In this document: one piece after another, positions 1 to 64,000 of the stretch
How positions within the stretch are numbered: the first letter of the stretch is position 1
Layout: each line of letters begins with the position of its first letter
NCBI GenBank assembly: GCA_015063845.1
Contig: SVTJ01000005.1
Coordinates: forward strand, 19,454-83,453
Reading direction: 5' to 3'
Origin: Oscillospiraceae bacterium
GTDB taxonomy: Bacteria > Bacillota > Clostridia > Oscillospirales > CAG-272
Length of the DNA: 64,000 nt
Made by a program: the position numbers and the translations under genes
The notes under the pieces: model-generated
What the model saw: the letters and a program-made list of their open reading frames with translations, nothing else
The model's database searches: none
Told to the model about the DNA's origin: nothing

Positions 1-306
1 CTGCACATCCTCGGCAAGAACTCCTACGAGATCACAAGACCCGTATTCTTCGACGAGACAATGAAGCTTAAGTATGCTGAGAACGTTGACGACTCCGATA
101 TGTGGGATATGGTTATCAACTCCCAGTCCTACGACCTCGGTAAGGTATTCTGCGAGCAGATCGGTGACAAGTCTCCTACGGTTAACAACTTCAGAGAGTG
201 CATCAGGCTTACGACCAACGACTGGAACGGTAAGCTGACCGCAAACCGCAAGGCTATCAACAATTCTCTTACAACCTTGAACGAACAGTTCAAGACACTC
301 CAGTAA
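1..306 (+). CDS. 3' end of a gene truncated by the window edge; hypothetical, possibly secreted or solute-binding-type protein
   Basis: Frame 1 is open from base 1 to TAA 304-306, so the Met at 61 in the ORF track is internal. Codon style matches the following genes. No diagnostic motif in the 101 aa visible. Confidence 0.35.
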   Translation: MHILGKNSYEITRPVFFDETMKLKYAENVDDSDMWDMVINSQSYDLGKVFCEQIGDKSPTVNNFRECIRLTTNDWNGKLTANRKAINNSLTTLNEQFKTLQ

Positions 307-332
307 CCTAAATCTTGGGAGGAAAAATAATT

Positions 333-2327
333 ATGAAGAAGCTTTCTTTCGCAATGGCATTGATCATGATCCTTGCTATTTGCGCATCTACCCTTGGTAT
401 GACTGCTTCCGCAGCTACTTACGCGGCTGATACGGTTGCGGTTATGTCCGACGGAACAGCAACAAAAGAGTACTCCAACCTTGCAACAGCTTTCGCTGAG
501 TACAAGGGTGGCGAGACACTTACACTCGTTAAGGACGTTACAGTAACAGAGCCCATCACTATTGAGGGCAGATCCGACACGGGCGTTAAGAAGACACTCA
601 CCATTGACGGTGCAGGCAAGACTATCACTTGCACACTTAACGCGGACGTTTTCGCGTTCACACTCAATCACACTGATTTGGAGTTCAAGGACCTCACGGT
701 CACAAGTAACTACAGCTGCTTTGACGTAGCAGGTCAGACCTCCGTAGTATTCACAAACACCAACATCCTGGCAGGTGGCACGAAGATCGATGAGCACTTC
801 GCTGACGATGTTGACCACACAAATCCCGGTACTGCTATCAAGCAGAACAACAACAACAAGGGTTACGTTGAGGTAAACGGCGGTGTTATCAAGGGAACAG
901 GTACTCGTATAACAACGACAGACACTTCCAAGAATCCCCCCGAATCTAAGACAACCTACAAGAGTAAGGACGTTATCGACGTTCGTTACGGTAGAGCAGT
1001 TCTCAACAACCCCACCGTTATCGGTTACTTCACAGAAATTCTTTTCCAGGTAGGTGAGGCTGCTGTTCCCGAAGGCGGTGAAGAGGCTCTTACGGCTGCA
1101 GGCTGGATCAACGGCGGTACGTACGTTCTTTACAGCAAGGATTCCAACGCGTCTAACTCTGTTTGCGTACGTGCGTACAGAGGCGCTCTCCTTACAATAT
1201 TCGACGGTACTTTCGTAGTTTACAATAAGGCAAACAGTTATGGCTCATCTGTTGTCGGAACACACTCCTCGGGCGGTACACACACGTATATCCTCGGCGG
1301 TAAGTTCTACAACATGTCCGAGCGCGCAAAGTCCGTTCTTATCGGACATAACGCTGCTAAGAACAACGTTGCTAATATGGAAGCTTGTATGTTCCTTCAT
1401 ATGTACGGCGGTGAGTTCTACTCCACTATCGTAGCCGATAGAGTTGAGTACAACATAGACACAGAGACAGCTGTTATCCGTAACAAGGGCGAATTCACAA
1501 AGACCGATAAGGCGACTGTAACTGTTGCCGATCCTTACAAGACAAAGCTTAACACAGACTTCAACTACTGGAAGTTCACTGCTAAGTACGACGCAACCAC
1601 CCCTGATCCCAATGCTAAGATCAAGGTTCAGAACGGCGATAAGGTATACTACACCAACTCTCTCTGGAAGGCTCTCAACGCTTTCTCCGCAGACGGCGCA
1701 GTAGTAACACTTCTCTCCGATATCACTCTTGACAAGGAGTGCATAATGATCGCAAGAGACGCTGATATCACTCTTGACCTCAACGGCAAGAAGATCACAG
1801 TAGCTGACGGCGTATCCAACGCTATCCGTTGCCAGATGGGTAACCTTACGATCAAGAACGGTAGCCTTGTAAACAACGGCGGTAGCGTACTTAACTTCGG
1901 TTATGCTCCTATCGACTTCGGCGATGATTTCGAGAACGTAGGATTTGCAAACTACAACGTTGACGTAACTCTTGACGGCGTTGCTGTTACCTCTAACGGT
2001 GCGGCATACGTTATCCAGTGCGTAAACGAGGGTACTCTTACATTCAAGGGTGCAAGCACAGTTAACGGCGCAGCTCCCGAGGCAGCAACTGTTAACATCA
2101 AGGGTATGGCTGATCTCACAAGACCCGGTGAGGGCGACACAGGTTCCGATGAGGAGCCCACAGAGGAAGAGCCCACAACAGATGCACCCGCAACTGATGC
2201 AGCTCCTTCCGACGGCGCAACCGCTCAGAAGGGCGGATGCGGCAATTCTATCGGAGTAGGCGCATTTGCAGTTATGGCAGTTGCAGGTCTCGCTTGCGGT
2301 ATCGTTTCCAAGAAGCGTGAGGACTAA
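333..2327 (+). CDS. Secreted cell-surface protein with beta-helix/adhesin-like repeats and a C-terminal membrane anchor
   Basis: GGGAGG at 317-322 precedes ATG 333, so the TTG 315 start in the track is unlikely. Signal peptide MKKLSFAMALIMILAICASTLGMTASA. Two related segments (..LTLVKDVTVTEPITIEG..KTLTIDGAGKTIT and ..VTLLSDITLDKECIMIARDADITLDLNGKKIT). Acidic Pro/Thr/Glu linker, then GGCG, a hydrophobic helix and KKRED at the C-terminus. No LPXTG. Confidence 0.6.
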   Translation: MKKLSFAMALIMILAICASTLGMTASAATYAADTVAVMSDGTATKEYSNLATAFAEYKGGETLTLVKDVTVTEPITIEGRSDTGVKKTLTIDGAGKTITCTLNADVFAFTLNHTDLEFKDLTVTSNYSCFDVAGQTSVVFTNTNILAGGTKIDEHFADDVDHTNPGTAIKQNNNNKGYVEVNGGVIKGTGTRITTTDTSKNPPESKTTYKSKDVIDVRYGRAVLNNPTVIGYFTEILFQVGEAAVPEGGEEALTAAGWINGGTYVLYSKDSNASNSVCVRAYRGALLTIFDGTFVVYNKANSYGSSVVGTHSSGGTHTYILGGKFYNMSERAKSVLIGHNAAKNNVANMEACMFLHMYGGEFYSTIVADRVEYNIDTETAVIRNKGEFTKTDKATVTVADPYKTKLNTDFNYWKFTAKYDATTPDPNAKIKVQNGDKVYYTNSLWKALNAFSADGAVVTLLSDITLDKECIMIARDADITLDLNGKKITVADGVSNAIRCQMGNLTIKNGSLVNNGGSVLNFGYAPIDFGDDFENVGFANYNVDVTLDGVAVTSNGAAYVIQCVNEGTLTFKGASTVNGAAPEAATVNIKGMADLTRPGEGDTGSDEEPTEEEPTTDAPATDAAPSDGATAQKGGCGNSIGVGAFAVMAVAGLACGIVSKKRED

Positions 2328-2429
2328 TTAACAATAAGCTTAGATTTTAATAATTAAGCACACCAAAGGTGGGGGTACGCAGTTGACGGTGTGCCCCCAC
2401 TGCATTTGATTATTTGATAGGGAAAAAAC

Positions 2430-3833
2430 ATGAAAAAATACGCTTATAATTTTGAAATTGCCGTTATCGGTGCAGGTCCTGCGGGAATATGCGCGGCTCT
2501 CGCCGCAGCAAGACGCGGACATAAGGTAATAATGCTCGATAAGAACGGTTTCCTTGGCGGCAACGCAACTCTCGGTCTGCCGCTTCTCGGATTTCTTGAC
2601 CTTGACGGCAGAAGAATAGTCGGCGGAATTGCTCAGGAGCTGGTTGAAAAGCTTCAGAAGAGAGGCTCTTGTCTCGGTCACCGCACCTGCCCTAAGCACA
2701 ATTCCACCACTAATATCAATCCCGAGGATTTCAAGCTCCTCGCTATCGAGATGTGCCGCGAGGCAGGTGTCGAGATACTGCTTCACTGTGAGGCAGCTGC
2801 CGTAAATAAGGAAAACGGCAAGATAAAGACGGTACAGCTCTACGGAAAGGGCAACGTTATCGAGATAACTGCTGACATATTCCTTGACTGTACAGGCGAC
2901 GGCGACGTTGCTTACCTTGCGGGCTGCTCTTATGAAATGGGACGCGGCGAGGCTCAGGTGCTTCAGCCCCCCACGGTAATGTTCACGCTTGAGAACGTCG
3001 ACACGGCAAAGCTGTTCGACTATATCGAGGCTCATCCCGAGGAGATGACTTACAGCGCGACCATTGAGCACCGCCCGGGTTACGATGCTGACTACTTCCG
3101 CAGAAGCGATAACCACGTTTTCGTAGGACTTCGTCAGATATTTACAAGACTTCGCGAAGAGGGCAAGCTCCCCGTAGAGAGAGAAACGCTCATCTACATC
3201 AAGAGCCTTAACCCCGGTGAGGTATACGTAAACTCCACCAGAATGCTCAATACCGACGCAACGGATATCCTCTCGCTTACCAAGGCAGAGCTTGACGGTC
3301 AGCTTCAGACCGCAAAGCTTACCGAGGTGCTCAGAGAAAACGTTCCCGGCTTTGAAAACTGCTTCATTTCCGCTATTCAGCCGTCTATCGGTGTTCGTGA
3401 GACAAGACGTTTCTCGGGTATCTACAAGCTTACGGCAGACGAGATCTGCGCGGGTAATATAGACGACCAGACCATAGCACTCGGAGCATATAAGATCGAT
3501 ATCCATTCGGGTACTGACCGCACAACGATATTCAAGTCGGTCAAGGCTCCGTTTGGTATTCCTTACGGTGTTCTCGTCAGCAACGAGATCTCTAACCTTA
3601 TGTTTGCAGGAAGATGTGTATCCTGTGACAACGAGGTCCTTGCAGCTATCCGTATTATGCCTCAGTGCATGAATATGGGTGAGGCAGCAGGTATCGGCGC
3701 GGCTATGGCGCTTGAGAATAACGTAACGCCCGCTGAGGTGGACGTTGCTGCTCTTCGTAAAGCTCTTCTCGACGGCGGCGCGATCCTTTCTATGGATCAG
3801 GTCTACGTCCACGACGACGATATGCAGGGCTAA
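2430..3833 (+). CDS. FAD-dependent oxidoreductase (FAD_oxidored/PF12831-like)
   Basis: N-terminal dinucleotide-binding motif AVIGAGPAGICAALAAARRGHKVIMLDKNGFLGGN, and a later DCTGDGDVA motif typical of this family. Confidence 0.8.
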   Translation: MKKYAYNFEIAVIGAGPAGICAALAAARRGHKVIMLDKNGFLGGNATLGLPLLGFLDLDGRRIVGGIAQELVEKLQKRGSCLGHRTCPKHNSTTNINPEDFKLLAIEMCREAGVEILLHCEAAAVNKENGKIKTVQLYGKGNVIEITADIFLDCTGDGDVAYLAGCSYEMGRGEAQVLQPPTVMFTLENVDTAKLFDYIEAHPEEMTYSATIEHRPGYDADYFRRSDNHVFVGLRQIFTRLREEGKLPVERETLIYIKSLNPGEVYVNSTRMLNTDATDILSLTKAELDGQLQTAKLTEVLRENVPGFENCFISAIQPSIGVRETRRFSGIYKLTADEICAGNIDDQTIALGAYKIDIHSGTDRTTIFKSVKAPFGIPYGVLVSNEISNLMFAGRCVSCDNEVLAAIRIMPQCMNMGEAAGIGAAMALENNVTPAEVDVAALRKALLDGGAILSMDQVYVHDDDMQG

Positions 3834-3840
3834 ACCGTAA

Positions 3841-3896
3841 AGAACGCGGAGACGCGAGGACGCGAGGATGCGAGGACGCGAGGACGCGAGGACGCG
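3841..3896 (+). repeat. Tandem array of seven 8-nt units (consensus AGGACGCG)
   Basis: Units are agaacgcg gagacgcg aggacgcg aggatgcg aggacgcg aggacgcg aggacgcg. The array starts 7 nt after the TAA of the upstream CDS. Confidence 0.95.
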
Positions 3897-3930
3897 TTGA
3901 GGGGAACTTCTTGAAAGAAGTTCCCCTCAA
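3897..3930 (+). repeat. Module B: 34-nt perfect palindrome/hairpin
   Basis: TTGAGGGGAACTTCTT-GA-AAGAAGTTCCCCTCAA. Variants occur at 9635-9670, 33298-33333, 56911-56944 and 7018-7047. Confidence 0.95.
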
Positions 3931-4017
3931 ACTCCCTTCAAGAACTTTAAAACTAAATTGTTATTGGTGTAGCCGTAAAAAAGATATAACTTTATTGGTT
4001 TTATTATAAGGAAAAAA

Positions 4018-4055
4018 CTCGTCGGACGATAGATCACCGACGAGTTTTATTTTTA
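4018..4055 (+). terminator. Intrinsic terminator embedded in repeat module C
   Basis: CTCGTCGG-11 nt loop-CCGACGAG followed by TTTTATTTTTA and preceded by an A-run. The same structure occurs at 9759-9796, 33422-33459 and (variant loop) 57031-57060. Confidence 0.8.
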
Positions 4056-4112
4056 TGGGTATTGTATATGAATGCGTAAAAATTAAATACACGAGCCCGA
4101 ATGAAGAATGAT

Positions 4113-4258
4113 AAATTAGGATTTATCGGTGTGTTGAATTACAATTCCGTAGGGGCGATTCACGAATCGCCCGCCACGAGAACATAATGCTATAAACGGG
4201 CGATTCGTGAATCGCCCCTACGATTTGATGGATCTAACTATTCGACAAATCCTAATTT
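4113..4258. repeat. Module D: REPIN-like foldback with two inverted GTAG-headed palindromes, bounded by inverted AAATTAGGATTT ends
   Basis: Left end is AAATTAGGATTTATCGGTGTG and right end is CGACAAATCCTAATTT. CGTAGGGGCGATTCACGAATCGCCCG (4148-4173) and its exact reverse complement (4197-4222) are separated by 23 nt. The second copy at 10062-10207 differs at 2 positions. Confidence 0.9.
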
Positions 4259-4466
4259 GAAAGTGCACAAATGGCATCGCATTGCAACAAAGGCTCCCTG
4301 CGGAGGGAGCTGTCGAGCGAATGCGAGACTGAGGGAGAGCGCGTGTACAATAGCGTTATATCTTACCTCCGTATGCACGCTGGCTCCTTCCACCACTTCG
4401 TGGTCCCCCTCCCTCTCGGAGGGAGGCTTATGGGTGCTGTGCGAACACACCGACAAATCCTAATTT
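4259..4466 (+). repeat. Module E: 208-bp hairpin-rich cassette (candidate non-autonomous mobile element or structured RNA)
   Basis: Differs at 3 of 208 positions from the reverse complement of 9854-10061. Hairpins at 4293-4310 (GCTCCCT-GCGG-AGGGAGC), 4392-4404 and 4408-4426 (CCTCCCTC-TCG-GAGGGAGG). Right end is GGGTGCTGTGCGAACACACCGACAAATCCTAATTT. Confidence 0.9.
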
Positions 4467-4601
4467 GAAGCACAATTCCTTGATTTGTTTTTCTCTTTCT
4501 TATATTGTTTTTTTAAAAGAAAAGTAAGAATTCTATTGATTTTGGGAGTTTTGTGTGATATAATTAATTTAACTATGAATATCAACGAAAGGAATTCTGA
4601 T

Positions 4602-6995
4602 ATGTCAACAAAAAACAACTATTGGGTAAAGTACACCGGTGGTAAATGCAAGGACGCTTGCGTTGTTCAGGGCGACAAGTACCGCTTTAGCGTTTTGTCG
4701 AGCATGCTCATTCGTCTTGAGTATAGCGAGGACGGCGTTTTTGAGGACAGACCCTCTCAGGTGGCACTTAACAGAGATTTTGACGTTCCCGATTTTCACG
4801 TAAGAGAGCTTGACGGATTTCTCGAGATCTTTACCGAGCACTTCCAGCTCGTTTATAAGGGCGGAGAATTCACACCCGATACTCTTTACATAGAAGCAAA
4901 GAACAACTACACCAACTACGGCGCGAGATGGAGATTTGGTGAGGCTCAGTACGGTAATCCTCCCAGACATCACAACCTTCTCGGTACTGCTCGTACGCTT
5001 GATAAGATGGACGGAAAGGTCGAGATGGAGCACGGTCTTATAGACTCCAGCGGACGTACCTTTATCGACGACACTGCATCCTTGCTTTTCGATGAAGAGG
5101 GCAGACTTGTACCCAGACGCGAGGGAACTGTTGACGTATATTTCTTCTCATACGGACACAACTACTTCGAGGCACTCAAGCAGTACTATAAGCTTACGGG
5201 TATGCCTCCTATGCTTCCTCGTTATGCATACGGTAACTGGTGGTCGAGATACCACGATTATACCGACAAGGAGTACACCGAGCTTGTTGACCGCTTCCGC
5301 GCTGAGGACTTTCCTTTCTCCGTTGCCGTCCTTGATATGGACTGGCATATCACAAAGGTAGACCCCAAGTACGGTAAGGGCTGGACGGGCTACACTTGGA
5401 ACAGAGAGCTTTTCCCCGATCCTCCCGCATTCCTCAAGTCGCTTCACGACAAGAATATGCACACGTCTCTCAATATTCACCCCGCAGACGGTGTTCAGGG
5501 CTTTGAGGACGCGTACGAGGCAGTTGCTAAGGAGATGGGCATTGACCCCAAGAGCGACGACCCCGTAAGATTTGACTTTACCGATCCTAAGTTTATAGAC
5601 GCATACTTCAATCTTCTCATACATCCTCTTGAGGACGACGGCGCTGACATCTGGTGGATAGACTGGCAGCAGGGAAAGAGCTCGGGTATCAAGGGACTTG
5701 ACCCGCTCTGGCTTCTCAACCACTTCCACTATCTTGACTCCTGCCGTGGCGGCAAGAGAGGTATGATACTCTCCAGATACTCGGGTTGGGGTAGCCAGCG
5801 TTATCCTCTCGGCTTCTCTGGAGACACCATTGCGTCTTGGGCTTCTCTCAACTTCCAGCCTTACTTTACAGCTACTGCTGCAAACGTAGGATATACATGG
5901 TGGAGCCACGATATCGGTGGATTTACAAGAGGAACGGGAAGCAAGGAAATGCTGCTTCGTTGGATACAGCTCGGAGTATTCTCTCCCGTAATGAGACTTC
6001 ACTCCAGCTCCAACCCCTACTGTCTCAAGGAGCCTTGGCTTATGGACGGTATCCACTACGATACCTTCAAGAAGTTCTTGCACCTGCGCTACGAGCTCAT
6101 TCCTTATATGTATACAGCGGCTTACCGTTGCCATGCAGAGGGAATTCCCAATATTCATCCTATCTACTACGTATATCCCGATGTTCCCAAGGCATACGAA
6201 TGCCTCAACCAGTATTTCTTTGGCAGCGAGCTTATGGTATGTCCTATTACAAAGGAGATGGACAAGGAAACTCAGATGGGCAGCATGAAGGTATGGTTGC
6301 CTGAGGGAGTTTGGACGGATATGTTCTCTGGACACACATACAGAGGTAACCACAGCGTAACCATCAACCGTAGAATAACCGACCAGGCTGTTCTTGCTAA
6401 GGCAGGCGCGATAGTTCCTCTCGCTGTTCGTAAGGATAACGAGACGCTCAATCCCGATGCATTCAAGGTTCTCGCGTTCCCCGGTGGAGAGGGAAGCTAC
6501 ACGCTGTTTGAGGATAGCGGTGACGGATACGAATTTGAGCAGGGCAAGAAGGTTGCAACCAAGTTCGAGATGAAGAACTGCGACGGTGGAATGAACTTCA
6601 CTATTCACGCAGAGGGCGATATGAGCATCGTTCCCGCAGAGCGTAAGTACGAGCTTTGCTTCCGCGGATTTGAGCCCTTTGAGGTTGAGACCGAAGTTCC
6701 TTGCACGACCTCTTACGACAAAGAGACGCGCACGCTCAGCGTAAAGCTTGAGGCAGTCGCAACGACCAAGGATATCACCGTTAAGATGGTAGAGCCCAAG
6801 ATGGATACTCATAAGGACGCATACGAGAGAGTACGCGACTTCCTTATCCATTCCGAGGTTCCCGTTCGCACGAGAAACCTTGTCGACGCTGTTTGCCGCG
6901 AGCCCGTTTCGGTTGGAGAGATGGTTCAGTCGCTTCACACGCTTGATATTTCTCCCGAGGTGTTCGGAGTTATCTGCGAGCTTATGTTCTCTTAA
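4602..6995 (+). CDS. Glycoside hydrolase family 31 protein (alpha-glucosidase/alpha-xylosidase type)
   Basis: GAAAGGA RBS precedes ATG 4602; the upstream part of the track ORF lies in AT-rich non-coding sequence. GH31-type motifs KGWTGYTWNRELFPDP, DIWWIDWQQG and WSHDIGGF. Confidence 0.85.
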   Translation: MSTKNNYWVKYTGGKCKDACVVQGDKYRFSVLSSMLIRLEYSEDGVFEDRPSQVALNRDFDVPDFHVRELDGFLEIFTEHFQLVYKGGEFTPDTLYIEAKNNYTNYGARWRFGEAQYGNPPRHHNLLGTARTLDKMDGKVEMEHGLIDSSGRTFIDDTASLLFDEEGRLVPRREGTVDVYFFSYGHNYFEALKQYYKLTGMPPMLPRYAYGNWWSRYHDYTDKEYTELVDRFRAEDFPFSVAVLDMDWHITKVDPKYGKGWTGYTWNRELFPDPPAFLKSLHDKNMHTSLNIHPADGVQGFEDAYEAVAKEMGIDPKSDDPVRFDFTDPKFIDAYFNLLIHPLEDDGADIWWIDWQQGKSSGIKGLDPLWLLNHFHYLDSCRGGKRGMILSRYSGWGSQRYPLGFSGDTIASWASLNFQPYFTATAANVGYTWWSHDIGGFTRGTGSKEMLLRWIQLGVFSPVMRLHSSSNPYCLKEPWLMDGIHYDTFKKFLHLRYELIPYMYTAAYRCHAEGIPNIHPIYYVYPDVPKAYECLNQYFFGSELMVCPITKEMDKETQMGSMKVWLPEGVWTDMFSGHTYRGNHSVTINRRITDQAVLAKAGAIVPLAVRKDNETLNPDAFKVLAFPGGEGSYTLFEDSGDGYEFEQGKKVATKFEMKNCDGGMNFTIHAEGDMSIVPAERKYELCFRGFEPFEVETEVPCTTSYDKETRTLSVKLEAVATTKDITVKMVEPKMDTHKDAYERVRDFLIHSEVPVRTRNLVDAVCREPVSVGEMVQSLHTLDISPEVFGVICELMFS

Positions 6996-7017
6996 GTTAA
7001 TTGAATATTATATTAAG

Positions 7018-7077
7018 AGGGGTACTTTCTTTCAAGAAAGTACCCCTTGCGCTTCCCTAAAAACTTTTAAAAAATAT
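7018..7077 (+). repeat. Short member of the repeat family (B-type hairpin plus conserved tail) downstream of GH31
   Basis: AGGGGTACTTTCTT-TC-AAGAAAGTACCCCT followed by TGCGCTTCCCTAAAAACTTTTAAAAAA. Compare module B plus ACTCCCTTCAAGAACTTTAAAAC. Confidence 0.8.
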
Positions 7078-7154
7078 ATAATTTGTGTTGAACAAGCGGG
7101 GAATATATGGTATAATTTTAAGTGAAGTAAAATGAGAGCTTGGAAGGAGTATAT

Positions 7155-9590
7155 ATGAAAAAAGTATATATCGACAAGGCATGGAAGCTCAAGGAAAATA
7201 GCATTGGCGAGATTGCTGCGACCGTCCCCGGGTGCGTACATACCGATCTTTTGGCGGCGAATATCATCGGCGACCCGTTCTGGAGAGATGAAAACCTAAA
7301 ATATCAGTGGATAGAGGAGAGGGATTGGGAGTACTCCACTCGTTTTGACGCCCAGACAGACAATGCGAGAGCCCTTGTTTTTGAGGGGCTTGATACCTAT
7401 GCGGAGATCTATCTTAACGGAGCTCTGCTTGGAAAAACGGAGAATATGTTTATTCCGCACAGCTTTGATATAAGAGGCGCGCTGAGAGAAAAGGACAACG
7501 AGCTCAGAGTAGTATTCCGCTCGCCGGTGAAGGCTGTTGAGGGACTACCCAAGCTCAAGGCTGCATTTACTGCCGAAAGGCTTCATTCACGCAGAGTGCA
7601 GTGCACATACGGCTGGGACTGGGTAGACCGCTTTGTGACGGCTGGCATATGGAAGCCCGTGTATCTTGCTTACGACAACGGTATTGATATAGAGAGCGTT
7701 TACGTTTATACCGACAACGCAGACAAATACGGCGCGCAGATAGTAGCCGAGATGTACTTTGAGAATATCCAAGAAGGGCAGATGGCAAGCGTGGAGATTG
7801 TTTCTCCCGACGGAGAGACGGTCGCCGGCACGCAGTTTTTTGCCGATATGGAAGAGGCAGTGCGCCGATTTGATATCGCGTCTCCCAAGCTCTGGTATCC
7901 CGCAGGCTACGGCGAACAGCCGCTCTACCGTTTTATTTTGACTGTGGGAGAGAATAGAAACGAGCACCTTTTCGGTATACGCACGCTCAAAATAGTGCAG
8001 CTGCCTGACGGCGAGGGCAGTGAGAATTACGCCAAGGCAATGGCTGCGCAAGAGACAAAAAGCGGAAAGCTTTACAGCAAAAACACAGAATTTTCGGGCT
8101 TTTTCGTGGTCGTGAACGGCGTGAGAATAAACTGCAAGGGAGCTAACTGGGTTCCTTGCGAGCCGTTTATGTCCGCAGAGAGCGACCAAAAGATAAGAAC
8201 TGTAATAAGACGCAGTGCCGATATGGGCGCGAATTTTATACGCGTTTGGGGCGGCGGAATATTTGAGCACGAGAGCTTTTACGACGAGTGCGACAAGCTC
8301 GGTATGCTCGTGGCGCAGGACTTTCTTATGGCTTGCGGAGACTACCCCGAGAAAGAGGAGTGGTTTATAGAGGAGCTTAAGAAAGAGGCGGAGTTTGCGG
8401 CAAAGTACCTCAGAAATCACACCTGCCTTGCTTGGTGGCACGGAGATAATGAGAACGCTGTAAAGGGAAGTGACACGCAAGAGGACTACGTTGGGCGCGA
8501 CAGCGCGCTCCGCGGTATTGCCCCTGCGATATATAAGCACGACCACACGCGTCAGCTCCTGCCCTCAAGCCCATACGGCGGAGAGACTTACGCCTCGGTA
8601 ACAAAGGGAACGGCGCACAACACAAACTATATCCACCTGATGTTCAGATATTTCCTTGAAAGTGATTGCAAGGATTATAAGGAGTATCTTGAAAACTATA
8701 CGGCGCGCTTTATTTCCGAAGAGCCTGTTTTCGGTGCGGTCAATCGTTCGTCAGCGCTTAAGTTTATGAGCGAGGACGACCTTTTGAGAGACGAGAGCGA
8801 GGAGATGATATACTTCCACACCAAGAGCAATCCCGGGCTTAAGACACATTTGTTCACCTCGGTCTCCGAATTTGCAAGGAAGATATTCGGCGACTTTGAG
8901 GACGGAGAGGATAAGTTCTTTAAATACAAGTACGTTCAGTATGAGTGGGTACGCACCGTGTTTGAGAATGCGCGCAGAAACCTCGGATACTGTGACGGAA
9001 TGATATTCTGGATGCTCAATGACTGCTGGCCTGCATTTGGCGGTTGGTCGTTTATAGACTACTACAATATGCCAAAGCAAGCGTTCTACGCATTCAAGCG
9101 TTGCGCGAAGGACGTTGTGGGCTCGGTGGTAAAGACCGACAAGGGCTATGAGCTGTGCATATCCAACGATACCGACAGAGCGATCTACGTAAACGTCACG
9201 GCGAGAGTGCTTGGAAGCGAGGCGCACCCCGTAAAGCTTGCGGTGGTCTCCAAGGCATACAGCGTAAAGAGAGTGACGTTGCCGTTTGAACCTTGCGAGG
9301 GTAGTGTGGTCGTATGCGATCTTGATACACCGCACATTGCGGACAGATGCTTCTATAAGGACGGTGACCTCGCACTGACACGCGCCGACAAAATGCTGTG
9401 CGTGCTGGAGCGTACCGAGAATAGTATAACGCTTAAAGCGGACGGCTATATCCACACGGTCGAGCTTGAGGGAGAGTATCTGCTTGACGATAATTGCTTC
9501 TCAATGCTCGCGGGCGAGACAAGAACTGTGAAGATTACACCCTTGTCCGCTGATATGACACTTGATATTCATGCATATACCTTAAAATAA
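7155..9590 (+). CDS. Glycoside hydrolase family 2, beta-mannosidase-like
   Basis: GGAAGGAG RBS precedes ATG 7155. The N-terminus AWKLKENSIG..VPGCVHTDLLAANIIGDPFWRDENLKYQWIEERDWEYSTRFD is typical of GH2 beta-mannosidases. WHGDNE acid/base-type motif present. Confidence 0.75.
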   Translation: MKKVYIDKAWKLKENSIGEIAATVPGCVHTDLLAANIIGDPFWRDENLKYQWIEERDWEYSTRFDAQTDNARALVFEGLDTYAEIYLNGALLGKTENMFIPHSFDIRGALREKDNELRVVFRSPVKAVEGLPKLKAAFTAERLHSRRVQCTYGWDWVDRFVTAGIWKPVYLAYDNGIDIESVYVYTDNADKYGAQIVAEMYFENIQEGQMASVEIVSPDGETVAGTQFFADMEEAVRRFDIASPKLWYPAGYGEQPLYRFILTVGENRNEHLFGIRTLKIVQLPDGEGSENYAKAMAAQETKSGKLYSKNTEFSGFFVVVNGVRINCKGANWVPCEPFMSAESDQKIRTVIRRSADMGANFIRVWGGGIFEHESFYDECDKLGMLVAQDFLMACGDYPEKEEWFIEELKKEAEFAAKYLRNHTCLAWWHGDNENAVKGSDTQEDYVGRDSALRGIAPAIYKHDHTRQLLPSSPYGGETYASVTKGTAHNTNYIHLMFRYFLESDCKDYKEYLENYTARFISEEPVFGAVNRSSALKFMSEDDLLRDESEEMIYFHTKSNPGLKTHLFTSVSEFARKIFGDFEDGEDKFFKYKYVQYEWVRTVFENARRNLGYCDGMIFWMLNDCWPAFGGWSFIDYYNMPKQAFYAFKRCAKDVVGSVVKTDKGYELCISNDTDRAIYVNVTARVLGSEAHPVKLAVVSKAYSVKRVTLPFEPCEGSVVVCDLDTPHIADRCFYKDGDLALTRADKMLCVLERTENSITLKADGYIHTVELEGEYLLDDNCFSMLAGETRTVKITPLSADMTLDIHAYTLK

Positions 9591-9853
9591 GCAGCATACG
9601 CGGAGACGCGAGGACGCGGAGACGCGAGGATGCGTTGAGGGGGACTTTCTTGAAAGAAAGTCCCCCTCAAACTCCCCCAAAGAACTTTAAAACTAAATTG
9701 TTATTGGTGTAGCCGTAAGAAAAGATATAACTTTATTGGTTTTCTTATAAGGAAAAAACTCGTCGGACGATAGATCACCGACGAGTTTTATTTTTATGGG
9801 TATTGTATATGAATGCGTAAAAATTAAATATACGAGCCCGAATGAATAATGAT

Positions 9854-10061
9854 AAATTAGGATTTGTCGGTGAGTTCGCACAGCACCCATAAGCCTCCCT
9901 CCGAGAGGGAGGGGGACCACGAAGTGGTGGAAGGAGCCAGCGTGCATACGGAGGGAAGATATAACGCTATTGTACACGCGCTCTCCCTCAGTCTCGCATT
10001 CGCTCGACAGCTCCCTCCGCAGGGAGCCTTTGCTGCAATGCGATGCCATTTGTGCACTTTC
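9854..10061 (-). repeat. Module E, second copy, inverted relative to locus 1
   Basis: The reverse complement matches 4259-4466 except for 3 substitutions. Here it lies to the left of module D rather than to the right. Confidence 0.9.
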
Positions 10062-10207
10062 AAATTAGGATTTATCGGTGTGTTGAATTACAATTCCGTA
10101 GGGGCGATTCACGAATCGCCCGCCACGAGAACATAATGCTATAAACGGGCGATTCGTGAATCGCCCCTACGATCTGTTGGATCTAACTATTCGACAAATC
10201 CTAATTT
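10062..10207. repeat. Module D (REPIN-like), second copy
   Basis: GTAG palindromes at 10097-10122 and 10146-10171. Same orientation as copy 1. Confidence 0.9.
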
Positions 10208-10221
10208 GAAGCACAAATCAA

Positions 10222-10263
10222 TTTTTACTTACTTTTCTTTTTCAAAAGAAAAGTAAGTAAAAA
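10222..10263. repeat. 42-bp perfect AT-rich palindrome
   Basis: TTTTTACTTACTTTTCTTTT-TC-AAAAGAAAAGTAAGTAAAAA. A degenerate relative occurs at about 4490-4525. Confidence 0.9.
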
Positions 10264-10264
10264 A

Positions 10265-10300
10265 GACATAACCACCGAGCTCGGTGGTTATGTCTTTTTT
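10265..10300 (-). terminator. Intrinsic terminator of the cpsCDB-type operon (bidirectional architecture)
   Basis: 30-bp perfect palindrome GACATAACCACCGAG/CTCGGTGGTTATGTC, flanked by an A-run and a T-run, immediately after the stop codon at 10299-10301. Confidence 0.85.
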
Positions 10301-11018
10301 ATTTTGTAAGGTCTATCATCTCTGCGCCACTCAACAAGTCGTTTGAGCGTGCGAGTATATTGCCGTAATGCTCTCCCAAACGCTTTTTTAACCTTGAAAA
10401 ATCCTTCAAAGAGCCTTTCTTTGAGCCGTGAAGGTCGCTTCCTATCGCGACGATGCTTTCGGAATCTGCGAGTATTTGGTTTATATGCTTTTTAGGGCCA
10501 AACGTTGACAACGCAAACGGATTTATCTGCGCAAGCGCGCCCATATCCAAAAGGGGATAGACGTATTCGGGGTGAGCCTTGAGATATCTGTCGATATGTG
10601 CAAGCACAACGACATATCCACTGTTCAATATAGCCTCGACCGTTTTGTAGTGTCCCGGGTTCATATCGTCAGAGGGAAGCTCCAAAAGAAGCGTTTTTGT
10701 TCCTCTCACGCAAAGCTCGGACAGACCCTCAAGCTGGTCGATATTTTCGCAGAGCAACACCTCAGCACCGATGCAAAGCAAAGGCGCTTTTTCAGCTCCT
10801 ACCTGCTTTAGGCGTGCGAGTGCGGCGTTGACGTTTTCCGAAAACTCCGACACGTTATGAAGGTGCGGATAAAAGTGTGGGGTCGCCACCGCGATATCCG
10901 TTCCCACCTCACGCATCATAGCAAGCTGAGCTCTGCATTCGGACGAGCTTTTGCAGCCGTGGTCTGCACGGGGGATTATATGCGAGTGGAAATCTATATT
11001 AGGTATCTTTTCTGACAT
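10299..11018 (-). CDS. cpsB: PHP-family protein-tyrosine phosphatase (CpsB/CapC type)
   Basis: N-terminal IDFHSHIIPRADHG metal-binding motif, size about 240 aa, and position downstream of the BY-kinase. Confidence 0.8.
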   Translation of the reverse strand: MSEKIPNIDFHSHIIPRADHGCKSSSECRAQLAMMREVGTDIAVATPHFYPHLHNVSEFSENVNAALARLKQVGAEKAPLLCIGAEVLLCENIDQLEGLSELCVRGTKTLLLELPSDDMNPGHYKTVEAILNSGYVVVLAHIDRYLKAHPEYVYPLLDMGALAQINPFALSTFGPKKHINQILADSESIVAIGSDLHGSKKGSLKDFSRLKKRLGEHYGNILARSNDLLSGAEMIDLTK

Positions 11019-11047
11019 AGGATCGCTCCTTAGGTCTTGAACGGAAC

Positions 11048-11776
11048 TTATTTGTCGTATCTTCTTGCGCCGTAGTAATACTTGTGCTGATAGGAATACT
11101 TGCTTGCCTTGCCCTTGAGATTTGTGCCGTTAAGAACAAGTCCCACTATCTTTGCTCCGATCTGCTCAATGCTTGCGGCAACACCGTTCACGTGCTTAGC
11201 GTCGCTCTTGTTTGTCATAGCAACGAGTATGTATCCGCTGACAAGAGAGGATATGGTAATAGGGTCAGACACAACGCCTGCGGGGGGAAGGTCGATGAAT
11301 ATGATATCGTACTCTCTCTTCCACTTTTCCATAAGCTCATAAAGGCGATTGCTTGTTATAAGCTCGGAGGGGTTGGGAGGGAGACAGCCGCTGGGGAGCA
11401 CCGAAAGGTTGGGCAGGGGAGCAACGAGAAGCTCCTTGTAGCTCTTTTCGATTCCCGAGAGCAGTTCGCTAAGACCCGCGTGATTCTTCTCGTATCCAAA
11501 GTTCTCGTGCTGAACGGGAAGACGCATATCGGCATCTATGAGCAGCACCTTTTTGTTTATCTGCGCGTAAGCGACCGCGAGATTGGAAGAGACCGTACTC
11601 TTGCCGACGCCCTCGGTTGCGGACGTTATCGCATATACTGGGCAGCCCTCACCGTCGTGGGGCATATACATAAGATTTGTTCTGAGCTGGTTAAATGATT
11701 CCTTTATCGCAAAGGGAGTGCTTTCGTTTAGCAGTTTGACTGCCGCAACTTCGTTCTTACTGTTCTTTTTGCTCAT
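11048..11776 (-). CDS. cpsD: Tyrosine-protein kinase (BY-kinase catalytic subunit, CpsD/CapB type)
   Basis: Walker A GVGKST, Walker A' LLIDADMRLP, Walker B IIFIDLPP, and a C-terminal tyrosine cluster YSYQHKYYYG. Confidence 0.85.
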   Translation of the reverse strand: MSKKNSKNEVAAVKLLNESTPFAIKESFNQLRTNLMYMPHDGEGCPVYAITSATEGVGKSTVSSNLAVAYAQINKKVLLIDADMRLPVQHENFGYEKNHAGLSELLSGIEKSYKELLVAPLPNLSVLPSGCLPPNPSELITSNRLYELMEKWKREYDIIFIDLPPAGVVSDPITISSLVSGYILVAMTNKSDAKHVNGVAASIEQIGAKIVGLVLNGTNLKGKASKYSYQHKYYYGARRYDK

Positions 11777-11777
11777 T

Positions 11778-12599
11778 TTAATTCTCCTTTGCTTTGTTAT
11801 TGCCGCTTGTGCTCTTGGAAGATGTTTCCCAGGTGGGTATCTTACCGATTATGGGAAGATCAACGAGAGCCTTTGCGCTTTCTTCACCGCGGATAACTGT
11901 GTCAAACAGCTTGAGAATGAGGAAGAATGCATAGGAGACCACCACAGCGACAACCGCCGCAATAGTCGTATTCTGAATAAGATTGGGAGAAATGGGCGTT
12001 GTTGCGAGCTTGGGAGATCTAATAACGCTTATGCATTCGAGATCGTCCTTGTCCAAAGGAGTGAACTCATCAAGGCCCGACGGAACACCGTTACCGTCAA
12101 GATCCACATAATAGCACAGATTCGACTCATATTTCGGTCTCGTAATATCCTTGACCTTCTGAGGCGCGTGCTTCTCGATAGCCTTAGCTACGCTATGAGA
12201 GAGCTCGTTATTATCGGAAGTTACCGTGACTGTGAACGTAGATACGTCCTTAGATGTCTGCGAGGATATCATAGCTCTTATTTTTGCGGGAGTAACGTTG
12301 ACGTATCCCTCAGCCTTAAGATCCTCAACTATGGTATCAAGCACGTCATCACTCTTGATTATTTCTACGTAGTCATTAGAAAGCTGTGTAGCAGCATCAA
12401 GCAGGGACGTTGAGGTGTACTCATACGTCGAGCTTGTATTGATTATGAAGAATGTAACGGAGGAAGAATACTTCTTGGGAACAAGGAATGCTGTGAACGC
12501 AGCGGCTATAAGCGCCACGACCACCGTGAAGATCAAGATCTTCCACCAAGCCGATTTTAATACCTTAAGCAGCATAGAAATGCTTATTTCGTGTGTCAT
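11778..12599 (-). CDS. cpsC: Wzz/CpsC-type chain-length regulator (transmembrane modulator of the BY-kinase)
   Basis: N- and C-terminal hydrophobic helices flank a soluble domain. The stop lies 1 nt before the kinase start codon. Confidence 0.75.
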   Translation of the reverse strand: MTHEISISMLLKVLKSAWWKILIFTVVVALIAAAFTAFLVPKKYSSSVTFFIINTSSTYEYTSTSLLDAATQLSNDYVEIIKSDDVLDTIVEDLKAEGYVNVTPAKIRAMISSQTSKDVSTFTVTVTSDNNELSHSVAKAIEKHAPQKVKDITRPKYESNLCYYVDLDGNGVPSGLDEFTPLDKDDLECISVIRSPKLATTPISPNLIQNTTIAAVVAVVVSYAFFLILKLFDTVIRGEESAKALVDLPIIGKIPTWETSSKSTSGNNKAKEN

Positions 12600-12662
12600 G
12601 TCATACGTCCTTTCGTTTTGTTTTCGAAAAGTGAGTGTAAAGACATATCTTTACCTCATCTA

Positions 12663-12691
12663 ATTATATCACAATACGTTGCCTTTGTCAA
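12663..12691 (-). promoter_or_regulatory. Sigma-A type promoter of the cpsCDB-type operon
   Basis: On the minus strand: TTGACA, 17 nt, TATAAT, with TGA immediately upstream of the -10. Confidence 0.6.
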
Positions 12692-12701
12692 GGCGTTTAT
12701 A

Positions 12702-13085
12702 TCAATGACAGTGTCCAGAGGTGAAAAAGCCCTCAAGGTCGACGGCAAATAAACCGTCCTCATTCTTTTTAAAGCCTATCATACGTAGCAGCTCCTCGTC
12801 GTCAAACTGTGCGTTGAAGGTCGCATAATGAACTCCGCAAAGGTCGATAAAATTGAGAGTGCCTCTGCCGAGCACAAAGAGAGCGTCACGGCTGTAAAAA
12901 TCTGTTGCGGGGGCGAAAGAGGAAATAACACCGCCCTTATCGGTGAGCTTGAACTGGCATATTCCCGCGATACGGTCATCGACCGATGCCGCGTAAGCGA
13001 GCATATCGGGGTCAAATTCAACTCCGCATCTTGCGCACAGCTCTTCCTGCTCTGATTTTGATTGAATGGGTAATATCTTAAGCAT
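12702..13085 (-). CDS. Hypothetical small protein (127 aa)
   Basis: GGAAAGGAA RBS precedes ATG 13085. The longer track ORF would overlap the rluB stop region. No diagnostic motif recognised. Confidence 0.5.
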   Translation of the reverse strand: MLKILPIQSKSEQEELCARCGVEFDPDMLAYAASVDDRIAGICQFKLTDKGGVISSFAPATDFYSRDALFVLGRGTLNFIDLCGVHYATFNAQFDDEELLRMIGFKKNEDGLFAVDLEGFFTSGHCH

Positions 13086-13108
13086 TTTCGGTTCCTTTCC
13101 TTGCCGTA

Positions 13109-13837
13109 TTATTTCTTGCCCAAGAGATACGCGATCTCGGAGCGGCTGAGGCGTCTGTATTTGCCCGTCGGCAAAGAGCCCAAGCGCACCTTGCCTATGG
13201 CAACACGGCAAAGTCTTGTTATTTTAAGCGACTGTGTGTCGCACATTTTTCGTATCTGTCTGTTTCTTCCCTCAAAAAGCGTCATCTCGAGCACGGTGAG
13301 CTCGGGGTCTCTCTTTTCGGGGAGGTGGACGGTGGTCTTTACGGGCATGATCCTATATCCGTCTATGACCATCTCCTTATTGAGCGCCAGCAGCTGCTGC
13401 TCGCTCACTTTTCCTTTTACCGTAACGTGATAAATCTTTGGGATATCGTGGCGAGGGTGTGTCAGGTGTTCTGCGAGTGCGCCGTCGTTGGTGAGCAGCA
13501 AAAGACCGTCCGAGTCCATATCGAGGCGACCAATGGGATACACCCTTACAGGCAGGTCGGAGACAAGCATACTGACGTTCTTTCGTCCGCGCTCATCCGA
13601 CATAGTCGTGACGTATCCGCGCGGCTTGTTGAGCATAACGCATATCTTTTCATCGCAGTAGGGAATAATGATCTTCCCGTTATACTCCACCTTATCCTTC
13701 TCGGGGTCGATGCTGTCGCCTATATGAGCGACGCTTCCGTTGACTTTTACCAAGCCCTGCCTTATTTGCTCCTCGGCAGCGCGGCGAGACATAACTCCGC
13801 AGTCGGTAAAATATTTTTGAAGTCTTACTAAAGCCAT
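13109..13837 (-). CDS. rluB: Pseudouridine synthase, RsuA/RluB family
   Basis: N-terminal S4 domain (RLQKYFTDCGVMSRRAAEEQIRQGLVKVNG) and catalytic GRLDMDSDGLLLLTNDG motif. Confidence 0.85.
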   Translation of the reverse strand: MALVRLQKYFTDCGVMSRRAAEEQIRQGLVKVNGSVAHIGDSIDPEKDKVEYNGKIIIPYCDEKICVMLNKPRGYVTTMSDERGRKNVSMLVSDLPVRVYPIGRLDMDSDGLLLLTNDGALAEHLTHPRHDIPKIYHVTVKGKVSEQQLLALNKEMVIDGYRIMPVKTTVHLPEKRDPELTVLEMTLFEGRNRQIRKMCDTQSLKITRLCRVAIGKVRLGSLPTGKYRRLSRSEIAYLLGKK

Positions 13838-13840
13838 TTT

Positions 13841-14983
13841 TCAATCCTTTTTGAAAAAGTTGATGATACTATGAAAAAATCCTCTTTTGCTCTCCCGTCG
13901 CTCGACCGTCTCTCCTATCTCCATAGGAGACGAGCATATCTCGCCTTCAAAAGCAGTCTCTGCGTAAGCAAATCTTTCTCCCTCTCTTACGGGGGCGTAC
14001 AAAAATGGGTACGTCGAATAAACTCTCACGTCGGGCGAGAGTTGAGCCTTTGGCAGGGTGAGCGCGAGCGGAGCAGTGTTTCTCAGCGTGACATTGTCCG
14101 AGTTGCCACCTGTGACGGGCATATTAACGCAAAGCTCCCCAACGTCCGCAATAATTCTTCTCTCGTAATTCTCAAACCCGTGATCGAGCATAGCGGTATG
14201 GTCGCGCCAATCGTCGGGCGCGCTTAGCGTTACAGCAATAAGAGTGAGACCGTCTCGCTCGGCTGCGCTGACAAGGCATCTTCCCGTTTTCTTTGTAAAT
14301 CCCGTCTTCACGCCTATCGCTCCGTCGTAAGTCTTTAGGAGCTTGTTGTGGTTTACAGCCAAACGTCGGTCGGGCACTCCCTCAAAGGGCAGAGTTATCT
14401 TATAGGTCGATACGATACGCCGTATACACTCCACCTCGAGAGCCGCCCTTGTTATAAGAGCGAGGTCGTAGGCGGTTGTGTAGTGCATCTCGTCGTAAAG
14501 ACCGTGAGGGTTTACGAAATTGGTATCGGACAGCCCAAGCTCGCGCGCGTAGAGATTCATCTGCTCGGCAAAAGCTTCAACGCTTCCCGAACAATACACA
14601 GCGAGAGCCACCGCGGCATCGTTTGCCGAGGACAGCAAAAGGGCATAGAGCAGCTGCTCTACCGTCAGCTTTTCTCCCTCGCAAAGGTAGACCGACGAGC
14701 CCTCAGTTCCCACAGCCTCACGCGGTATACTGACTGTGTCGGTGAGCGAGACGATACGCGTGACCGTGAGAGCGGTCATTATCTTGGTAGTGCTCGCCAT
14801 ACCCATTCTCGTCCGCGCCGCGTGCTCGTAGAGCACCTTGCCGCTGTCTGCGTCTATAAGCACCGCGCTCTTGGCGGAGACCGACAGAGATATCTGCGCA
14901 CGGCAAAAAAGCGTAGCCGTATGCGAGAGCATCACAAGAGTTACGAAAAAACCAAAGAGGCGCAAAAATATTCTTTTTTTCAT
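13841..14983 (-). CDS. dacB: D-alanyl-D-alanine carboxypeptidase (peptidase S11, DacB-like)
   Basis: Signal peptide; SxxK (ASTTK), SxN (SANDAA) and KTG (KTGFT) motifs. Synteny with scpAB and rluB matches Bacillus dacB. Confidence 0.8.
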   Translation of the reverse strand: MKKRIFLRLFGFFVTLVMLSHTATLFCRAQISLSVSAKSAVLIDADSGKVLYEHAARTRMGMASTTKIMTALTVTRIVSLTDTVSIPREAVGTEGSSVYLCEGEKLTVEQLLYALLLSSANDAAVALAVYCSGSVEAFAEQMNLYARELGLSDTNFVNPHGLYDEMHYTTAYDLALITRAALEVECIRRIVSTYKITLPFEGVPDRRLAVNHNKLLKTYDGAIGVKTGFTKKTGRCLVSAAERDGLTLIAVTLSAPDDWRDHTAMLDHGFENYERRIIADVGELCVNMPVTGGNSDNVTLRNTAPLALTLPKAQLSPDVRVYSTYPFLYAPVREGERFAYAETAFEGEICSSPMEIGETVERRESKRGFFHSIINFFKKD

Positions 14984-15055
14984 AGCTTCCCCCGTTTGTA
15001 CGAATTATCTACATACAAATATATGAGGGAAAATGGGGCATCATTCTATCGGGAA

Positions 15056-15469
15056 TTAATCCGCGTAGTCAACGTCCTTTGCGAAGATATCCTTGATCTT
15101 TGCGATGATATCGGGAGTTCTCTCAACGAGGTCGGCGATCTGGTCTACGGGATCGGGCTTGCCCTTATTGGAAACGCTGAGAAACTCAACGTCGCCGTCG
15201 GCGTCGATAACGAGGAAGCCTACGGGATGAACGGAGATACCCGTTCCGCCGCCACCGCCGAAGTTCTGAGGACGGGGCTGAGCCTCTTTCTTAGGATTGT
15301 AATCAAAGCCTGTTGCCGCAACACCCATAGATATCTTGGAGATGGGAATGATAGTCGTTCCCTGAGGGGTGTTGATAGGATCACCGATGATCTTGTTAGC
15401 GTCGAACATCGAGCGGATGTTTTCCATAGAGGAGCGAATGATCTCGGGAATTCTGTTTTCGTTAGCCAT
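15056..15469 (-). CDS. ytfJ: Sporulation protein YtfJ/GerW family
   Basis: Characteristic sequence IIGDPINTPQGTTIIPISKISMGVAATGFDY, with a glycine-rich segment and VHPVGFLVI. Confidence 0.8.
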   Translation of the reverse strand: MANENRIPEIIRSSMENIRSMFDANKIIGDPINTPQGTTIIPISKISMGVAATGFDYNPKKEAQPRPQNFGGGGGTGISVHPVGFLVIDADGDVEFLSVSNKGKPDPVDQIADLVERTPDIIAKIKDIFAKDVDYAD

Positions 15470-15497
15470 AATTTTTTCCTTTCTTTATGTGCGCAGC

Positions 15498-16208
15498 TTA
15501 CGCTGTTTTATTTTTATGCCCATCGGGCAGAGCTTCGTTTTTTGATTTGAACAGCACCATGTGCTTTACTATCTTGATAAGCGTTGCGATAGCAACGTGG
15601 AGCGCGTGCCAAACTCTCAGCGAGAAAGACAGCTTTATGTCCACGGTGGTCTTTTCCGAGAGATAGTCGGCGTTAACGCTTACGTCCTGAGTCTTGGGCA
15701 GGTCAAACCCGCGCAGCGGCTCGAGGATATGGAAAAGATGTGACAGCGCGCTACACACCGCACCGTATAAAATTGCGGTGGTCGCCGCGTCCTGTGTTGC
15801 CACGTTGATGTGAAATTTTGCGATATCGACGCGCAGATGCCCAAAAAATCTTCCGAGCGCGGTGGTGACTATCTCCTTAACAGCCGCAATTATATCGAGC
15901 ACGTCGTCAAAAGAACGCTTTTGCTTTTTCTTTTGCTTCTCAAGCTTTTTAAGACGCTTCTTTTCAAGCTGCTTTTGCTTTTTCTCCAATGCCTTTTTAC
16001 GCACCTTTGCGCGTATTCTCTTTGCTTTCGCTCGGCTCATGGAATGAGGGCCGCGTCTTTGCTTTTTCGGGAGCACCCGAACCTTTATAAAGCCAACGCT
16101 GACAAACAGCAAAAGCTCGTCCTTGTATTCGAGCGTCACCTTAACTCGCAAGGAAAGCACGAGCAAGAAAAACAACGCGATACAAGCAATTATTATTAAA
16201 GCCGTCAT
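15498..16208 (-). CDS. DUF2953/YtfI-like membrane protein
   Basis: N-terminal TM helix, a strongly basic KR-rich linker, and position directly upstream of ytfJ as in Bacillus ytfI-ytfJ. Confidence 0.6.
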   Translation of the reverse strand: MTALIIIACIALFFLLVLSLRVKVTLEYKDELLLFVSVGFIKVRVLPKKQRRGPHSMSRAKAKRIRAKVRKKALEKKQKQLEKKRLKKLEKQKKKQKRSFDDVLDIIAAVKEIVTTALGRFFGHLRVDIAKFHINVATQDAATTAILYGAVCSALSHLFHILEPLRGFDLPKTQDVSVNADYLSEKTTVDIKLSFSLRVWHALHVAIATLIKIVKHMVLFKSKNEALPDGHKNKTA

Positions 16209-16247
16209 AGCTCTCCTCCTTTTGTGCGATAGGTCGTTCTCAAAAGA

Positions 16248-16874
16248 TCATTCGGCGTCGTCAGCCTCGGGGGAAACGACACCCGCGTCCTCGTCGGTCA
16301 TATCCTCGTCTGTGACTATCGGTACGTCCTCCTTAGGCGGGAGCAGAGTTTCGGTAGCGGGAAGCTCGGAGAGGGAGTTTATTCCAAACACTCTGAGGAA
16401 CTTCTCGGTGGTAACGTAAAGCATAGGTCTGCCGGGCGCGTCAAGCCGTCCGCACGCCTCGATAAGACCCTTGTCGATAAGCGAGTTCATAGCGTACGAG
16501 CTGTCAACGCCTCTGACCTGATCCACAAAGCTTCTGGTCAGCGGCTGGTTGTACGCAACTATTGCGAGCACCTCCATCGACGAAGCGGAGAGATTTCCGC
16601 CTCGGCGTATGCCGAGCGCCTCGCGTATGTAGGGAGCATACTGCTCCTTCGTGCAAAACTGGCAGGTCTCTTCAAACATCAAAAGGGAAACGCCTCTTTT
16701 TGACTTGTCGGAGTTATAGTCTTTTGCCATATGCTCGATAAGTGTTTTTGTATTATGGACGTCAAGTCCGAGCACCTCGGCTATCTTTTCGTATTTCACG
16801 GGATATCCCGCCGCATAGAGTATAGCCTCAATAGCTCCCTCGATATTCTTTAAGGTATCTATTTGTTCGTTCAT
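16248..16874 (-). CDS. scpB: Segregation and condensation protein B
   Basis: ScpB-type sequence (IEAILYAAGYPV.., LSASSMEVLAIVAYNQPLTRSFVDQVRGVDS). 4-nt overlap with scpA. Confidence 0.9.
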   Translation of the reverse strand: MNEQIDTLKNIEGAIEAILYAAGYPVKYEKIAEVLGLDVHNTKTLIEHMAKDYNSDKSKRGVSLLMFEETCQFCTKEQYAPYIREALGIRRGGNLSASSMEVLAIVAYNQPLTRSFVDQVRGVDSSYAMNSLIDKGLIEACGRLDAPGRPMLYVTTEKFLRVFGINSLSELPATETLLPPKEDVPIVTDEDMTDEDAGVVSPEADDAE

Positions 16875-17674
16875 TGCTGTTCCTCCGTATCCTTTTGAAG
16901 CTGGGCGATGTTGTATTCGCTCTCGCCGACAGTGGTGTCGTCGGTGTTGAGGATAAATCTCGTTCTTGCGCTGAGAACTGCGTTTTCGCTCTGTTCTCCG
17001 TCGTCCTCCACAAGCAGCTTTCGTATCTTTACAAGCTCAAGCACGCCGAGGAAGGAAGCGATCACATCGGGTAGGGACGCCTCGTCTATTATTAGGTCCT
17101 CAAGCGTTGCTATTCCTTTGTCTTCGATGTGCCTGAGAATTGAAACTATCTTTATCTCAACGGGAATGATAGGCTTGCTTATCATAGGAGTAAAGGTGGT
17201 GGTCGCCGCCCTCTCAAGCGCGTTATTATACGCTATTATGCGCCTTATTGCCGCGCACAGCGAGGTGACGTCCTGATCCTGAACGAAGGTCTTGTCTATG
17301 GATATCTCGTCGGTATCCTTGACCATACGTCCGCTGTAATAAGCATACATAGGAGCAAGCTTTGCCGCCGCTTCCTTTGCCTGCTGGTAACGCAGAAGGG
17401 CGTCTGTAAGAGTAGCTCTCGGGTCGTCCTCGTCGTCGTCCTCGCGGGGCAAGAGCATACGGCTCTTTATGAGCATAAGCTCGCTTGCCATAACGATAAA
17501 CTCGGAAGCAATATCCATATCAAGGCTTTGCGCCTCGGTTATGTACTCCATATATTGGTCGCAAATGAGCGATATCGGTATATCGGTTATGCTGACCTTG
17601 TTTTTGTGTATAAGCGTGAGCAGAAGGTCAAGCGGACCTTCAAATTGCTCAAGACGGTATGTGATTGCGTCCAT
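16871..17674 (-). CDS. scpA: Segregation and condensation protein A
   Basis: N-terminus LEQFEGPLDLLLTLIHKNKVSITDIPISLICDQY is typical of ScpA. Confidence 0.9.
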   Translation of the reverse strand: MDAITYRLEQFEGPLDLLLTLIHKNKVSITDIPISLICDQYMEYITEAQSLDMDIASEFIVMASELMLIKSRMLLPREDDDEDDPRATLTDALLRYQQAKEAAAKLAPMYAYYSGRMVKDTDEISIDKTFVQDQDVTSLCAAIRRIIAYNNALERAATTTFTPMISKPIIPVEIKIVSILRHIEDKGIATLEDLIIDEASLPDVIASFLGVLELVKIRKLLVEDDGEQSENAVLSARTRFILNTDDTTVGESEYNIAQLQKDTEEQQ

Positions 17675-17695
17675 TTTGACCTCCTTTCGCGATCG

Positions 17696-18370
17696 TTAGA
17701 ATGCTATACCGAGAATTATATTCATAAACCAGTCTGAAACGAGATCCAGCGGTCTGTCGAGAAGTCCTACCAAAAGCGCTATCATAAGCACTATGTAGAG
17801 GTACTTCTCATACTTCATTATCTTGAAGTAAAGATTGGTGGGAAGAAGCGTGAGGAATATTCTCGAGCCGTCAAAGGGCGGTACGGGAATGAGGTTGAAC
17901 ACGGCAAGACCGATATTCAGCTGAATTCCCTTGATGAGAAATATCTGGAGCCACCAGAGTGCCTGAGACGCAAACGCGCCTACGCTTGTTCGCATAGCTA
18001 TCTCAAGCTCGACACGCAGAAGCACCGCGAACAAAAGCGCGAGCAAAAGATTTGATATAGGTCCTGCCGCGCCCGTAAGTGCCATATCGCGCTTGGGCTT
18101 TTTGAAATATCTTGTGTCTACCGGAACGGGCTTTGCCCAACCGAAGCCAAACAGCACCATACAGCCAAAGCCGATGGGGTCGACGTGCTTTAAGGGGTTG
18201 AGTGACAGCCGTCCGAAATTGTATGCTGTCGGGTCTCCGAGCTTATATGCCACAAATCCGTGCGCCGTTTCGTGGACCGAAAGCGCAAGAAGAGCTATCG
18301 GCATACTGAGCAGCAGGGAAACGATAAAGCTTGTAAGGTCGAACGTACCCGTCATAAGTGAAGGTATCAT
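17696..18370 (-). CDS. Site-2 protease family (M50) membrane metalloprotease
   Basis: HETAHG (HExxH) motif inside a TM helix, LNPLKHVDPIGF, multiple TM segments. Confidence 0.8.
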   Translation of the reverse strand: MIPSLMTGTFDLTSFIVSLLLSMPIALLALSVHETAHGFVAYKLGDPTAYNFGRLSLNPLKHVDPIGFGCMVLFGFGWAKPVPVDTRYFKKPKRDMALTGAAGPISNLLLALLFAVLLRVELEIAMRTSVGAFASQALWWLQIFLIKGIQLNIGLAVFNLIPVPPFDGSRIFLTLLPTNLYFKIMKYEKYLYIVLMIALLVGLLDRPLDLVSDWFMNIILGIAF

Positions 18371-18397
18371 ATCAGAACTCCTTGTTTTAAAAAACTA

Positions 18398-19699
18398 TCA
18401 AAGAACGTCGTTTCTCACAAGGTCCTCATAGGTCTCTCTCTTGACAACAACTCTGTCCTCTCCGTCCTTGACCATAACGACGGCAGGGCGGGGGAGACGG
18501 TTGTAGTTTGATGCCATAGAGTAATTGTACGCGCCCGTAACGAGCACGGCGAGCGTGTCACCTCTCTCGGGTCTTTGTATCTCCATATTCTCACCGAGCA
18601 GGTCGCCCGACTCACAGCATCTGCCCGCAAGCGTTGCTCTGTAATCGCGCGCATCGGATGCGCGGTTGGCTACAAGTGCCGTATACTGAGACTGATAAAG
18701 CGCGTATCTCGGGTTGTCAGGCATACCGCCGTCGACCGAGATATAATTTCTGAAGCCCTTTACTTCCTTGACGCTGCCGACCGTGTAGAGCGTGATGCCC
18801 GAGGCGGCAACCAGCGAGCGGCCGGGTTCAAGGATAACTCTGGGCATAGCGATGCCGTTTTTGACGCAAAGCGCCTTTACTATCTCGGATATCTGTCTTA
18901 TGCTGTCGGCGTAGTCTATCTCTCTGTCATACTCGGTGTATCTTACGCCAAGACCGCCGCCGAGATTGAGCTCGCGTATCTCAAAGCAGCATTCCTTCTT
19001 TATATCCGCCATAAATTCGGTCATTATTCTCGCCGCGTCCTCAAAGGGCTCGATGTCGAATATCTGCGAGCCAATGTGGCAGTGTATGCCCGCAAGGTCG
19101 ATACCGTTTGCCTCGATAGCCTTTTTGACGATATCCATAGCCTGACCCGTCACAATGGCGTTGCCGAACTTTGAGTCTACGTTTCCCGTGATTATCGCTC
19201 TGTGCGTATGGGGGTCGATGCCGGGGGTGATGCGAAGCAATATACGCTGAGTTATCCCCCTGCGTACAGCCTGTGCGCTCACAGCCGCAAGCTCGTCCTC
19301 GTTGTCGACGACGAACGTGCCGACACCCATATCCATAGCGTCGCATATATCTCTGTCGGTCTTGTTGTTGCCGTGAAAATATATTCTCTCTGCGGGGAAG
19401 CCTGCGCGCTTTGCGGTATAAAGCTCACCGCCCGATACGCAGTCGATGCCCATACCCTCCTGTGCGGCGAGCTTGTATATGCCCGTAAAGCACAGAGCCT
19501 TTGAAGCGTAGAGGGGGAGCGCATCCTCGCCGAAATACTTTCTTGCGGCGTCGCGATAGGTGCGGCACTGGCGGCGAATGACGTTCTCATCAAGAACGTA
19601 CAGCGGAGTGCCGTGCTTTTTCGCAAGCTCAACGGTATCCATTCCGCCGATGGTGAGATGTCCCGCTTCGTTTATATCAAGATGGTCGTGAATTATCAT
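18398..19699 (-). CDS. lysA: Diaminopimelate decarboxylase
   Basis: PLP-dependent fold-III decarboxylase of 433 aa. GTPLYVLDE, YASKA and CESGD motifs characteristic of LysA. Confidence 0.85.
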   Translation of the reverse strand: MIIHDHLDINEAGHLTIGGMDTVELAKKHGTPLYVLDENVIRRQCRTYRDAARKYFGEDALPLYASKALCFTGIYKLAAQEGMGIDCVSGGELYTAKRAGFPAERIYFHGNNKTDRDICDAMDMGVGTFVVDNEDELAAVSAQAVRRGITQRILLRITPGIDPHTHRAIITGNVDSKFGNAIVTGQAMDIVKKAIEANGIDLAGIHCHIGSQIFDIEPFEDAARIMTEFMADIKKECCFEIRELNLGGGLGVRYTEYDREIDYADSIRQISEIVKALCVKNGIAMPRVILEPGRSLVAASGITLYTVGSVKEVKGFRNYISVDGGMPDNPRYALYQSQYTALVANRASDARDYRATLAGRCCESGDLLGENMEIQRPERGDTLAVLVTGAYNYSMASNYNRLPRPAVVMVKDGEDRVVVKRETYEDLVRNDVL

Positions 19700-19716
19700 T
19701 GTTTTGTCCTCTCGGT

Positions 19717-20364
19717 TTATTTGCTGAACGACTTATGTACTCCCGTGACAGTGTCACCGAGGTGCTCGATGATATTGAAGCTTTCGGGGGTAAGTGTGCC
19801 GTTTTCAAAGTTGAAAAGATTTATAGACGCGTTATGAGTGAACGGTATCTCTCCCGTTTGGTCTGCGCTGAGGCCCAAGGCTCTCGCGCAAAGAGCTCTG
19901 ACTACCGTCGCGTGCGTGGACAGCATTACCGTTTGTCCGTCGTGCTTGCTCGCTATTTCGCAAACAGCGGCGTACGCTCTCTCATATACCTCTGCCGTGG
20001 ACTCTCCGCCCGTGCAGCGCGAGTGCGCATAGTCGTTTCTCCACACGCCGAAGTCCTCGGGAAACTCCACCGCAAGGTCTGCCGTGGTGCGTCCCTCCCA
20101 TTCTCCCGCGTATATCTCGCGAAGAGCGGTGGTGGGAATGACCTTGAGTCCGAGAGCCTTGGCTGTCGGAAGCGCGGTGTTATATGCGCGGAGCAGGTCA
20201 CTCGAGTATATACAGTCTATCTTGAAATTTTTGCTGATGTATTCCGCCGCAAGCTCTGCTTGCTTGTGACCTGTCTCGGACAGGTCAAAGTCGGAGTGTC
20301 CCGCGAAACGGTACTCGGCATTTGCGATGCTTTGTCCGTGACGGGTGATTATAAGCCTTGTCAT
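19717..20364 (-). CDS. Histidine phosphatase family protein (phosphoglycerate mutase-like)
   Basis: RHG catalytic motif (IITRHGQS), followed by AGHSDFDLSETG. Confidence 0.8.
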   Translation of the reverse strand: MTRLIITRHGQSIANAEYRFAGHSDFDLSETGHKQAELAAEYISKNFKIDCIYSSDLLRAYNTALPTAKALGLKVIPTTALREIYAGEWEGRTTADLAVEFPEDFGVWRNDYAHSRCTGGESTAEVYERAYAAVCEIASKHDGQTVMLSTHATVVRALCARALGLSADQTGEIPFTHNASINLFNFENGTLTPESFNIIEHLGDTVTGVHKSFSK

Positions 20365-20376
20365 TTTTTGCGCCTT

Positions 20377-20976
20377 TCAGAATTTTGCGTATGTGAGTAT
20401 AGTCTTCCAAAGCTCTTCCTTGCCGTCTCCCTTGAGAGAGGAAAAGGGGATCACCTTGTTGCCCTCTATGAGCGGATGTGCTCCGATAGCCTCAAGGTTT
20501 TTCTTTCTCTCGGTGGCGTTGAGCTTGTCTACCTTTGTGGCGACAACTATAAAAGGAAGCTCGGCGGCAGAGAGATATTCAAGCATCATCTCGTCGTCCT
20601 TGGTAGGGCCGACACGGCTGTCGATAAGCTGAACGACAAGTGTCAGTCTGTCAATATTCTTGTTAGAGGTGAAATATCCGTCCGTGAGTGACGACCATTT
20701 CTTTTTATCCTCGGGATTGCGCTTGGCGAAGCCGTATCCGGGCAGGTCGACGAGAAACAGCTTTTTGTCCACGTCATAAAAGTTTATGGTTATGGTCTTT
20801 CCGGGAGACGAGCTGACGCGCGCGAGCGACTTGCGTCCGAGAAGCGTGTTTATAAGTGAGCTCTTGCCTACGTTGGAGCGACCCGAGAACGCCACCTGAG
20901 GCTGGGGGTCGGACGGTATCTGCTTTGGCAGCCCCGCGCTTATTTTCAAGCTTGTGTTTTGAATGTTAAGAGCCAT
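20377..20976 (-). CDS. engB: Ribosome biogenesis GTPase YsxC/EngB
   Basis: G1 motif GRSNVGKSSLIN, DLPGYG, and the usual position next to lon. Confidence 0.9.
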   Translation of the reverse strand: MALNIQNTSLKISAGLPKQIPSDPQPQVAFSGRSNVGKSSLINTLLGRKSLARVSSSPGKTITINFYDVDKKLFLVDLPGYGFAKRNPEDKKKWSSLTDGYFTSNKNIDRLTLVVQLIDSRVGPTKDDEMMLEYLSAAELPFIVVATKVDKLNATERKKNLEAIGAHPLIEGNKVIPFSSLKGDGKEELWKTILTYAKF

Positions 20977-20997
20977 TTTTATCTCTCTTTCACTGTT

Positions 20998-21666
20998 TCA
21001 CTGTGTGTCTTTTTTTCTATCGCTCAGCTTGTGCTGAAGAAGCCAATCTATCATCTTTTGGTCGTATGCGTAATCCCACGCGTTGTGCTTGACCCCGTGA
21101 TAGAGTGTGAGGACGGCGTTACCGCCCTTTCTGTTGATGCTGGATACCATTTCCACGCTTTCGTGAACCGAAACGATGCTGTCAATATCACCGTGATATG
21201 CGTGCACAGGTAGATCTGCTAGCTTATGTGCGTACCAGTTTATCCCTTGACCGCAAACGGGAGCTATTGCCGCAAATCTGTCGGGATTGTCGAGCGCCCA
21301 TAGCCAGGTCGCCGTGCCGCCCATGGAAAGTCCCGTGAGGTAGATGCGGTCTGTATCAACGTCGTTGTTCTCTATAACGTAGTCGAGAAACTTGTTCAAA
21401 GACTCGATATAGCTTCCCCAATACTCGTCGCTTGGACATTGGGGGGCGACCATAAGAAAAGGAAACTCGCTGTCGAATTTCTTTATATGCTCGAAAAATC
21501 CGTGCTTTGCGATAATGTCTATCTCGCTTCCGTCGGCGTTGCCTCTCTCTCCCGCGCCGTGCATGTATACCACAAGCGGCATCTTGCCATTTACGTCCTT
21601 TGGAACGTAGCGCAGATAATGGAAGCTTTTTCCGTTAGGGTTTTCAAAATACAGTTTTTCGTACAT
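20998..21666 (-). CDS. Alpha/beta hydrolase (carboxylesterase/peptidase-like)
   Basis: GLSMGG nucleophile elbow, with a downstream GDIDSIV and His consistent with a Ser-Asp-His triad. Confidence 0.7.
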   Translation of the reverse strand: MYEKLYFENPNGKSFHYLRYVPKDVNGKMPLVVYMHGAGERGNADGSEIDIIAKHGFFEHIKKFDSEFPFLMVAPQCPSDEYWGSYIESLNKFLDYVIENNDVDTDRIYLTGLSMGGTATWLWALDNPDRFAAIAPVCGQGINWYAHKLADLPVHAYHGDIDSIVSVHESVEMVSSINRKGGNAVLTLYHGVKHNAWDYAYDQKMIDWLLQHKLSDRKKDTQ

Positions 21667-21701
21667 AGTAAGTATTCCTCCGTTTAAGTGTGTGAAGTGT
21701 T

Positions 21702-24128
21702 TTATCTCAGTGCGGGTATCTTTATCTCATCCGCGCCGATGTTTGCTGGAGCGACTATCTCTATCTCGGTGGTCTCCTCAACCTCTTCTCCGCGCTTTGT
21801 GATAGCGGGGCAGAGAGCTGCTGCAAGAACGTCAGATGCCTTTTTGCAGGGGACGAATTTGAGAGACGCGCGCGCTGTCACGTCGATGTCGTCAAGGTCT
21901 CTTTGATTGTCTGCGGGGATAAGAACGGTCTTTACTCCCGCGGAGTACGCCGCCATAGTCTTTTCCTTAAGACCGCCGATAGCCAACACGTTGCCTCTGA
22001 GAGATATCTCTCCCGTCATAGCCACGTCTCGGCGAACGGGGCGACACGTCAGCGCGCTGACAAGAGCCGTCACCATAGTAACACCTGCCGATGGGCCGTC
22101 CTTGGGAACAGCGCCCTCGGGGAAGTGGATGTGTATATCCTTGGTTTTGTAGAAATCGGTGGGAATGCCGTATTCCTCTGCTATCGAGCGAACGTAGCTC
22201 ACCGCAATGTGAGCGGATTCCTTCATAACGTCTCCGAGCGAGCCCGTCAGCTCTATCTTGCCCGTGCCCTCGAGCACTGCGACCTCTACCTTGAGCATAT
22301 CGCCGCCGACAGCCGTCCAAGCAAGCCCATTGACCGCTCCGACCTCGTCCTCGTCCGAAATGGTATCGGGAAGATGCTTTCTCGTTCCGAGATATTCGGA
22401 TACGTTCTCTGCCGTGACCTTGAGCTTCTTGAGACTTTCGTCCTCAACGAACCTCTTAGCCGCTTTTCTGCAAATGTCCGCAATGGCTCTTTCGAGATTT
22501 CTCACTCCCGCCTCGCGTGTGTAAAAGTCTATGATCTCGGTCACAGCGTCGTCCGTGAGAGAGAGCATAGCCTTTCTCAGTCCGTGACGCTTGAGCTGCT
22601 TGCCGATAAGGTGGTGCTTGGCGATAGAAAGCTTTTCGCTCTTTGTGTACGTCTTAAGCTCAATTATCTCCATTCTGTCAAGCAGAGGACGGGGAACTGT
22701 ATCGAGCGTATTTGCAGTGGCGATGAACAAACATCCCGAAAGGTCGAATGGGAGCTCCACAAAGTGGTCGCGGAAGCTCTTGTTCTGCTCTCCGTCAAGC
22801 ACCTCGAGAAGCGCTGACGCAGGGTCGCCGTGATTATCTCTTGTCAGCTTGTCGATCTCGTCAAGCATGATAAGAGGATTGTTTGACTTCGCCTCAATGA
22901 GAGCGTTTATGATACGTCCGGGCATTGCGCCGATGTAGGTCTTTCTGTGACCTCTTATGTCTGCCTCGTCACGCACGCCGCCCAAAGAGACGCGCACGTA
23001 TTTGCGGTTCATCGCTCTCGCGATGGACGCGCCCACCGAGGTCTTACCGACACCGGGAGGGCCTACAAGGCAAAGTATCTGATTGCCGAGAGCGGGGTTG
23101 AGCTGCTTTACGGCAAGAAACTCAAGTATTCTTTCCTTGACCTTTTCAAGACCGTCGTGGTCCGCGTCAAGATATTTCTTTGCCAAGGATACGTTTATTC
23201 TGTCCTTTGTGGACACACACCACGGTATCTCAAGGCAGGTGTCGAGATACGACCTTGCCACAGTCGCCTCAGCCGAGCCAAAGGGGGCTTTGGACATTCT
23301 GTCGGTCTCCTTGATAAGCTTTTCGCGGACCTCGTCGGGGAGCTTTGCCGACATTATCTTTTCGAGATATTCGTCAGCGTCCTCGCTGTCGCCAAGCTCG
23401 TTCTTTATAACTCTTATCTGCTCGCGCAGGTAGTATTCCTTTTGGTTTTGGTTGAGATTGGAGCGCACCTTTTTGTGGATATCAAGCTCGCACTCAAGAA
23501 GGTCAGCCTCTTCCTTAAGGAGCGCGATGAGAAGCTCAATGCGCTTTTCGGGGTCGAAGCACTCGAGTATCATCTGCTTGTCGGTGAATTTGACCAGCAT
23601 ATTTGCCGCGATAAAATCGGCGAGAAGCGCGGGTGTCTTTATTCCCGATGCCGCCGTGAGCATATCGTCGCTTGCGGAGGGAAGGAGAGACGCGAGAGCC
23701 TTGGCCTCGGAGAGGATAGCTCTGCAATAAGCCTGGTTACGCACGTCGTCGATATCCGACGCGGTATGTGTTTTTGAATTGACCTCGGCGAGTATGTAGT
23801 CCGCGAACTGACGGAACTCGGTGACCGCCGCTCTGGAGTATCCCTCGGCGATAAGTCTCACACCGCCCTCGGGTGTTTTCACCGACTGCTTTATCTTGCA
23901 TACTGTGCCGACACGGAAAAGTCCGTTCGGCAAAGGATTTTCCTCGTCGGATTTTTTATAGGTACAAACGACGATGAGAGAGTCGGTATCAAAAGCCGCC
24001 TCAGCCGCCCTTATAGCAATGTCGTCGGTGAGCTCGAAATTTATAGATGCTCCGGGAAAAGCGACAATGCCTCTGACGGGCACGACGGGGAGCGTCATTT
24101 TCTTTATTTTAACGATATATTTTGACAT
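21702..24128 (-). CDS. lon: ATP-dependent Lon protease (LonA)
   Basis: N-terminal LON domain (LPVVPVRGIVAFPG), Walker A GPPGVGKTS, and proteolytic PKDGPSAG serine motif. 808 aa. Confidence 0.95.
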   Translation of the reverse strand: MSKYIVKIKKMTLPVVPVRGIVAFPGASINFELTDDIAIRAAEAAFDTDSLIVVCTYKKSDEENPLPNGLFRVGTVCKIKQSVKTPEGGVRLIAEGYSRAAVTEFRQFADYILAEVNSKTHTASDIDDVRNQAYCRAILSEAKALASLLPSASDDMLTAASGIKTPALLADFIAANMLVKFTDKQMILECFDPEKRIELLIALLKEEADLLECELDIHKKVRSNLNQNQKEYYLREQIRVIKNELGDSEDADEYLEKIMSAKLPDEVREKLIKETDRMSKAPFGSAEATVARSYLDTCLEIPWCVSTKDRINVSLAKKYLDADHDGLEKVKERILEFLAVKQLNPALGNQILCLVGPPGVGKTSVGASIARAMNRKYVRVSLGGVRDEADIRGHRKTYIGAMPGRIINALIEAKSNNPLIMLDEIDKLTRDNHGDPASALLEVLDGEQNKSFRDHFVELPFDLSGCLFIATANTLDTVPRPLLDRMEIIELKTYTKSEKLSIAKHHLIGKQLKRHGLRKAMLSLTDDAVTEIIDFYTREAGVRNLERAIADICRKAAKRFVEDESLKKLKVTAENVSEYLGTRKHLPDTISDEDEVGAVNGLAWTAVGGDMLKVEVAVLEGTGKIELTGSLGDVMKESAHIAVSYVRSIAEEYGIPTDFYKTKDIHIHFPEGAVPKDGPSAGVTMVTALVSALTCRPVRRDVAMTGEISLRGNVLAIGGLKEKTMAAYSAGVKTVLIPADNQRDLDDIDVTARASLKFVPCKKASDVLAAALCPAITKRGEEVEETTEIEIVAPANIGADEIKIPALR

Positions 24129-24328
24129 TTAAACGGTTTCCTTTCAGGGGGATTGCTAAGTGAAGTAGTTCTTTTTGACGAAAAATACACACCTGTTTTT
24201 TGTCTTTCGCAAAAAAGAAAATATACATTCATTATATTATAACATATATTCGCGAACATTTCCACAGTTTTTTGAATTATTTAAAATTTTATTTAAAAAG
24301 CCAACACAAAGCACACACGTGCCTGTGC

Positions 24329-24583
24329 TTTAGAATTTGTCGGTGTGTTCGCACAGCACCCCTTTTAAAAGTTTTAGTCAAGTTTTTTTAAAAACTTGCG
24401 GGGTCAAGGGGCGGCGCCCATTGCCGCTCTCCGCAGAGAGCGGAATCCTTTACACTGAGAAGGGAGTTCCGACGCTTGCGAGCGTCGGCAATCCTGCGCG
24501 GCTTGAGCGCGAAAACTTTTGAAAAAGTTTTATCAAAACTTTAAAGCCGGGTGCTGTGCGAACACAGCTATAAATCCTAATTT
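24329..24583. mobile_element. Complete 255-bp foldback element of the repeat family (MITE-like)
   Basis: About 34-nt inverted ends (TTTAGAATTTGTCGGTGTGTTCGCACAGCACCC / GGGTGCTGTGCGAACACAGCTATAAATCCTAATTT). Internal 8-bp-stem tetraloop hairpins at 24424-24443 and 24469-24488, plus an AT hairpin at 24379-24398. No coding capacity. Confidence 0.55.
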
Positions 24584-24621
24584 TCAAAACCCTTTCAAAA
24601 TGTTTTCCTCAAAAGGCGCGT

Positions 24622-24665
24622 CATAAAAAAATATACCCCCCGTTAAATGCTTACGGGGGGTATAT
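24622..24665 (-). terminator. Intrinsic terminator of the 77-aa gene
   Basis: 13-bp stem ATATACCCCCCGT/ACGGGGGGTATAT flanked by A- and T-runs, directly after the stop at 24675-24677. Confidence 0.85.
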
Positions 24666-24674
24666 TTACTTTTT

Positions 24675-24908
24675 TTACGCGTTCTGTGCGAGCCACTCGT
24701 CAGCCTTAGCTGCGGAGATGCGCTTGATATCTTCCTTGGTGTACTTGGAATCAGCACCGCCGTTTGTGTAAAGGAAAAACTTGCCGCCCTCGGTCTTATA
24801 AAGGGTCTCCTCGTAACCGTCGGTATCACCGAAGTTGCCGAAGGTCTTCTTGAAAACAAGCTCGGAAGCAGCAGTGTCGTACTCTACCTTGCAGATGATC
24901 TTCTTCAT
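24675..24908 (-). CDS. Small conserved-looking hypothetical protein (77 aa)
   Basis: It has its own near-consensus promoter, an AAAGGA RBS and a terminator. Its codon style resembles the ribosomal-protein genes. No motif recognised. Confidence 0.6.
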   Translation of the reverse strand: MKKIICKVEYDTAASELVFKKTFGNFGDTDGYEETLYKTEGGKFFLYTNGGADSKYTKEDIKRISAAKADEWLAQNA

Positions 24909-24951
24909 TATGTATACGTCCTTTCTAAAGATTTGCTTTGTTAACGGACGT

Positions 24952-24980
24952 ATTATACCACATTTTTTTCAAAATTGCAA
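24952..24980 (-). promoter_or_regulatory. Sigma-A type promoter for the 77-aa gene
   Basis: On the minus strand: TTGCAA, 17 nt, TATAAT, with TGG (extended -10) upstream. Confidence 0.6.
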
Positions 24981-25332
24981 TAGTAATCTGATGGAAAAAA
25001 CAAAAAAAGAGAAAGCACAACGATACGTACTTGCACGGTTTGTTATCATAAGATTGATAATCCGATGCTTTCAGGTTCGTTGTGCGTGACGCTGTGGAGT
25101 TGGTGCCGCCGACAGCATGATTATTATACCCCCAAAAGCAAATTTTGTAAATATCCATTTTAGACGATTTTTTGTCGAAAATTTCGTCAAAATTGATACG
25201 CATAGTAAAAAAATGCCCCCAAAAACCCCAAATTGCTTAGAGAAAAGCACGACACGGACGGAATGTCGTAGGTATGTCGCGGTGGCTCGAAAACTGCCGA
25301 AAAAGAGAAAAAATATTTTTTTGCAAAAACAC

Positions 25333-25361
25333 TTGACAAGAGAAGTCGAATATGGTATACT
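25333..25361 (+). promoter_or_regulatory. Sigma-A type promoter of the infC-rpmI-rplT operon
   Basis: TTGACA, 17 nt, TATACT, preceded by TGG. Confidence 0.65.
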
Positions 25362-25367
25362 AATCGG

Positions 25368-25488
25368 GCAAAATGAAGCAGAACTCTCCGTTCTCACCGT
25401 CGGGCATTGAGCGCGTACGGTCTGATATTCACCCAAAGTCCGAGGTATAGCTCTCGGTGTTTGTCGTGCGGAGAAGTCTCTTCGCATG
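25368..25488 (+). promoter_or_regulatory. Leader with intrinsic terminator upstream of infC (ribosomal protein L20 leader-type attenuator)
   Basis: About 160-nt untranslated leader. Hairpin TGCGGAGA-AGTC-TCTTCGCA (25457-25476) followed by TGATTTTTTTT. Position matches the Firmicute L20-responsive leader. The L20-binding fold itself was not verified. Confidence 0.5.
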
Positions 25489-25529
25489 ATTTTTTTTGCC
25501 TATTTGGCAGATAATGGGGGTGTTTTAGT

Positions 25530-26048
25530 ATTAGCACAAAGGATATGATGATCAATGAGGAGATCAAATTCAAGGAAGTAAGAGTCGTTGGAGTTGACGG
25601 TGAGGCAATAGGCATAATGTCATCCGATGCCGCTTTGAAGATGGCATATGATCAGGGTTACGATCTGGTCTTGATGGCAGCGCAGGCACAGCCCCCCGTA
25701 TGTCGTATAATGGACTACGGTAAATACCGCTTCGACAGAGACAAGAAGGAAAAGGAAGCTAAGAAGAAGCAACAGACGGTTGAGCTCAAGGAGATCCAGC
25801 TTTCTTGCAGAATAGATACGCACGACTTTGAGACCAAGGCACGCCATGCCCACAAGTTCCTTGAGGCAGGCAACAAGGTAAGAGTAGTAATGCGCTTTAA
25901 GGGACGTGAGATGAGCCACGTTTCTATCGGACAGGAGATAATGACCAAGTTTGAGGAGAGCTGCAGCGACGTAGGAAGCGTTGACAAGAAGCCCGTTCTC
26001 GACGGAAGAATAATGAGCATGGTCATATCGCCTCTCAAGCTCAAATAA
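25530..26048 (+). CDS. infC: Translation initiation factor IF-3
   Basis: INEEIKFKEVRVVGVDGE.. is typical of IF-3. An in-frame ATT at 25530, 9 nt after GGGGG (25516-25520) and just after an in-frame TAA at 25512-25514, fits the conserved non-canonical infC start. The ATG at 25545 is the conservative alternative. Confidence 0.85.
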   Translation: MSTKDMMINEEIKFKEVRVVGVDGEAIGIMSSDAALKMAYDQGYDLVLMAAQAQPPVCRIMDYGKYRFDRDKKEKEAKKKQQTVELKEIQLSCRIDTHDFETKARHAHKFLEAGNKVRVVMRFKGREMSHVSIGQEIMTKFEESCSDVGSVDKKPVLDGRIMSMVISPLKLK

Positions 26049-26137
26049 ATTTGCTCGTATATGCGCGAGAGCGCGTTTATGATATAAGGCTTTACAGCCG
26101 CCACAAAATCTGATCAATAAAAAAGGAGATTATAAAA

Positions 26138-26332
26138 ATGGGAAAAGTAAAGACACATAAGGCATCTGCCAAGAGATTTTCTGTTACCGCTTCCGGTAAG
26201 GTAAAGATGGGCCACTGCCATCACAGACATAACACAGGTCTTAAGACCGCTAAGAGAAAGAGACACCTTCGTCAGAGCGCAATTCTTAGCGACGCAATGA
26301 CCGCAAACATCAGAACACTTATCCAGAAATAA
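26138..26332 (+). CDS. rpmI: 50S ribosomal protein L35
   Basis: MGKVKTHKASAKRF.. 64 aa, between infC and rplT. Confidence 0.95.
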   Translation: MGKVKTHKASAKRFSVTASGKVKMGHCHHRHNTGLKTAKRKRHLRQSAILSDAMTANIRTLIQK

Positions 26333-26361
26333 TTACGGAATAACAGAGGAGGAAATATAAA

Positions 26362-26715
26362 ATGGCAAGAATTAAGGGCGCAATGATGACGCGCAAGAGA
26401 AGAAATAAAGTTCTTAAGGCTGCAAAGGGTTACTGGGGCGCAAAGTCCAAGCACTTCAAGATGGCAAAGCAAGCTGTTCTCAAGAGCGGAAACTATGCTT
26501 TTGCAGGCAGAAAGATGAAGAAGAGAGACTTCCGCAGACTGTGGATCGCTCGTATAAACGCACAGGCAAAGGTCAACGGAATGAACTATTCCACATTTAT
26601 GCACGGTCTTAAGGTTGCCGGTATCGACCTCAACCGTAAGATGCTTGCTGATCTTGCAGTTTCCGATAAGGAAGCATTCGCAGCACTTGTTGAGAAGGCA
26701 AAGGCTGCTCTTTAA
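26362..26715 (+). CDS. rplT: 50S ribosomal protein L20
   Basis: [29 protein letters not shown].. 117 aa. Confidence 0.95.
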
Positions 26716-26782
26716 TCAGAGCTGAAAAAGGGGTTGTTGCAAAAAGCGACAGCCTCTTATTTCTCTATTATTGGAGGACGCG

Positions 26783-27589
26783 ATGGACAAAAAACAGATA
26801 ATAACCTCACGGCAAAATCCGCTTGTAAAGTCAATATGCGCGCTCTCCGATAAGAAAAGGCGCGCCGAGAGCGGGCTTTTTCGAATAGACGGAAAAAAGC
26901 TTCTTGAGGAAGCGATAAGCTCGGGTATCTCCATAAAATACGTGGTGCTCAGAGAGGGCTGCGACGACAGTGTCCTTGAGCTTGCATCACGCGCAAGGGC
27001 GGATATCGTGAGTGTTTCCGAGAGCGTTTTTGAGAAGATGAGTGACGAGAGATCGCCCGAGGGCGTTATAACCGTTGCTTATATGCCGAGCGCGCTTCAC
27101 ACGACGGACGCGCGTGTATATGAAAATGAAAGCATACTCATCGCACAAGCGTTGAGAGACCCCGGAAACCTCGGTACGGTGATAAGAAGCGCATACGCGC
27201 TTGGTATAGACAAGCTCGTGCTCACGAGCGACTGCGCCGACCTCTACAACCCCAAGACGCAAAGAGCCGCAATGGGAGCGATATTCAAGCTTCCCACGGT
27301 CAGTATTCCTGCGGACGGGATAGAGGATTTTATAAGAGAGCTTATAAAAAGCGGCAGACGTGTTTACGCGACCGCGCTTCACGCGGATGCGCGAGATATC
27401 TCTGAGCTTGATATGAGGAGCGGAGACTGCTTCGTTATAGGCAACGAGGGTCACGGGCTGAGAAGCTCTACCGTAGATGTGTGTACAGCACCCGTCGTTA
27501 TACCCATGCGAGAGGGCGCGGAGTCGCTTAATGCGGCGGCTGCCGCGGCAATATGCATATGGGAAACGGTAAGAAACAAATCCAAGTAA
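26783..27589 (+). CDS. TrmH/SpoU-family RNA 2'-O-methyltransferase
   Basis: GGAGGA RBS precedes ATG 26783. SpoU motifs DPGNLGTVIRSA, IGNEGHGL and SLNAAAAAAI. Confidence 0.8.
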   Translation: MDKKQIITSRQNPLVKSICALSDKKRRAESGLFRIDGKKLLEEAISSGISIKYVVLREGCDDSVLELASRARADIVSVSESVFEKMSDERSPEGVITVAYMPSALHTTDARVYENESILIAQALRDPGNLGTVIRSAYALGIDKLVLTSDCADLYNPKTQRAAMGAIFKLPTVSIPADGIEDFIRELIKSGRRVYATALHADARDISELDMRSGDCFVIGNEGHGLRSSTVDVCTAPVVIPMREGAESLNAAAAAAICIWETVRNKSK

Positions 27590-27605
27590 AGGACGGCTCG
27601 AACAT

Positions 27606-28895
27606 ATGAAAGAGGGAAATAAGCTTTATTGGATATGGTTGTCGGAGAGGTTCGGAGCTGCGTCAAAGTCATTTTCCGCTTTTGCGGATAAGTATGACGA
27701 TCCATACGACGTTTATCGCTTGGAGAGCGAAGAGATAGAGCAGCTTGATGGCGTGAGCAACACGCTGAAGGCTCGTCTTTCGGACAAATCTCTTGATAAT
27801 GCGTATTCGATACTCAAATACTGTAAATCACATTCGATAGACATAATAGGGTACAGTGACAAGCGGTATCCGAAAAGACTGAAGGCTATCGAAGCACCGC
27901 CCGTGATGCTCTATTGTATGGGTAAGCTTCCCAATATGGACGATCGCTTGTGTATCGGCGTGGTAGGCACGAGAAAAATGAGCGAATACGGAAAGCAAAG
28001 TGCGTATAGAATATCATATGAGCTTGCTTGTGCCAACGTTTGCGTTGTCAGCGGAATGGCGCTTGGTGTTGACGGCGTCAGCGCTTGCGGCGCGCTGGAA
28101 GCGGGAGCTTGCACGGTGGCGGTCCTCGGCAGCGGTCTTGACGTTGTCTATCCCAAGGAGCACGATAAGCTTATGAGAGCTATCGCCAAAAGAGGCGCTG
28201 TTATAAGCGAGTATCCACCTTTTGAGAGACCGATTCCGTCAAACTTTCCCAAGAGAAACCGCATAATAAGCGGTCTTTGTCAGGGAATTCTTGTGGTTGA
28301 GGGAGCAAAGGGAAGCGGAGCACTCATAACGGCGGAACGCGCGATAGCGCAGGGCAGAGAGCTTTTTGCTATCCCCGGAAACGTCGACGAGAGCAATTCC
28401 GAGGGACCTAACGAGCTTATCAGAAACGGAGCAAACGTTGCGCTCGGAGCGTCGGATATAATAGAGCATTATGAGTTCCTTTATCACGACGCGATAGACC
28501 GTAAGGGCTATGCGAAGGCAAAGAAAAATTGCGAGAGCGCCGATAAGGCGATGGAAAAATACGGAGTTGTGTCGTCGCAATACCGCCCGAAAGTAAAGAA
28601 GACGGCTGCGGCGGAGAAGACCGTGCGCGCAAAAATTCCGCAGAGCCACGCGCAAGAGCCCGTGAAACAAACTGTGAAAGAAACGTACGTTCCCGATAGG
28701 TCCGAGGCAATACTCGCGTCACTTGACGACACGAGCAAAAAGGTGTTCGGTCTTATCCCCGACGGTACGTCGTTCTCACCCGATGCGATAGCCGCTCACG
28801 GCGTCGACATCACAGAAGTGATAACGGCTCTGACTATGCTGGAGATAAGCGGTCTTGTCAGCTCGTTACCCGGCGGAATGTACTTAAAGAAATGA
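27606..28895 (+). CDS. dprA: DNA-processing protein DprA (Smf)
   Basis: Rossmann-like DprA core (VGTRKMSEYG.., VVSGMALGVDG, IISGLCQGILVVEGAKGSGALITA). Upstream of topA as in Bacillus. Confidence 0.85.
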   Translation: MKEGNKLYWIWLSERFGAASKSFSAFADKYDDPYDVYRLESEEIEQLDGVSNTLKARLSDKSLDNAYSILKYCKSHSIDIIGYSDKRYPKRLKAIEAPPVMLYCMGKLPNMDDRLCIGVVGTRKMSEYGKQSAYRISYELACANVCVVSGMALGVDGVSACGALEAGACTVAVLGSGLDVVYPKEHDKLMRAIAKRGAVISEYPPFERPIPSNFPKRNRIISGLCQGILVVEGAKGSGALITAERAIAQGRELFAIPGNVDESNSEGPNELIRNGANVALGASDIIEHYEFLYHDAIDRKGYAKAKKNCESADKAMEKYGVVSSQYRPKVKKTAAAEKTVRAKIPQSHAQEPVKQTVKETYVPDRSEAILASLDDTSKKVFGLIPDGTSFSPDAIAAHGVDITEVITALTMLEISGLVSSLPGGMYLKK

Positions 28896-28928
28896 TAAAA
28901 CGTAAATAACCTGAAAGGAAACAAATAT

Positions 28929-31220
28929 ATGGCAAATCTTGTTATCGTGGAGTCACCCTCCAAGGCGGCAACAATAAAAGGATACCTCGGCTCGAACTAC
29001 AAGGTAGTAGCGTCCAAGGGACACGTAAGAGACTTACCCAAGAGCAAGCTCGGTGTTGACATAGAAAACGGCTTTGAGGCGCACTATATCAACATAAGAG
29101 GAAAGGGCGACCTTATAAAGGAGATCAAGAAGGAAGCAAAGAACGCAAACAAAGTCTTCTTCGCGACCGACCCTGACCGTGAGGGAGAGGCAATATCGTG
29201 GCACCTTGCTATCGCGCTCGGAATTCCCGTTGAGAATACGCTTCGCGTAAGCTTCAACGAGGTCACAAAGCCTGCCGTAAAGGCGGCGATCAAAGAGCCG
29301 AGAAATATAGATATGGACCTTGTAAACTCCCAGCAGGCGAGAAGAATACTTGACAGAATAGTCGGATATAAGCTTTCTCCGTTTCTCTGGAAGCACGTAA
29401 GAAGCGGTCTTTCCGCAGGACGCGTGCAGTCTGTTGCCACGAGAATAATCGTGGAGAGAGAGGAAGAGATAAGAAAGTTCGTTCCCGTTGAGTATTGGAC
29501 GGTCGATGCTATGCTTAAGTCGGGAGACCAGGAGTTTGCCGTAAGATTTTACGGTGACGAGCACGGCAAGATAAAGCTCAGCTGTGAGGCGGACGCTATG
29601 AAGGTCGTAGATGCTGTTAGCAAGAACGACTTCAAGGTGCTTTCCGTAAAGAAATCTAAGAAAAAGAAGATGCCCGCGCCTCCCTTTACCACCTCTACTA
29701 TGCAGCAGGAGGCATCGAGAAAGCTCGGCTTCCAGTCTCAGCGCATCATGAGAATAGCGCAGGAGCTTTACGAAGGCGTTAACGTAGGAGCGGAGAACGG
29801 TGGCGTTCAGGGTCTTATCACCTATATGCGTACCGACTCGCAGAGAGTATCTGCTCAGGCGCAGAGCGAGGCAAAGGAGTATATAGGCAACAAGTACGGA
29901 GAGAAGTACAACCCCTCGTCTCCCCGTTCCTATAAGACAAAGGCGGGCGCTCAGGACGCACACGAGGCGATACGTCCCTCGAGAGTTGACCTTGAGCCTG
30001 CAAAGATAAAGAAATACGTCACAAACGACCAGTTCAAGCTCTATAAGCTTATCTGGGAGAGATTTATAGCCAGCCAGATGGAGAGCGCGGTCCTCTCAAC
30101 TCTTACGGTCGATTTTGAGTCTGCGGGGTACGTTTTCAGGACCAGCGGATACACTGTTGATTTTCAGGGCTATATGGCTGTATATGAGGAGAGCGAGGAC
30201 GAGGTAAGAACGACTGCCGATGAGGTCAGCGAGCAGAAGAATATCCGTCTTCCCGCAGTCAAGGAAGGACAAAAGGTAGACTTTGCGGGTGTTGAGCCCA
30301 CAAAGCACTTCACAGAGCCCCCCGCAAGATATACCATCGCGTCGCTCACAAAGTTCTTTGAGGATAACGGCATAGGACGTCCCAGCACCTTTGCTACGAT
30401 AATCGATACCATTACGTCGAGAAACTACGTCAAGTTTGAGGGCAAGTCTCTTGTTCCCACACCAACGGGAGAGCTTACGAACAAGCTTATGAAGGAGAGC
30501 TTCCCCGATATCGTCGACTATGAGTTCACGGCGCGTATGGAGGATAGACTTGATAACATCAAGAACGGCGGTCTGACAATGGAAAGGGTACTTTCCGACT
30601 TCTGGAGCTCTTTTGGCGAGGAGCTTGAAAAGGCTAACGAGAAGCTTGAGAGCGAGGAGCTTGAGGTGCCCGTTGAGGAGACCGACATCATATGCGATAA
30701 GTGCGGAAGCACTATGATAGTTAAGAACGGACGCTACGGTAAATTTGCCGCTTGCCCCAACTACCCCACTTGTAGAAACACCAAGCCCTTGGTAAAGCCC
30801 AAGAGCGAGGAGAGCGAAGAGGGAGCTGAGCAAAAGAAGGTCGTTATTGCCGACTTCAAGTGTGAGAAGTGCGGCTCGGATATGGTGCAGAGAAGCGGAC
30901 GCTATGGCTCGTTCTTTGCGTGCAGCCGTTACCCCGAGTGTGACTTCACAAAGCAAAAGACAAGAGACATCGGCGTTCCTTGTCCTAAGTGCGGCTCTAA
31001 GATAGTTATGAAGACGGGTCGTCATAAGACGGTATTTTACAGCTGTGACAGATATCCCGAGTGCGACTTTTCCTCTTGGGATCTTCCCACGAACGAGAAG
31101 TGTCCCGACTGCGGAGAGATGCTCTTCCGCAAGAAAGGACAGTCGCAACTCGTTTGCCGCAAGGACGGCTGCGGATTCAAGAAGCCCTACGAGGCTTCTG
31201 AGGAGAAGTCGGGTCTCTGA
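28929..31220 (+). CDS. topA: DNA topoisomerase I
   Basis: TOPRIM start LVIVESPSKAATIKGYLG, active-site region GLITYMRTDS, and several C-terminal CxxC...C zinc ribbons. Confidence 0.95.
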   Translation: MANLVIVESPSKAATIKGYLGSNYKVVASKGHVRDLPKSKLGVDIENGFEAHYINIRGKGDLIKEIKKEAKNANKVFFATDPDREGEAISWHLAIALGIPVENTLRVSFNEVTKPAVKAAIKEPRNIDMDLVNSQQARRILDRIVGYKLSPFLWKHVRSGLSAGRVQSVATRIIVEREEEIRKFVPVEYWTVDAMLKSGDQEFAVRFYGDEHGKIKLSCEADAMKVVDAVSKNDFKVLSVKKSKKKKMPAPPFTTSTMQQEASRKLGFQSQRIMRIAQELYEGVNVGAENGGVQGLITYMRTDSQRVSAQAQSEAKEYIGNKYGEKYNPSSPRSYKTKAGAQDAHEAIRPSRVDLEPAKIKKYVTNDQFKLYKLIWERFIASQMESAVLSTLTVDFESAGYVFRTSGYTVDFQGYMAVYEESEDEVRTTADEVSEQKNIRLPAVKEGQKVDFAGVEPTKHFTEPPARYTIASLTKFFEDNGIGRPSTFATIIDTITSRNYVKFEGKSLVPTPTGELTNKLMKESFPDIVDYEFTARMEDRLDNIKNGGLTMERVLSDFWSSFGEELEKANEKLESEELEVPVEETDIICDKCGSTMIVKNGRYGKFAACPNYPTCRNTKPLVKPKSEESEEGAEQKKVVIADFKCEKCGSDMVQRSGRYGSFFACSRYPECDFTKQKTRDIGVPCPKCGSKIVMKTGRHKTVFYSCDRYPECDFSSWDLPTNEKCPDCGEMLFRKKGQSQLVCRKDGCGFKKPYEASEEKSGL

Positions 31221-32545
31221 TGGAAAATAAGTTGAAGATATACGGTGCGGGACTTGCAGGCTGCGAGGCGGCATGGCAGGCGGCAGAGCGGGGAGTATCG
31301 GTCGAGCTTTATGAAATGAAGCCTAAAAAGTACTCTCCCGCCCACCACTCCGAGGGCTTTGCCGAGCTGGTATGCTCGAATTCTCTGCGCTCGGACAGCA
31401 TCACCAATGCGGTCGGACTTCTCAAAGAGGAGCTTCGCCGTATGGGCTCTCTCGTTATGCAGGCGGCGGACGCAACTCGCGTGCCCGCGGGCTCGGCGCT
31501 TGCGGTGGACAGAGATAAGTTTTCCGCATATATAACCGAGAAGATAAGCAACCACCCGAATATCACCGTTATAAACGAGGAGATGTGCGAGGTCGGCGAC
31601 GGCGTTACGGTCATTGCCACAGGACCTCTCACCTCGGACAAGATGTCCGAATATATCAGTCGAGAGCTTGTCGGAGAGGGGCTGCATTTCTTTGATGCCG
31701 CCGCGCCGATAGTCGATGCTGATACCATAAATATGGATATCGCGTTTTTTGCGTCGAGATACGACAAGGGAGACGCCGATTATATCAACTGTCCGATGAG
31801 CGAGGAGCAGTACAATGCCTTTTGGCAGGAGCTTATTGGGGCGAAAGAGGCGGAGCTTAAGGACTTTGACAAGGATGAGCAGAAAAAGCTCAAGGTCTTT
31901 GAGGGCTGTATGCCCGTCGAGGTCATGGCAAAGAGAGGAAGAGACACGCTGCTGTTTGGTCCGCTCAAGCCCGTAGGACTTGTCGACAAGCGAGTTGGCA
32001 AAACATCGCATGCTGTCGTTCAGCTTCGCAGAGAGAATGCAGAGGGAACTATGTATAATCTCGTGGGCTTCCAGACTCACCTGACATTCCCCGAGCAGAG
32101 GAGAGTGTTCAGAATGATCCCGGGTCTTGAGAACGCGGAGTTCCTCAGATACGGCATAATGCATAGAAACACCTATATAAATTCTCCCGAAAAGCTTGAC
32201 GCTACTTACAATCTGCTGTCACGAGACAACGTGTATTTTGCGGGACAGATGACTGGTGTTGAGGGATATATCGAGTCGTGCGGCTCGGGCTTTGTGGCAG
32301 GACTTAATGCCGCAAGACGTGTGCTCGGACAGGAGAGCATCGTGTTTCCGAGAACGACTATGATAGGAGCTATGGCAAGCTACGTGTCGCATGGCGGCAA
32401 TACAGACTTTGTGCCTATGAACGCAAACTTCGGTATTATCGAGCCGTTGCCTATGAGGGTAAAGGGCGGCAAAATAGCAAAATACGAAAAATACGCCGAG
32501 AGAGCCTTGGCGGAGATAGACGTCATCAAGCAAAAAATGATGTAA
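31220..32545 (+). CDS. trmFO: Methylenetetrahydrofolate--tRNA-(uracil-5-)-methyltransferase TrmFO
   Basis: GAGLAGCEAAWQ FAD motif and 441 aa. The ATG overlaps the topA TGA by 1 nt (TGATG). Confidence 0.9.
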   Translation: MENKLKIYGAGLAGCEAAWQAAERGVSVELYEMKPKKYSPAHHSEGFAELVCSNSLRSDSITNAVGLLKEELRRMGSLVMQAADATRVPAGSALAVDRDKFSAYITEKISNHPNITVINEEMCEVGDGVTVIATGPLTSDKMSEYISRELVGEGLHFFDAAAPIVDADTINMDIAFFASRYDKGDADYINCPMSEEQYNAFWQELIGAKEAELKDFDKDEQKKLKVFEGCMPVEVMAKRGRDTLLFGPLKPVGLVDKRVGKTSHAVVQLRRENAEGTMYNLVGFQTHLTFPEQRRVFRMIPGLENAEFLRYGIMHRNTYINSPEKLDATYNLLSRDNVYFAGQMTGVEGYIESCGSGFVAGLNAARRVLGQESIVFPRTTMIGAMASYVSHGGNTDFVPMNANFGIIEPLPMRVKGGKIAKYEKYAERALAEIDVIKQKMM

Positions 32546-32557
32546 AAAGAGGTAAGC

Positions 32558-33265
32558 ATGATGCAGAACACGGATATTTCGCTTCTTGAGAGAGCGATAG
32601 GTTATACCTTTAAGGACAAAAGAATACTTAAGGAAGCTTTGACGCATTCTTCGTATGCTCACGAGCTGAGAAGCAAGAGGATAGAGACGCAGTGCAACGA
32701 ACGTCTTGAATTTCTCGGCGATTCCGTGCTCTCTATCGTTACGAGCGAGTATCTGTTTTCAAAGTATACCGATCTGCCCGAGGGCGACCTTACTCATATG
32801 CGCGCGGCTCTCGTTCAGTCGCAAGCGCTTGCTAAGTATGCAAGAGGTATAGGGCTTGGACAGTTTTTGTACGTTGGTAACGGTGAAGAAAGAAACCGTG
32901 ACCAGCAGTCAATACTTGAGGACGCATTTGAAGCTCTTTTGGCGGCTATGTACCTTGATGCCGCCGAAAACGGACTTGACGTGATAAGAGCGTTTTTGCT
33001 TCCCATAATCAAAAAGGAGCTCGAGGAGAATAGCACGCGTACCTTCTATGCGGACGCTAAGACCGAGCTTCAGCAGCTTACGCAGATAAGCGACGGAGCG
33101 ACACCCGTTTACCGAGTAATAGGTGAGAGCGGACCCGATCATCAGAAGACCTTTGAGGTCGAGGTTATGCTTAATTCTAACGTTATCGGTCACGGCAAGG
33201 GACGCTCAAAGCGCGAGGCGGAACAAAACGCCGCTCGCGAAGCACTCGAATTGTTTGGTGTATAG
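32558..33265 (+). CDS. rnc: Ribonuclease III
   Basis: Signature NERLEFLGDSVL and a C-terminal dsRBD (GPDHQKTFEVEV..GKGRSKREAEQNAA). Confidence 0.95.
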   Translation: MMQNTDISLLERAIGYTFKDKRILKEALTHSSYAHELRSKRIETQCNERLEFLGDSVLSIVTSEYLFSKYTDLPEGDLTHMRAALVQSQALAKYARGIGLGQFLYVGNGEERNRDQQSILEDAFEALLAAMYLDAAENGLDVIRAFLLPIIKKELEENSTRTFYADAKTELQQLTQISDGATPVYRVIGESGPDHQKTFEVEVMLNSNVIGHGKGRSKREAEQNAAREALELFGV

Positions 33266-33773
33266 AGGACGCGAGGATGCGAGGACGCGGAGACGCGTTG
33301 AGGGGGACTTTCTTGAAAGAAAGTCCCCCTCAAACTCCCCCAAAGAACTTTAAAACGAAATTGTTATTGGTGTAGCCGTAAGAAAAGATATAACTTTATT
33401 GGTTTACTTATAAGGAAAAAACTCGTCGGACGATAGATCACCGACGAGTTTTATTTTTATGGGTATTGTATATGAATGCGTAAGAATTAAATACACGAGC
33501 CCGAATGAATAATGATAAATTAGGATTTATGGGGGGTGTTTGTGTTGTAAAACGGGTCGTCGAGGACAACTTCGTACCGAGTTTTCTTCGAAAACATCGG
33601 TCGACCCCTACAATGGATAGAGCGAACATATTCGCATCAGATGTTGTTTGATGTGCATTTGATGGAAAATATGTTTATGTTTTATGGTGAATTCTATTAG
33701 GAGCGTGTAGGGGTCGACGTCCTCGTCGACCCGTTTTACAACACAAACACAATACACCGATAAATCCTAATTT
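33266..33773. repeat. Composite repeat locus 3, module order A(4 units)-B-C-G
   Basis: The 8-mers at 33266-33297 begin at the base after the rnc TAG. Hairpin B at 33298-33333, terminator at 33422-33459, foldback G at 33517-33773. Confidence 0.95.
33517..33773. repeat. Module G: 257-bp foldback with about 50-nt inverted ends and a GTAG-headed palindrome
   Basis: The left end AAATTAGGATTTATGGGGGGTGTTTGTGTTGTAAAACGGGTCGTCGAGGAC aligns with the reverse complement of the right end ..GTCCTCGTCGACCCGTTTTACAACACAAACACAATACACCGATAAATCCTAATTT. GTAGGGGTCGACGTCCTCGTCGACCC at 33707-33732, and an inverted partial copy at 33599-33611. Confidence 0.85.
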
Positions 33774-33782
33774 ATACAACAA

Positions 33783-33810
33783 AAAGCACAAGGCGAAAGC
33801 CTTGTGCTTT
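33783..33810. terminator. Bidirectional intrinsic terminator between the rnc side and ygiQ
   Basis: 12-bp stem AAAGCACAAGGC/GCCTTGTGCTTT with a GAAA loop, flanked by A-run and T-run. Confidence 0.8.
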
Positions 33811-33812
33811 TA

Positions 33813-35750
33813 TTATTTTTTCTTGGTTTTGTTTTTTGCGTGGACGTTCTTTTTTGTTTCGTGATTTGAGCGTTTTGTCGGGGCGTACTGCTTCTTTGCT
33901 CCTTGTTTATCGCGCTTCTGCGGCTGCTTTGCGTTGTTCTTTTGATATGCCTGCCTTTCGGGGCGCACCAGACATTCCTCTCCGTAGCCGATAAGGTCCT
34001 CTCGCCCGAGCTTTATGAGCGCCTCTCGCACAAGAGGAGCGTTCTGCGGTCGGTTATACTGCAAAAGAGCTCTTTGAAGCTGCTTTTCGTGGTAGTCTGT
34101 CGCAACGTAGACCTTTTTCATCGTGAGTGGGTCTATGCCCGTTTTAAACATTACCGTCGACGCAGTTCCGGGGGTGGGATAATAGTCCTGCACCTGCTCG
34201 GGCGCATAGTGGTCACGCTTCAGACACAGCGCAAGCTCAAGCGCGTCTTTGAGCGTAGAGCCGGGGTGGCTGGACATAAGGTAGGGAACAAGATACTGCT
34301 CCTTTCCCACTTCCTTGGTAAGCTTGAAGTATTTTGCTCTGAAGCTCTGATATACCGAGAAATCGGGCTTGCCCATACAGCGCAGCACCGCAGACGAGCA
34401 GTGCTCGGGAGCGACCTTGAGCTGACCGCTGACGTTGTCACGCACGAGCTTACGGAAGAAGGTATCGTCCTCGTCGTGCATAAGATAATCAAAGCGAATT
34501 CCCGAACGGATAAACACCTTTTTTATCTTGGGGAGCTTTTCTATCTCCTCGATGAGCCTTACGTATTCCGAGTGGTCGGCGACAAGATTTTTACAGGGCG
34601 TGGGAGAAAGGCACTTTCTTGACGAGCAAACGCCGTCGCGCAGCTGCTTCTCGCAAGCGGGGTAGCGGAAGTTAGCGGTAGGGCCGCCAACGTCGTGTAT
34701 ATAACCCTTAAAATCGGGAAGCTCCGTTATCTTTTTAGCCTCAGCCACAACGCTCTCTATGCTTCGCGAGCGCACGGTACGGCCTTGGTGAAAGGCGAGT
34801 GCGCAGAAGTTGCACGCGCCAAAGCAGCCTCGGTTGTGCGTAATCGAGAATTTGACCTCAGCTATGGCGGGGACACCGCCGTCCTTTTGATATATGGGGT
34901 GATAGTCTCGCATATACGGAAGAGAGTAAACTCTGTCAAGCTCCTCTCTCTCAAGAGGAGGCATAGGCGGATTTTGAACGAGTATTTTGTTGTCGTATCT
35001 CTCGACTATCGCCTTACCGTTTATGGCGTCCTGATTTTTGTATTGTATGCCGAATGCCTCGGCGTATTTTCTGTCGTCGGTCTTAAGCTCGTTGTAGTCA
35101 AATTCCGCCGCGACGGGGAAGTGGAGCTTATCCTCGGGGGTGGTGAGATAGACAGTACCCCTGACGTCGTGTATCTTTTTGACGGGCACACCTTTGTCAA
35201 GCAGCTTTGCTATGCGAATGAGAATATTCTCTCCCATACCGTACGTGAGAATGTCCGCGCGGCTGTCGACGAGTATCGAGCGGCGGACGGTGTCCGACCA
35301 GTAGTCGTAGTGAGCGAAACGGCGCAAGGACGCTTCGAGACCGCCTATGATTATAGGCACGTCGCCATATGCCTCTCGGATACGGTTACAGTAAACGATA
35401 GTTGCTCTGTCGGGGCGGAGACCCGCCTTGCCGCCTGCGGAGTAGTAATCGTAAGTACGCTTTTTCTTGGCGGCGGTATAGTGAGCCACCATAGAGTCGA
35501 TATTTCCCGCCGTGACAAGAAATCCAAGGCGCGGCTTGCCAAACTCTCGAAACGCCTCGCAACTCTTGTAGTCGGGCTGCGAAAGTATGGCAACGCGGAA
35601 GCCCTCTGCCTCGAGAACTCGCGATATTATCGACACGCCGAAGCTCGGGTGGTCAACGTAGGCGTCTCCCGTGACGTAAACGAAATCGGGTCTTGACCAT
35701 CCAAGCTCATTCATATTCTGTTTTGAGATAGGCAAAAACCCTTCGTACAT
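33813..35750 (-). CDS. YgiQ-family radical SAM protein (UPF0313)
   Basis: N-terminus WSRPDFVYVTGDAYVDHPSFG is typical of YgiQ. Radical-SAM cysteine motif CFGACNFC. Lys-rich C-terminal tail. Confidence 0.8.
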   Translation of the reverse strand: MYEGFLPISKQNMNELGWSRPDFVYVTGDAYVDHPSFGVSIISRVLEAEGFRVAILSQPDYKSCEAFREFGKPRLGFLVTAGNIDSMVAHYTAAKKKRTYDYYSAGGKAGLRPDRATIVYCNRIREAYGDVPIIIGGLEASLRRFAHYDYWSDTVRRSILVDSRADILTYGMGENILIRIAKLLDKGVPVKKIHDVRGTVYLTTPEDKLHFPVAAEFDYNELKTDDRKYAEAFGIQYKNQDAINGKAIVERYDNKILVQNPPMPPLEREELDRVYSLPYMRDYHPIYQKDGGVPAIAEVKFSITHNRGCFGACNFCALAFHQGRTVRSRSIESVVAEAKKITELPDFKGYIHDVGGPTANFRYPACEKQLRDGVCSSRKCLSPTPCKNLVADHSEYVRLIEEIEKLPKIKKVFIRSGIRFDYLMHDEDDTFFRKLVRDNVSGQLKVAPEHCSSAVLRCMGKPDFSVYQSFRAKYFKLTKEVGKEQYLVPYLMSSHPGSTLKDALELALCLKRDHYAPEQVQDYYPTPGTASTVMFKTGIDPLTMKKVYVATDYHEKQLQRALLQYNRPQNAPLVREALIKLGREDLIGYGEECLVRPERQAYQKNNAKQPQKRDKQGAKKQYAPTKRSNHETKKNVHAKNKTKKK

Positions 35751-35821
35751 CTGTCTATACCAACCTTTACTTATAATTCAAAAGTATTATACCACAAAAG
35801 GCGTCGTCTTTCAAGTACAAA

Positions 35822-35863
35822 ACCGCTTATGCCATCATTTTTTGACGGCACAAGCGGTTTTTT
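35822..35863 (-). terminator. Terminator downstream of the three-gene oxidoreductase operon
   Basis: 13-bp stem with one mismatch (AACCGCTTATGCC/GGCACAAGCGGTT), flanked by A- and T-runs. Confidence 0.7.
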
Positions 35864-35869
35864 CGTATT

Positions 35870-36223
35870 TTAAAGCTTTGCGTTTCTTGTGGTAACGACG
35901 TTCGCGTCCGTGCCGAGCACGTTTTCGATAACAATGTCACCGAGCTTTGCGTCGGGGCTGACGCGAGCGGCGTTTATCTGCTTCATACAATCGAACACCA
36001 GCTCCTTGGGAATTGCCTTGTCGGTCTTTACGGGAACGACACCGCCGCCCACAATAACTGCCGTGCTTGTGATGGTTCTCATCGGGGCTGTGCATTCAGC
36101 CTCGGCATACGCAACGCCGCGCTTGCAGGTCGCGCCCTCAACGCTGAGCACCTTTTTGCCGTCGAGCTCGACCTTGAGCTGACAGCCCTTTGGGCAAACT
36201 ATACACGTTAATTCTCTTATCAT
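35870..36223 (-). CDS. DUF1667-type small Cys-rich protein
   Basis: MIRELTCIVCPKGCQLKV..ATCKRG motif. GAGG RBS 8 nt before ATG 36223; the track start at 36244 lies inside the upstream gene. Third gene of a FAD oxidoreductase trio. Confidence 0.7.
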   Translation of the reverse strand: MIRELTCIVCPKGCQLKVELDGKKVLSVEGATCKRGVAYAEAECTAPMRTITSTAVIVGGGVVPVKTDKAIPKELVFDCMKQINAARVSPDAKLGDIVIENVLGTDANVVTTRNAKL

Positions 36224-36233
36224 TTTGCTTACC

Positions 36234-37484
36234 TCATTTCTCAATGCTGAAAGAAAGGTTGTCGCCAGCTACGCTCTCTATCATCTCGCGAGTAAGTGTG
36301 ACGGTCTCCATCTCACCGGGTGCGACCTTTTGCTTTTTCTTGTTTATGATCACTCTGTCTTTGTCACGCACGACAATACGCACGTCACGGTAAACGTCTG
36401 CAACACGGAAATATACGGTCACGTTCTCATTTGCGCTTATTCTCTGAGGAACGGTGTATCTCACCTTACCGTCGGTCGAGAGCGAGATACTTCTGCCGCT
36501 TGCGGTGTTGCCCTTTATATATTCGGCAGCCGCGCGACCCGCAATGTCAGCTTCCTCTGAGACGTAGTCGACGAGGTCGTGAACGTGAAGCACGTTTCCG
36601 CAAGCGAAAACGCCCTCAAGCTCGGTCGATCTGTTCTGGTCGACGACAGCTCCGCCCGTGATGCGGTCAAGTCCGATATTCGCGCTCTTGGTGAGCTCGT
36701 TTTCGGGAAGCAGACCGACCGAGAGAAGAAGTGTATCGCACTCGATAAACTGTCTCGTTTCGGGAATGGGGCGTCTGTTTTCGTCCACCTTAGCGATAGT
36801 CACTCCCTCAACTCTCTCCTTACCGTGTATCTCGACCACCGTGTGGCTGAGCATAAGGGGAATGGAGAAGTCGTTGAGACACTGCTCTATATTTCTCGCA
36901 AGTCCGCCCGAATAAGGCATGAGCTCGCAAACAGCCTTGACCTCTGCCCCCTCAAGCGTCATTCTTCTCGCCATTATAAGACCGATGTCTCCCGAGCCGA
37001 GAATTACCACCTTTTTGCCCGGCATATAGCCGTCCATATTGACAAATCTCTGCGCTGTTCCCGCAGTGAATATACCCGCAGGGCGTGTGCCCGCGATATT
37101 GAGCGCGCCCTTGGGACGCTCGCGGCAGCCCATGGCGAGTATTATTGCCTTTGCGTCGATGGTGAACAGTCCGTCCTCGCCGTTCATAGCGGTGACAGTT
37201 TTGTCGGGTGTTATGTCAAGCACCATAGTGCCAAGCTTCACGGGGATATTTCTTTCTCTTACCTGAAGCTCGTATCTGTACGCGTATTCGGGGCCTGTGA
37301 GCTCCTCGCCGAAGCGGTGGAGACCGAAGCCGTTGTGTATGCACTGGCGAAGTATTCCGCCGAGGCTCTTGTCTCTCTCAAGTATAAGAATGTCGCGAAT
37401 GCCCGCGTCATATGCGGCAACTGCCGCGCTCATTCCCGCAGGGCCGCCGCCGATAATAACAAGCTCCTTGCTCATCGTTGCCAT
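36234..37484 (-). CDS. NAD(P)/FAD-dependent pyridine nucleotide-disulfide-type oxidoreductase
   Basis: IIGGGPAGMSAA and a second dinucleotide motif VVILGSGDIGL. Confidence 0.8.
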   Translation of the reverse strand: MATMSKELVIIGGGPAGMSAAVAAYDAGIRDILILERDKSLGGILRQCIHNGFGLHRFGEELTGPEYAYRYELQVRERNIPVKLGTMVLDITPDKTVTAMNGEDGLFTIDAKAIILAMGCRERPKGALNIAGTRPAGIFTAGTAQRFVNMDGYMPGKKVVILGSGDIGLIMARRMTLEGAEVKAVCELMPYSGGLARNIEQCLNDFSIPLMLSHTVVEIHGKERVEGVTIAKVDENRRPIPETRQFIECDTLLLSVGLLPENELTKSANIGLDRITGGAVVDQNRSTELEGVFACGNVLHVHDLVDYVSEEADIAGRAAAEYIKGNTASGRSISLSTDGKVRYTVPQRISANENVTVYFRVADVYRDVRIVVRDKDRVIINKKKQKVAPGEMETVTLTREMIESVAGDNLSFSIEK

Positions 37485-37485
37485 A

Positions 37486-38916
37486 TTACATATCCCCCTT
37501 TGTCTTGCCGTAGTTTACTATCGAGCCCTTGCCGAACTTTGTAACGCTTTCAAAAGGGATACCTCTTTCTCTTGCGATAAGCTCAACTACCGTAGGCGAG
37601 CAGAAGCCGCCCTGGCATCTACCCATTCCGCTTCTTGTTCTTCGCTTTACGCCGTCTATGTCGCGCGCGGCGGGATTTACGGTGAGAGCCTCGACCACCT
37701 CACCCTCGGTGATGCCCTCGCAGCGGCAGACTATGCGACCGTATGCGGGGTCTTTTTTTATTATCGCGTTCTTCTCGTCCATAGTGAGCTCTCTGTAATA
37801 ATGCATGGGTCTGCGAGTGGCAATGAAATCTGCCTTCTTCTCTCCCAAAGCACCCTTGTCGGCGAGCAGCTGCTCGACGTACTCGGCAATGGCGGGAGCG
37901 GAGGAAAGTCCGGGGCTCTCAATGCCTCCGAGCGTTATAACGCCGTCTCTTTCCTTTATTATGAAGTCGCCGACGCTGCCCGTTGCGCGAAGTCCGCAGA
38001 AGGACGTTATGACCTTATTGAAGGGAATGTTCGATACGTTGTCGCTCGCCTTCGCGAATATGGTCGCGAAGCCCTCTGCTGTCGTGGAGGTGTCCTCCTT
38101 GTCCTCAATATCGGTAGCCGTAGGACCGAGCAAGAGATTTCCGTCGACAGTGGGGGAAACGAGAATACCCTTTCCCATCTTTGTGGGCGTGTGGAAAATA
38201 GTTCTTGTGGTAAAACCGCCGCACTCCTTATCGAGAAGCATATATTCACCGCGGCGAGGCTTTACGGTGAAGTCTGCGTCGCCTGTCATAGCCGCGATCT
38301 CGTCGGAATAAACGCCCGCGCTGTTTATGACATACTTTGCCTTTATCTCTCTGCCGTCGAGAGCCTTTACGGTATAGACACTGTCTGCTTTTTCAATACC
38401 GCATACCTCAAAATCAAGCTCAAGCGCCGCTCCGTTGTCCATAGCGTTGCCCACAGCGGCAAGACACAGCTCATAAGGGCAGACGATAGCTCCCGTTTTT
38501 GCGAGAAGAGCGACAGTAAGGTCGGGATTGAGGTTTGGCTCGAGCGTATGCAGCTCGTCCTTCTCGACAATGGACAGACCCTCAACGCCGTTTGCGAGAC
38601 CTCTCTTGTATATCGCCTCGACCTCGGATCTCTCGTTCTCAAAACCGACAACGAGGGATTGATTTCTCTTATACTTTACTCCAAGCTCACGGCAAACGCT
38701 CTCCATCATCTGCGAGCCTCTGACGTTCATACGTGCCTTCATAGAGCCCTCAGCTGCATCAAAGCCTGCGTGGACTATGGCGCTGTTAGCGCGTGTCGCA
38801 CCCATAGCAACGTCGCTTTCCTTGTCAACGATACAGATCTTCATATCGTATTTTGCAAGTGTTCTCGCTACCATTCCGCCGACAACACCCGCACCGATTA
38901 TGACTACGTCGTACAT
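37486..38916 (-). CDS. FAD-dependent glycerol-3-phosphate dehydrogenase/oxidase-like oxidoreductase with a BFD-like [2Fe-2S] domain
   Basis: AAAGGAG RBS precedes ATG 38916 (MYDVVIIGAGVVGG). C-terminal CRCEGITEGEV...RCQGGFC motif. Confidence 0.75.
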   Translation of the reverse strand: MYDVVIIGAGVVGGMVARTLAKYDMKICIVDKESDVAMGATRANSAIVHAGFDAAEGSMKARMNVRGSQMMESVCRELGVKYKRNQSLVVGFENERSEVEAIYKRGLANGVEGLSIVEKDELHTLEPNLNPDLTVALLAKTGAIVCPYELCLAAVGNAMDNGAALELDFEVCGIEKADSVYTVKALDGREIKAKYVINSAGVYSDEIAAMTGDADFTVKPRRGEYMLLDKECGGFTTRTIFHTPTKMGKGILVSPTVDGNLLLGPTATDIEDKEDTSTTAEGFATIFAKASDNVSNIPFNKVITSFCGLRATGSVGDFIIKERDGVITLGGIESPGLSSAPAIAEYVEQLLADKGALGEKKADFIATRRPMHYYRELTMDEKNAIIKKDPAYGRIVCRCEGITEGEVVEALTVNPAARDIDGVKRRTRSGMGRCQGGFCSPTVVELIARERGIPFESVTKFGKGSIVNYGKTKGDM

Positions 38917-38943
38917 AAATAATCTCCTTTTTATTTTTTTGCA

Positions 38944-38983
38944 CAAAAAAAGACGCACAAAAACACGGGATCCAATATCCCGT
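38944..38983 (-). promoter_or_regulatory. Leader-region intrinsic terminator (attenuator) upstream of the oxidoreductase operon
   Basis: On the minus strand: ACGGGAT-ATTGG-ATCCCGT followed by GTTTTTGTGCGTCTTTTTT. It lies between the promoter (39035-39063) and the RBS. Confidence 0.55.
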
Positions 38984-39034
38984 ACTTTAAGCGCATCTCC
39001 AAATCTCTGTGCGAATATTTAATTTACGTGTTAG

Positions 39035-39063
39035 ATTATAGCACTTTATCCCCGTTTTGTCAA
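39035..39063 (-). promoter_or_regulatory. Sigma-A type promoter of the oxidoreductase operon
   Basis: On the minus strand: TTGACA, 17 nt, TATAAT (both hexamers consensus). Confidence 0.7.
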
Positions 39064-39145
39064 CCCTTTTTTTGATAAACTTGCTCTCACAAGGCTCTTT
39101 TGTAAAGTTTTTGGAGCGAGTTATAATAAAAAACGGTAACAGGTC

Positions 39146-39174
39146 TTGAAAAAAGGGCGTAAATGTTTTATAAT
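39146..39174 (+). promoter_or_regulatory. Sigma-A type promoter for the thioesterase operon
   Basis: TTGAAA, 17 nt, TATAAT. Confidence 0.6.
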
Positions 39175-39206
39175 AACATACAGATAAAAGAAATGGAGAA
39201 GCCCAT

Positions 39207-39926
39207 ATGATTTTTTCTGAAAAATATACGACAAGGTGGCACGATACGGATGCTTTTCGCCGTGTCCGTCCCACACAGATGCTGGTTTATATGCAAGAGG
39301 TTTCGAATCATCATATGTCGTCGTGCGGAATGTCGCTTGACGAGCTCAGAGATAAAGAGCACCTCGCGTTTATACTCAGCAAGATAAGAATGAAGATATA
39401 CCGTCCGCTGTATGCCTTTGAGGATATCGAGGTGCAGACCTGGACTTGTGAGGGAAGGGGCTTTGCGATATCAAGGTCTTACCGAATAAAAAGAGGAGAC
39501 GATATAATCGCCGATGCAGACAGCACTTGGGCACTTGTAAATATTGAGGACAAAACGCTTGTCCGTCAGGAGGACTGTCACGTATACAGCTTTGAAAACG
39601 AGCCGTCGGTGGCTCTTGACGTGCCACCTCGCTTCAAGCTCCCGAAGGACGTTACCCTTGAGAGCGTCGGCAAGAGGCGCATCGTTTATTCCGACCTCGA
39701 CTACAATATGCATATGAACAACACAAGATATCCCGATATGCTCTGCGACTATCTTCCCACGGACGAGATAGGAAGAATAAGCGGAATATTTCTCTCATAC
39801 GTCCACGAGGCGGCGTTTGGAGACACGCTTGACGTTATGCGGGCAAAGAGTGAGAACGTAAGATACTTCCGCACGCTTGGCGAGAGCGGACAGACCTGCC
39901 TTGAGGCAGAGATAATACTTGACTGA
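39207..39926 (+). CDS. Acyl-ACP thioesterase
   Basis: Double hot-dog family start (YTTRWHDTDAFRRVRPTQMLVYMQE) and a second-half DLDYNMHMNNTRY motif. Confidence 0.8.
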   Translation: MIFSEKYTTRWHDTDAFRRVRPTQMLVYMQEVSNHHMSSCGMSLDELRDKEHLAFILSKIRMKIYRPLYAFEDIEVQTWTCEGRGFAISRSYRIKRGDDIIADADSTWALVNIEDKTLVRQEDCHVYSFENEPSVALDVPPRFKLPKDVTLESVGKRRIVYSDLDYNMHMNNTRYPDMLCDYLPTDEIGRISGIFLSYVHEAAFGDTLDVMRAKSENVRYFRTLGESGQTCLEAEIILD

Positions 39927-39940
39927 TAAGGAGAAACGCT

Positions 39941-41674
39941 ATGATAAAGCTTATATCACCCAAAAAATACGAGAACGTAGTTTTGCTTCGAGAGAGACAT
40001 CTTGAATACATAAAAAATCCCATTGCCGACCCCGAGGCGTCAAAGCAGATAGAATGGCTCAATCTTAAGGCAACGGGGCAGGATATGTCCTATCCCGAGC
40101 CCGTCGTGTTTAGCTATGAGCCTGCTGTTGACGGAGAGATAGTGCTCAAGCGCAGCGGAGGAGAAACAAGAACGTATAAGGCTGTTGCGGGCAAGGCGGA
40201 GATAACCAATCTTTATATTGATACCTTTTATGAGTGGTACGTTTGCATAGACGGCGAAAGGTCGAACACGAGCATATTCCACACCGACGCGCAGACCCCG
40301 AGAATGCTTTATGTCGACGGAATATCAAACGTAAGAGATATAGGCGGATTTTATACCGTTGACGGCAAGAAAAGGGTAAAGCAGGGGCTTGTGTTCCGTA
40401 CATCGGAGATGGATACGCACGTTGAGATAACCGAGGACGGCAAAAAAACGCTGCTCGACGAGCTTTGTATGAAGACCGATATCGACATAAGAGGCATCAA
40501 GGACGAATATCGCGGACCTGTGCTGGACGAGACGAGAGTAAAGTGGGTAAATTATCCTTTGGCGGCGTATATAGATATGTTCAACGAGGCGCAGATGGAG
40601 CTTTACAGACAGAGCTTTGAGTTGCTTGCTGACGAGAACACCTATCCGCTTATGCTTCATTGCTGGGGCGGCATAGACAGAACGGGCTGTTGGCTGTATA
40701 TTCTCGGCGGAATGCTGGGTGTCGGCAAGGACGACCTTGAGCTTGACTACGAGATGTCGTCGTTCTCGCGCTGGAACAGAAGAAACCGCAACCACCCTCA
40801 GTTTGTGGAATTTCTCGAGGCTCTGCATAAGTACGGAGAGACCACGTATGATGCGTGCGTAGGCTTTTTGCGCGCATGCGGAGTGAGCGATGAGACTATG
40901 GACAAGATAAGAAATATTCTTTTGGAGGACGCAACGGCGTCTTATAATAAGAGCGAATGGAACGGCTATGAAAGATATGACTTTATGTTTGAGGACAGAA
41001 GCGCGATAGTTGTCTGCCCCAAAAACCCCACGCCCGACAAAAAGTGGCTTTTCAAGACCGAGTATTTCGGCGCATTTCCTCGCTTTGAGCTGGATATGCT
41101 GGAGAAGGGCTACTACGTAGCGCACGTCAAGAACATCACGCGCTGGTGCCTGCCCGAGGATACCGACGCAAAGGCGAGATTTGCTGAGTTCCTTCACAAG
41201 GAGTTTGGCTTCTGCGAGAAATGCGTGCCCGTAGGAATGAGCTGCGGAGGAATGCAGGCGATCTATTTTGCGGCTAAATATCCGAAATACGTACCGGCAA
41301 TGTATATCGACGCGCCCGTTATCAATCTGCTCAGCTGCCCGTGCGGCGTCGGAACTGCCACGAACGGAGTTGAGAGACGTTACGCTGAATTCGTCAACGC
41401 AACGGGCTTTACGGTATCCGATATGATAAACTACCGCAATCACCCGATAGACCACGTGGACGAGTTGCTGGCGGCGGATATTCCCGTATTCCTTGTGTGC
41501 GGTGACAGCGATACCATAGTACCCTATGAGGAGAACGGCAAGGTGTTCTCACGTATCTACCGCGAGAAGGGCGGTACTATTGAGGAGATACTCAAAAAGG
41601 ATTGCGATCACCACCCCCACGGTCTCGAGGATACCACACCGATACAAAGGTTTGTGGAGAAGTATTATAACTGA
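39941..41674 (+). CDS. Fusion protein: PTP-superfamily (Y_phosphatase3-like) phosphatase domain plus C-terminal alpha/beta hydrolase domain
   Basis: CX5R P-loop HCWGGIDRTG around residue 245. The C-terminal half has GMSCGG (GxSxG), GDSDTIVP and DHHPHG, consistent with a Ser-Asp-His triad. Confidence 0.7.
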   Translation: MIKLISPKKYENVVLLRERHLEYIKNPIADPEASKQIEWLNLKATGQDMSYPEPVVFSYEPAVDGEIVLKRSGGETRTYKAVAGKAEITNLYIDTFYEWYVCIDGERSNTSIFHTDAQTPRMLYVDGISNVRDIGGFYTVDGKKRVKQGLVFRTSEMDTHVEITEDGKKTLLDELCMKTDIDIRGIKDEYRGPVLDETRVKWVNYPLAAYIDMFNEAQMELYRQSFELLADENTYPLMLHCWGGIDRTGCWLYILGGMLGVGKDDLELDYEMSSFSRWNRRNRNHPQFVEFLEALHKYGETTYDACVGFLRACGVSDETMDKIRNILLEDATASYNKSEWNGYERYDFMFEDRSAIVVCPKNPTPDKKWLFKTEYFGAFPRFELDMLEKGYYVAHVKNITRWCLPEDTDAKARFAEFLHKEFGFCEKCVPVGMSCGGMQAIYFAAKYPKYVPAMYIDAPVINLLSCPCGVGTATNGVERRYAEFVNATGFTVSDMINYRNHPIDHVDELLAADIPVFLVCGDSDTIVPYEENGKVFSRIYREKGGTIEEILKKDCDHHPHGLEDTTPIQRFVEKYYN

Positions 41675-41680
41675 TCTTTT

Positions 41681-41714
41681 AAGGGGAAAGCTTCCTATAG
41701 GAAGCTTTCCCCTT
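41681..41714. terminator. 34-bp perfect palindrome between convergent transcription units
   Basis: AAGGGGAAAGCTTCCTA/TAGGAAGCTTTCCCCTT. T/A tracts are weak, so terminator function is inferred from position. Confidence 0.55.
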
Positions 41715-41740
41715 ATCTATATTGATTTTGTGTCAGATCC

Positions 41741-41821
41741 TTATCTTTGCTTTTTTATACCGAAGAATTTTCTCAAAATAGGAGAAATAAGAGTTGGTGA
41801 GTGAACAAGCACTATCTTCAT
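41741..41821 (-). CDS. spoVM: 26-aa SpoVM-like sporulation peptide (below the ORF-track cutoff)
   Basis: MKIVLVHSPTLISPILRKFFGIKKQR. AGGAGG lies 8 nt upstream of the ATG. It has the same length as Bacillus SpoVM (MKFYTIKLPKFLGGIVRAMLGSFRKD) and a similar amphipathic pattern, and it sits downstream of thiN as in Bacillus. Confidence 0.5.
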   Translation of the reverse strand: MKIVLVHSPTLISPILRKFFGIKKQR

Positions 41822-41835
41822 AAGCACAGCCTCCT

Positions 41836-41997
41836 TTATCTGTTTCGCTTTCCAAGCAATAGAACGCCTGCGGCGATGACCACCACCGCCTCAATAAAGG
41901 CAAGAAAATATCCCGGGAGCAGAAAGGAAAGCAAAATTCCCGCTCCGAAGCACACGGCGCAAGTGCCTATAAGTACCCTCAAGTTTGCGCGACACAT
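41836..41997 (-). CDS. 53-aa small hydrophobic membrane protein (below the ORF-track cutoff)
   Basis: MCRANLRVLIGTCAVCFGAGILLSFLLPGYFLAFIEAVVVIAAGVLLLGKRNR. GGGAGG RBS lies 8 nt upstream. Two predicted TM helices. Its stop lies inside the RBS region of the spoVM-like ORF. Confidence 0.45.
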   Translation of the reverse strand: MCRANLRVLIGTCAVCFGAGILLSFLLPGYFLAFIEAVVVIAAGVLLLGKRNR

Positions 41998-42139
41998 CTC
42001 GTTCTACCTCCCACTGCGTAGTGTCTTTGTTTTAATTATATGCTCGCGTGAAGATTTTGTTACCCCAAAAACAAGGTTTTATAAATATAGACCCGTTTGT
42101 CCTCATATAATTTTTTAGAAAAGTATGAGAGGTGGTAAA

Positions 42140-43261
42140 ATGGGTTTTTGCGGAGCATTGGATAACAGCACGGGGCTTGTGAGGTTTTCGACCGTCAGAA
42201 AAATGTGCGGTCTGCACGGATACGGGTGCGCGTTCATAAACAAGGAATACGGAATAGTTTGCGGCGGCAGCGACAGTCACTCTGGCGAGGGTGTGCAGCC
42301 CATAACCGTAAGTCACAACAACGCGCTTTACACCGCCGCTATAATATGCGACGCGTACGACGGGCAGAGCGTAACTGCCGAGGGCGTGCTTGAGGGGTAT
42401 ATCGAAGAGGGCGAGAGCTTTATGAGCACCTTGGAGTTTCCGTATGCGCTCGCTCTTTACGACGGGCGTTGCGGAGAGCTGATGCTGACTAAAGGCACGA
42501 GAGGAGATAAGCCGCTTTTTTACAGCAGCGTGGATGGAGCTGTGTATTTTGCTACGTCCATACGCTCTCTTTTTAGGCTGTTCGGCGGCTGTGTAAGAGT
42601 GCGTAAGGACGCGCTTGTCGAACACATTTTCGGCGCGCCCGAGCCGTTTCCCGAACGCCTTTTTTGCGATATCCATAAGCTTTATGCGGGGCAGACACTG
42701 CTTTGCTCCCGACTTGGCGAGAGCCTTGTGGACACACCTCTCGGGGTATATTCGCAAACACACCGAGCAATAGAGGTTGGCGAGCCGCTTAAGATCAGTG
42801 AGACCGACGACGTGCGCAGAGAGCTGACGTACGCGCTCTTTACCTTTGACTATCCTCAATTCGACTGCTTTATGCCGCACCTTGCGAGCACGGCGAGAGA
42901 GAGGGCGAGAGCGGGGGAGAGAAGTCTTGCGTTTTGCGATGCGTTTTACAGCGCAAGTCCCGCGTATTCGTCTGAGAGAGCGGAAGGGTTTGGCACCTCT
43001 CTCGGCATAAGGCTAACGCCCACACCTGCCGAGCGTGAAAAAAAGCATTCGCGAGTGCATAGAGCAATGGAGAAGCAGATAGACGGCATACTCAACGAGT
43101 ATCTCGAACGCCCCTCGTGCGTGCTTCATAGATTGGTGGACGCGAGCTCGCTTGAGGCTATCAACAGCGAAAAAAGCATACCCTTGCGTATACGCAGAAA
43201 AGGTATGCTTTGCCAGACAGCTATGTGGTTTGAGAGCTATAATCTCGTGCTTGTAAATTAG
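42140..43261 (+). CDS. Asparagine synthetase-like protein (class-II glutamine amidotransferase-like N-domain; PP-loop synthetase core missing)
   Basis: The segment FPYALALYDGRCGELMLTKGTRGDKPLFYSSVDGAVYFATSIRSLF resembles the AsnB GATase domain. No SGGxDS motif. The N-terminus is MGFCG rather than MCG. Confidence 0.55.
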   Translation: MGFCGALDNSTGLVRFSTVRKMCGLHGYGCAFINKEYGIVCGGSDSHSGEGVQPITVSHNNALYTAAIICDAYDGQSVTAEGVLEGYIEEGESFMSTLEFPYALALYDGRCGELMLTKGTRGDKPLFYSSVDGAVYFATSIRSLFRLFGGCVRVRKDALVEHIFGAPEPFPERLFCDIHKLYAGQTLLCSRLGESLVDTPLGVYSQTHRAIEVGEPLKISETDDVRRELTYALFTFDYPQFDCFMPHLASTARERARAGERSLAFCDAFYSASPAYSSERAEGFGTSLGIRLTPTPAEREKKHSRVHRAMEKQIDGILNEYLERPSCVLHRLVDASSLEAINSEKSIPLRIRRKGMLCQTAMWFESYNLVLVN

Positions 43262-43296
43262 GGGAGCTTCAAAGCAAGCTCCCCCTTATTACTTTT
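43261..43296. terminator. Terminator between the convergent asnB-like gene and thiN
   Basis: GGGGAGCTT-CAAAGC-AAGCTCCCC followed by a T-rich tract. Confidence 0.7.
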
Positions 43297-43920
43297 TTAT
43301 TCGTCAACGCTCTCGATGATATAACACGCACCCTTGCGCACCGAAATGAGCGCGCAATTGCCCGTGACCTCGTTTGAAACGGCGAGCGTATCGTCTCTCA
43401 TAAGAGTTGCGTTCTTGAGCGGATACTTACAGCCCTCGATGTCAACTCCCTTTATTTTTTTGTCGATAGGGAGAACGGATACGTACTTATACTGACTTTT
43501 CGCGATAAGCGTGCTTGAGCCGTTTATGTAGCGAACGCGGTTGTATCCGTCGGTGGCTACGGCGTGAACTCGCATATCTCCGAGCTTCTGGAGAAGACCG
43601 AGATTTGCCAGAGTGTGGTCAAGCCTGCCGCCAAGCCCACCGACGATAACTATCTCGTTCGCGCCCATATCAAGCGCGGTCTGCACGGCAAGCTGAGTAT
43701 CCGTAAAATCCTTTTCTGCGGGAACGGTTATGACCTTGATGCCGTCGGGCAACGGCTCACCTATGGAGTCGAAGTCTCCGAGAAGCACGTCTACCTTCTC
43801 GCCGAGAACCTTGGCGTTTTTATATCCGCTGTCCGCCGCTATGCAGATATCGTCCGACTTCGGATGCTCGGTAATATTCTGTTTGTTTATTCTTCCGCCC
43901 GTGTAAATAAAAGCCTTCAT
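43297..43920 (-). CDS. thiN: Thiamine diphosphokinase
   Basis: Motif VDVLLGDFDS. 207 aa. Downstream of rsgA as in Bacillus (yloS). Confidence 0.85.
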   Translation of the reverse strand: MKAFIYTGGRINKQNITEHPKSDDICIAADSGYKNAKVLGEKVDVLLGDFDSIGEPLPDGIKVITVPAEKDFTDTQLAVQTALDMGANEIVIVGGLGGRLDHTLANLGLLQKLGDMRVHAVATDGYNRVRYINGSSTLIAKSQYKYVSVLPIDKKIKGVDIEGCKYPLKNATLMRDDTLAVSNEVTGNCALISVRKGACYIIESVDE

Positions 43921-43921
43921 A

Positions 43922-44872
43922 TCAATCCCATTTCTTTCTTGTTTTGAGTATGTCGTAAAGCTCGACGTAGCTCTCGTGTCTCGTTCGGGGTATATCTCCT
44001 CGCTTTACCGCCTCTATAATGGCGCAGTCCTGCTCCTTGGTGTGAGAGCACTTGGTGTATCTGCATCCGCCGAGATACGGACGGAACTCACGCATGGTGT
44101 CAAAGAGGTCGTCAAGCTCGAAAAAGTCAAATCTTTTGAAGTCGAGCATTGAGAAGCCGGGTGTGTCGGCTATGTAGCCGCAATCGTGCGAGGAGCTAAG
44201 AGGGAAGAGAGTGACCTCTCTTGTTGTGTGTCTGCCTCGTTCTATCTTGCGGCTGATCTCCGAGGTGGATAGCTCAAGCTCGGGAAAAAGACGGTTAAGA
44301 AGCGTGGACTTTCCGATGCCCGACGCTCCCGCAAAAGCGGCTATCTTACCGTCAAGGTTTTGCTTTATAAATTGGTCTATCGGCTCAACGCCCACGTTTT
44401 CCTTTGCGGAAAGACAAAAGGTGTTAAAGCCGCATTTTGAATATATCGAGTATATCTCGTCAGCCTTTTTTTCGTCAAGCTCTCGCTTGGTTATTACTAT
44501 GACGGGCTCAATGCCGTTGTGCTCGGCGATGCTTATAAGCTTGTCTACGGTCGGAAGTATGGGCGCGGGGGATGCCGCAGCCATTGTTACAAAAAGGTAA
44601 TCGAGATTAGCGAGAGGGGGGCGGATGAGCGCGCTTTTTCTGTCGACTATCTCGTCGATAACAAAATTCGCGTCCTCTGAGCTTGCCTTGTCGCTGTCAA
44701 AGGCTACAAGAACGTTATCTCCCGCCAAAGGCGTGAGATTGTTGTGCCTGAGCGCTCCTCTCGCGCGGCAACGCAGAGTGCTTCCCGAAAGCTCGGAGAG
44801 GCTGTCGGTGACAAGGACTGTATAAAGTCCCCCCACTCCCTTTATTATTTTACCTTTTACCGTTGTTTCCAT
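43922..44872 (-). CDS. rsgA: Ribosome small-subunit-dependent GTPase A
   Basis: Circularly permuted GTPase (VITKRELD .. GASGIGKSTLLN). C-terminal Zn motif CRYTKCSHTKEQDC. Confidence 0.9.
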   Translation of the reverse strand: METTVKGKIIKGVGGLYTVLVTDSLSELSGSTLRCRARGALRHNNLTPLAGDNVLVAFDSDKASSEDANFVIDEIVDRKSALIRPPLANLDYLFVTMAAASPAPILPTVDKLISIAEHNGIEPVIVITKRELDEKKADEIYSIYSKCGFNTFCLSAKENVGVEPIDQFIKQNLDGKIAAFAGASGIGKSTLLNRLFPELELSTSEISRKIERGRHTTREVTLFPLSSSHDCGYIADTPGFSMLDFKRFDFFELDDLFDTMREFRPYLGGCRYTKCSHTKEQDCAIIEAVKRGDIPRTRHESYVELYDILKTRKKWD

Positions 44873-44887
44873 ATAAAACCGTTCCTT

Positions 44888-46141
44888 TTATGAGCTTATG
44901 AAAATATCTATTGAGGTTATAGCAGAGGTCAGAGGGGTGTTCGCGATAGGTGTTTGCGCGACCACCGTGCCCTTTGGAGCTCCGCTTGACACCGAGAAAA
45001 CGCTTCCGAGCACAAGTCCGTATTCTGCAAGCTTTGCGCGCGCCTCGTCTACGCTAAGACCGTAAAGGTCAGGCGCGCTCTTTTGCGAATAGCCGTCGCC
45101 AAGGCTTATGCTCACGTCCACTCTGCTTCCTTTTTCTATCTTTGAATAGGGGGAGTACTGCTGTGATATTATGCTTCCCGCACTCTCCGAGGAAGCCTTA
45201 TAGGTGATGTCTCCGAGCACAAGACCTCTGCTCGCGAGCAGCTCTCTTGCCGCTGCCTCGGTGAGTGAGAACAGGTCGGGGACGCTTGCGAGTATCTTTT
45301 GCTTTCCGAGACTTATCCTGAGCACCAGCGTCTCTCCGTCGAATACCGTCTCTCCCGCCCTCGGTGAGGTGGATATCACCGTTCCCGACGGCACAGCTGT
45401 CGAGTATTCGTAGAGCGTATCTATCGCTACTCCTTCGTTTCGCAGATGCAGAATAGCGTCACGCGCGGAAGAGCCCGAGAGCTCGGTCACCGTATAACTG
45501 TGCTTTCCCGTGCTGAGCGTCAGGGAGAGCTTGCATTTGCCGTCGCCCTTGTAGTGCTTGCGCACAGTTCCCGCGGATGGAGACTGAGAGATTATCTCAC
45601 CCACCGCCGCGTCATCGCTGCTTTTGTACGTCAGCTCGACCTCAAATCTTTGGTCGATAGAGCTTGCCGCCGTCTCGTAGCTCTCTCCGATAAGAGAGGG
45701 GACGGTCAGTCTGTCGTAGGGCATAAGAAATCCGCCGAACAGCAATGCGAGCACTGCAAGCGCGCAAACTACGCCTACGCACAACGTGCCGCACAGTGCA
45801 CCCGAAAGGAAGGACAGCCATTTCTTGTCGTCCGCCTTTTTCTCTCCGAGAGACAAAAGCTTGCGCCTCAAGCGGTTCGCCCTTGCACTAAATGCAGCCG
45901 CAGCTTTTTTTGCGTCGTACACCTTGCGGCGCTTTCTTTGCTGTCTTGCTTTCCTTTGCCTTTTGTCGGGTAGCTCACCGATGGCGAACAGGTCGTCAAA
46001 TCTTATTCTCTCACGTGTACAGTTGTATTCTTGTACGGCGTTGAATGGGCATATAGCCGTTACTTGCTTACGCTTTGCGCGCAAGGACACCCGCCGTTTT
46101 TGTTTTTTTACTGCCTTTATTCTTTTTATCCCGTATCTCAT
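44888..46141 (-). CDS. PASTA-domain membrane protein lacking a kinase domain
   Basis: About 110 aa of Lys/Arg-rich N-terminus, one TM helix (LCGTLCVGVVCALAVLALLFGGF), then four PASTA-like repeats. No Hanks kinase motifs. Confidence 0.75.
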   Translation of the reverse strand: MRYGIKRIKAVKKQKRRVSLRAKRKQVTAICPFNAVQEYNCTRERIRFDDLFAIGELPDKRQRKARQQRKRRKVYDAKKAAAAFSARANRLRRKLLSLGEKKADDKKWLSFLSGALCGTLCVGVVCALAVLALLFGGFLMPYDRLTVPSLIGESYETAASSIDQRFEVELTYKSSDDAAVGEIISQSPSAGTVRKHYKGDGKCKLSLTLSTGKHSYTVTELSGSSARDAILHLRNEGVAIDTLYEYSTAVPSGTVISTSPRAGETVFDGETLVLRISLGKQKILASVPDLFSLTEAAARELLASRGLVLGDITYKASSESAGSIISQQYSPYSKIEKGSRVDVSISLGDGYSQKSAPDLYGLSVDEARAKLAEYGLVLGSVFSVSSGAPKGTVVAQTPIANTPLTSAITSIDIFISS

Positions 46142-46191
46142 AGCTCCGCCTTGATTTTAAATATGTACAGCGAGCTATTGACAGGGTGGTC

Positions 46192-47271
46192 TTAGCCGTT
46201 CTTTTGCTCCTCCTCGCGGCGTAGCTGACCGCAGGAAGCGTTTATGTCCGCGCCGAGACGGCGGCGCACCGTCGCGCGTATGCCTTTTTTCTCAAGCGTT
46301 TCTGCAAAGCGCTCGACCGTTTTTTTATCCGAGCTTGAAAATCCCGTTTCGTCAACGGGGTTTACGGGGATAAGATTTACGTGGATAGGCATAGTGTCTC
46401 CGACACCTCTCAATCGAGAGTTGAGAAGTGCGGCGAGAGCCAAAGCGCCCTCTTTGGTGTCGTTTTTACCCGATATAAGCGTGTATTCAAACGAGATACG
46501 TCTGCCCGTCTTTGCAAAATAGCTCTTGCAGGACGAGAGAAGTCTGTCGATATTCCACTTTTTATTTACGGGCATTATACTGCTTCTTATAGCGTCGTCG
46601 TATGCGTGAAGAGAGATAGAGAGCGTTATGGGAAGATCGAGCTTTGCGAGCTCGTCTATCTTGTCGGCAAGACCGCAGGTGGAGAGGGAGATATGGCGGT
46701 ATCCGATATTCAAGCCGTCCTCGCAGTTGACGAGCCTTAAAAAGCGAACGACGTTTTTGTAGTTGTCGAGCGGCTCGCCGATACCCATCATGACAACGTT
46801 GGATATGCGCTCTCCCATATCCTTCTCTGCGGCGATTATCTGACCGAGCATTTCCGAGGGGAGAAGGTCGCGCACCTTGCCGCCGATCGTCGAGGCGCAG
46901 AAAGCGCAGCCCATACGGCAGCCTACCTGAGAGGAGATACATATGGTATTTCCGTGCTTGTATTTCATCACGACGCTCTCTACCGAGTTGCCGTCTGCCA
47001 GCCCGAAAAGATACTTGACCGTGCCGTCGATAGCTGACACCAGCTTTTTTCTCACGGCGGGCAGGGAATACACAGCGACCGTATCCAGCTTTGCCACAAG
47101 TGCCTTTCCAACGTTGGATATCTCAGCGGGAGATACGCCCTTGTGCATGGGAGCGAACAGCTGCTTTGCTCTGTATTTCGGTTCTCCGAGCGACAAAACA
47201 AGCTCCTCAAGCTCGTTTGGCAAAAGAGAGAGGAGATCTTGCTTTTCGTTTATCGAATAGTCCATGTTCAT
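46192..47271 (-). CDS. rlmN: 23S rRNA/tRNA (adenine-C2)-methyltransferase RlmN
   Basis: Radical SAM motif CRMGCAFC, YRAKQLF near the N-terminus, C-terminal SCGQL. Confidence 0.9.
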   Translation of the reverse strand: MNMDYSINEKQDLLSLLPNELEELVLSLGEPKYRAKQLFAPMHKGVSPAEISNVGKALVAKLDTVAVYSLPAVRKKLVSAIDGTVKYLFGLADGNSVESVVMKYKHGNTICISSQVGCRMGCAFCASTIGGKVRDLLPSEMLGQIIAAEKDMGERISNVVMMGIGEPLDNYKNVVRFLRLVNCEDGLNIGYRHISLSTCGLADKIDELAKLDLPITLSISLHAYDDAIRSSIMPVNKKWNIDRLLSSCKSYFAKTGRRISFEYTLISGKNDTKEGALALAALLNSRLRGVGDTMPIHVNLIPVNPVDETGFSSSDKKTVERFAETLEKKGIRATVRRRLGADINASCGQLRREEEQKNG

Positions 47272-48581
47272 AGTTGTTTTCCTTTTGTAAGCTTAGCTAT
47301 AAAAAATCCGTCGGTTGGATACTTATCGGGCAAAAGCGTGATATATCCTTCGGATACGTCAAGCGCGCCCGCCTTAAAGGGAGTAAGTGAAAAATCGCTG
47401 TGTCTTTCGAGAAAACGGCGTACATTTTGCTCGTTTTCCTCGGGAAAGACCGTGCAGGTGGAATAGACAAGCGTGCCGCCGTCCTTTACGTAACGGCAGG
47501 CGTTTTCCAATATCGCAAGCTGGATATCGGGAAGCGCCGCACTCGTCTTAGGGTCCTTATATCTTAGCTCGGGCTTTTTTGAGAGCACTCCAAAGCCTGA
47601 GCATGGAACGTCGCAAAGCACTCTGTCGGCTGCCCCGAAGTACTTCTCAAGAGGTATTCTTCCGTCCTGCTCCGATACGTTGATGATATCTATACCAAGC
47701 CTCTGCGCGCTCTTAAGCACAAGCGAGAGCTTGCTTGCGTGAAGGTCGAATGCAAGTATGCGACCTTTGTTTTTCATATTTATTGCCGCGCCGAAGCTCT
47801 TAGAGCCGGGGCACGCGCAAATGTCCATGACCGTCTCTCCCTCGCACGCGCCGAGAGCCTCGACACACAGCTGAGACGCTTCGTCCTGAACGAAGAAAAG
47901 GCCGTCGTCAAATCCAAAAAGCTCGCGAACAGCCCCCCTTGCGTATATCGCGTGAGGGGAGAGCTCGCCCCTTGCCGCTCCGTCTATGCGCGATATCAGG
48001 TCATCCACGCTTGCTTTTTGCGTGTTTACCCTCAGCGTAGTCGGTGCTTGACGGCAAAAGGCATCGAGAATACTCTCAGCGCGCTCGCCGCCGTAAACGC
48101 CGACAAATTTTTCGCAAAGCGGTTCAGCGACCGAATATTTTACCGAGAGATACTTTATAAAATCATTCTCTCTATCGGGGAGCGGCATATCCGCGCTTCT
48201 TGTATAAGAGCGCAGAATAGCGTTTACAAAGCCGCGTGTGCGGCGTGGGCAAAGCTCCACCGTCTCGTTTATTGCCGCGTGCGGCGGTATCTTGTCCATA
48301 AAGGCAAGCTGATATATCCCAAGCCTCAGAACGCACAGCGTATGCGAGTCCATCTGCCCGATAGGGCGGCTGGAGAGGTGAGAGATGCGATAGTCAAGAG
48401 AGATGCGCTTTTCGATAACTCCGTAAAAGAGAGCTGACGTAAGCCTTTTGTCGGCATCGGAGAGCGTCTGCTTTTCAAGAGCCTTATCAAGTGCGATGTT
48501 TGAAAACTGCTCGGAGCGCTCCGCCTTGATGAGCAGCTCGAGAGCGACGGCGCGAGCGCTTGCGTTAGTCGAAGCAGCCAT
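47268..48581 (-). CDS. rsmB: 16S rRNA (cytosine967-C5)-methyltransferase RsmB
   Basis: NusB-like N-domain and SAM-methyltransferase motifs DICACPGSKS, DVPCSGFG and YSTCT. Confidence 0.9.
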   Translation of the reverse strand: MAASTNASARAVALELLIKAERSEQFSNIALDKALEKQTLSDADKRLTSALFYGVIEKRISLDYRISHLSSRPIGQMDSHTLCVLRLGIYQLAFMDKIPPHAAINETVELCPRRTRGFVNAILRSYTRSADMPLPDRENDFIKYLSVKYSVAEPLCEKFVGVYGGERAESILDAFCRQAPTTLRVNTQKASVDDLISRIDGAARGELSPHAIYARGAVRELFGFDDGLFFVQDEASQLCVEALGACEGETVMDICACPGSKSFGAAINMKNKGRILAFDLHASKLSLVLKSAQRLGIDIINVSEQDGRIPLEKYFGAADRVLCDVPCSGFGVLSKKPELRYKDPKTSAALPDIQLAILENACRYVKDGGTLVYSTCTVFPEENEQNVRRFLERHSDFSLTPFKAGALDVSEGYITLLPDKYPTDGFFIAKLTKGKQL

Positions 48582-49276
48582 CAGCGTCTCCTTGAATTTC
48601 CGCCTGCCAATATAATAAGCCTCAACAGCGTAAGCAGGGAAGTCAGAAGAGCGGCAACGTAGGTCATAGCGGCTGCGCTCAATACCTTTTTAGCGCCCGA
48701 GAGCTCGGTCTCGTCGAGCATTTTTGAATTTTTGAGAGTTGCGAGAGCCCTTGCCGATGCGTTAAACTCAACCGGGAGAGTAACGAGCTGGAAAAGAGCT
48801 ACCGTGGAATAAAGGATTATACCAAATAACATAAGCGGCTGAAACGTCATGATAAGACCCACGAAAAAGAGGGGGATAGACAGCATCGAGCCATATCTTG
48901 AGATAGGGATAATCGTACTTCTGAGCTTTATGGGCGAATAATCCTGCGCGTACTGTATAGCGTGTCCCGCCTCGTGCGCGGCAACGCCGACGGCAGCTGT
49001 ACTTGGGCTGTCGAAAACGCTGTCGGAAAGTCTTATGACGTTAGCGCGGGGGTCGTAGTGGTCGGTCAAGTGACCGCGTACGCGTTCTATTTTGACGTAG
49101 TGTAGTCCGTTTGCGTCAAGAATAGTTCTTGCCGCGGAGTAGCCCGTCATACGTCTTTTGGTAAAGACCTTGGAATATTTTTTAAAGGTGGACGACACCT
49201 TTATCTGCGCCCAGATAGAAATTATCAGCGCGGGGATAATGAGAAGTATCGTCGGGTCGAAATAAAACCTAAGCAT
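48581..49276 (-). CDS. Membrane zinc metallopeptidase (YugP/Zn_peptidase_2-like)
   Basis: HEAGHA (HExxH) motif, with N- and C-terminal TM helices. Confidence 0.75.
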   Translation of the reverse strand: MLRFYFDPTILLIIPALIISIWAQIKVSSTFKKYSKVFTKRRMTGYSAARTILDANGLHYVKIERVRGHLTDHYDPRANVIRLSDSVFDSPSTAAVGVAAHEAGHAIQYAQDYSPIKLRSTIIPISRYGSMLSIPLFFVGLIMTFQPLMLFGIILYSTVALFQLVTLPVEFNASARALATLKNSKMLDETELSGAKKVLSAAAMTYVAALLTSLLTLLRLIILAGGNSRRR

Positions 49277-49390
49277 TTTTCCTCCGAAAAAAAGGTAGTA
49301 TTTGTGGAGCGGTGAATTTAACGGTCATACTGTGCGTATAGGCGCGATGTCTCCCCTGCAAAAGCTTATGATATGCAGGCAAACTTCGAG

Positions 49391-50323
49391 CTATCTCAGC
49401 ACGTCGCCCGTAGATATCCTTCTGCCTCGTACGAAGTCGGACGCAGCCATTCTCGGCTTGCCCTCGGGAAGCACCTTGAGTATCCTTAACACGCCCTTGC
49501 CGCAAGCGACACATATGCCGCTCTCGGTACAGATCACCTCTCCCGCCTTGCCGTGCTCGCCGTCCTCGTTTGCCACCTCCGCGGCAACGATTTTAAGCAG
49601 CTTTCCGTCGGGCATATGGGTAAACGACAGCGGAATGGGGGAAAGACCTCTTATAAGATTGTGGATAGAGCGCGCGTCGCAGCTCCAATTGATAACGCAA
49701 TCCTCTTTGGTTATCTTTGAGGTGTGCGTTGCAAGAGAATGGTCCTGCGGCTCAGCAACTATGCTACCGTTTGCAAGCCCCTCAAGTGTCTTGACTATAA
49801 GCTTGCCGCCACATTCTCCAAGCTTGTCGTGTATATCCTCGAAATTATCGTTTTCTTCGATCGTGACGGTGTCCTTGAGAAGCATATCGCCCGTGTCAAG
49901 TCCCTCTGCCATATACATAGTGGTGACACCCGTGAAAGGCTTGCCGTCGATTATTGCTCTCTGCATAGGAGCGGCTCCTCTATATTCGGGTAGAAGCGAG
50001 CCGTGAACATTTACACAACCGTACTTCGGGTAGTCAAGTACGTTCTTGGGAAGCAGCTTTCCGTATGCCACAACAACGATGATGTCGGGGTCGAGAGAGC
50101 GGAGAAGCTCTTCAAACTCCTCGCCTCTGAGTGTCGCGGGCTGATATACGGGAATGCCATTCTCGAGAGCAAACACCTTAACGGGCGGGGGAGTGAGCGT
50201 ATAGCCTCTGCCCTTTGGCTTGTCGGGTTGTGTGACAACGCCGATTATCTCGTGCTCGGTTTTGAAAAGCGCCTTGAGCGAGAACAGCGCGAAGTCGGGT
50301 GTGCCCATAAAAAGTATTTTCAT
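49391..50323 (-). CDS. fmt: Methionyl-tRNA formyltransferase
   Basis: MKILFMGTPDFA.., NVHGSLLPEYRGAAP motif. Confidence 0.95.
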   Translation of the reverse strand: MKILFMGTPDFALFSLKALFKTEHEIIGVVTQPDKPKGRGYTLTPPPVKVFALENGIPVYQPATLRGEEFEELLRSLDPDIIVVVAYGKLLPKNVLDYPKYGCVNVHGSLLPEYRGAAPMQRAIIDGKPFTGVTTMYMAEGLDTGDMLLKDTVTIEENDNFEDIHDKLGECGGKLIVKTLEGLANGSIVAEPQDHSLATHTSKITKEDCVINWSCDARSIHNLIRGLSPIPLSFTHMPDGKLLKIVAAEVANEDGEHGKAGEVICTESGICVACGKGVLRILKVLPEGKPRMAASDFVRGRRISTGDVLR

Positions 50324-50332
50324 AGCGCCACC

Positions 50333-50785
50333 TCAGTTGTCTATCATTTCTGCGATATCTATATAGAGCTTACCGTCAAGATGGTCTAGCTCGTGACAGA
50401 ACGCCTTTGCGAGAAGTTCTGAGCCTGTGTAGTCGACAGTTTCGCCTTTTCTGTTCATAGCGCGTACTGTGACATGCATAGGGCGCTTTGTGATACCCCA
50501 TCTGCCGGGAACGGAAAGGCAGCCCTCTTCGCTCTCCTGCTCACCCGAATATGCGATTATCTTGGGGTTGATGAGTTCGAAAAGGCCTTCGTCGGGTGTT
50601 TCTATTACAACTACTCTGCGAAGCACTCCCACCTGAGGTGCGGCAAGTCCGACACCGTCGGCTGCGCGCATAGTATCTATCATATCGTCAAGAAGCGTGA
50701 GTATACGGGGAGTTATCTTATCAACGGGACGGCACACCTTTCTGAGTGTCTCGTCTCCTACTTTAAGTATTTTCAGCTTTGCCAT
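50333..50785 (-). CDS. def: Peptide deformylase
   Basis: GVGLAAPQVG, EGCLSVPG and HELDHLDG motifs. Confidence 0.95.
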   Translation of the reverse strand: MAKLKILKVGDETLRKVCRPVDKITPRILTLLDDMIDTMRAADGVGLAAPQVGVLRRVVVIETPDEGLFELINPKIIAYSGEQESEEGCLSVPGRWGITKRPMHVTVRAMNRKGETVDYTGSELLAKAFCHELDHLDGKLYIDIAEMIDN

Positions 50786-50810
50786 AAATTATCTCCTGAA
50801 TTTTAAAAAG

Positions 50811-53300
50811 TTACAAATTTGTGGGGTTAATATCAACGGACAGAGAAAGTCCCTTTGCTCCCGAGCCCGAGAAGTATTTGAGGGTGTCTGAGAGCATTGC
50901 TCGCGAACGCTTGTTTATGCGGCATTTTATCACCATACGCATACGGTATTTTCCCTCTACCTTGTATACGGGTGCTTCAAACGGACCGTAAACGACCAGC
51001 GGCAGGTCGGAATATTCTCCCTTCATATGCTCGCTGATCTTTTCGGAGAGCAGGGCAGATGCCTTAAGCAGCTCCTTTTCGTCGGGTGAGGTCAGCGTCA
51101 GCAGCGCGATATCGCAGAACGGCGGAAAAACGAGAAGCTTACGTATCTTTATCTCGCTTTCGTAGAATGCCCTGTAATCCTGCGCGCAGGCAAGACGAAT
51201 GCACTCGTTGTCGGGGTTGTTGGTCTGTATAAGCGCAACTCCTTTTTTCTTGGAGCGTCCCGCTCTGCCTATTACCTGCGTAAGCATCGCAAAAGTGCGC
51301 TCTCCCGCTCGGTAGTCGTCAATATAAAGCGACGCGTCCGCCAGCAGAACTCCAACCAGCGTAACGTCGGGGAAGTCGTGTCCCTTTGTCACCATCTGCG
51401 TGCCTAGAAGCACATCTGCCTCGTGTCTGCGGAATTTGCCGAGCAGAGTTTCGTACGAGTTCTTCGCGCCCGTGGTGTCTGTGTCCATTCTCAGCACGCG
51501 CGCGTCGGGCATAAGAGAGCTCAGCTCCTGCTCGACCCTTTGCGTTCCGTATCCCATCTTGGCGAGATGCTCTCCGCCGCAGGAAGGGCAGGTCTTGGGC
51601 ACGGGAAGTCTTCTGCCACACCAATGGCAGGCGAGATATCCGCTTTCATACGAGCCCGCGTTTGTGTGATAGGTCATCGACACACTGCACTCGGGGCATT
51701 TTATCGCCTCTCCGCAGGTACGGCAGCTTATAAAATTGTTATATCCACGTCTGTTTATAAAGAGGATAGACTGGTCATTCGCGTTTTTGTTGTCGATCAG
51801 GCTCTTGCACAACTTCCAGCCGAGAGGAGAGGTGTTTCCTATCTTTATCTCCTCACGCATATCGACTATCTCGGTCGTTGGCAGAGTTGCTCCGCCGTAG
51901 CGGTTTTTAAGCTCAACGAGCGTGTATTTACCGTCAAGCGCTTTTTTGTAGCTCTCAAACGACGGCGTGGCAGATGCCAGCAGCATTAGAGCCTTGTTGT
52001 ACGCGCAACGGTAACGCGCAACGTCCCTTGTGTGATACTTGGGGTTCATATCGGATTTGTAAGTGTGCTCCTGCTCCTCGTCTATGATGATAAGTCCGAG
52101 GTCACGTACGGGAGCGAACACCGCCGAGCGCGTGCCTATGACAACGTCAGCGCGTCCCTCTTTTATCTTTTTGTGGGTGTCAAAGCGTTCTCCCGCGGAA
52201 AGACCCGAGTGAATGACCGCAACACGGTCTCCGTATCTCGAGCAGAATATTCCCAAGGACTGGGGGGTGAGCGCTATCTCGGGAAGCAAAACGATGACCG
52301 AGCGAGCCGTGTCGAGCACGTGGTCGATAAGCTTTATCATAACGCTTGTCTTGCCGCTTCCCGTAACTCCATGAAGCAGCGCACCGTGCGCCTCGCCCGA
52401 ACCTGAAAGCTCGGCAAGCTTTTCGAATGCCGCCGTCTGCTCCTCGTTGAGTATTATTTCCTTTGTCGCATTCTCGTTGATATCTGCCTGCGTGAGCGCT
52501 TGGCTGCGGTCGACCGTCTTCTTTTGGCAGGCGACGAGCCCCTTTTCAACAAGAGCGGTAAGCTGTGTTTTAGTCGCGCCGCACGCCTCGAGAAGCTGCT
52601 TCTCCTCGGTCTGCGCGCTTGTGTCGGTAAGATACGCGAGTATGCTCGCTTGCTTTGCGGAGCGAAGCTTTAGCGTGTCGTTTCCGTTCAGTATATCCGC
52701 CGCTCTTTCCTTTGATACGGCGAGTGAGTAGTATTCCTCATATTTCTCGGACGTGCTCTTTAGCGTGTGATCCTGTCTGATAAGCCCCGCAGCCAACAGC
52801 TTTTTGACCGAGCTCTGCGCCGCAGAGCCGAATTTTGTCTTCAAGGAGCTTGCCGTCACACAGCCCTTTTTTCTTATATAGTCGCAAACGAGCGCAACTG
52901 TCGCGTCGAGTATCGGAGCATCTGTTACGTCTTCGCAAAAAACGAAGGTCTGTTCGAGCTTTGAGAGCACAGACGTCGGCGCCATAGCTCTCACAGCATC
53001 GCCAAAGGTGCAAAGCGTTTGCTCCTTTACAAAGGAACAAAGCCCGAGTGCCTCGTCCGAGAGCGACATAGACCTGTCGCACACAGAGAGTACGGGCTTA
53101 CATTCTATTGAGCTTTTTTCGGGACGGTCCTTAAGAGAGATGACCACGCCGAGCTTTGCTCGGTTTGCCGTGCCGAAAGGGACAGTCACAAAATCTCCGC
53201 AGAGAATATCACGGCGGAGATCTGGCGGTATATAATAATCAAACGCATAGTCTATGCTATACGGCGCATCAAGAATATAGATGCCTGCGTATTCGGACAT
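50811..53300 (-). CDS. priA: Primosomal protein N' (replication restart helicase PriA)
   Basis: Walker A GVTGSGKT, DEEQE box, and Cys-rich Zn-binding insert (CRTCGEAIKCPECSVSMTYH..CHWCG..CPSCG). Confidence 0.95.
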   Translation of the reverse strand: MSEYAGIYILDAPYSIDYAFDYYIPPDLRRDILCGDFVTVPFGTANRAKLGVVISLKDRPEKSSIECKPVLSVCDRSMSLSDEALGLCSFVKEQTLCTFGDAVRAMAPTSVLSKLEQTFVFCEDVTDAPILDATVALVCDYIRKKGCVTASSLKTKFGSAAQSSVKKLLAAGLIRQDHTLKSTSEKYEEYYSLAVSKERAADILNGNDTLKLRSAKQASILAYLTDTSAQTEEKQLLEACGATKTQLTALVEKGLVACQKKTVDRSQALTQADINENATKEIILNEEQTAAFEKLAELSGSGEAHGALLHGVTGSGKTSVMIKLIDHVLDTARSVIVLLPEIALTPQSLGIFCSRYGDRVAVIHSGLSAGERFDTHKKIKEGRADVVIGTRSAVFAPVRDLGLIIIDEEQEHTYKSDMNPKYHTRDVARYRCAYNKALMLLASATPSFESYKKALDGKYTLVELKNRYGGATLPTTEIVDMREEIKIGNTSPLGWKLCKSLIDNKNANDQSILFINRRGYNNFISCRTCGEAIKCPECSVSMTYHTNAGSYESGYLACHWCGRRLPVPKTCPSCGGEHLAKMGYGTQRVEQELSSLMPDARVLRMDTDTTGAKNSYETLLGKFRRHEADVLLGTQMVTKGHDFPDVTLVGVLLADASLYIDDYRAGERTFAMLTQVIGRAGRSKKKGVALIQTNNPDNECIRLACAQDYRAFYESEIKIRKLLVFPPFCDIALLTLTSPDEKELLKASALLSEKISEHMKGEYSDLPLVVYGPFEAPVYKVEGKYRMRMVIKCRINKRSRAMLSDTLKYFSGSGAKGLSLSVDINPTNL

Positions 53301-53323
53301 AATATCCTCCGAGATTGATTTTT

Positions 53324-53644
53324 TTAGTCGTTCTGCTCGGATTCGATCGTCTGCTCTTCGGCAGCCTCGGTCTCTTCGGTCTCCTCAACTCTTACTATCT
53401 TGAAAGTACCGTCATAGATCTTGGAGATAGCGTTCTTAACAGCCTTCTCGTCACGGTATTCCTTGTTTATCATATTGATGAGATTACGTTCGGTCTCCTT
53501 GTTGCCCGCAGATGCCTTCTGCGCTGCCTCTTTCTGCTCAACGTATTCATCTGTTATGATACGCGCGCACTTAGCGGTAGCGAGAGCAAGCTCGTAACGG
53601 TTAAATTCGTCCTTTGTAAGCTGATCGATTGTTGGGTAAAGCAT
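53324..53644 (-). CDS. rpoZ: DNA-directed RNA polymerase subunit omega
   Basis: MLYPTIDQLTKDEFNRYELALATAKCARIIT.. Located between gmk and priA. Confidence 0.85.
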   Translation of the reverse strand: MLYPTIDQLTKDEFNRYELALATAKCARIITDEYVEQKEAAQKASAGNKETERNLINMINKEYRDEKAVKNAISKIYDGTFKIVRVEETEETEAAEEQTIESEQND

Positions 53645-53698
53645 TTTTTGTTCTCCTTAATGAAAAATTGATATATTGATTGAATGTTGATATACTAA

Positions 53699-54307
53699 TT
53701 ATATTCCCAAATAGTCTTCCGCAATTCGCTTGTTTCGGGAAACTGCGCAGTGCTCTGCGCTTATTATCGAGAGTATCTGCTCGGCAGCCTCGGCATCCTT
53801 GCCGTCGTGATTGTAAACCACGTAGTCGTAATCGTTTGCGCAGTATATCTCTTCCTTGGCTCTCGCGAGACGCTCAAGTATCTTTTGCTCGCTCTCGGTG
53901 CCTCTGCCGCGAAGTCTTTGCTCCTGAACGGCATACGATGGGGGAAGAAGCATAACGAGTACCGCATCGGGGTACTTTGCCTTTACGTTTCTCGCTCCCT
54001 CGACCTCTATCTCGAGAATGAGATTTTTGCCCGAGTGCAGCACGTCCTCTGCCTCTTTTAAGGGAGTTCCGTAGTAGTTGCCGCAATACTCGGTGTATTC
54101 AAGCATTTCTCCGCGCTCTATGCGGCAGAGAAAATCCTCTTTGGTGATGTAGTGATAGTTGACACCGTCCACCTCACCGGGTCTTGGCGCGCGTGTCGTC
54201 GCGGAGACCGAGTATTCAAAATCCTCTCTTTTGAGAAGATGCGCGTTTACAGTGCCCTTGCCGCTTCCTGCGGGTCCTGAGATAACTAATAAAAGTCCTT
54301 TTTTCAT
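53699..54307 (-). CDS. gmk: Guanylate kinase
   Basis: P-loop ISGPAGSGKGT, followed by SATTRAPRPGEVDGVNYHY. Confidence 0.95.
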   Translation of the reverse strand: MKKGLLLVISGPAGSGKGTVNAHLLKREDFEYSVSATTRAPRPGEVDGVNYHYITKEDFLCRIERGEMLEYTEYCGNYYGTPLKEAEDVLHSGKNLILEIEVEGARNVKAKYPDAVLVMLLPPSYAVQEQRLRGRGTESEQKILERLARAKEEIYCANDYDYVVYNHDGKDAEAAEQILSIISAEHCAVSRNKRIAEDYLGI

Positions 54308-54314
54308 TTTTTGA

Positions 54315-54578
54315 TCATTCCTCTGCGTCGCTATCGTCGACGTCAGTCACGTCAAGACGGTTTGCGATGGTCTCCGCCTGAATAGCGGAAAGTATCACGT
54401 GCTCGCTGTCCGTAACTATAACTGCTCTTGTTCTTCTGCCGCAGGACACGTCGATAACTCTGCCGCTGTCCTTAGCGTCCTGGATAAGTCTTTTTATGGG
54501 TGCGGAATCGGGACTGACAATGGTTACTATTCTTTCTGCAGCGACCATATTGCCAAAGCCTATGTTTATAAATTTCAT
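54315..54578 (-). CDS. remA: RemA/YlzA (DUF370) family regulator
   Basis: [36 protein letters not shown].. 87 aa. Confidence 0.85.
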
Positions 54579-54602
54579 GACTAAGTCCTCCTTGCGTCTT
54601 TA

Positions 54603-55490
54603 TTATTCGATATTTTGTATTTGCTCGCGTATCTTTTCAATGTCGCACTTGATATCCACGACAAGACGCGCGATAGCCGAATTCTGACATTTAGAGCCGA
54701 TGGTGTTGGTCTCTCTGTTTATCTCCTGAACGAGGAAGTCAAGCTTTCTTCCCGCAGGCTCGTTCATATTCAGTATCTCGCCGAATCCATCGAAGTGGGA
54801 GCGCAAGCGCACCAGCTCCTCGTCAATAGCTATCTTGTCGGCAAAAACGGCGCACTCGGTGAGTATCCTGTTCTCATCGAACACTATGCGATTGTCGGAA
54901 AGCATCTCACGAAGCCTTGCCTCAAGCTTTTGACGGTAGGTGACGGTATCCGAAAGGGAAAGCTTTTCGATCTCGTCCACCTTTTTGCCGATGGAAGCGA
55001 CCTTTCCCTCGAGATCGCGCTGTATATTTTCTCCCTCACGCGTTCTTGCGCCAAGGAACTTTTCGATCGCATCGTCGAGAACGACACGGAGGTCAGCCCA
55101 ATCCTTTTCGGTGTCCTCCTCGCTCTTTTTGATGACGAAGATGTCGCTGTTTCTAGATACGCTCATAATGCTCACGTCGTCGCGCAGACCGAACTTTTCT
55201 CCGAGAGTGCGGAGCGCGGTGATATATGCCTCTGCGTATCCCTCGTCGATAGCGATATTTACGTCGGGGGTGTCTATAACGTCGATGGTTATGAAAACGT
55301 CGACCTTTCCGCGACTTATGGATTTTGATTGAAGATAAGGCTTTATCTTTTCCTCAAGAAAAGAAAAGGCGCGAGGAAGCTTGACGGAGCAATCGAAAAA
55401 TCGGTTGTTGACCGAACGGAGCTCGACGGTTATGTCCTTTCCGCCGACCGTGCTTCTCGCTCTTCCAAAGGCGGTCATACTCTTTATCAT
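54603..55490 (-). CDS. YicC/YloC-family stress-induced protein
   Basis: MIKSMTAFGRA.. start. The AAAGGA RBS abuts the first ATG (55499) but lies 8 nt before the ATG at 55490. C-terminal DUF1732-like EINRETNTIGSK. Confidence 0.85.
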   Translation of the reverse strand: MIKSMTAFGRARSTVGGKDITVELRSVNNRFFDCSVKLPRAFSFLEEKIKPYLQSKSISRGKVDVFITIDVIDTPDVNIAIDEGYAEAYITALRTLGEKFGLRDDVSIMSVSRNSDIFVIKKSEEDTEKDWADLRVVLDDAIEKFLGARTREGENIQRDLEGKVASIGKKVDEIEKLSLSDTVTYRQKLEARLREMLSDNRIVFDENRILTECAVFADKIAIDEELVRLRSHFDGFGEILNMNEPAGRKLDFLVQEINRETNTIGSKCQNSAIARLVVDIKCDIEKIREQIQNIE

Positions 55491-55697
55491 AGTACTCATC
55501 CTTTCGGTAGTTTTTTATATAATACATCAATATATATTATAAAACATTTTGCAATTCTTGTCAACGGAATTTTGCCATTTTGGGTAAATACTAACAAATA
55601 ATCAATATTTTAATCAAAAAATACGGATAAAGTGCAAATGTATAAAGGGGAAAGAATGAAGTTTTTTTGCCGTTTTGGAGTTTTTTTGAAAAAACTA

Positions 55698-55726
55698 TTG
55701 AAATTTGGGAGAGGTTGGTGTATAAT
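55698..55726 (+). promoter_or_regulatory. Sigma-A type promoter of efp
   Basis: TTGAAA, 17 nt, TATAAT. Confidence 0.6.
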
Positions 55727-55789
55727 TAAGTGAATTTATATGCGCACGCGCAGATTATAAAGATAATTATTTACACGGAGGACTGCAAA

Positions 55790-56347
55790 ATGGTAGTAGC
55801 AGGCGATTTTAAGAACGGTATTACCTTTGATATGGACGGCAACGTTTTTCAGGTAATCGAATTTCAGCACGTAAAGCCCGGTAAGGGAGCGGCATTTGTC
55901 CGCACAAAGATCAAGAACGTTATCACAGGCTCTGTAATTGAGAGAACGTTCAGCCCCACAGATAAGTTTGAGAACGCATACATCGAGAGAAAGGAAATGC
56001 AGTATTCCTACAACGATGGCGATCTTTACTACTTTATGGATATGGAAACATTCGATATGCTTCCTCTTAACAGCGATAAGCTTCCCGACAACTTCAAGTT
56101 TGTTAAGGAAGAGATGCTCTGCAAGATCGTTTCCTACAAGGGCAACGTATTCGGAGTTGAGCCTCCCACGTTCGTTGAGCTTGAGGTAACTCAGACAGAC
56201 CCCGGCTTTGCAGGCAACACAGCTACAAATACTCTTAAGCCCGCAACACTTGAGACAGGTGCTGTTATCAAGGTTCCGCTCTTCATCAACGAGGGCGACG
56301 TTCTTAAGATAGACACAAGAACGGGTGAGTACCTCTCCCGTGCGTAA
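55790..56347 (+). CDS. efp: Elongation factor P
   Basis: ACGGAGGA RBS precedes ATG 55790. [19 protein letters not shown] motif. Confidence 0.95.
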
Positions 56348-56366
56348 GCCTCGGAGGTGCGACGTG

Positions 56367-56819
56367 ATGACACTTAACGAAAAGGCTTCCTATATTAAGG
56401 GACTTTGCGACGGTATGGAGCTTGACACTGCCTCCAAGGAGGGAAAGGTCATAGCCGCACTGCTTGAGCTTGTATCCGATATGGCAATAGCTATTGAGGA
56501 TCTTGAGGCTGAGACCGAGGAGCTTCGCGATTATATCGAGGAGATAGACGAGGATCTTGGCGATGTAGAAGAGCTTCTTTGTGATGAAGAGGACGACTAC
56601 GACGACTTCGAGTGCGACGGCGATTGCTGTAACTGCGACGAGGAGTGCGATATCGACCTTGAGGACGACGAGTTTTTCGAGGTGGAGTGCCCCTCTTGTG
56701 GAGAGGTCATCTGCTTTGACGGAAGTATAGACCCCGAGGAGCTTGCATGCCCCGCATGTGGCGAGAAGTTCGAGTGCATCGTAGATGCCGACGACCTCAA
56801 GGCTCTTGACGAGGAATAA
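56367..56819 (+). CDS. Acidic zinc-ribbon protein (CD1247 N-terminal domain family-like)
   Basis: GGAGG RBS. N-terminal helical domain, a poly-acidic linker, and C-terminal CPSCG..CPACG. The start could be GTG 56364 or ATG 56367. Confidence 0.6.
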   Translation: MTLNEKASYIKGLCDGMELDTASKEGKVIAALLELVSDMAIAIEDLEAETEELRDYIEEIDEDLGDVEELLCDEEDDYDDFECDGDCCNCDEECDIDLEDDEFFEVECPSCGEVICFDGSIDPEELACPACGEKFECIVDADDLKALDEE

Positions 56820-56830
56820 TAAAGAATAAA

Positions 56831-56865
56831 AGCAAGGAGCTTCAGCCGAAGCTCCTTGCTTTTTT
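56831..56865 (+). terminator. Intrinsic terminator after the efp operon
   Basis: AGCAAGGAGCTTC-AGCC-GAAGCTCCTTGCT followed by TTTTT. Confidence 0.85.
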
Positions 56866-56880
56866 GCGGCTGTTGGAGAA

Positions 56881-57204
56881 CAAATTTGGATTTATCGGGG
56901 ACGCGTTTTTTTGAGGGAAACTTCTTGAAAGAAGTTTCCCTCAAACTCCCTTCAAGAACTTTAAAACAAAATGGTTATTGCTATAGCCATAGGAAATATA
57001 TAACTTTATTGTTTTTCTCTGAGGTAAAAACTCGTCGGACCCTACGTACCGACGAGTTTTATGGGTATTTGAACGTTCTGCACTGCAATGAGTTTTTCAG
57101 CCCAATTAAAAAAATAATAATTTCTTTGTGTTAAAGTTCTTAGAGTGGGGGACACTCGCAAGCGTCGGCAAGCCTGTGCGAACACCCCGACAAATCCTAA
57201 TTTG
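56881..57204. mobile_element. Complete 324-bp foldback member of the repeat family (MITE-like), carrying divergent B and C modules
   Basis: Inverted ends CAAATTTGGATTTATCGGGG / CCCCGACAAATCCTAATTTG match at 18 of 20 positions. One GACGCG unit, hairpin B' at 56911-56944, terminator hairpin at 57031-57056, and a sub-terminal inverted AAGAACTTTAA(A/C)AC motif. Confidence 0.55.
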
Positions 57205-57226
57205 ATGAGAAATTTTCAAAAAACAC

Positions 57227-57255
57227 TTGACAAAGGGATTGAAATATGGTAGAAT
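57227..57255 (+). promoter_or_regulatory. Sigma-A type promoter of rpmG-secE-nusG
   Basis: TTGACA, 17 nt, TAGAAT, preceded by TGG. Confidence 0.65.
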
Positions 57256-57393
57256 GTGTATTACCTCTGCGAGTAGGTTTTTTTGTTGCGCCGCAAATGC
57301 GCCAAAATTGCGGACAAACTGCTCCGTGAGGGAGGTACACAGGCAGTCTTTGAAAAAGACGGTCAAATAAAATTTAATGGGAGGTGCCGAAAA

Positions 57394-57555
57394 ATGGCTA
57401 ATGATGCAAGAGTCAAGATAACTCTCGTGTGCACAGAGTGCAAGCAGAGAAATTACGACACTAAAAAGAACAAGAAGAATGACCCTGACAGACTTGAGCT
57501 TAAGAAGTACTGCAGGTTCTGCCGCAAGCACACTCTTCACAAAGAATCTAAGTAA
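57394..57555 (+). CDS. rpmG: 50S ribosomal protein L33
   Basis: GGGAGG RBS precedes ATG 57394. [27 protein letters not shown] zinc-ribbon L33 signature. Confidence 0.9.
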
Positions 57556-57572
57556 TTTGGGAGGAGAACGAA

Positions 57573-57797
57573 ATGGCAGAAAAGGAAAAGAAAAAGGGCA
57601 GAGTTAAAGCTGCTTGGAAGGGCTTCAGAAGCGAGCTTAAGAATATTACGTGGCCCACTTGGAAGCAGGTCCTCAAGAACACCCTTGTTGTATTGGTGAT
57701 AGTTATCATCTGTGCAGTTATCATAGGTGCGCTTGACTACGCTTTTTCCGGAGGAATCCGTGCTCTCACTCAGCTCTTCACTAAGACCGGAGCTTAA
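57573..57797 (+). CDS. secE: Preprotein translocase subunit SecE
   Basis: 74 aa with a single C-terminal TM helix. ELKNITWPTWKQ motif. Located between rpmG and nusG. Confidence 0.9.
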   Translation: MAEKEKKKGRVKAAWKGFRSELKNITWPTWKQVLKNTLVVLVIVIICAVIIGALDYAFSGGIRALTQLFTKTGA

Positions 57798-57800
57798 ATT

Positions 57801-58337
57801 ATGAGTGATATCAATGAGATGAACGTTGGCCCAAGATGGTATGTGGCGCACACCTATTCGGGTTATGAAAACAAGGTAAAGGCAAGCCTTGAAAAGATCG
57901 TAGAGAACAGAGGACTTGAGGATCTTATATTCGATGTTCGCGTTCCTGTTGAGACCGTTGTGGAAAAGCACGGCGATAAGGAAAAGGAAGTTGAGTACAA
58001 GATATTCCCCAGCTATGTTTTCATTAAGATGGCAATGACAGACGAGAGCTGGCACGCCGTAAGATCCATCACGGGAGTTACGGGATTTGTCGGTCCCGGA
58101 TCGCGTCCTACTCCGCTTACAGAAGCAGAGGTTGAGCAGTTGAACATAGAAACAACGAGAGTTGAGCTTGTCGTTAAGGCAGGAGATACGGTGGTTGTTA
58201 CGGACGGACTGTTCGAAGGATACAATGGCGTTGTACAGTCTATATCTGACGATTTGAAGAAGATCACGGTCCTCGTAAAGAGAGGAAGCCGCGATATGCC
58301 TATCGAGCTTGACGCAACAAGCGTAAAGCTTGCATAA
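57801..58337 (+). CDS. nusG: Transcription termination/antitermination factor NusG
   Basis: WYVAHTYSGYENKVK NGN start and a C-terminal KOW domain (GDTVVVTDGLFEGYNGVV). Confidence 0.95.
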   Translation: MSDINEMNVGPRWYVAHTYSGYENKVKASLEKIVENRGLEDLIFDVRVPVETVVEKHGDKEKEVEYKIFPSYVFIKMAMTDESWHAVRSITGVTGFVGPGSRPTPLTEAEVEQLNIETTRVELVVKAGDTVVVTDGLFEGYNGVVQSISDDLKKITVLVKRGSRDMPIELDATSVKLA

Positions 58338-58436
58338 AAGGCTCAGGTAGCCGACCGAAAGGTCAAGTACGTGGGAGGGAGAAAATTCTTATCTTTTAAT
58401 TCTCCCGTAAATCACCACATTTGGAGGTAATTAAAA

Positions 58437-58862
58437 ATGGCAAAGAAAGTTATGGGTTATATCAAGCTGCAGCTGCCCGCAGGAAAGGCAACTCCGCAGC
58501 CTCCCGTAGGACCTGCTCTTGGTCAGTACGGTGTAGCAATTCCTGTATTTACAAAGGAATTCAACGAAAGAACAAAGAATGATATCGGTCTTATCATTCC
58601 CGTAGTTATTACGGTATACGCAGACCGTTCATTTACGTTTATCACAAAGACTCCCCCTGCAGCAGTCCTCATCAAGAAGGAAGCTAAGATCGAGTCCGGT
58701 TCCGCAAAGCCCAACAAGACAAAGGTTGCAAAGCTCACCAAGGAGCAGGTAAGAAAGATCGCTGAGATCAAGATGCCTGACCTTAACGCATCTTGCGTTG
58801 AGACCGCTATGAGCATGGTCGCAGGAACAGCACGCTCCATGGGCGTTGAAGTTGAGGAATAA
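58437..58862 (+). CDS. rplK: 50S ribosomal protein L11
   Basis: [22 protein letters not shown] signature. Confidence 0.95.
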
Positions 58863-58876
58863 GGAGGTAGACGAAA

Positions 58877-59563
58877 ATGGGTAAGAAGTATACAGACAGC
58901 GCAAAGCTTATTGAAAAGAACAGAGCATACGATCCCGCTGAGGCACTTGCTCTCGTTTGCCAGACTTCTAAGGCAAAGTTTGATGAAACAATAGAGATCC
59001 ACATTCGTCTGGGTGTTGACTCCCGTCACGCTGACCAGCAGGTCAGAGGCGCAGTAGTTCTCCCTAACGGTACAGGTAAGAACGTAAAGGTTCTCGTATT
59101 CGCTAAGGGCGACAACGTACAGAAGGCACTTGACGCAGGCGCAGATTACGCAGGCGGAGCTGAGTACGCAGAGAAGATCACAGCAGAGAACTGGTTTGAT
59201 TTCGACGTAGTTGTCGCTAGCCCCGACATGATGGGTGTTATCGGTAAGCTCGGTAAGGTTCTCGGTCCTAAGGGACTCATGCCTTCTCCTAAGGCAGGAA
59301 CAGTTACTCCCGACGTTGCACGTGCTGTAACCGAGGCTAAGGCAGGTAAGATCGAGTACCGTCTTGATAAGACGAATATCATCCACTGCCCCATCGGTAA
59401 GGCATCCTTCGGTGTAGAGAAGCTCACAGAGAACTTCAACACACTCGTAGGCGCAGTTGTAAAGGCAAAGCCCGCAGCTGCAAAGGGTCAGTACATCAAG
59501 AGCTGCGTAATCGCAAGCACGATGGGCCCCGGCATCAAGATCAACCAGACAAAGCTTGGCTAA
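58877..59563 (+). CDS. rplA: 50S ribosomal protein L1
   Basis: [24 protein letters not shown] signature. 228 aa. Confidence 0.95.
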
Positions 59564-59573
59564 GATCAATAAC

Positions 59574-59607
59574 AAAAAACGCACCGTGTGAACGGTGCGT
59601 TTTTTTG
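59574..59607 (+). terminator. Intrinsic terminator after rplA
   Basis: ACGCACCGT-GTGA-ACGGTGCGT followed by TTTTTTT. Confidence 0.9.
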
Positions 59608-59618
59608 CTCAAATGCAC

Positions 59619-59647
59619 TTGACAAAGCGCTGAAAATCGTGTAGTAT
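59619..59647 (+). promoter_or_regulatory. Sigma-A type promoter of the PHP-like gene
   Basis: TTGACA, 17 nt, TAGTAT. Shares the 13-nt TGAAAATCGTGTA with the rny promoter. Confidence 0.55.
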
Positions 59648-59688
59648 ATAGCTGAAGCATATCTACATACTAAAAGGGAGACATAAGT

Positions 59689-60762
59689 ATGGAAAAAAGA
59701 ATGGTATTAAAGGCAACGGACGCGGACGTCGCGCAACTTGATAAGCTTTATGAAGGAAAAACACTGTATTTCGGCGACCTTCATAATCACGCAAAGACGG
59801 GCGGACGAAGCGACGGCAGATACACGCTTGAGCAGTGGAAGGGCGCGCTTGCTGCGCTTGATATGGATTTTGTCGCTATACTTGACCATAGACAGGTAAG
59901 ACATATGTACCTGCCCGAATGGGAGGACGGTACGTTCATCTGCGGTACAGAGCCCGGAACGAGAATACTTGACTGCGAGGCGATAGACGGCAATAACGAG
60001 ATACATTACAATATGCTTGTTCCCGGTCCCAAGGTGCTTGAGGAGATACTCAACGAGTTTGAGGGCTATGAGTTTGAGGGCGGTCCTGAGGGCTTCTATA
60101 AGTATTTGAGATTTACCCGAGAAGAAATGGGTGTTCTTGTGGACGCGGTATTGGCAAAGGGAGGATTTTACGTTCATCCTCACCCCAAGCAGTATCTGAA
60201 ATCCAACGACCCGCTCGACTATTGGTTCAGAGATAAGACGGGTCTTGAGGTCTTCTATTACGATATGAGAAGCGAGGGCACGCAGGAAAACTATAAGCTT
60301 TGGTGCGACCTTTTGGCGCTTGGCAAGAGAGTGTTTGCGTGCGCGGGCGAGGACGGACACAAAATCGCGAGAAACACCGCGCTGACGGCTATTTACGTGA
60401 CTGAAAAGAGCTCCCCAGGATTTATGCTCAGCCTCAGAGACGGTAACTTCGTATGCGGCTCGGTCGCGCTTCGTATGTGCGTAGGAGACACGGCTATGGG
60501 CGGAAGCTGTGTGTTTGACGGTCAGAGACTGTGTGTATCCGTTGATAAATTCCATTGCTCTGTCGCTAATCCCGAGCATAAGTATGAGCTTGTTGTTCTT
60601 GACGATAAGGGCGTTGTTGCGAGAAGAAGAATATCTTGCGACCAGCCTTCATATTTCGCGTTCAAGGTGGATAGCGACGCAAGGTTTTACAGAGCAGAGG
60701 TGCTCGACGTAAATCAGAACCTCAGAATATCCATAGGAAATCCCATTTGGAACGATAAATAA
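59689..60762 (+). CDS. Hypothetical PHP/CehA-McbA-like metallohydrolase
   Basis: AAGGGAG RBS. N-terminal FGDLHNHAKTGGRSDG and ..FVAILDHRQ motifs resemble PHP-fold metal ligands. The rest is unassigned. Confidence 0.45.
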   Translation: MEKRMVLKATDADVAQLDKLYEGKTLYFGDLHNHAKTGGRSDGRYTLEQWKGALAALDMDFVAILDHRQVRHMYLPEWEDGTFICGTEPGTRILDCEAIDGNNEIHYNMLVPGPKVLEEILNEFEGYEFEGGPEGFYKYLRFTREEMGVLVDAVLAKGGFYVHPHPKQYLKSNDPLDYWFRDKTGLEVFYYDMRSEGTQENYKLWCDLLALGKRVFACAGEDGHKIARNTALTAIYVTEKSSPGFMLSLRDGNFVCGSVALRMCVGDTAMGGSCVFDGQRLCVSVDKFHCSVANPEHKYELVVLDDKGVVARRRISCDQPSYFAFKVDSDARFYRAEVLDVNQNLRISIGNPIWNDK

Positions 60763-60768
60763 GTATTT

Positions 60769-60796
60769 AAAAGCGGCAGATATCTGCCGCTTTTTT
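60769..60796 (+). terminator. Intrinsic terminator
   Basis: AAGCGGCAGA-TA-TCTGCCGCTT followed by TTTT. Confidence 0.85.
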
Positions 60797-60841
60797 GAAT
60801 ATAACTAATTTGTAAAATAATATCCGATTAGGTAAAAGGTA

Positions 60842-60870
60842 TTGACATTTGCTTGAAAATCGTGTAAAAT
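60842..60870 (+). promoter_or_regulatory. Sigma-A type promoter of rny (about 200-nt leader)
   Basis: TTGACA, 17 nt, TAAAAT. Confidence 0.55.
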
Positions 60871-61070
60871 ATATGTATATGTCATAAGTGTAATGAAATG
60901 GCGTATCGTTTTGTCGGGATTTTTTGGTGCCCGTGTTTATATATTCAAAATTTGGGTAAAAGGCCCATGGTGAAATTTTAATATTTAATGCAGGTGAAAA
61001 AGACCGACTTGCGATTTGTGTATAAGATTATGATGTAATATGCAAAGAAGAAAAGACAAGGAGGTGCTTT

Positions 61071-62615
61071 ATGCTTTATGTGATCGGCGGCGTTATCGGT
61101 CTTGTCGTTGGCGCAGTCTCATTCTACTTCGTGGGCTATACGGTCCGCAAGAAGAAGGCTGAGGCAGACATAGGATCTGCTGAGCAGGAAGTCAAGAGAC
61201 TTCGCGAGGAAGGCGCAAAACAGGCTGAAACGCTGAAAAAAGAAGCCCTGATCTCTGCAAAAGAGGAAATACTCAGACAGAGAAATGAGGCGGAAAAAGA
61301 GATGAAGGAACGCAGAGCCGACATCTCGAGAATGGAAAGACGAATTACGCAAAAGGAAGAAAACCTTGATAAGAAGTCCGAGGCTCTGGAACGTAAAAAC
61401 GAGTTGCTCGACAAGAAGATCAAGGAAAACGACGCTCTTACCGAACAGATAGAACAGCTCAAGGAAAAGGAGCTGGTCGTTCTTGAAAAGCTTTCGGGCA
61501 TTTCGGTAGACGAAGCAAAGGATGAGCTTCTTTCAAGAGTTGAGTCAGCAATCAAGCACGAGCTCGCGCAGAGAATGACAGAGCTTGAACAGCAATTCAA
61601 GGAAGAGGCAGACGCAAAGGCAAAGAACATTATCTCTCTTGCTATCCAGAGATGCGCGGCAGACCACGTGGCAGAGACTACGGTATCGGTCGTAAATCTC
61701 CCGAGTGAGGATATGAAGGGAAGAATAATCGGTCGAGAGGGAAGAAACATTCAGATGCTCGAGAAGCTGACGGGTGTTGAGCTTATTATCGACGACACTC
61801 CCGAAGCAATAACGCTTTCGGGATTTGACCCCGTTCGCAGAGAAACTGCGAGAATTGCGCTTGAAAAGCTTATATCCGACGGAAGAATACACCCCTCGAG
61901 AATCGAGGAGACGGTTGAAAAGGCTACCCGAGAGATAGAGGCAACTATCAAGCAGGCGGGAGAGAGAGCAACGTTTGACGTTGGTATCCACGGAATCAAC
62001 GCGGATCTTGTCAGAATGCTCGGACGCCTTAAGTACAGAACCAGCTACGGACAGAACGTGCTCAAGCATTCTGTTGAGGTAGCACTCATCTCGGGAATGA
62101 TAGCAGACGAGCTTGGAGTTGACAGTACGGTTGCAAAGCGTGCGGGACTTCTCCACGATATTGGTAAGGCTCAGACGCACGAGATGGAGGGCTCACACGT
62201 TGAGCTCGGTGTAAACCTTGCTAAGAAGTACAAGGAGAGCCGTGAGGTGATCCACGCTATCGAAGCTCACCACGGCGACGTAGATCCTCAGACGATAACC
62301 GCTGTTATAGTTCAGGCGGCAGACGCGATAAGCGCGGCACGCCCCGGAGCAAGACGCGAGGATCTTGAAAATTACATTAAGCGACTTGAAAAGATCGAGG
62401 AGATCGCAAAGAGCTTCTCGGGAGTTGACAAGGCGTATGCGGTACAGGCGGGCAGAGAGATAAGAGTTATGGTCAAGCCCGAGGAAGTCAACGACGACGG
62501 AATGAAGATCATTGCGCGCGAGATGGCGGCGAAGATCCAGGAAGACGTTAAGTATCCCGGACAGATAAAGATCAACATTATCAGAGAGAGCCGCGCGATA
62601 GATTACGCAAAATAA
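61071..62615 (+). CDS. rny: Ribonuclease Y
   Basis: N-terminal TM helix, a long coiled-coil, a KH domain ([11 protein letters not shown]) and an HD domain (LLHDIGK.. HH). Confidence 0.95.
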
Positions 62616-62710
62616 GAAGTATTGACCGTTTCCTTTTAGGATGTAGATATATTTTACATAAAACTCCAAACGGTAAGTCCCGTCTGCGGACGGATGATAT
62701 AAATACGCAA

Positions 62711-62747
62711 AAGCAGCAGAGAAAAATCTCTGTTGCTTTTGCTTTTT
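62711..62747 (+). terminator. Intrinsic terminator after rny
   Basis: AAGCAGCAGAGA-AAAA-TCTCTGTTGCTT (one G-U pair) followed by TTGCTTTTT. Confidence 0.75.
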
Positions 62748-62823
62748 ATTTAAAAATAACTATTGAAAATACGGCGGCAATATGGTAAAATAAAAAGGTA
62801 GTAAAAAGCAAAGGAACGTATTG

Positions 62824-63990
62824 ATGAACAATAAGAAAATACATATAGACGGAAAAATGAAACAGATGGCAACGGTTATTCTCGTAACCTTTTGCGCCTT
62901 TTTGATCGCGGTCGTGACTATGTCTGTCTGCCTTATAGTAAACGCCGTGCAGGATAACAGAGGAGGCTCTGTTATGGCAGGCGGTGGCGGCGGAGGTGGC
63001 GGCATTTCGCAAGGCTCTGGCAATACCGATACGCCAACGCCCTCAGTACCGTCGACAAAAACCCAAATATCACTTCCGTCGGCAACTTTTCAAAAGAATT
63101 ATCTTGCTACCGCAGGAGCAGATTACAAAGACATTTCATCTGACACGGAAATAAAATCTCAAGCAATAGTTTTGGTCGATATAACAGACAACAAGGTCAT
63201 AGCTGGCAAGAATGTAGATGCTAAAATATATCCCGCATCAATGACAAAGGTAATGACGCTTCTCGTGGCATGCGAGAATGCTACAGATCCCAAAGCCTTG
63301 TTGACCGTAACTCCCGAGATGGTTGAGAAATACGGCAATAGCGAAGGGGCATCGATTGCCTTTCCGTGGCAGGAGGGCTATCAGGTCACCGTTGAGGATG
63401 CGTTGCATCTGGTTATTTATGAGTCGGACACCTACGCTTGCTGGCTGCTTGCCGAGCACGTGGCTGGAAATGAGGCTGCTTTCGTTCAAAAGATGAATGA
63501 AAAAGCGAGTGCGCTCGGCTGTACTTCCACTAATTTCAAAAACGCAACCGGACTTTTCCATAGCGACCATTATACCACCTGCCGTGAAATGGCGGCAATA
63601 ATGGCTGCTGCGATGAACAATGAAGCTGCGGCTGCCGTGCTCACAAGCAAGGATTATTATACTGTCGATATTTATGTAGACGGTCAAAAGGCCGAGGAAA
63701 AGGGAATGTGGAGCGGCTGGTATACGGGCAGACTTGAGGAATATAGGCTTTCGGGTGTTGCGCCGAAGTACGTAGGCGGCGGCTCTGACGTTATGATAAC
63801 AGCGGGCAAGACGGGCTATGAGGATATTCCTACGAACTGTTTTGTGACGGCTGCTGAAAACGACACCACGGGTAGAAAATACGTATGTGTTCAGGTCGGT
63901 CGTACGGATAGCTCACAAGATACCGTGAATACAAAAACGTCGACTGACGATACGAGAAACATATACCGTAAATACGCAAAAGACGAATGA
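62824..63990 (+). CDS. D-alanyl-D-alanine carboxypeptidase family serine hydrolase (S11-like), membrane anchored
   Basis: N-terminal TM helix, a poly-Gly linker, SxxK (SMTK) and KTG (KTGYE) motifs. ATG 62824 is preferred over TTG 62821. Confidence 0.7.
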   Translation: MNNKKIHIDGKMKQMATVILVTFCAFLIAVVTMSVCLIVNAVQDNRGGSVMAGGGGGGGGISQGSGNTDTPTPSVPSTKTQISLPSATFQKNYLATAGADYKDISSDTEIKSQAIVLVDITDNKVIAGKNVDAKIYPASMTKVMTLLVACENATDPKALLTVTPEMVEKYGNSEGASIAFPWQEGYQVTVEDALHLVIYESDTYACWLLAEHVAGNEAAFVQKMNEKASALGCTSTNFKNATGLFHSDHYTTCREMAAIMAAAMNNEAAAAVLTSKDYYTVDIYVDGQKAEEKGMWSGWYTGRLEEYRLSGVAPKYVGGGSDVMITAGKTGYEDIPTNCFVTAAENDTTGRKYVCVQVGRTDSSQDTVNTKTSTDDTRNIYRKYAKDE

Positions 63991-64000
63991 TATAGGAGAA

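Follow-up and report, generated by a model that had tools for sequence, protein, structure and literature searches.

Clusters of small non-coding repeat elements 3' of genes in an uncultured Oscillospiraceae bacterium, with a hairpin unit that almost always abuts a stop codon

The window analysed here, a stretch of 64,000 nt, comes from an uncultured gut or rumen Oscillospiraceae bacterium in which elements of 60–330 nt are stacked 3' of genes. An initial annotation had described six intergenic loci built from modules, and all six, with every module named there, were found in place far above chance. These loci are genuine clusters of small non-coding repeat elements, which are probably mobile. 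Their modular, non-coding and multi-copy nature was borne out; small open reading frames that cross the elements differ from copy to copy, because element E lies in opposite orientations at its two loci and frameshifting indels occur in the hairpin. The elements form a new family of a familiar kind, the unusual trait being one hairpin unit that almost always directly abuts a stop codon. The features are listed below, with the strand in brackets and a dot where none is assigned.

3844–3896 (+): module A of locus 1, GACGCGAG in 5.8 copies (TRF), starting 11 nt past the TAA (3831–3833) of a FAD-oxidoreductase gene (Pfam)
3885–3955 (+): B unit of locus 1, comprising the last A unit, the palindrome 3897–3930 and the tail ACTCCCTTCAAGAACTTTAAAAC; 85.9 bits (covariance model)
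3954–4112 (+): module C of locus 1, AT-rich, with an intrinsic-terminator hairpin and U tract at about 4014–4056
4113–4258 (.): element D of locus 1, a 146-nt foldback with ends AAATTAGGATTT, 99% identical to 10062–10207; folds at -73.8 kcal/mol (z = -11)
4259–4466 (-): element E of locus 1, inverted with respect to locus 2 (224-nt inverted repeat at 98%), with the long motif AAATTAGGATTTGTCGGTGTGTTCGCACAGCACCC at one end
4467–4530 (.): module H, distal flank of locus 1, GAAGCACAA.. followed by a degenerate ..TTTAAAAGAAAAGTAAG palindrome
7003–7075 (+): solo B-unit variant, 22 nt past the GH31 stop codon and upstream of a GH2 promoter-like site (promoter scan); 61 bits (covariance model); carries neither an A array nor C
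9598–10262 (+): locus 2, after GH2, with A 9598–9634, B unit 9623–9695, C to 9853, E 9854–10061, D 10062–10207 and H 10208–10262
24329–24583 (-): 24.3-kb foldback, 255 nt, flanked by lon and a 77-aa gene; each end carries the long end motif, with 84-nt inverted-repeat arms
24584–24623 (-): degenerate B remnant, GACGCGCC-TTTT-GAGGAAAAC.., read from the sequence and below the covariance-model threshold
33265–33773 (+): locus 5, after rnc, with A 33265–33297 (overlapping the TAG stop codon), B unit 33286–33358, C to 33516 and foldback element G 33517–33773
41680–41715 (.): B-like perfect palindrome, TAAGGGGAAAGCTTCC..; 29 bits (covariance model)
56882–57203 (+): 56.9-kb composite, with end motif, GACGCG-T7, B unit 56899–56969, C' (terminator at about 57027–57065), inverted tail remnant and long end motif

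The B unit is about 70 nt long and consists of a purine-rich terminal motif (RGRRACGCG), a perfect palindrome of 30–36 nt and a tail, ACTCCC..AAGAACTTT, of 20 nt. The five hairpins of the window turned out to be four perfect palindromes (3897–3930, 9635–9670, 33298–33333 and 56910–56945) and one variant (7018–7047), and all five units lie on the + strand, each 3' of a + strand gene, as had been described (61–86 bits with the covariance model). The 8-nt tandem arrays of module A were recovered by TRF with period 8 at three loci: 3851–3896 (5.8 copies), 9605–9634 (3.8) and 33265–33297 (4.1). Module A represents the 8–10 nt terminal motif of the B unit, amplified in tandem, and other genomes have related versions in one or two copies, for example GAGAACGAC and GGAACGAG-GGGAACGC. 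Its designation as a VNTR is not borne out, as the arrays are unlike between loci yet identical in every same-species contig examined, so that variation between strains is not shown.

The palindrome was compared over 16 pairs in 19 sequences. Paired bases occupied 97.7% of the cells, both sides had changed in 31 cells and G-U was seen in just 2 of 304, a pairing statistic that neither shuffles nor slid registers come anywhere near. Orthologous copies in loci L070 and L076 are two compensated pairs apart. This covariation indicates that the B hairpin is under structural constraint. In the predicted fold, GGAG on the A side is also able to pair with CUCC of the tail. A role of B as a terminator was rejected, as a U tract follows it on neither strand; B is followed by AAACUCCC, and a T run often precedes it instead. 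A small open reading frame starting from TTG in the hairpin loop was likewise discarded, the frame being shifted between copies by hairpin indels, and so were CRISPR-like or DNA-uptake-sequence readings, given that arrays are absent and the arms co-vary rather than forming fixed words.

Across genomes, 24 of about 27 oriented B units follow a gene of the same orientation, with the A side turned toward its 3' end. The A side lies within 30 nt of that gene's stop codon (within 65 nt if an A array intervenes) in 21 of them, and 3 further units lie beyond the terminator of the co-oriented gene. The orientation lock on gene 3' ends that had been proposed is therefore strong without being absolute, since the remaining 3 of about 27 units face gene starts. 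A transposase beside these start-facing units was considered and rejected, the genes there encoding a cation-efflux transporter and a sulfatase-modifying/glycosidase protein. At convergent gene pairs each stop codon has its own B unit against it. The sequence preceding the units is TAA, TAG or TGA and then variable bases with no fixed word, and because all three stop codons are abutted alike, the tie is to the position of the stop and not to one DNA word.

Likeness by chance among ordinary terminators, or an artefact of assembly, might account for this pattern, and two hairpins of similar style, the one at 41680–41715 and another at 6868–6897 of L053, do appear to be plain terminators, each with a U-rich tract after it. 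Yet the 19-nt end motif AAATTAGGATTTRTCGGTG occurs 11 times (up to 3 mismatches, both orientations) against 0.03 expected in shuffle controls, which upholds its description as occurring in both orientations, and the hairpin-plus-tail pattern CCCTCAAACTCCCNNNAAGAACTTTAAAAC occurs 4 times against 0.00 expected. Furthermore, repeat blocks of 150–270 nt in the window share 95–99% identity, and the same loci were assembled independently, and identically, from at least seven samples. The shuffle controls, the independent assemblies and the block identity refute such an account, to which we give practically no chance of being right.

Module C can be aligned over loci 1, 2 and 5, with a diverged copy in the 56.9-kb element. 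Its near-identity at three loci and its terminator agree with the initial annotation: loci 1 and 2 differ at about 7–8 positions, and a hairpin (ACTCGTCGG..CCGACGAGT) is followed by a U tract (TTTTATTTTT), as in intrinsic (Rho-independent) terminators, with a predicted energy of -17 kcal/mol (RNA fold). One pair of this terminator is compensated in the sister metagenome-assembled genome (MAG) JAZSNX01. The remaining elements (D, E, G and the 24.3-kb and 56.9-kb elements) are foldbacks with termini (C/T)AAATTAGGATTTRTCGGTG that pile up side by side. The motif AAATTAGGATTTRTCGGTG is present at both ends of D, G and the 24.3-kb and 56.9-kb elements, E having one good end. The interior of D holds two inverted GTAGGGG+hairpin units, inverted pairs of them are also found in G, and such units occur in the sister-MAG copies. 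The identity of D (99%) and of E (98%, inverted) between loci 1 and 2 reads as recent copying. A single inversion between inverted ends as the origin of the permuted D/E order was rejected, because the orientation of D is unchanged, and the arrangement described earlier as swappable cargos bounded by inverted ends is better understood as separate foldback elements inserted side by side. TA flanks GGATTT..AAATCC at 11 of 12 termini, but AAAT/ATTT outside is equally constant, the conserved unit always takes in AAATTA..TAATTT, and the flanks beyond are not direct repeats. No target-site duplication is shown at these termini, and the empty sites of relatives are too diverged to reveal the target.

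The elements do not make up one family drawn from one parts list, as had been thought; two or more repeat families, each with its own phylogenetic range, are overlaid at the loci. Foldback elements with AAATTAGGATTTRTCGGTG were found only in the present species and close relatives, among them the sister MAG JAZSNX01, which carries the same modules on at least 17 contigs and whose genes have about 80% nucleotide identity to those of the window. B units also occur in a Clostridia lineage of 57% GC from which the 19-nt end motif is absent; there they adjoin housekeeping genes (aspS, an amylase gene and a cation-efflux transporter gene), with no transposase adjacent. The two families also meet within single elements, for B-C lies inside an element bounded by the 19-nt ends both at 56.9 kb in the window and in L043 of the sister MAG, and B units form inverted terminal pairs in larger elements of L070, L076 and L043.

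Presence/absence and rearrangement polymorphism exists, in the form of empty sites in relatives and alternative contigs. The 56.9-kb element is absent from the efp/rpmG spacer in three relatives, in which the flanking terminator and promoter are conserved. The 3' side of rnc is empty in two sister genomes (L066 and L067), and the rnc stop codon, TAG|AGGACGCG in the window, reads TAA in two sister genomes. L081 has an occupied hpt|aspS spacer, whereas that of L098 and L100 is empty. A solo unit separates aspS from the ribosome-binding site of the gene that follows in L074 and L098. After aspS, three lineages share a B unit at about 98% conservation, although the spacer around it has diverged. 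Within the species, no insertion polymorphism was seen at the 24.3-kb, rnc and 56.9-kb loci, which were identical in all same-species contigs. At the 24.3-kb site the present species has an extra 1-kb island, so that no clean empty site was seen. Metagenome contigs show alternative arrangements, including a recombinant without GH31-GH2. This contig (L114) has the A array and 5' C variants of locus 1, followed by the 3' C variants of locus 2 and the flank seen in L119, with the crossover within about 87 nt of plain homology, and we read it as the loss of GH31-GH2 by recombination between A-B-C copies. For loci 1 and 2, the alternative haplotypes were seen in metagenomes assembled from short reads, where they could have arisen as chimeras joined across the repeats.

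The elements could not be assigned to a named family, in agreement with the initial annotation. No Rfam model matched the whole window at the gathering threshold; the best sub-threshold match at locus 1 was CsrC, at 20 bits against the 61 needed and driven by GGA repeats. BLASTN gave no full-length match in plasmid or phage collections, in which the matches were restricted to the 50-nt core of E, shared with unannotated human-faecal contigs, and an AT-rich stretch shared with Enterococcus plasmids. A literature search for the module sequences returned irrelevant hits only. In a 19-mer scan of a genome collection about half of the matches were the N-terminus of proC (MKLGFIGAG) and not repeats, and viral contigs gave two 19-mer matches and none for the B pattern. 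As for mobility genes, their reported absence was upheld among about 50 window ORFs scanned with Pfam, in which there was no transposase, integrase or reverse transcriptase family; about 11 of these had no Pfam match at all, and the remaining ribosomal-protein and other conserved genes were identified only from precomputed Pfam labels on identical contigs. Neither the window nor the fetched loci yielded a RAYT (Y1 transposase) gene or a full-length insertion sequence with matching ends, and no such insertion sequence was found in the plasmid and phage collections either. In size (60–330 nt, below about 600 bp), lack of coding capacity and copy number (11 end motifs in 64 kb) the elements resemble MITEs, and D, G and the 24.3-kb and 56.9-kb elements also have terminal inverted repeats.

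On balance, the elements are probably non-autonomous repeats that are moved in trans and co-transcribed as hairpin and terminator modules of 3' UTRs, in the manner of BIMEs or of pneumococcal BOX, RUP and SPRITE repeats, whose clustering offers a precedent by analogy; we infer transposition in trans, co-transcription and an effect at the RNA level. The enzyme would most likely be encoded elsewhere in the genome or have since been lost. Slippage would have amplified the purine terminal motif of the B unit into array A, and the unit would often be followed by the terminator-bearing cargo C, at whose distal end foldback elements would insert beside or into one another, giving the permuted D/E order. 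The transcript of the upstream gene would read through A and B and stop at the C terminator, making B a very stable 3' UTR or intercistronic hairpin that could block 3' exonucleases or be cleaved by double-strand RNases. Homologous recombination between the repeats may also rearrange adjacent genes or remove them. Against mobilisation in trans, searches found no autonomous element or transposase with these ends, target-site duplication was not seen and the three loci compared within the species showed no insertion polymorphism; moreover, the conserved unit after aspS and the placement against stop codons hint at selection, and because TAA, TAG and TGA are abutted alike, a selected function would fit at least as well as selfish spread.

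It is possible, if unlikely, that selection maintains the B unit chiefly as a cis-acting RNA module at the 3' ends of genes and that its spread by copying is secondary, its SD-like purine repeats, hairpin and CUCCC tail affecting mRNA decay, ribosome release or intercistronic processing. The position after aspS, where three lineages retain the unit with about 98% identity despite divergence of the spacer beside it, would suit such a module, as would the two double substitutions through which the L070 and L076 copies stay paired, the indifference to the kind of stop codon, the GGAG/CUCC pairing and the solo unit between aspS and the next ribosome-binding site, which resembles an intercistronic stabiliser. 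Two G-U pairs in 304 cells are nevertheless unusual for a constraint acting purely on RNA; relatives keep the genes without a unit at orthologous sites, three units face gene starts, and B units also lie within foldback elements placed past the normal terminator. An Rfam match is absent as well. The same scarcity of wobble pairs, with stem changes nearly always compensated without G-T intermediates, is what a DNA hairpin read by a protein would leave, and it fits a movement of B units as single-stranded DNA by an HUH/Y1 transposase, like REP/REPIN (RAYT) or IS200/IS605-derived palindromes. Such mobilisation would account for the asymmetric ends round the perfect hairpin (purine motif against ACTCCC..AAGAAC tail), the end-adjacent position of that hairpin, the fixed orientation and the lack of target duplication, the last two being as in IS200/IS605, and the inverted GTAGGGG+hairpin pairs inside D and G resemble REP doublets. 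We nonetheless find it improbable, since no Y1 transposase gene was found in the window or beside any copy, the constant 4–5 nt target expected before the units is lacking, the inverted terminal B pairs (L070, L076 and L043) differ from the IS200/IS605 layout, and B units have no 5' GTAG signature, which is carried solely by D, G and sister-MAG interiors.

A coupling of the B unit to translation stop sites, through either a stop-targeting insertion machinery or a selected post-stop module, is a speculative proposal that we think would probably fail. Targeted insertion is suggested by the rnc stop codon, which is TAG in the window and TAA in two sister genomes. A post-stop module could combine a perfect hairpin with an adjustable number of SD-like 8-nt repeats and a tail resembling an anti-SD sequence. 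If real, it could govern the release of ribosomes, the protection of mRNA 3' ends or the processing of intercistronic RNA, and the coupling would define a portable gene-end cassette common to Oscillospirales lineages. Far more remote is the idea that A-B-C units are integron-like cassette recombination sites, with genes such as GH31-GH2 as cassettes, each having an oriented site after it. Sites at gene 3' ends in one orientation, and the precise loss of GH31-GH2 between two A-B-C copies in L114, would agree with it. However, the crossover in plain homology is that of ordinary homologous recombination, the arms (GAGGGGAAC..GTTCCCCTC) form a perfect palindrome without the RYYYAAC/GTTRRRY core sites of attC, an integrase is absent among the window ORFs scanned, and flanked genes such as rnc, aspS and those linked to efp come with promoters and terminators of their own.

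Co-transcribed repeats moved in trans, the explanation we favour, have close counterparts. BIMEs of E. coli and other enterobacteria combine extragenic REP palindromes and short motifs in mosaics, a structure reportedly described by Gilson et al. (1991); they are co-transcribed, stabilise upstream mRNA and act as recombination hot spots, and an effect on translation is reported for REPs that lie about 15 nt or less from a stop codon (reportedly Liang, Rudd and Deutscher 2015). The present repeats are likewise palindrome mosaics mostly 3' of genes or between operon genes. They differ in sharing no sequence similarity with BIMEs, in the perfect and longer B palindrome (30–36 nt) without GTAG, in the tandem amplification of the terminal 8-nt motif, in their near-fixed orientation to the upstream gene and in their Firmicute host, for which we know of no RAYT gene. 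Pneumococcal BOX, RUP and SPRITE repeats also belong to a Firmicute and cluster, inserting into one another (Croucher et al. 2011, via PMC10969869). BOX is modular, its internal units varying in number, SPRITE is terminator-like, and RUP, a small element with inverted repeats, is mobilised in trans (PMC10969869) and linked to IS630-Spn1. The sequences and host order are others, the present tandem unit is of 8 nt and at the outer end, the present hairpin unit abuts stop codons, and no insertion sequence that matches the present elements was found, in contrast to RUP. Correia (Neisseria) and ERIC (Yersinia) elements are small foldbacks beside genes, co-transcribed with their neighbours, whose RNA hairpins are cleaved by RNase III or alter RNase E access, with orientation-dependent mRNA levels (PMC10969869); RNase processing of the present elements is hypothetical, and Correia and ERIC, unlike them, duplicate a defined TA target and show no preference for stop codons. 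A minisatellite-containing MITE of Porphyromonas gingivalis has a tandem array inside a small inverted-repeat element (PMC4596501); that array is internal, with longer units and in another phylum, whereas the present array repeats an 8-nt terminal motif.

If the units are co-transcribed, a sizeable share of the genes of this lineage carry an imported 3' hairpin and terminator, which would shape mRNA stability and operon polarity and would confound the prediction of terminators and sRNAs. A perfect palindrome near-fixed against stop codons in at least two lineages would go beyond known MITE or REP biology. Carbohydrate-active genes may be gained and lost through the repeats, the variant lacking GH31-GH2 being an example. 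Metagenome assemblies also appear to break at the repeats or to be joined wrongly there, and several contigs end within them.

Some features were additional to those annotated initially. Module H is an extra palindromic module that loci 1 and 2 carry beyond their final end motif; its palindrome has a clear ACTTTTCTTTT..AAAAGAAAAGT form at 10208–10262, next to a native bidirectional terminator (10255–10304), and H is also present in L037 and L043. The inverted tail remnant in the 56.9-kb element, the B remnant and the hairpin at 41680–41715 were likewise new. The remnant (24584–24623) follows the terminator of the 77-aa minus-strand gene and is oriented relative to that gene as the other B units are to theirs. 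The palindrome at 41680–41715 begins 5 nt past the stop codon of the gene at 39941–41674 and is followed by a U-rich stretch; in the sister-MAG ortholog a C-type terminator takes its place.

Reading the sequence bore out the initial annotation at all six intergenic loci, which contain the modules named there: 8-nt arrays (module A), a perfect hairpin with its tail (module B), an AT-rich segment with a terminator (module C) and foldback elements sharing a 19-nt end motif (D, E, G and the 24.3-kb and 56.9-kb elements). Arrays with a period of 8 were detected by Tandem Repeats Finder, and a palindrome scan of the window found the perfect palindromes (arms of 14–17 bp), including one that had been overlooked.

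3851-3896: module A array, 5.8 copies (locus 1, after the FAD oxidoreductase gene)
9605-9634: module A array, 3.8 copies (locus 2, after the GH2 gene)
33265-33297: module A array, 4.1 copies (after rnc)
3897: start of perfect palindrome
7018: start of perfect palindrome
9635: start of perfect palindrome
33298: start of perfect palindrome
56910: start of perfect palindrome
41680: additional palindrome

In the window, the hairpin-plus-tail pattern had 4 matches, compared with 0.00 in shuffled sequences, and the end motif AAATTAGGATTTRTCGGTG had 11 on both strands with at most 3 mismatches, compared with 0.03 expected. Between the GH2 and rnc loci, identity over the A-B-C block is 95%, and between loci 1 and 2 it is 99% for element D and 98% for element E, the latter in opposite orientation; alignment of module C from these two loci gives about 7–8 differences, in line with the 8 or so first counted. 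Pfam identified the flanking genes as FAD oxidoreductase, GH31, GH2, CpsB, Lon and EF-P, and the rnc product has the same sequence as a protein named ribonuclease III from a Ruminococcaceae/Oscillospiraceae MAG. The claim that no mobility gene is present held as well, with no transposase, integrase or reverse transcriptase among approximately 50 window ORFs searched with Pfam. About 11 of the scanned ORFs had no Pfam match, the longest at E ≤ 0.01 being 315-2327 (670 aa) and 59689-60762 (357 aa). The modules themselves show no coding capacity, since ORFs spanning them are not kept between copies.

A covariance model of the B unit was built and searched against the window and the loci fetched from other genomes and metagenomes, and reading of the flanks yielded about 27 oriented units. 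In 21 of these, the A side is no more than 30 nt away from a co-oriented gene's stop codon (up to 65 nt if there is an A array in between), and three more (window 56.9 kb, L043 and L078) are located 3' of such a gene's canonical terminator. The proposed orientation lock to gene 3' ends thus stands for 24 units and fails for the remaining three (L073, L077 and L081, the last upstream of aspS), which face a gene start; the lock, tied to stop position, is real, yet not absolute. In five convergent gene pairs (L002, L011, L053, L070, L076) there is a unit at each stop codon, with tails pointing inward. The adjoining stop codons are TAA (about 22), TAG (3) and TGA (2), and no fixed word precedes the units in the flanks read. 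The rnc gene ends in TAG|AGGACGCG in the window versus TAA in two sister genomes, and both aspS and rnc have equal lengths with or without a unit, so that their C-termini are not truncated.

Alignment of 19 copies defined the layout of the unit: the outer motif is rich in purines (GAGAACGAC, GGAGAACGCC, GAGGACGCG) and is followed by TT or a run of Ts, then by a palindrome of 30–36 nt, AA, and the tail ACTCCCTTC-AAGAACTTT. Its right boundary is marked by the orthologous aspS loci L074 and L081, identical up to and including AAGAACTTT and unrelated beyond. Module A consists of tandem repeats of the outer motif, which is present in two copies (GGAACGAG GGGAACGC) in a 57%-GC Clostridia lineage. 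Of the hairpin cells scored (16 pairs, 19 sequences), 97.7% are paired, and 31 cells are changed on both sides, some of these double substitutions, located at two neighbouring pairs, being due to a one-base difference in arm length. Neither shuffles nor slid registers came near these values, and between the orthologous copies L070 and L076 there are two stem differences, each of them compensated. G-U pairs occupy only 2 cells, a scarcity suggesting either that constraint acts on the DNA too or that one arm has been repeatedly re-copied from the other.

Between species, filled and empty sites at efp-rpmG, rnc and hpt|aspS show presence/absence polymorphism and mark the elements as insertions. 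Three relatives lack the 322-nt element in the spacer between efp or a 150-aa gene and rpmG and keep the terminator and promoter, in two sister genomes rnc is followed directly by a terminator of its own, and between hpt and aspS the unit is present in L081 but not in L098 or L100. Contigs of the same species, from at least 7 samples, all agree in sequence at the 24.3-kb, rnc and 56.9-kb loci. Loci 1 and 2, by contrast, have rearranged versions on four contigs from short-read metagenome assemblies, in which chimeric joins are possible: in L117 FAD-A-B leads into a different cargo, in L119 E and D are missing and GH2-A-B-C is followed by other genes, and L120 has another right flank beyond D. 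The fourth, L114 (ENA ERZ27248314 k141_918147), combines the A array and 5' C variants of locus 1 with the 3' C variants of locus 2 and the L119 flank. Compared with L119 and window 3834-9853, this equals loss of the 5.7-kb GH31-GH2 segment through a crossover inside module C; L114 has the structure expected after recombination between the two A-B-C copies, and may be a genuine strain variant or a chimeric assembly.

The predicted fold of element D is a hairpin of 146 nt at -73.8 kcal/mol (z = -11), with two inverted GTAGGGG+hairpin units in the interior, a style common to G and the copies from the sister MAG JAZSNX01. Two interior features, GTTCGCACA and a GGCTCCC..GGGAGC hairpin, are common to E, the 24.3-kb element and a diverged element of the relative L107. 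A 50-nt core of E (GGCTCCC..GGGAGCTGTCGAGCGAATGCGAGACTGAGGGAG; window 4288-4337) recurs at L112 4001-4050 and L113 2837-2887, high-GC, unannotated human-faecal contigs deposited as 'Bacteriophage sp.', where it lies between convergent genes, bracketed by AACTCCTTCC and GGAAGGAGTT, like the B tail and its inverse. D precedes inverted E at locus 1 and follows E at locus 2. A single inversion was rejected for this permutation, D having the same orientation at both loci; separate insertions side by side would fit. At 56.9 kb and in L043 from the sister MAG, a B-C unit is enclosed by a pair of foldback ends with the same junction (ATCGGGG|ACGCG or ATCGGGG|AGGCG), and this composite is a repeated unit itself. 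AAATTA..TAATTT always falls within the conserved foldback unit, and target duplication is not demonstrable because the flanks compared outside it are not direct repeats; an IS630-like TA duplication is possible only if AAAT/ATTT represents a target preference.

A 19-mer scan of the genome collection returned 56 loci, at least 17 of them contigs of JAZSNX01, whose genes have ~80% nucleotide identity to those of the window and which contains D-like, E-like, B and C modules. Roughly half of the remaining matches were rejected as repeats, being the start of proC (MKLGFIGAG; L006, L012, L017, L020, L030, L034, L038, L039, L045, L048-L050, L052). The end motif AAATTAGGATTTATCGGTG exactly matches the KLGFIG codons at the proC start in many Lachnospiraceae and other Firmicutes, so exact-match scans with it catch unrelated genes. 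A B-tail pattern scan of metagenomes gave 13 loci, of which 11 are true B units of the 57%-GC lineage, adjoining aspS, amylase, phosphoesterase and other housekeeping genes. As none of the B-unit loci of that lineage contains the end motif's 14-nt core, the foldback elements are a separate family from the B unit, with a different range.

Most likely, these are non-autonomous repeats whose RNA hairpins would serve as 3' stabilisers or as sites of processing and whose copies would promote recombination. No enzyme gene was found nearby, and transposition would therefore have to occur in trans. Module C, a hairpin followed by UUUUAUUUUU whose stem stays paired despite a double substitution in the sister MAG, is predicted to be a terminator; B was rejected as one, since AAACUCCC follows it and a T run often precedes. 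The upstream gene's transcript would continue across A and B to end within C, leaving a 3' UTR of ~210 nt that contains a highly stable hairpin (predicted folds, -45.7 kcal/mol for the A+B segment and -22 kcal/mol for the solo variant at 7018). Solo units lie between two co-directional genes at 7018, L074 and L098, the same intercistronic position as the REP hairpins that stabilise the upstream cistron in E. coli. What the data show directly is structure, position, covariation and presence/absence; transposition, co-transcription and an effect at the RNA level are inferred.

The finding is real and richer than first described, and its kind is familiar. By analogy, the repeats would work most like BIMEs, mosaics of REP palindromes. 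REP itself was rejected for the B unit, which lacks GTAG, with no RAYT known here; an IS200/IS605 derivative was rejected on the lack of a fixed target word, and attC on the lack of core sites in the palindrome and of an integrase. Size, copy number and inverted ends are those of classical MITEs; no target duplication was demonstrated, and no parent insertion sequence was found in the window, the fetched loci or the plasmid and phage collections. Rfam gave no matching family, in agreement with the view that no named family is assignable. In bunching together, the window repeats resemble pneumococcal BOX, RUP and SPRITE, which cluster and insert into each other (PMC10969869). What is unusual is that, in at least two lineages, a perfect palindrome sits tight against stop codons with an almost fixed orientation; unusual too are the growth of a terminal 8-nt motif into arrays and the apparent reshuffling, on metagenome contigs, of neighbouring glycoside-hydrolase genes.

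Several neighbouring features were observed. A weak CsrC-like match at 3803-4062 (20 bits versus 61 needed, E = 6e-4) owes its score to the recurring GGA motifs within the 8-nt array, each of which could lie in a CGCG-AGGA-CGCG mini-hairpin, and is probably compositional. Between lon and infC, a ~1-kb island (window 24675-25300, L103) missing from most relatives comprises two small genes (77 and 92 aa, no Pfam match) and the 24.3-kb element; L107 has its diverged foldback element at about the same position. A non-coding block of ~125 nt, likewise between lon and infC (~24995-25125; AAAAAGCACAACCGAAACCG..GATATCATAAGATTGATATTCCGC..CCGTTGTGCGTGACGCTGTGGAGTTGGTGCCGCCGACAGC), without a match in Rfam at gathering score, is conserved in the window and 9/9 fetched relatives (L102-L111) and may be a small RNA gene or leader. 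A promoter-like block, AAAAACACTTGACAA..N..TATGGTAnAAT, detected as repeat families D6 and D9, is shared by the upstream regions of infC, rpmG and two further operons.

25319-25361: promoter-like block
57213-57255: promoter-like block
59611-59647: promoter-like block
62755-62791: promoter-like block

Follow-up and report, generated by a model that had tools for sequence, protein, structure and literature searches.

The 208-nt repeat E adjoins, with its bare end, the tip of a terminal inverted repeat (S) in 3/3 contexts, always in the same polarity and exact to the base, two of these contexts being paralogous composites 5.7 kb apart. We regard E, which is found twice in the window (the whole stretch of 64,000 nucleotides of an Oscillospiraceae bacterium that was analysed), as a one-ended, non-autonomous and non-coding repeat in which an old core and one S arm were copied into S ends by means of S homology, and we give this reading about even chances. 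The parts of E, its relatives inside and outside the window and the conservation of its core were observed directly (Table 1), and we infer from them both the copying-in and a terminator or stabiliser role of the core.

Anatomy of E and the S terminal repeat

The original prediction described two inverted copies with 3/208 differences, which was borne out by blastn (205/208 identical, 98.56%); the mismatches are located at 4287, 4365 and 4447, and 0/3 fall inside stems. At locus 1 module D is located left of E, and at locus 2 it is located right of the inverted E. As D keeps its orientation between the loci (144/146 identical in the same direction vs 72.8% when reversed), it also holds that one inversion cannot relate both arrangements. 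The statement that all three frames are open on each strand had to be corrected, as only frame 0 of the + strand is stop-free and the other five have one or two stops. Because five of the six frames are interrupted by stops and the homologues are all spurious, E was rejected as a coding gene, and a CRISPR or other tandem array was rejected as its identity too.

Table 1. Positions of E, its parts and related elements in the window
Feature	Position	Strand	Remarks
E copy 1	4259..4466	+	left arm, structured core and one S terminal repeat
E left arm, GAAAGTGCACAAATGGCATCGCATTGCAACAAA	4259..4291	+	without TIR
E-core	4292..4427	+	136-nt pseudo-palindromic five-hairpin module, conserved across Oscillospirales
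Hairpin H1	4292..4311	+	GGCTCCCT-gcgg-AGGGAGCT
Hairpin H1b	4312..4329	+	GTCGAGCG-AAT-GCGAGAC, variable
Helix H2	4331..4390	+	GAGGGAGAGCGCGTG (4331-4345) pairs with CACGCTGGCTCCTTC (4376-4390), variable loop
25-mer TCCTTCCACCACTTCGTGGTCCCCC	4385..4409	+	contains hairpin H3 (4392-4404)
Hairpin H4	4408..4426	+	CCTCCCTC-tcg-GAGGGAGG
S terminal repeat in E, GGGTGCTGTGCGAACACACCGACAAATCCTAATTT	4432..4466	+	91-97% identical to both arms of el24330
E copy 2	9854..10061	-	inverted, 205/208 identical with copy 1
D copy 1	4113..4258	+	146 nt, bounded by inverted S (23 nt left, 16 nt right)
D copy 2	10062..10207	+	orientation as copy 1, 144/146 identical
A-B-C mosaic	3834..4112	+	upstream of locus 1; also at 9591-9853 and 33265-33516
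el24330	24330..24583		S family, both TIR arms (about 32-35 nt)
el33517	33517..33773		S family, AAATTAGGATTT tips and own 55-nt inverted arms
el56882	56882..57203		S family, B and C modules inside

E was also said to have no inverted ends. This is correct for E taken alone, as its left arm (GAAAGTGCAC...) does not resemble S and a TIR at both ends is absent, but one arm of the family TIR makes up the right 35 nt. No homologues of the left arm were found beyond the E copies, and its start is similar to TGAAGCACAAAT, the flank that follows the D/E composite. Positions 174-208 of E also match el56882 at its right end and D at its left end. The 12-mer AAATCCTAATTT occurs 11 times in the window with at most one mismatch (0.33 expected; 0/100 shuffles reach 11) and forms the outer tip of S, a terminal inverted repeat of 23-35 nt. 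S (AAATTAGGATTTRTCGGTGTGTTCGCACAGCACCC) is common to at least five MITE-like elements of the window, and AAATCCTAATTT is no free-standing target.

The body of D consists of two inverted GTAGGGGCGATTC...GCCCC hairpins, and in the A-B-C mosaic tandemly repeated octamers occur together with the B hairpin and a C module that includes an intrinsic terminator; C adjoins S at three loci of the window. Inverted S also bounds elements of other species (L037, L056 and L093), and elsewhere S elements are arranged end to end, in L096 with the constant spacer GGCGTTC. Across species the tips AAATT/AATTT are invariant and the next 3 nt variable. Complete S elements are not surrounded by direct repeats besides these tips, and since nothing else is constant there, a 4-bp palindromic AATT duplication is possible. 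A fixed-length target duplication made up of S was rejected, as the three junctions would require duplications of 16, 23 and 30 nt.

As claimed before, both left junctions of E read ..GA(C/T)AAATCCTAATTT joined directly to GAAAGTGCAC.., and both right ends are ..CACCGACAAATCCTAATTT. E behaves as a discrete unit, and its bare end abuts the outer tip of an S that is in direct orientation with the S arm of E: the right end of D at locus 1, the left end of D at locus 2 and the end of an el56882-like element on the metagenome contig L007, and this last, independent context conforms to the proposed rule that E is flanked by AAATCCTAATTT. The second E copy of this contig (L007 1-160) has a different right flank. 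Both S copies around the E-body on L007 are of the neighbour type ATAGATG, the other E copy there has ATCGGTG, and the S copy on the E side retains the G at position 2 (AGATT...). This distribution of variants would fit one switch point within TGTTCGCACAG and another within the first 12 nt, and could be explained equally by homogenisation of adjacent repeats after insertion. At locus 1 the S homology comprises only 16 nt; for RecA-dependent recombination such a length is short, which speaks against copying-in.

An E-specific empty site was not found, and the contigs of this strain are all identical at both loci. In a syntenic relative the intergenic region of locus 2 has 43 nt vs 708 nt here, and locus 1 has 159 nt with the B hairpin only, a comparison that identifies the mosaic as an insertion. 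Because the closest relative is devoid of the whole mosaic, no E-specific boundary can be derived from it. For el24330 the orthologue of the region upstream of Lon yielded no exact empty site, as the site is too diverged.

The structured core and its distribution

The hairpins predicted at 4293-4310, 4392-4404 and 4408-4426 are present and are kept in homologues. H1 is similar to the reverse complement of H4, which makes the E-core an inverted doublet. E RNA folds better than its shuffles (z = -3.37 for the + strand and -2.01 for the - strand), and in an alignment of 50 E-core sequences, whose selection by the 25-mer introduces an ascertainment bias for H3 and H4, 98.8% of the paired cells hold standard pairs vs 52-59% in slid controls. 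Compensatory changes, which had been proposed as a test for structure, were detected in three helices and are strong in one of these: one pair of H4 is swapped from C-G to T-A in 24/50 homologues, H1b exists in 32 sequence variants with at least ten unrelated stems, nearly all of them hairpin-forming, and H3 covaries in copies that do not have the 25-mer, e.g. ACCGC/GCGGT in L060. In most core copies H1 is preceded by AAA and H4 followed by TTTT, and the T-run of the window's own E is weak (TTATGGG). The core folds better as + strand than as - strand in 44/50 homologues (p = 4e-7). This bias hints at a strand-specific, single-stranded function and is not explained by an orientation-independent model.

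The exact 25-mer was found in more than 115 stretches and, among the matches listed, in about 74 Oscillospirales species genomes; species-representative genomes were scanned, and these counts are lower bounds (>115 stretches; at least 70 species). The hosts are gut and rumen Clostridia (Oscillospiraceae, Ruminococcus, Acutalibacteraceae and unclassified Clostridia MAGs). Complete S-core-S elements are located at L037 5138-5352, L056 4796-5147, on L093 and on L015/L058, and the core was also found within shells with other ends or without ends. With respect to the neighbouring genes, 18 core copies lie in convergent and six in divergent context, while 21 are co-directional on the same strand and 19 lie on the opposite strand. 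Core copies occupy conserved positions upstream of diverse XRE-type regulator genes at 12-14 loci, and clustering of the neighbouring genes revealed only these regulators and two DUF559 genes, with no transposase family among them. Adjacency to tRNA genes is not general (3/39 loci). A blastn search of E gave no match in plasmids and, in phages, only matches of 30-50 nt to H1-H1b on unannotated human faecal contigs. Using Rfam 15 no match was obtained in the whole window at the gathering score, nor on the L008 homologue. Among text-searchable papers none with 17-mers of the conserved 25-mer was found, and keyword searches were uninformative.

Is the core a functional RNA? The idea of a structured RNA carried as cargo is supported in part, as a conserved structured module (4292-4427) is indeed present in many species. 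That this module is a small RNA gene or a 3'-UTR terminator or stabiliser under selection, with the S arm hitch-hiking, seems possible but doubtful to us, and would be compatible with any mobility model. The compensatory changes in H1b, H3 and H4, the more stable + strand of the homologues, the fold of E relative to its shuffles and the conserved positions upstream of the regulator genes are all in line with it, as is the resemblance of H4 plus T-run to an intrinsic terminator. However, hairpins in DNA cruciforms or in single-stranded DNA intermediates should covary just as well, the orientation relative to flanking genes is random (21 vs 19), and a multi-copy family with module shuffling is typical of selfish repeats. 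Furthermore, E matches no Rfam family even at E <= 10, no promoter-like site was found upstream of E, and an intrinsic terminator precedes it. A promoter-driven small RNA gene is unlikely. At the level of the nucleic acid, the core most likely serves as a hairpin module that works in either orientation at the 3' ends of genes, its terminator-like hairpins facing outward. We consider it improbable that the core represents an undescribed structured class of Oscillospirales with a sequence-specific partner, and that S-flanked units such as E are exchanged between S sites by a dedicated recombinase; in that case the 25-mer and H4 could be the site recognised by the protein and the freely varying hairpin a specificity or stability module. 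Such a system would resemble integrons or pdif modules, with non-coding cassettes exchanged at transposon ends.

Possible routes of E into S ends

In the reading that we prefer, S-core-S is the canonical complete element, and the E of the window has lost its second S arm. A unit of S and E-body would be copied into existing S ends by gene conversion or template switching, with S providing the homology on both sides, or, alternatively, by an S-specific recombinase or transposase that acts on an intermediate with one S. Either route would generate S-body-S, and the orientation of E would follow the polarity of the recipient S, which would place E right of D at locus 1 and left of D and inverted at locus 2. 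Recombination that depends on S homology is probably the route, and a candidate signature of it is present at one junction.

A dedicated enzyme, i.e. an S-family transposase or an S-specific recombinase, that joins E (body and one S, perhaps as a small circle) to an S tip in a cassette-like manner would not require long homology, which is attractive in view of the only 16 nt available at locus 1. The base-exact junction with fixed polarity in 3/3 contexts, the end-to-end S elements with the GGCGTTC spacer in L096 and the C module next to S at three window loci would also be expected of such an enzyme, and the invariant AAATT/AATTT tips followed by three variable nucleotides suggest an enzyme-read site. 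On the other side, a DDE transposase normally requires two inverted ends, the S of the L007 E has the variant of its neighbour, which is not predicted by plain insertion of E with its own S, and a gene with S ends was found neither among the window genes that were looked up (about 1-34 kb and 43-56 kb) nor in related loci or the viral and metagenome scans. In detail, no S-flanked ORF is present in 934 kb of related loci, the long TIR pattern has 0 matches in the genome contig collection, and in viral contigs the S tip gave only two chance matches inside one phage gene. The metagenome contig collection gave 0 matches for the inner TIR and 0 for the E-left pattern; as JGI contig L002 has the E-left pattern, this collection does not cover our organism. 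We consider such an enzyme rather unlikely, but since these searches gave neither a transposase nor a recombinase with S ends, enzyme-driven, S-targeted insertion and homology-driven copying are inseparable. Quite improbable is an E that was never mobile by itself, with the D+E composite duplicated together with the A-F mosaic and rearranged by two nested inversions, of the composite and then of D. Both composites (4113-4466 and 9854-10207) measure 354 nt, are bounded by inverted S and have the C module and GAAGCACAA as common flanks, and an inversion at the outer S followed by one of D would, as deduced from sequence, give locus 2 exactly. Nevertheless, two separate events over repeats of 16-23 nt would be required, and neither E beside a different element on L007 nor the copy at L007 1-160 with its different right flank is explained.

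The original prediction favoured a single-strand, peel-and-paste mechanism of the IS200/IS605 type. E would then be a PATE, placed 3' of the pentamer AATTT by a Y1 HUH enzyme that recognises the hairpins H1 and H4 on one of the strands, and the right end of E would likewise be AATTT. E resembles such elements in that the left-flank sequence ..AATTT recurs at its right end, in its fixed orientation, in H1 and H4 as look-alike sub-terminal hairpins, and in the missing evident target duplication, and the better fold of the + strand of the core would suit a single-stranded substrate. IS200/IS605 elements are by definition without TIRs. The right end of E, in contrast, is a TIR, and as the core elsewhere lies between both TIRs, the family has TIRs (23-35 nt). 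The presumed target AAATCCTAATTT is the tip of this repeat, the common sequence extends over 12-30 nt of the TIR of another element, and this TIR bounds ordinary inverted-repeat elements; in complete relatives of E, S arms are present in inverted orientation at both ends, and no AATTT lies on the left. Moreover, the Rfam IS605-orfB motifs gave no match, and the core has no orientation bias relative to neighbouring genes, taken as a proxy for replication direction. The original prediction also suggested a relative with the same ends that encodes TnpA(Y1), TnpB or IscB. The window genes that were looked up, which cover about 1-34 kb and 43-56 kb, are housekeeping genes or encode glycoside hydrolases, with no Y1 transposase, TnpB or IscB, nor a RAYT gene or integron integrase among them. 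An IS200/IS605-type origin of E is accordingly unlikely, and the specific mechanism of a Y1 enzyme reading H1 and H4 appears very improbable to us.

Relation to known repeats and consequences for annotation

E belongs to an ordinary kind of bacterial intergenic repeat, and its family seems to be undescribed. MITEs with structured cores include the Correia elements of Neisseria, bcr1 of Bacillus cereus and RUP of pneumococci. Like these MITEs (for an overview see Delihas, 2011; PMC3184786), E and its relatives are non-coding and of small size (150-350 nt), lie between genes and preferentially at gene 3' ends, and are characterised by family TIRs, a stable fold, terminator-like hairpins and nested or mosaic arrangements. 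The 208-nt E is multi-copy with near-identical copies, two in the window (98.6%) and two more on L007. Unlike MITEs, E has one TIR only and is docked on the TIR tip of another element, no unambiguous target duplication is visible (at most the palindromic AATT), the scanned contigs contain no autonomous IS with the ends of the E family, and the core is found, too, in shells whose ends differ or are absent.

Similarities to REP, BIME and REPIN sequences are the GC-rich hairpins, inverted doublets able to form one long hairpin, the mosaic hairpin clusters after stop codons and the orientation-independent location at 3' ends, and the neighbouring module D even has GTAG-hairpin doublets (GTAGGGGC...GCCCCTAC). 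These repeats are mobilised by RAYT (Y1) transposases, and the REP/RAYT system has been characterised in Proteobacteria. The E-core, in contrast, is found in Firmicutes, has no GTAG, comprises about 136 nt with five helices instead of a hairpin of 20-40 nt, and travels inside TIR-bounded elements with no RAYT gene in the looked-up window parts. Integron cassettes and the pdif (XerC/D) modules of Acinetobacter plasmids share with E that a one-site unit ends up between two copies of the site, that the polarity of the site determines the orientation of the unit, and that the order of units differs between loci. E differs from both in having no cargo gene, and no integrase is present in the looked-up window parts; S does not resemble the R'/R'' cores of attC (GTTRRRY) or dif and doubles as an ordinary inverted terminal repeat. 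An identity as integron attC was rejected, as the ends of S and core are AAATT... and AAAGGCTCCC...GGGAGGCTTT and not RYYYAAC/GTTRRRY.

Should the core serve to terminate or stabilise transcripts, then the 3'-end processing of many genes would be rewired by its spread. The docking on TIR tips could be used to ask whether MITE mosaics arise from recombination at common ends or from end-targeted transposition, and the family is a clean natural data set for hairpin covariation. As it is absent from Rfam, cataloguing it would improve the annotation of rumen and gut Oscillospirales MAGs. Repeats of this kind inflate intergenic regions (from 43 to 708 nt) and break metagenome assemblies, and contigs of this strain end inside E. 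They also spawn spurious ORFs, and a protein-level search with those of E led to the L007 context and to the first distant homologues.

Structure of E and of its terminal repeat S

E is a genuine repeat. As the original prediction held, it is present in two copies, which are identical at 205 of 208 positions (98.56%), and the three mismatches (4287, 4365 and 4447) leave the stems unaffected. It was also right that the neighbouring S-bounded element D keeps its orientation while E inverts, since the two D copies match at 144 of 146 positions in the same orientation vs 72.8% when reversed; D comes before E at locus 1 and after the inverted E at locus 2. Both E copies share the expected left junction (in E's orientation GA(C/T)AAATCCTAATTT followed by GAAAGTGCAC) and the right end CACCGACAAATCCTAATTT, and all three hairpins named before were found. 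The statement that all frames are open on each strand was wrong: stops interrupt five of the six frames, one or two in each, and + frame 0 alone has none. Modelled as RNA, E folds more stably than shuffled sequence (z = -3.37 for the + strand and -2.01 for the - strand).

The 12-mer AAATCCTAATTT occurs 11 times in the window (<=1 mismatch; 0.33 expected) and is the outermost part of a terminal inverted repeat (TIR) of greater length, S, with the consensus AAATTAGGATTTRTCGGTGTGTTCGCACAGCACCC. Positions 174-208 of E form one S arm, which is 91-97% identical to each arm of the element el24330, and the left arm of E (4259-4291) resembles neither S nor any other sequence outside the E copies. The direct 12-mer copies noted around E thus represent E's single TIR and the TIR tip of the neighbouring element.

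Coordinates of the features (el, S-bounded window elements named by start; L, collected contigs or loci)
Feature	Contig or locus	Position	Description
E	window	4259-4466 (+), 9854-10061 (-)	
D	window	4113-4258, 10062-10207	S-bounded; left arm 23 nt, right arm 16 nt; orientation constant
el24330	window	24330-24583	S-bounded; both arms ~32-35 nt
el33517	window	33517-33773	S-bounded; GTAGGGGTCGAC.. hairpins at 33560-33600, 33705-33740
el56882	window	56882-57203	S-bounded
Further element	L001		S-bounded; 341 nt
Solo S tip	L001	19559-19576	AAATTAGGATTTATCGGT
Octamers (A)	window	3844-3895, 9598-9634, 33266-33298	GGACGCGA/GAGGACGC; tandem, 3-6 units
Hairpin (B)	window	3897-3930, 7017-7047, 9637-9668, 33300-33331, 56910-56945	GAGGGGAACTTCTTGAAAGAAGTTCCCCTC; recurs after genes
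Hairpin (B)	L130	11880-11912	
H1	core		GGCTCCCT/AGGGAGCT
H1b	core		variable hairpin
H2	core		GAGGGAG..CGCGT paired with ACGC..CTCCTTC; loop variable
H3	core		ACCAC/GTGGT
H4	core		CCTCCCT/AGGGAGG
S-core-S	L037	5138-5352	complete
S-core-S	L056	4796-5147	complete; isolate Ruminococcus sp. LCP21S3_E8
S-core-S	L093	1188-1470	complete
S-core-S	L015/L058, L096		complete
End-to-end S-type elements	L096	219-260, 539-580	
Composites	L032, L123, L051	40-560, 4710-5764, 3250-4240	S-bounded
XRE-adjoining cores	L023, L024, L038, L044, L068, L070, L077, L082, L083, L111 and others		
DUF559-like neighbours	L098, L053	7852, 861	

The octamer repeats lie directly 3' of stop codons just before the B hairpin, and their unit number varies among loci. 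As GGGGACGCG of the octamers also makes up the inner portion of el56882's left S arm (56895-56905), they look like a TIR remnant that expanded in the way of a microsatellite. A related species that has no other part of the mosaic still carries the B hairpin at the orthologous position; this hairpin may be an older terminator-like repeat that spreads separately. In REP/REPIN sequences the hallmark is an inverted doublet in which GTAG precedes a GC-rich hairpin. This arrangement appears in D, whose body is a pair of inverted GTAGGGGCGATTC..GAATCGCCCC hairpins, and in el33517, here enclosed by S repeats. The solo S tip has no element body: an A-B-C mosaic precedes it, and the 3' end of a gene comes immediately after it.

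Distribution and covariation of the core

Two peptide stretches common to distant protein-search matches trace to DNA conservation of 4292-4427, the five-hairpin core of E. In a scan of species-representative genomes, its 25-mer TCCTTCCACCACTTCGTGGTCCCCC (4385-4409) was found in >115 stretches among the matches listed; these belong to about 74 assemblies, mostly from ruminant or other gut samples (Oscillospiraceae, Ruminococcus, Ruminococcoides, Acutalibacteraceae, Flemingiibacterium, Colimorpha and unclassified Clostridia/Eubacteriales). In the window the core is confined to the two E copies. Neither E nor the core matched Rfam, even at E <= 10, and the core sequence had no match in the text-searchable literature.

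We aligned 50 distinct full cores over 131 consensus positions; every copy was picked by the 25-mer, so that the invariance of H3 is uninformative on conservation. Standard pairs fill 98.8% of the cells, compared with 52-59% in a slid-partner control. The strongest covariation signal is H1b, with 32 sequence variants and at least 10 unrelated stems (e.g., GTCGCC/GGCGAC, CCCGAC/GTCGGG, TTTTGC/GCAAAA, GTCACGG/CCGTGAC), and nearly all of the variants form a hairpin with a tri- or tetraloop. H4 carries a double change from C-G to T-A in 24/50 sequences, and copies without the exact 25-mer contain compensated changes in H3 (e.g., ACCGC/GCGGT). The core is pseudo-palindromic: H1 is similar to H4 in reverse complement, and with nhmmer every copy is matched on both strands.

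The core recurs in other species inside complete elements with inverted S-type ends (cross-species consensus AAATT-NNN-RTTT-R-TCGG), which indicates that the association of core and S is old and the two-TIR form canonical. The window E is a derivative missing one TIR; L117 and L036 look one-ended as well. Many other cores have shells with different inverted arms or no detectable arms, thus the core is a module of several repeat kinds. Composites of up to ~1 kb hold two cores and other hairpin modules, nested or in tandem, and the family evidently builds large mosaics. On L096 the heptamer GGCGTTC lies between adjoining elements at two junctions, and on L015/L058 GCGTTC precedes the left S, which suggests that a conserved end or preferred target may extend past AAATT in this subfamily.

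E behaves like the MITEs and REP-type repeats of bacteria, and its family bears TIRs, although E itself has neither the two TIRs of a MITE nor the TIR-free ends that define IS200/IS605 derivatives. Structured MITEs such as Correia, bcr1 and RUP are among the closest analogies, together with REP/BIME mosaic clusters; cassette systems are analogous in the docking rule only. The E/core family appears to be undescribed, though of a familiar kind (for general background see PMC3184786).

Junctions of E and its possible route to S ends

A further junction, independent of these two, was found by a protein-space search with E's spurious ORFs on contig L007, from a different JGI sample. Here an inverted E has a B-type hairpin on one side and an el56882-like element on the other, GTGCACTTTC again adjoins AAATTAGGATTT, and the E-body is surrounded by a direct repeat of 28-30 nt, A(G/A)ATTAGGATTTATAGATGTGTTCGCACAG. 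The S on the E side has a private G at position 2 and the neighbour-type ATAGATG up to position 19, followed by the E-specific CACCC; in the other S, position 2 is the common A, and the neighbour's sequence comes after it. A second E copy at the start of L007 has the usual ATCGGTG variant of S and a different right flank. In 3/3 readable contexts the bare E end meets an S tip (the right end of D, its left end and the el56882-like element), and given 11 S tips in 64 kb we infer that the probability of three exact abutments by chance is negligible.

The simplest scheme that fits all three junctions is copy-in at S ends: a unit of S and E-body would be copied into an existing S end with S used on both sides, yielding S-body-S in direct orientation. 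The polarity of the recipient S would set the orientation of E: a copy made at the right end of D would come to lie on D's right, and one made at the left end would lie on its left, inverted. The S variants of L007 would be expected from two switch points, one in TGTTCGCACAG and one inside the first 12 nt, and not from inserting E with its own ATCGGTG-type S. However, later homogenisation of the adjacent L007 repeats could mimic this pattern, and locus 1 shares just 16 nt; for these reasons we give homology-driven copying about an even chance and consider an enzyme-driven, S-targeted insertion rather unlikely. A dedicated cassette-exchange system for S sites, with the core as recognition module, seems more doubtful still. 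Dedicated transposition of E seems unlikely, as a DDE-type cut at the TIR-less end is hard to picture. The likeness to IS200/IS605 'peel-and-paste' elements, favoured originally, fails because TIRs are present in the family, and the members bounded by them lack AATTT on the left flank. Two nested inversions across S would turn locus 1 into locus 2, but leave L007 unexplained and are no general solution.

The first bases of E (TGAAAGTGCACAAAT) resemble the flank after composites (TGAAGCACAAAT). Flank DNA caught by a pair of S ends may thus have been the origin of the E-body.

Genomic setting and possible role of the core

Both loci are mosaics directly 3' of stop codons, in the order octamer repeats, B hairpin, intrinsic-terminator module (C), D and E, and an AT-rich hairpin region. 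In the syntenic relative L130 (CpsB protein 82% identical) the intergenic counterpart of locus 2 measures 43 nt vs 708 nt in the window, and that of locus 1 has 159 nt with the B hairpin only, which marks the mosaic as an insertion in the window lineage. An E-specific empty site was not found, and the strain contigs all match the window exactly at both loci. The genes looked up (~1-34 kb and 43-56 kb of the window) comprise housekeeping genes and glycoside hydrolases, with no transposase or recombinase seen among them. The JGI contigs of the strain all end inside E. The ENA contig L001, from 11686 (vs window 4113), continues after A-B-C with an inverted el33517-type hairpin piece and then unrelated genes; either the contig was assembled as a chimera across the repeat, or it represents a different locus of the genome.

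Across the collected loci, with crude gene calls, cores lie between divergent genes in 6 cases, convergent in 18 and co-directional in 40, and thus avoid divergent promoter regions; relative to co-directional genes their orientation is unbiased (21 vs 19). In most copies H1 is preceded by AAA and H4 is followed by TTTT, so that each terminal hairpin resembles an outward-facing intrinsic terminator, and a transcript from either side would end once past the whole structure. This fits a putative REP-like/MITE-like terminator or 3'-end stabiliser. A promoter-driven form of the small RNA gene raised before is argued against by the lack of a promoter-like site upstream of E and by its position behind the C-module terminator. 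The terminator or stabiliser reading leaves two observations unexplained: the + strand of the core is more stable than the - strand in 44/50 homologues (p = 4e-7), and 12-14 cores are located 200-500 nt upstream of XRE-type regulator genes. Among 14 such helix-turn-helix genes adjoining cores, 12 are on the same strand as the core and 200-520 nt downstream of it. These regulators are very diverse, and the core and its ~57-nt and ~35-nt arms (TTTGGTGGTGTTTT... / ...GGGTTCGGGCTTCTGCCCGA) are conserved. Two cores or 25-mers also occur beside small putative DUF559-like genes, labelled from the sequence MPLQYNGKYIPLAKALRKNATKEE.. alone; on L098 the 25-mer begins 5 nt from such a gene.
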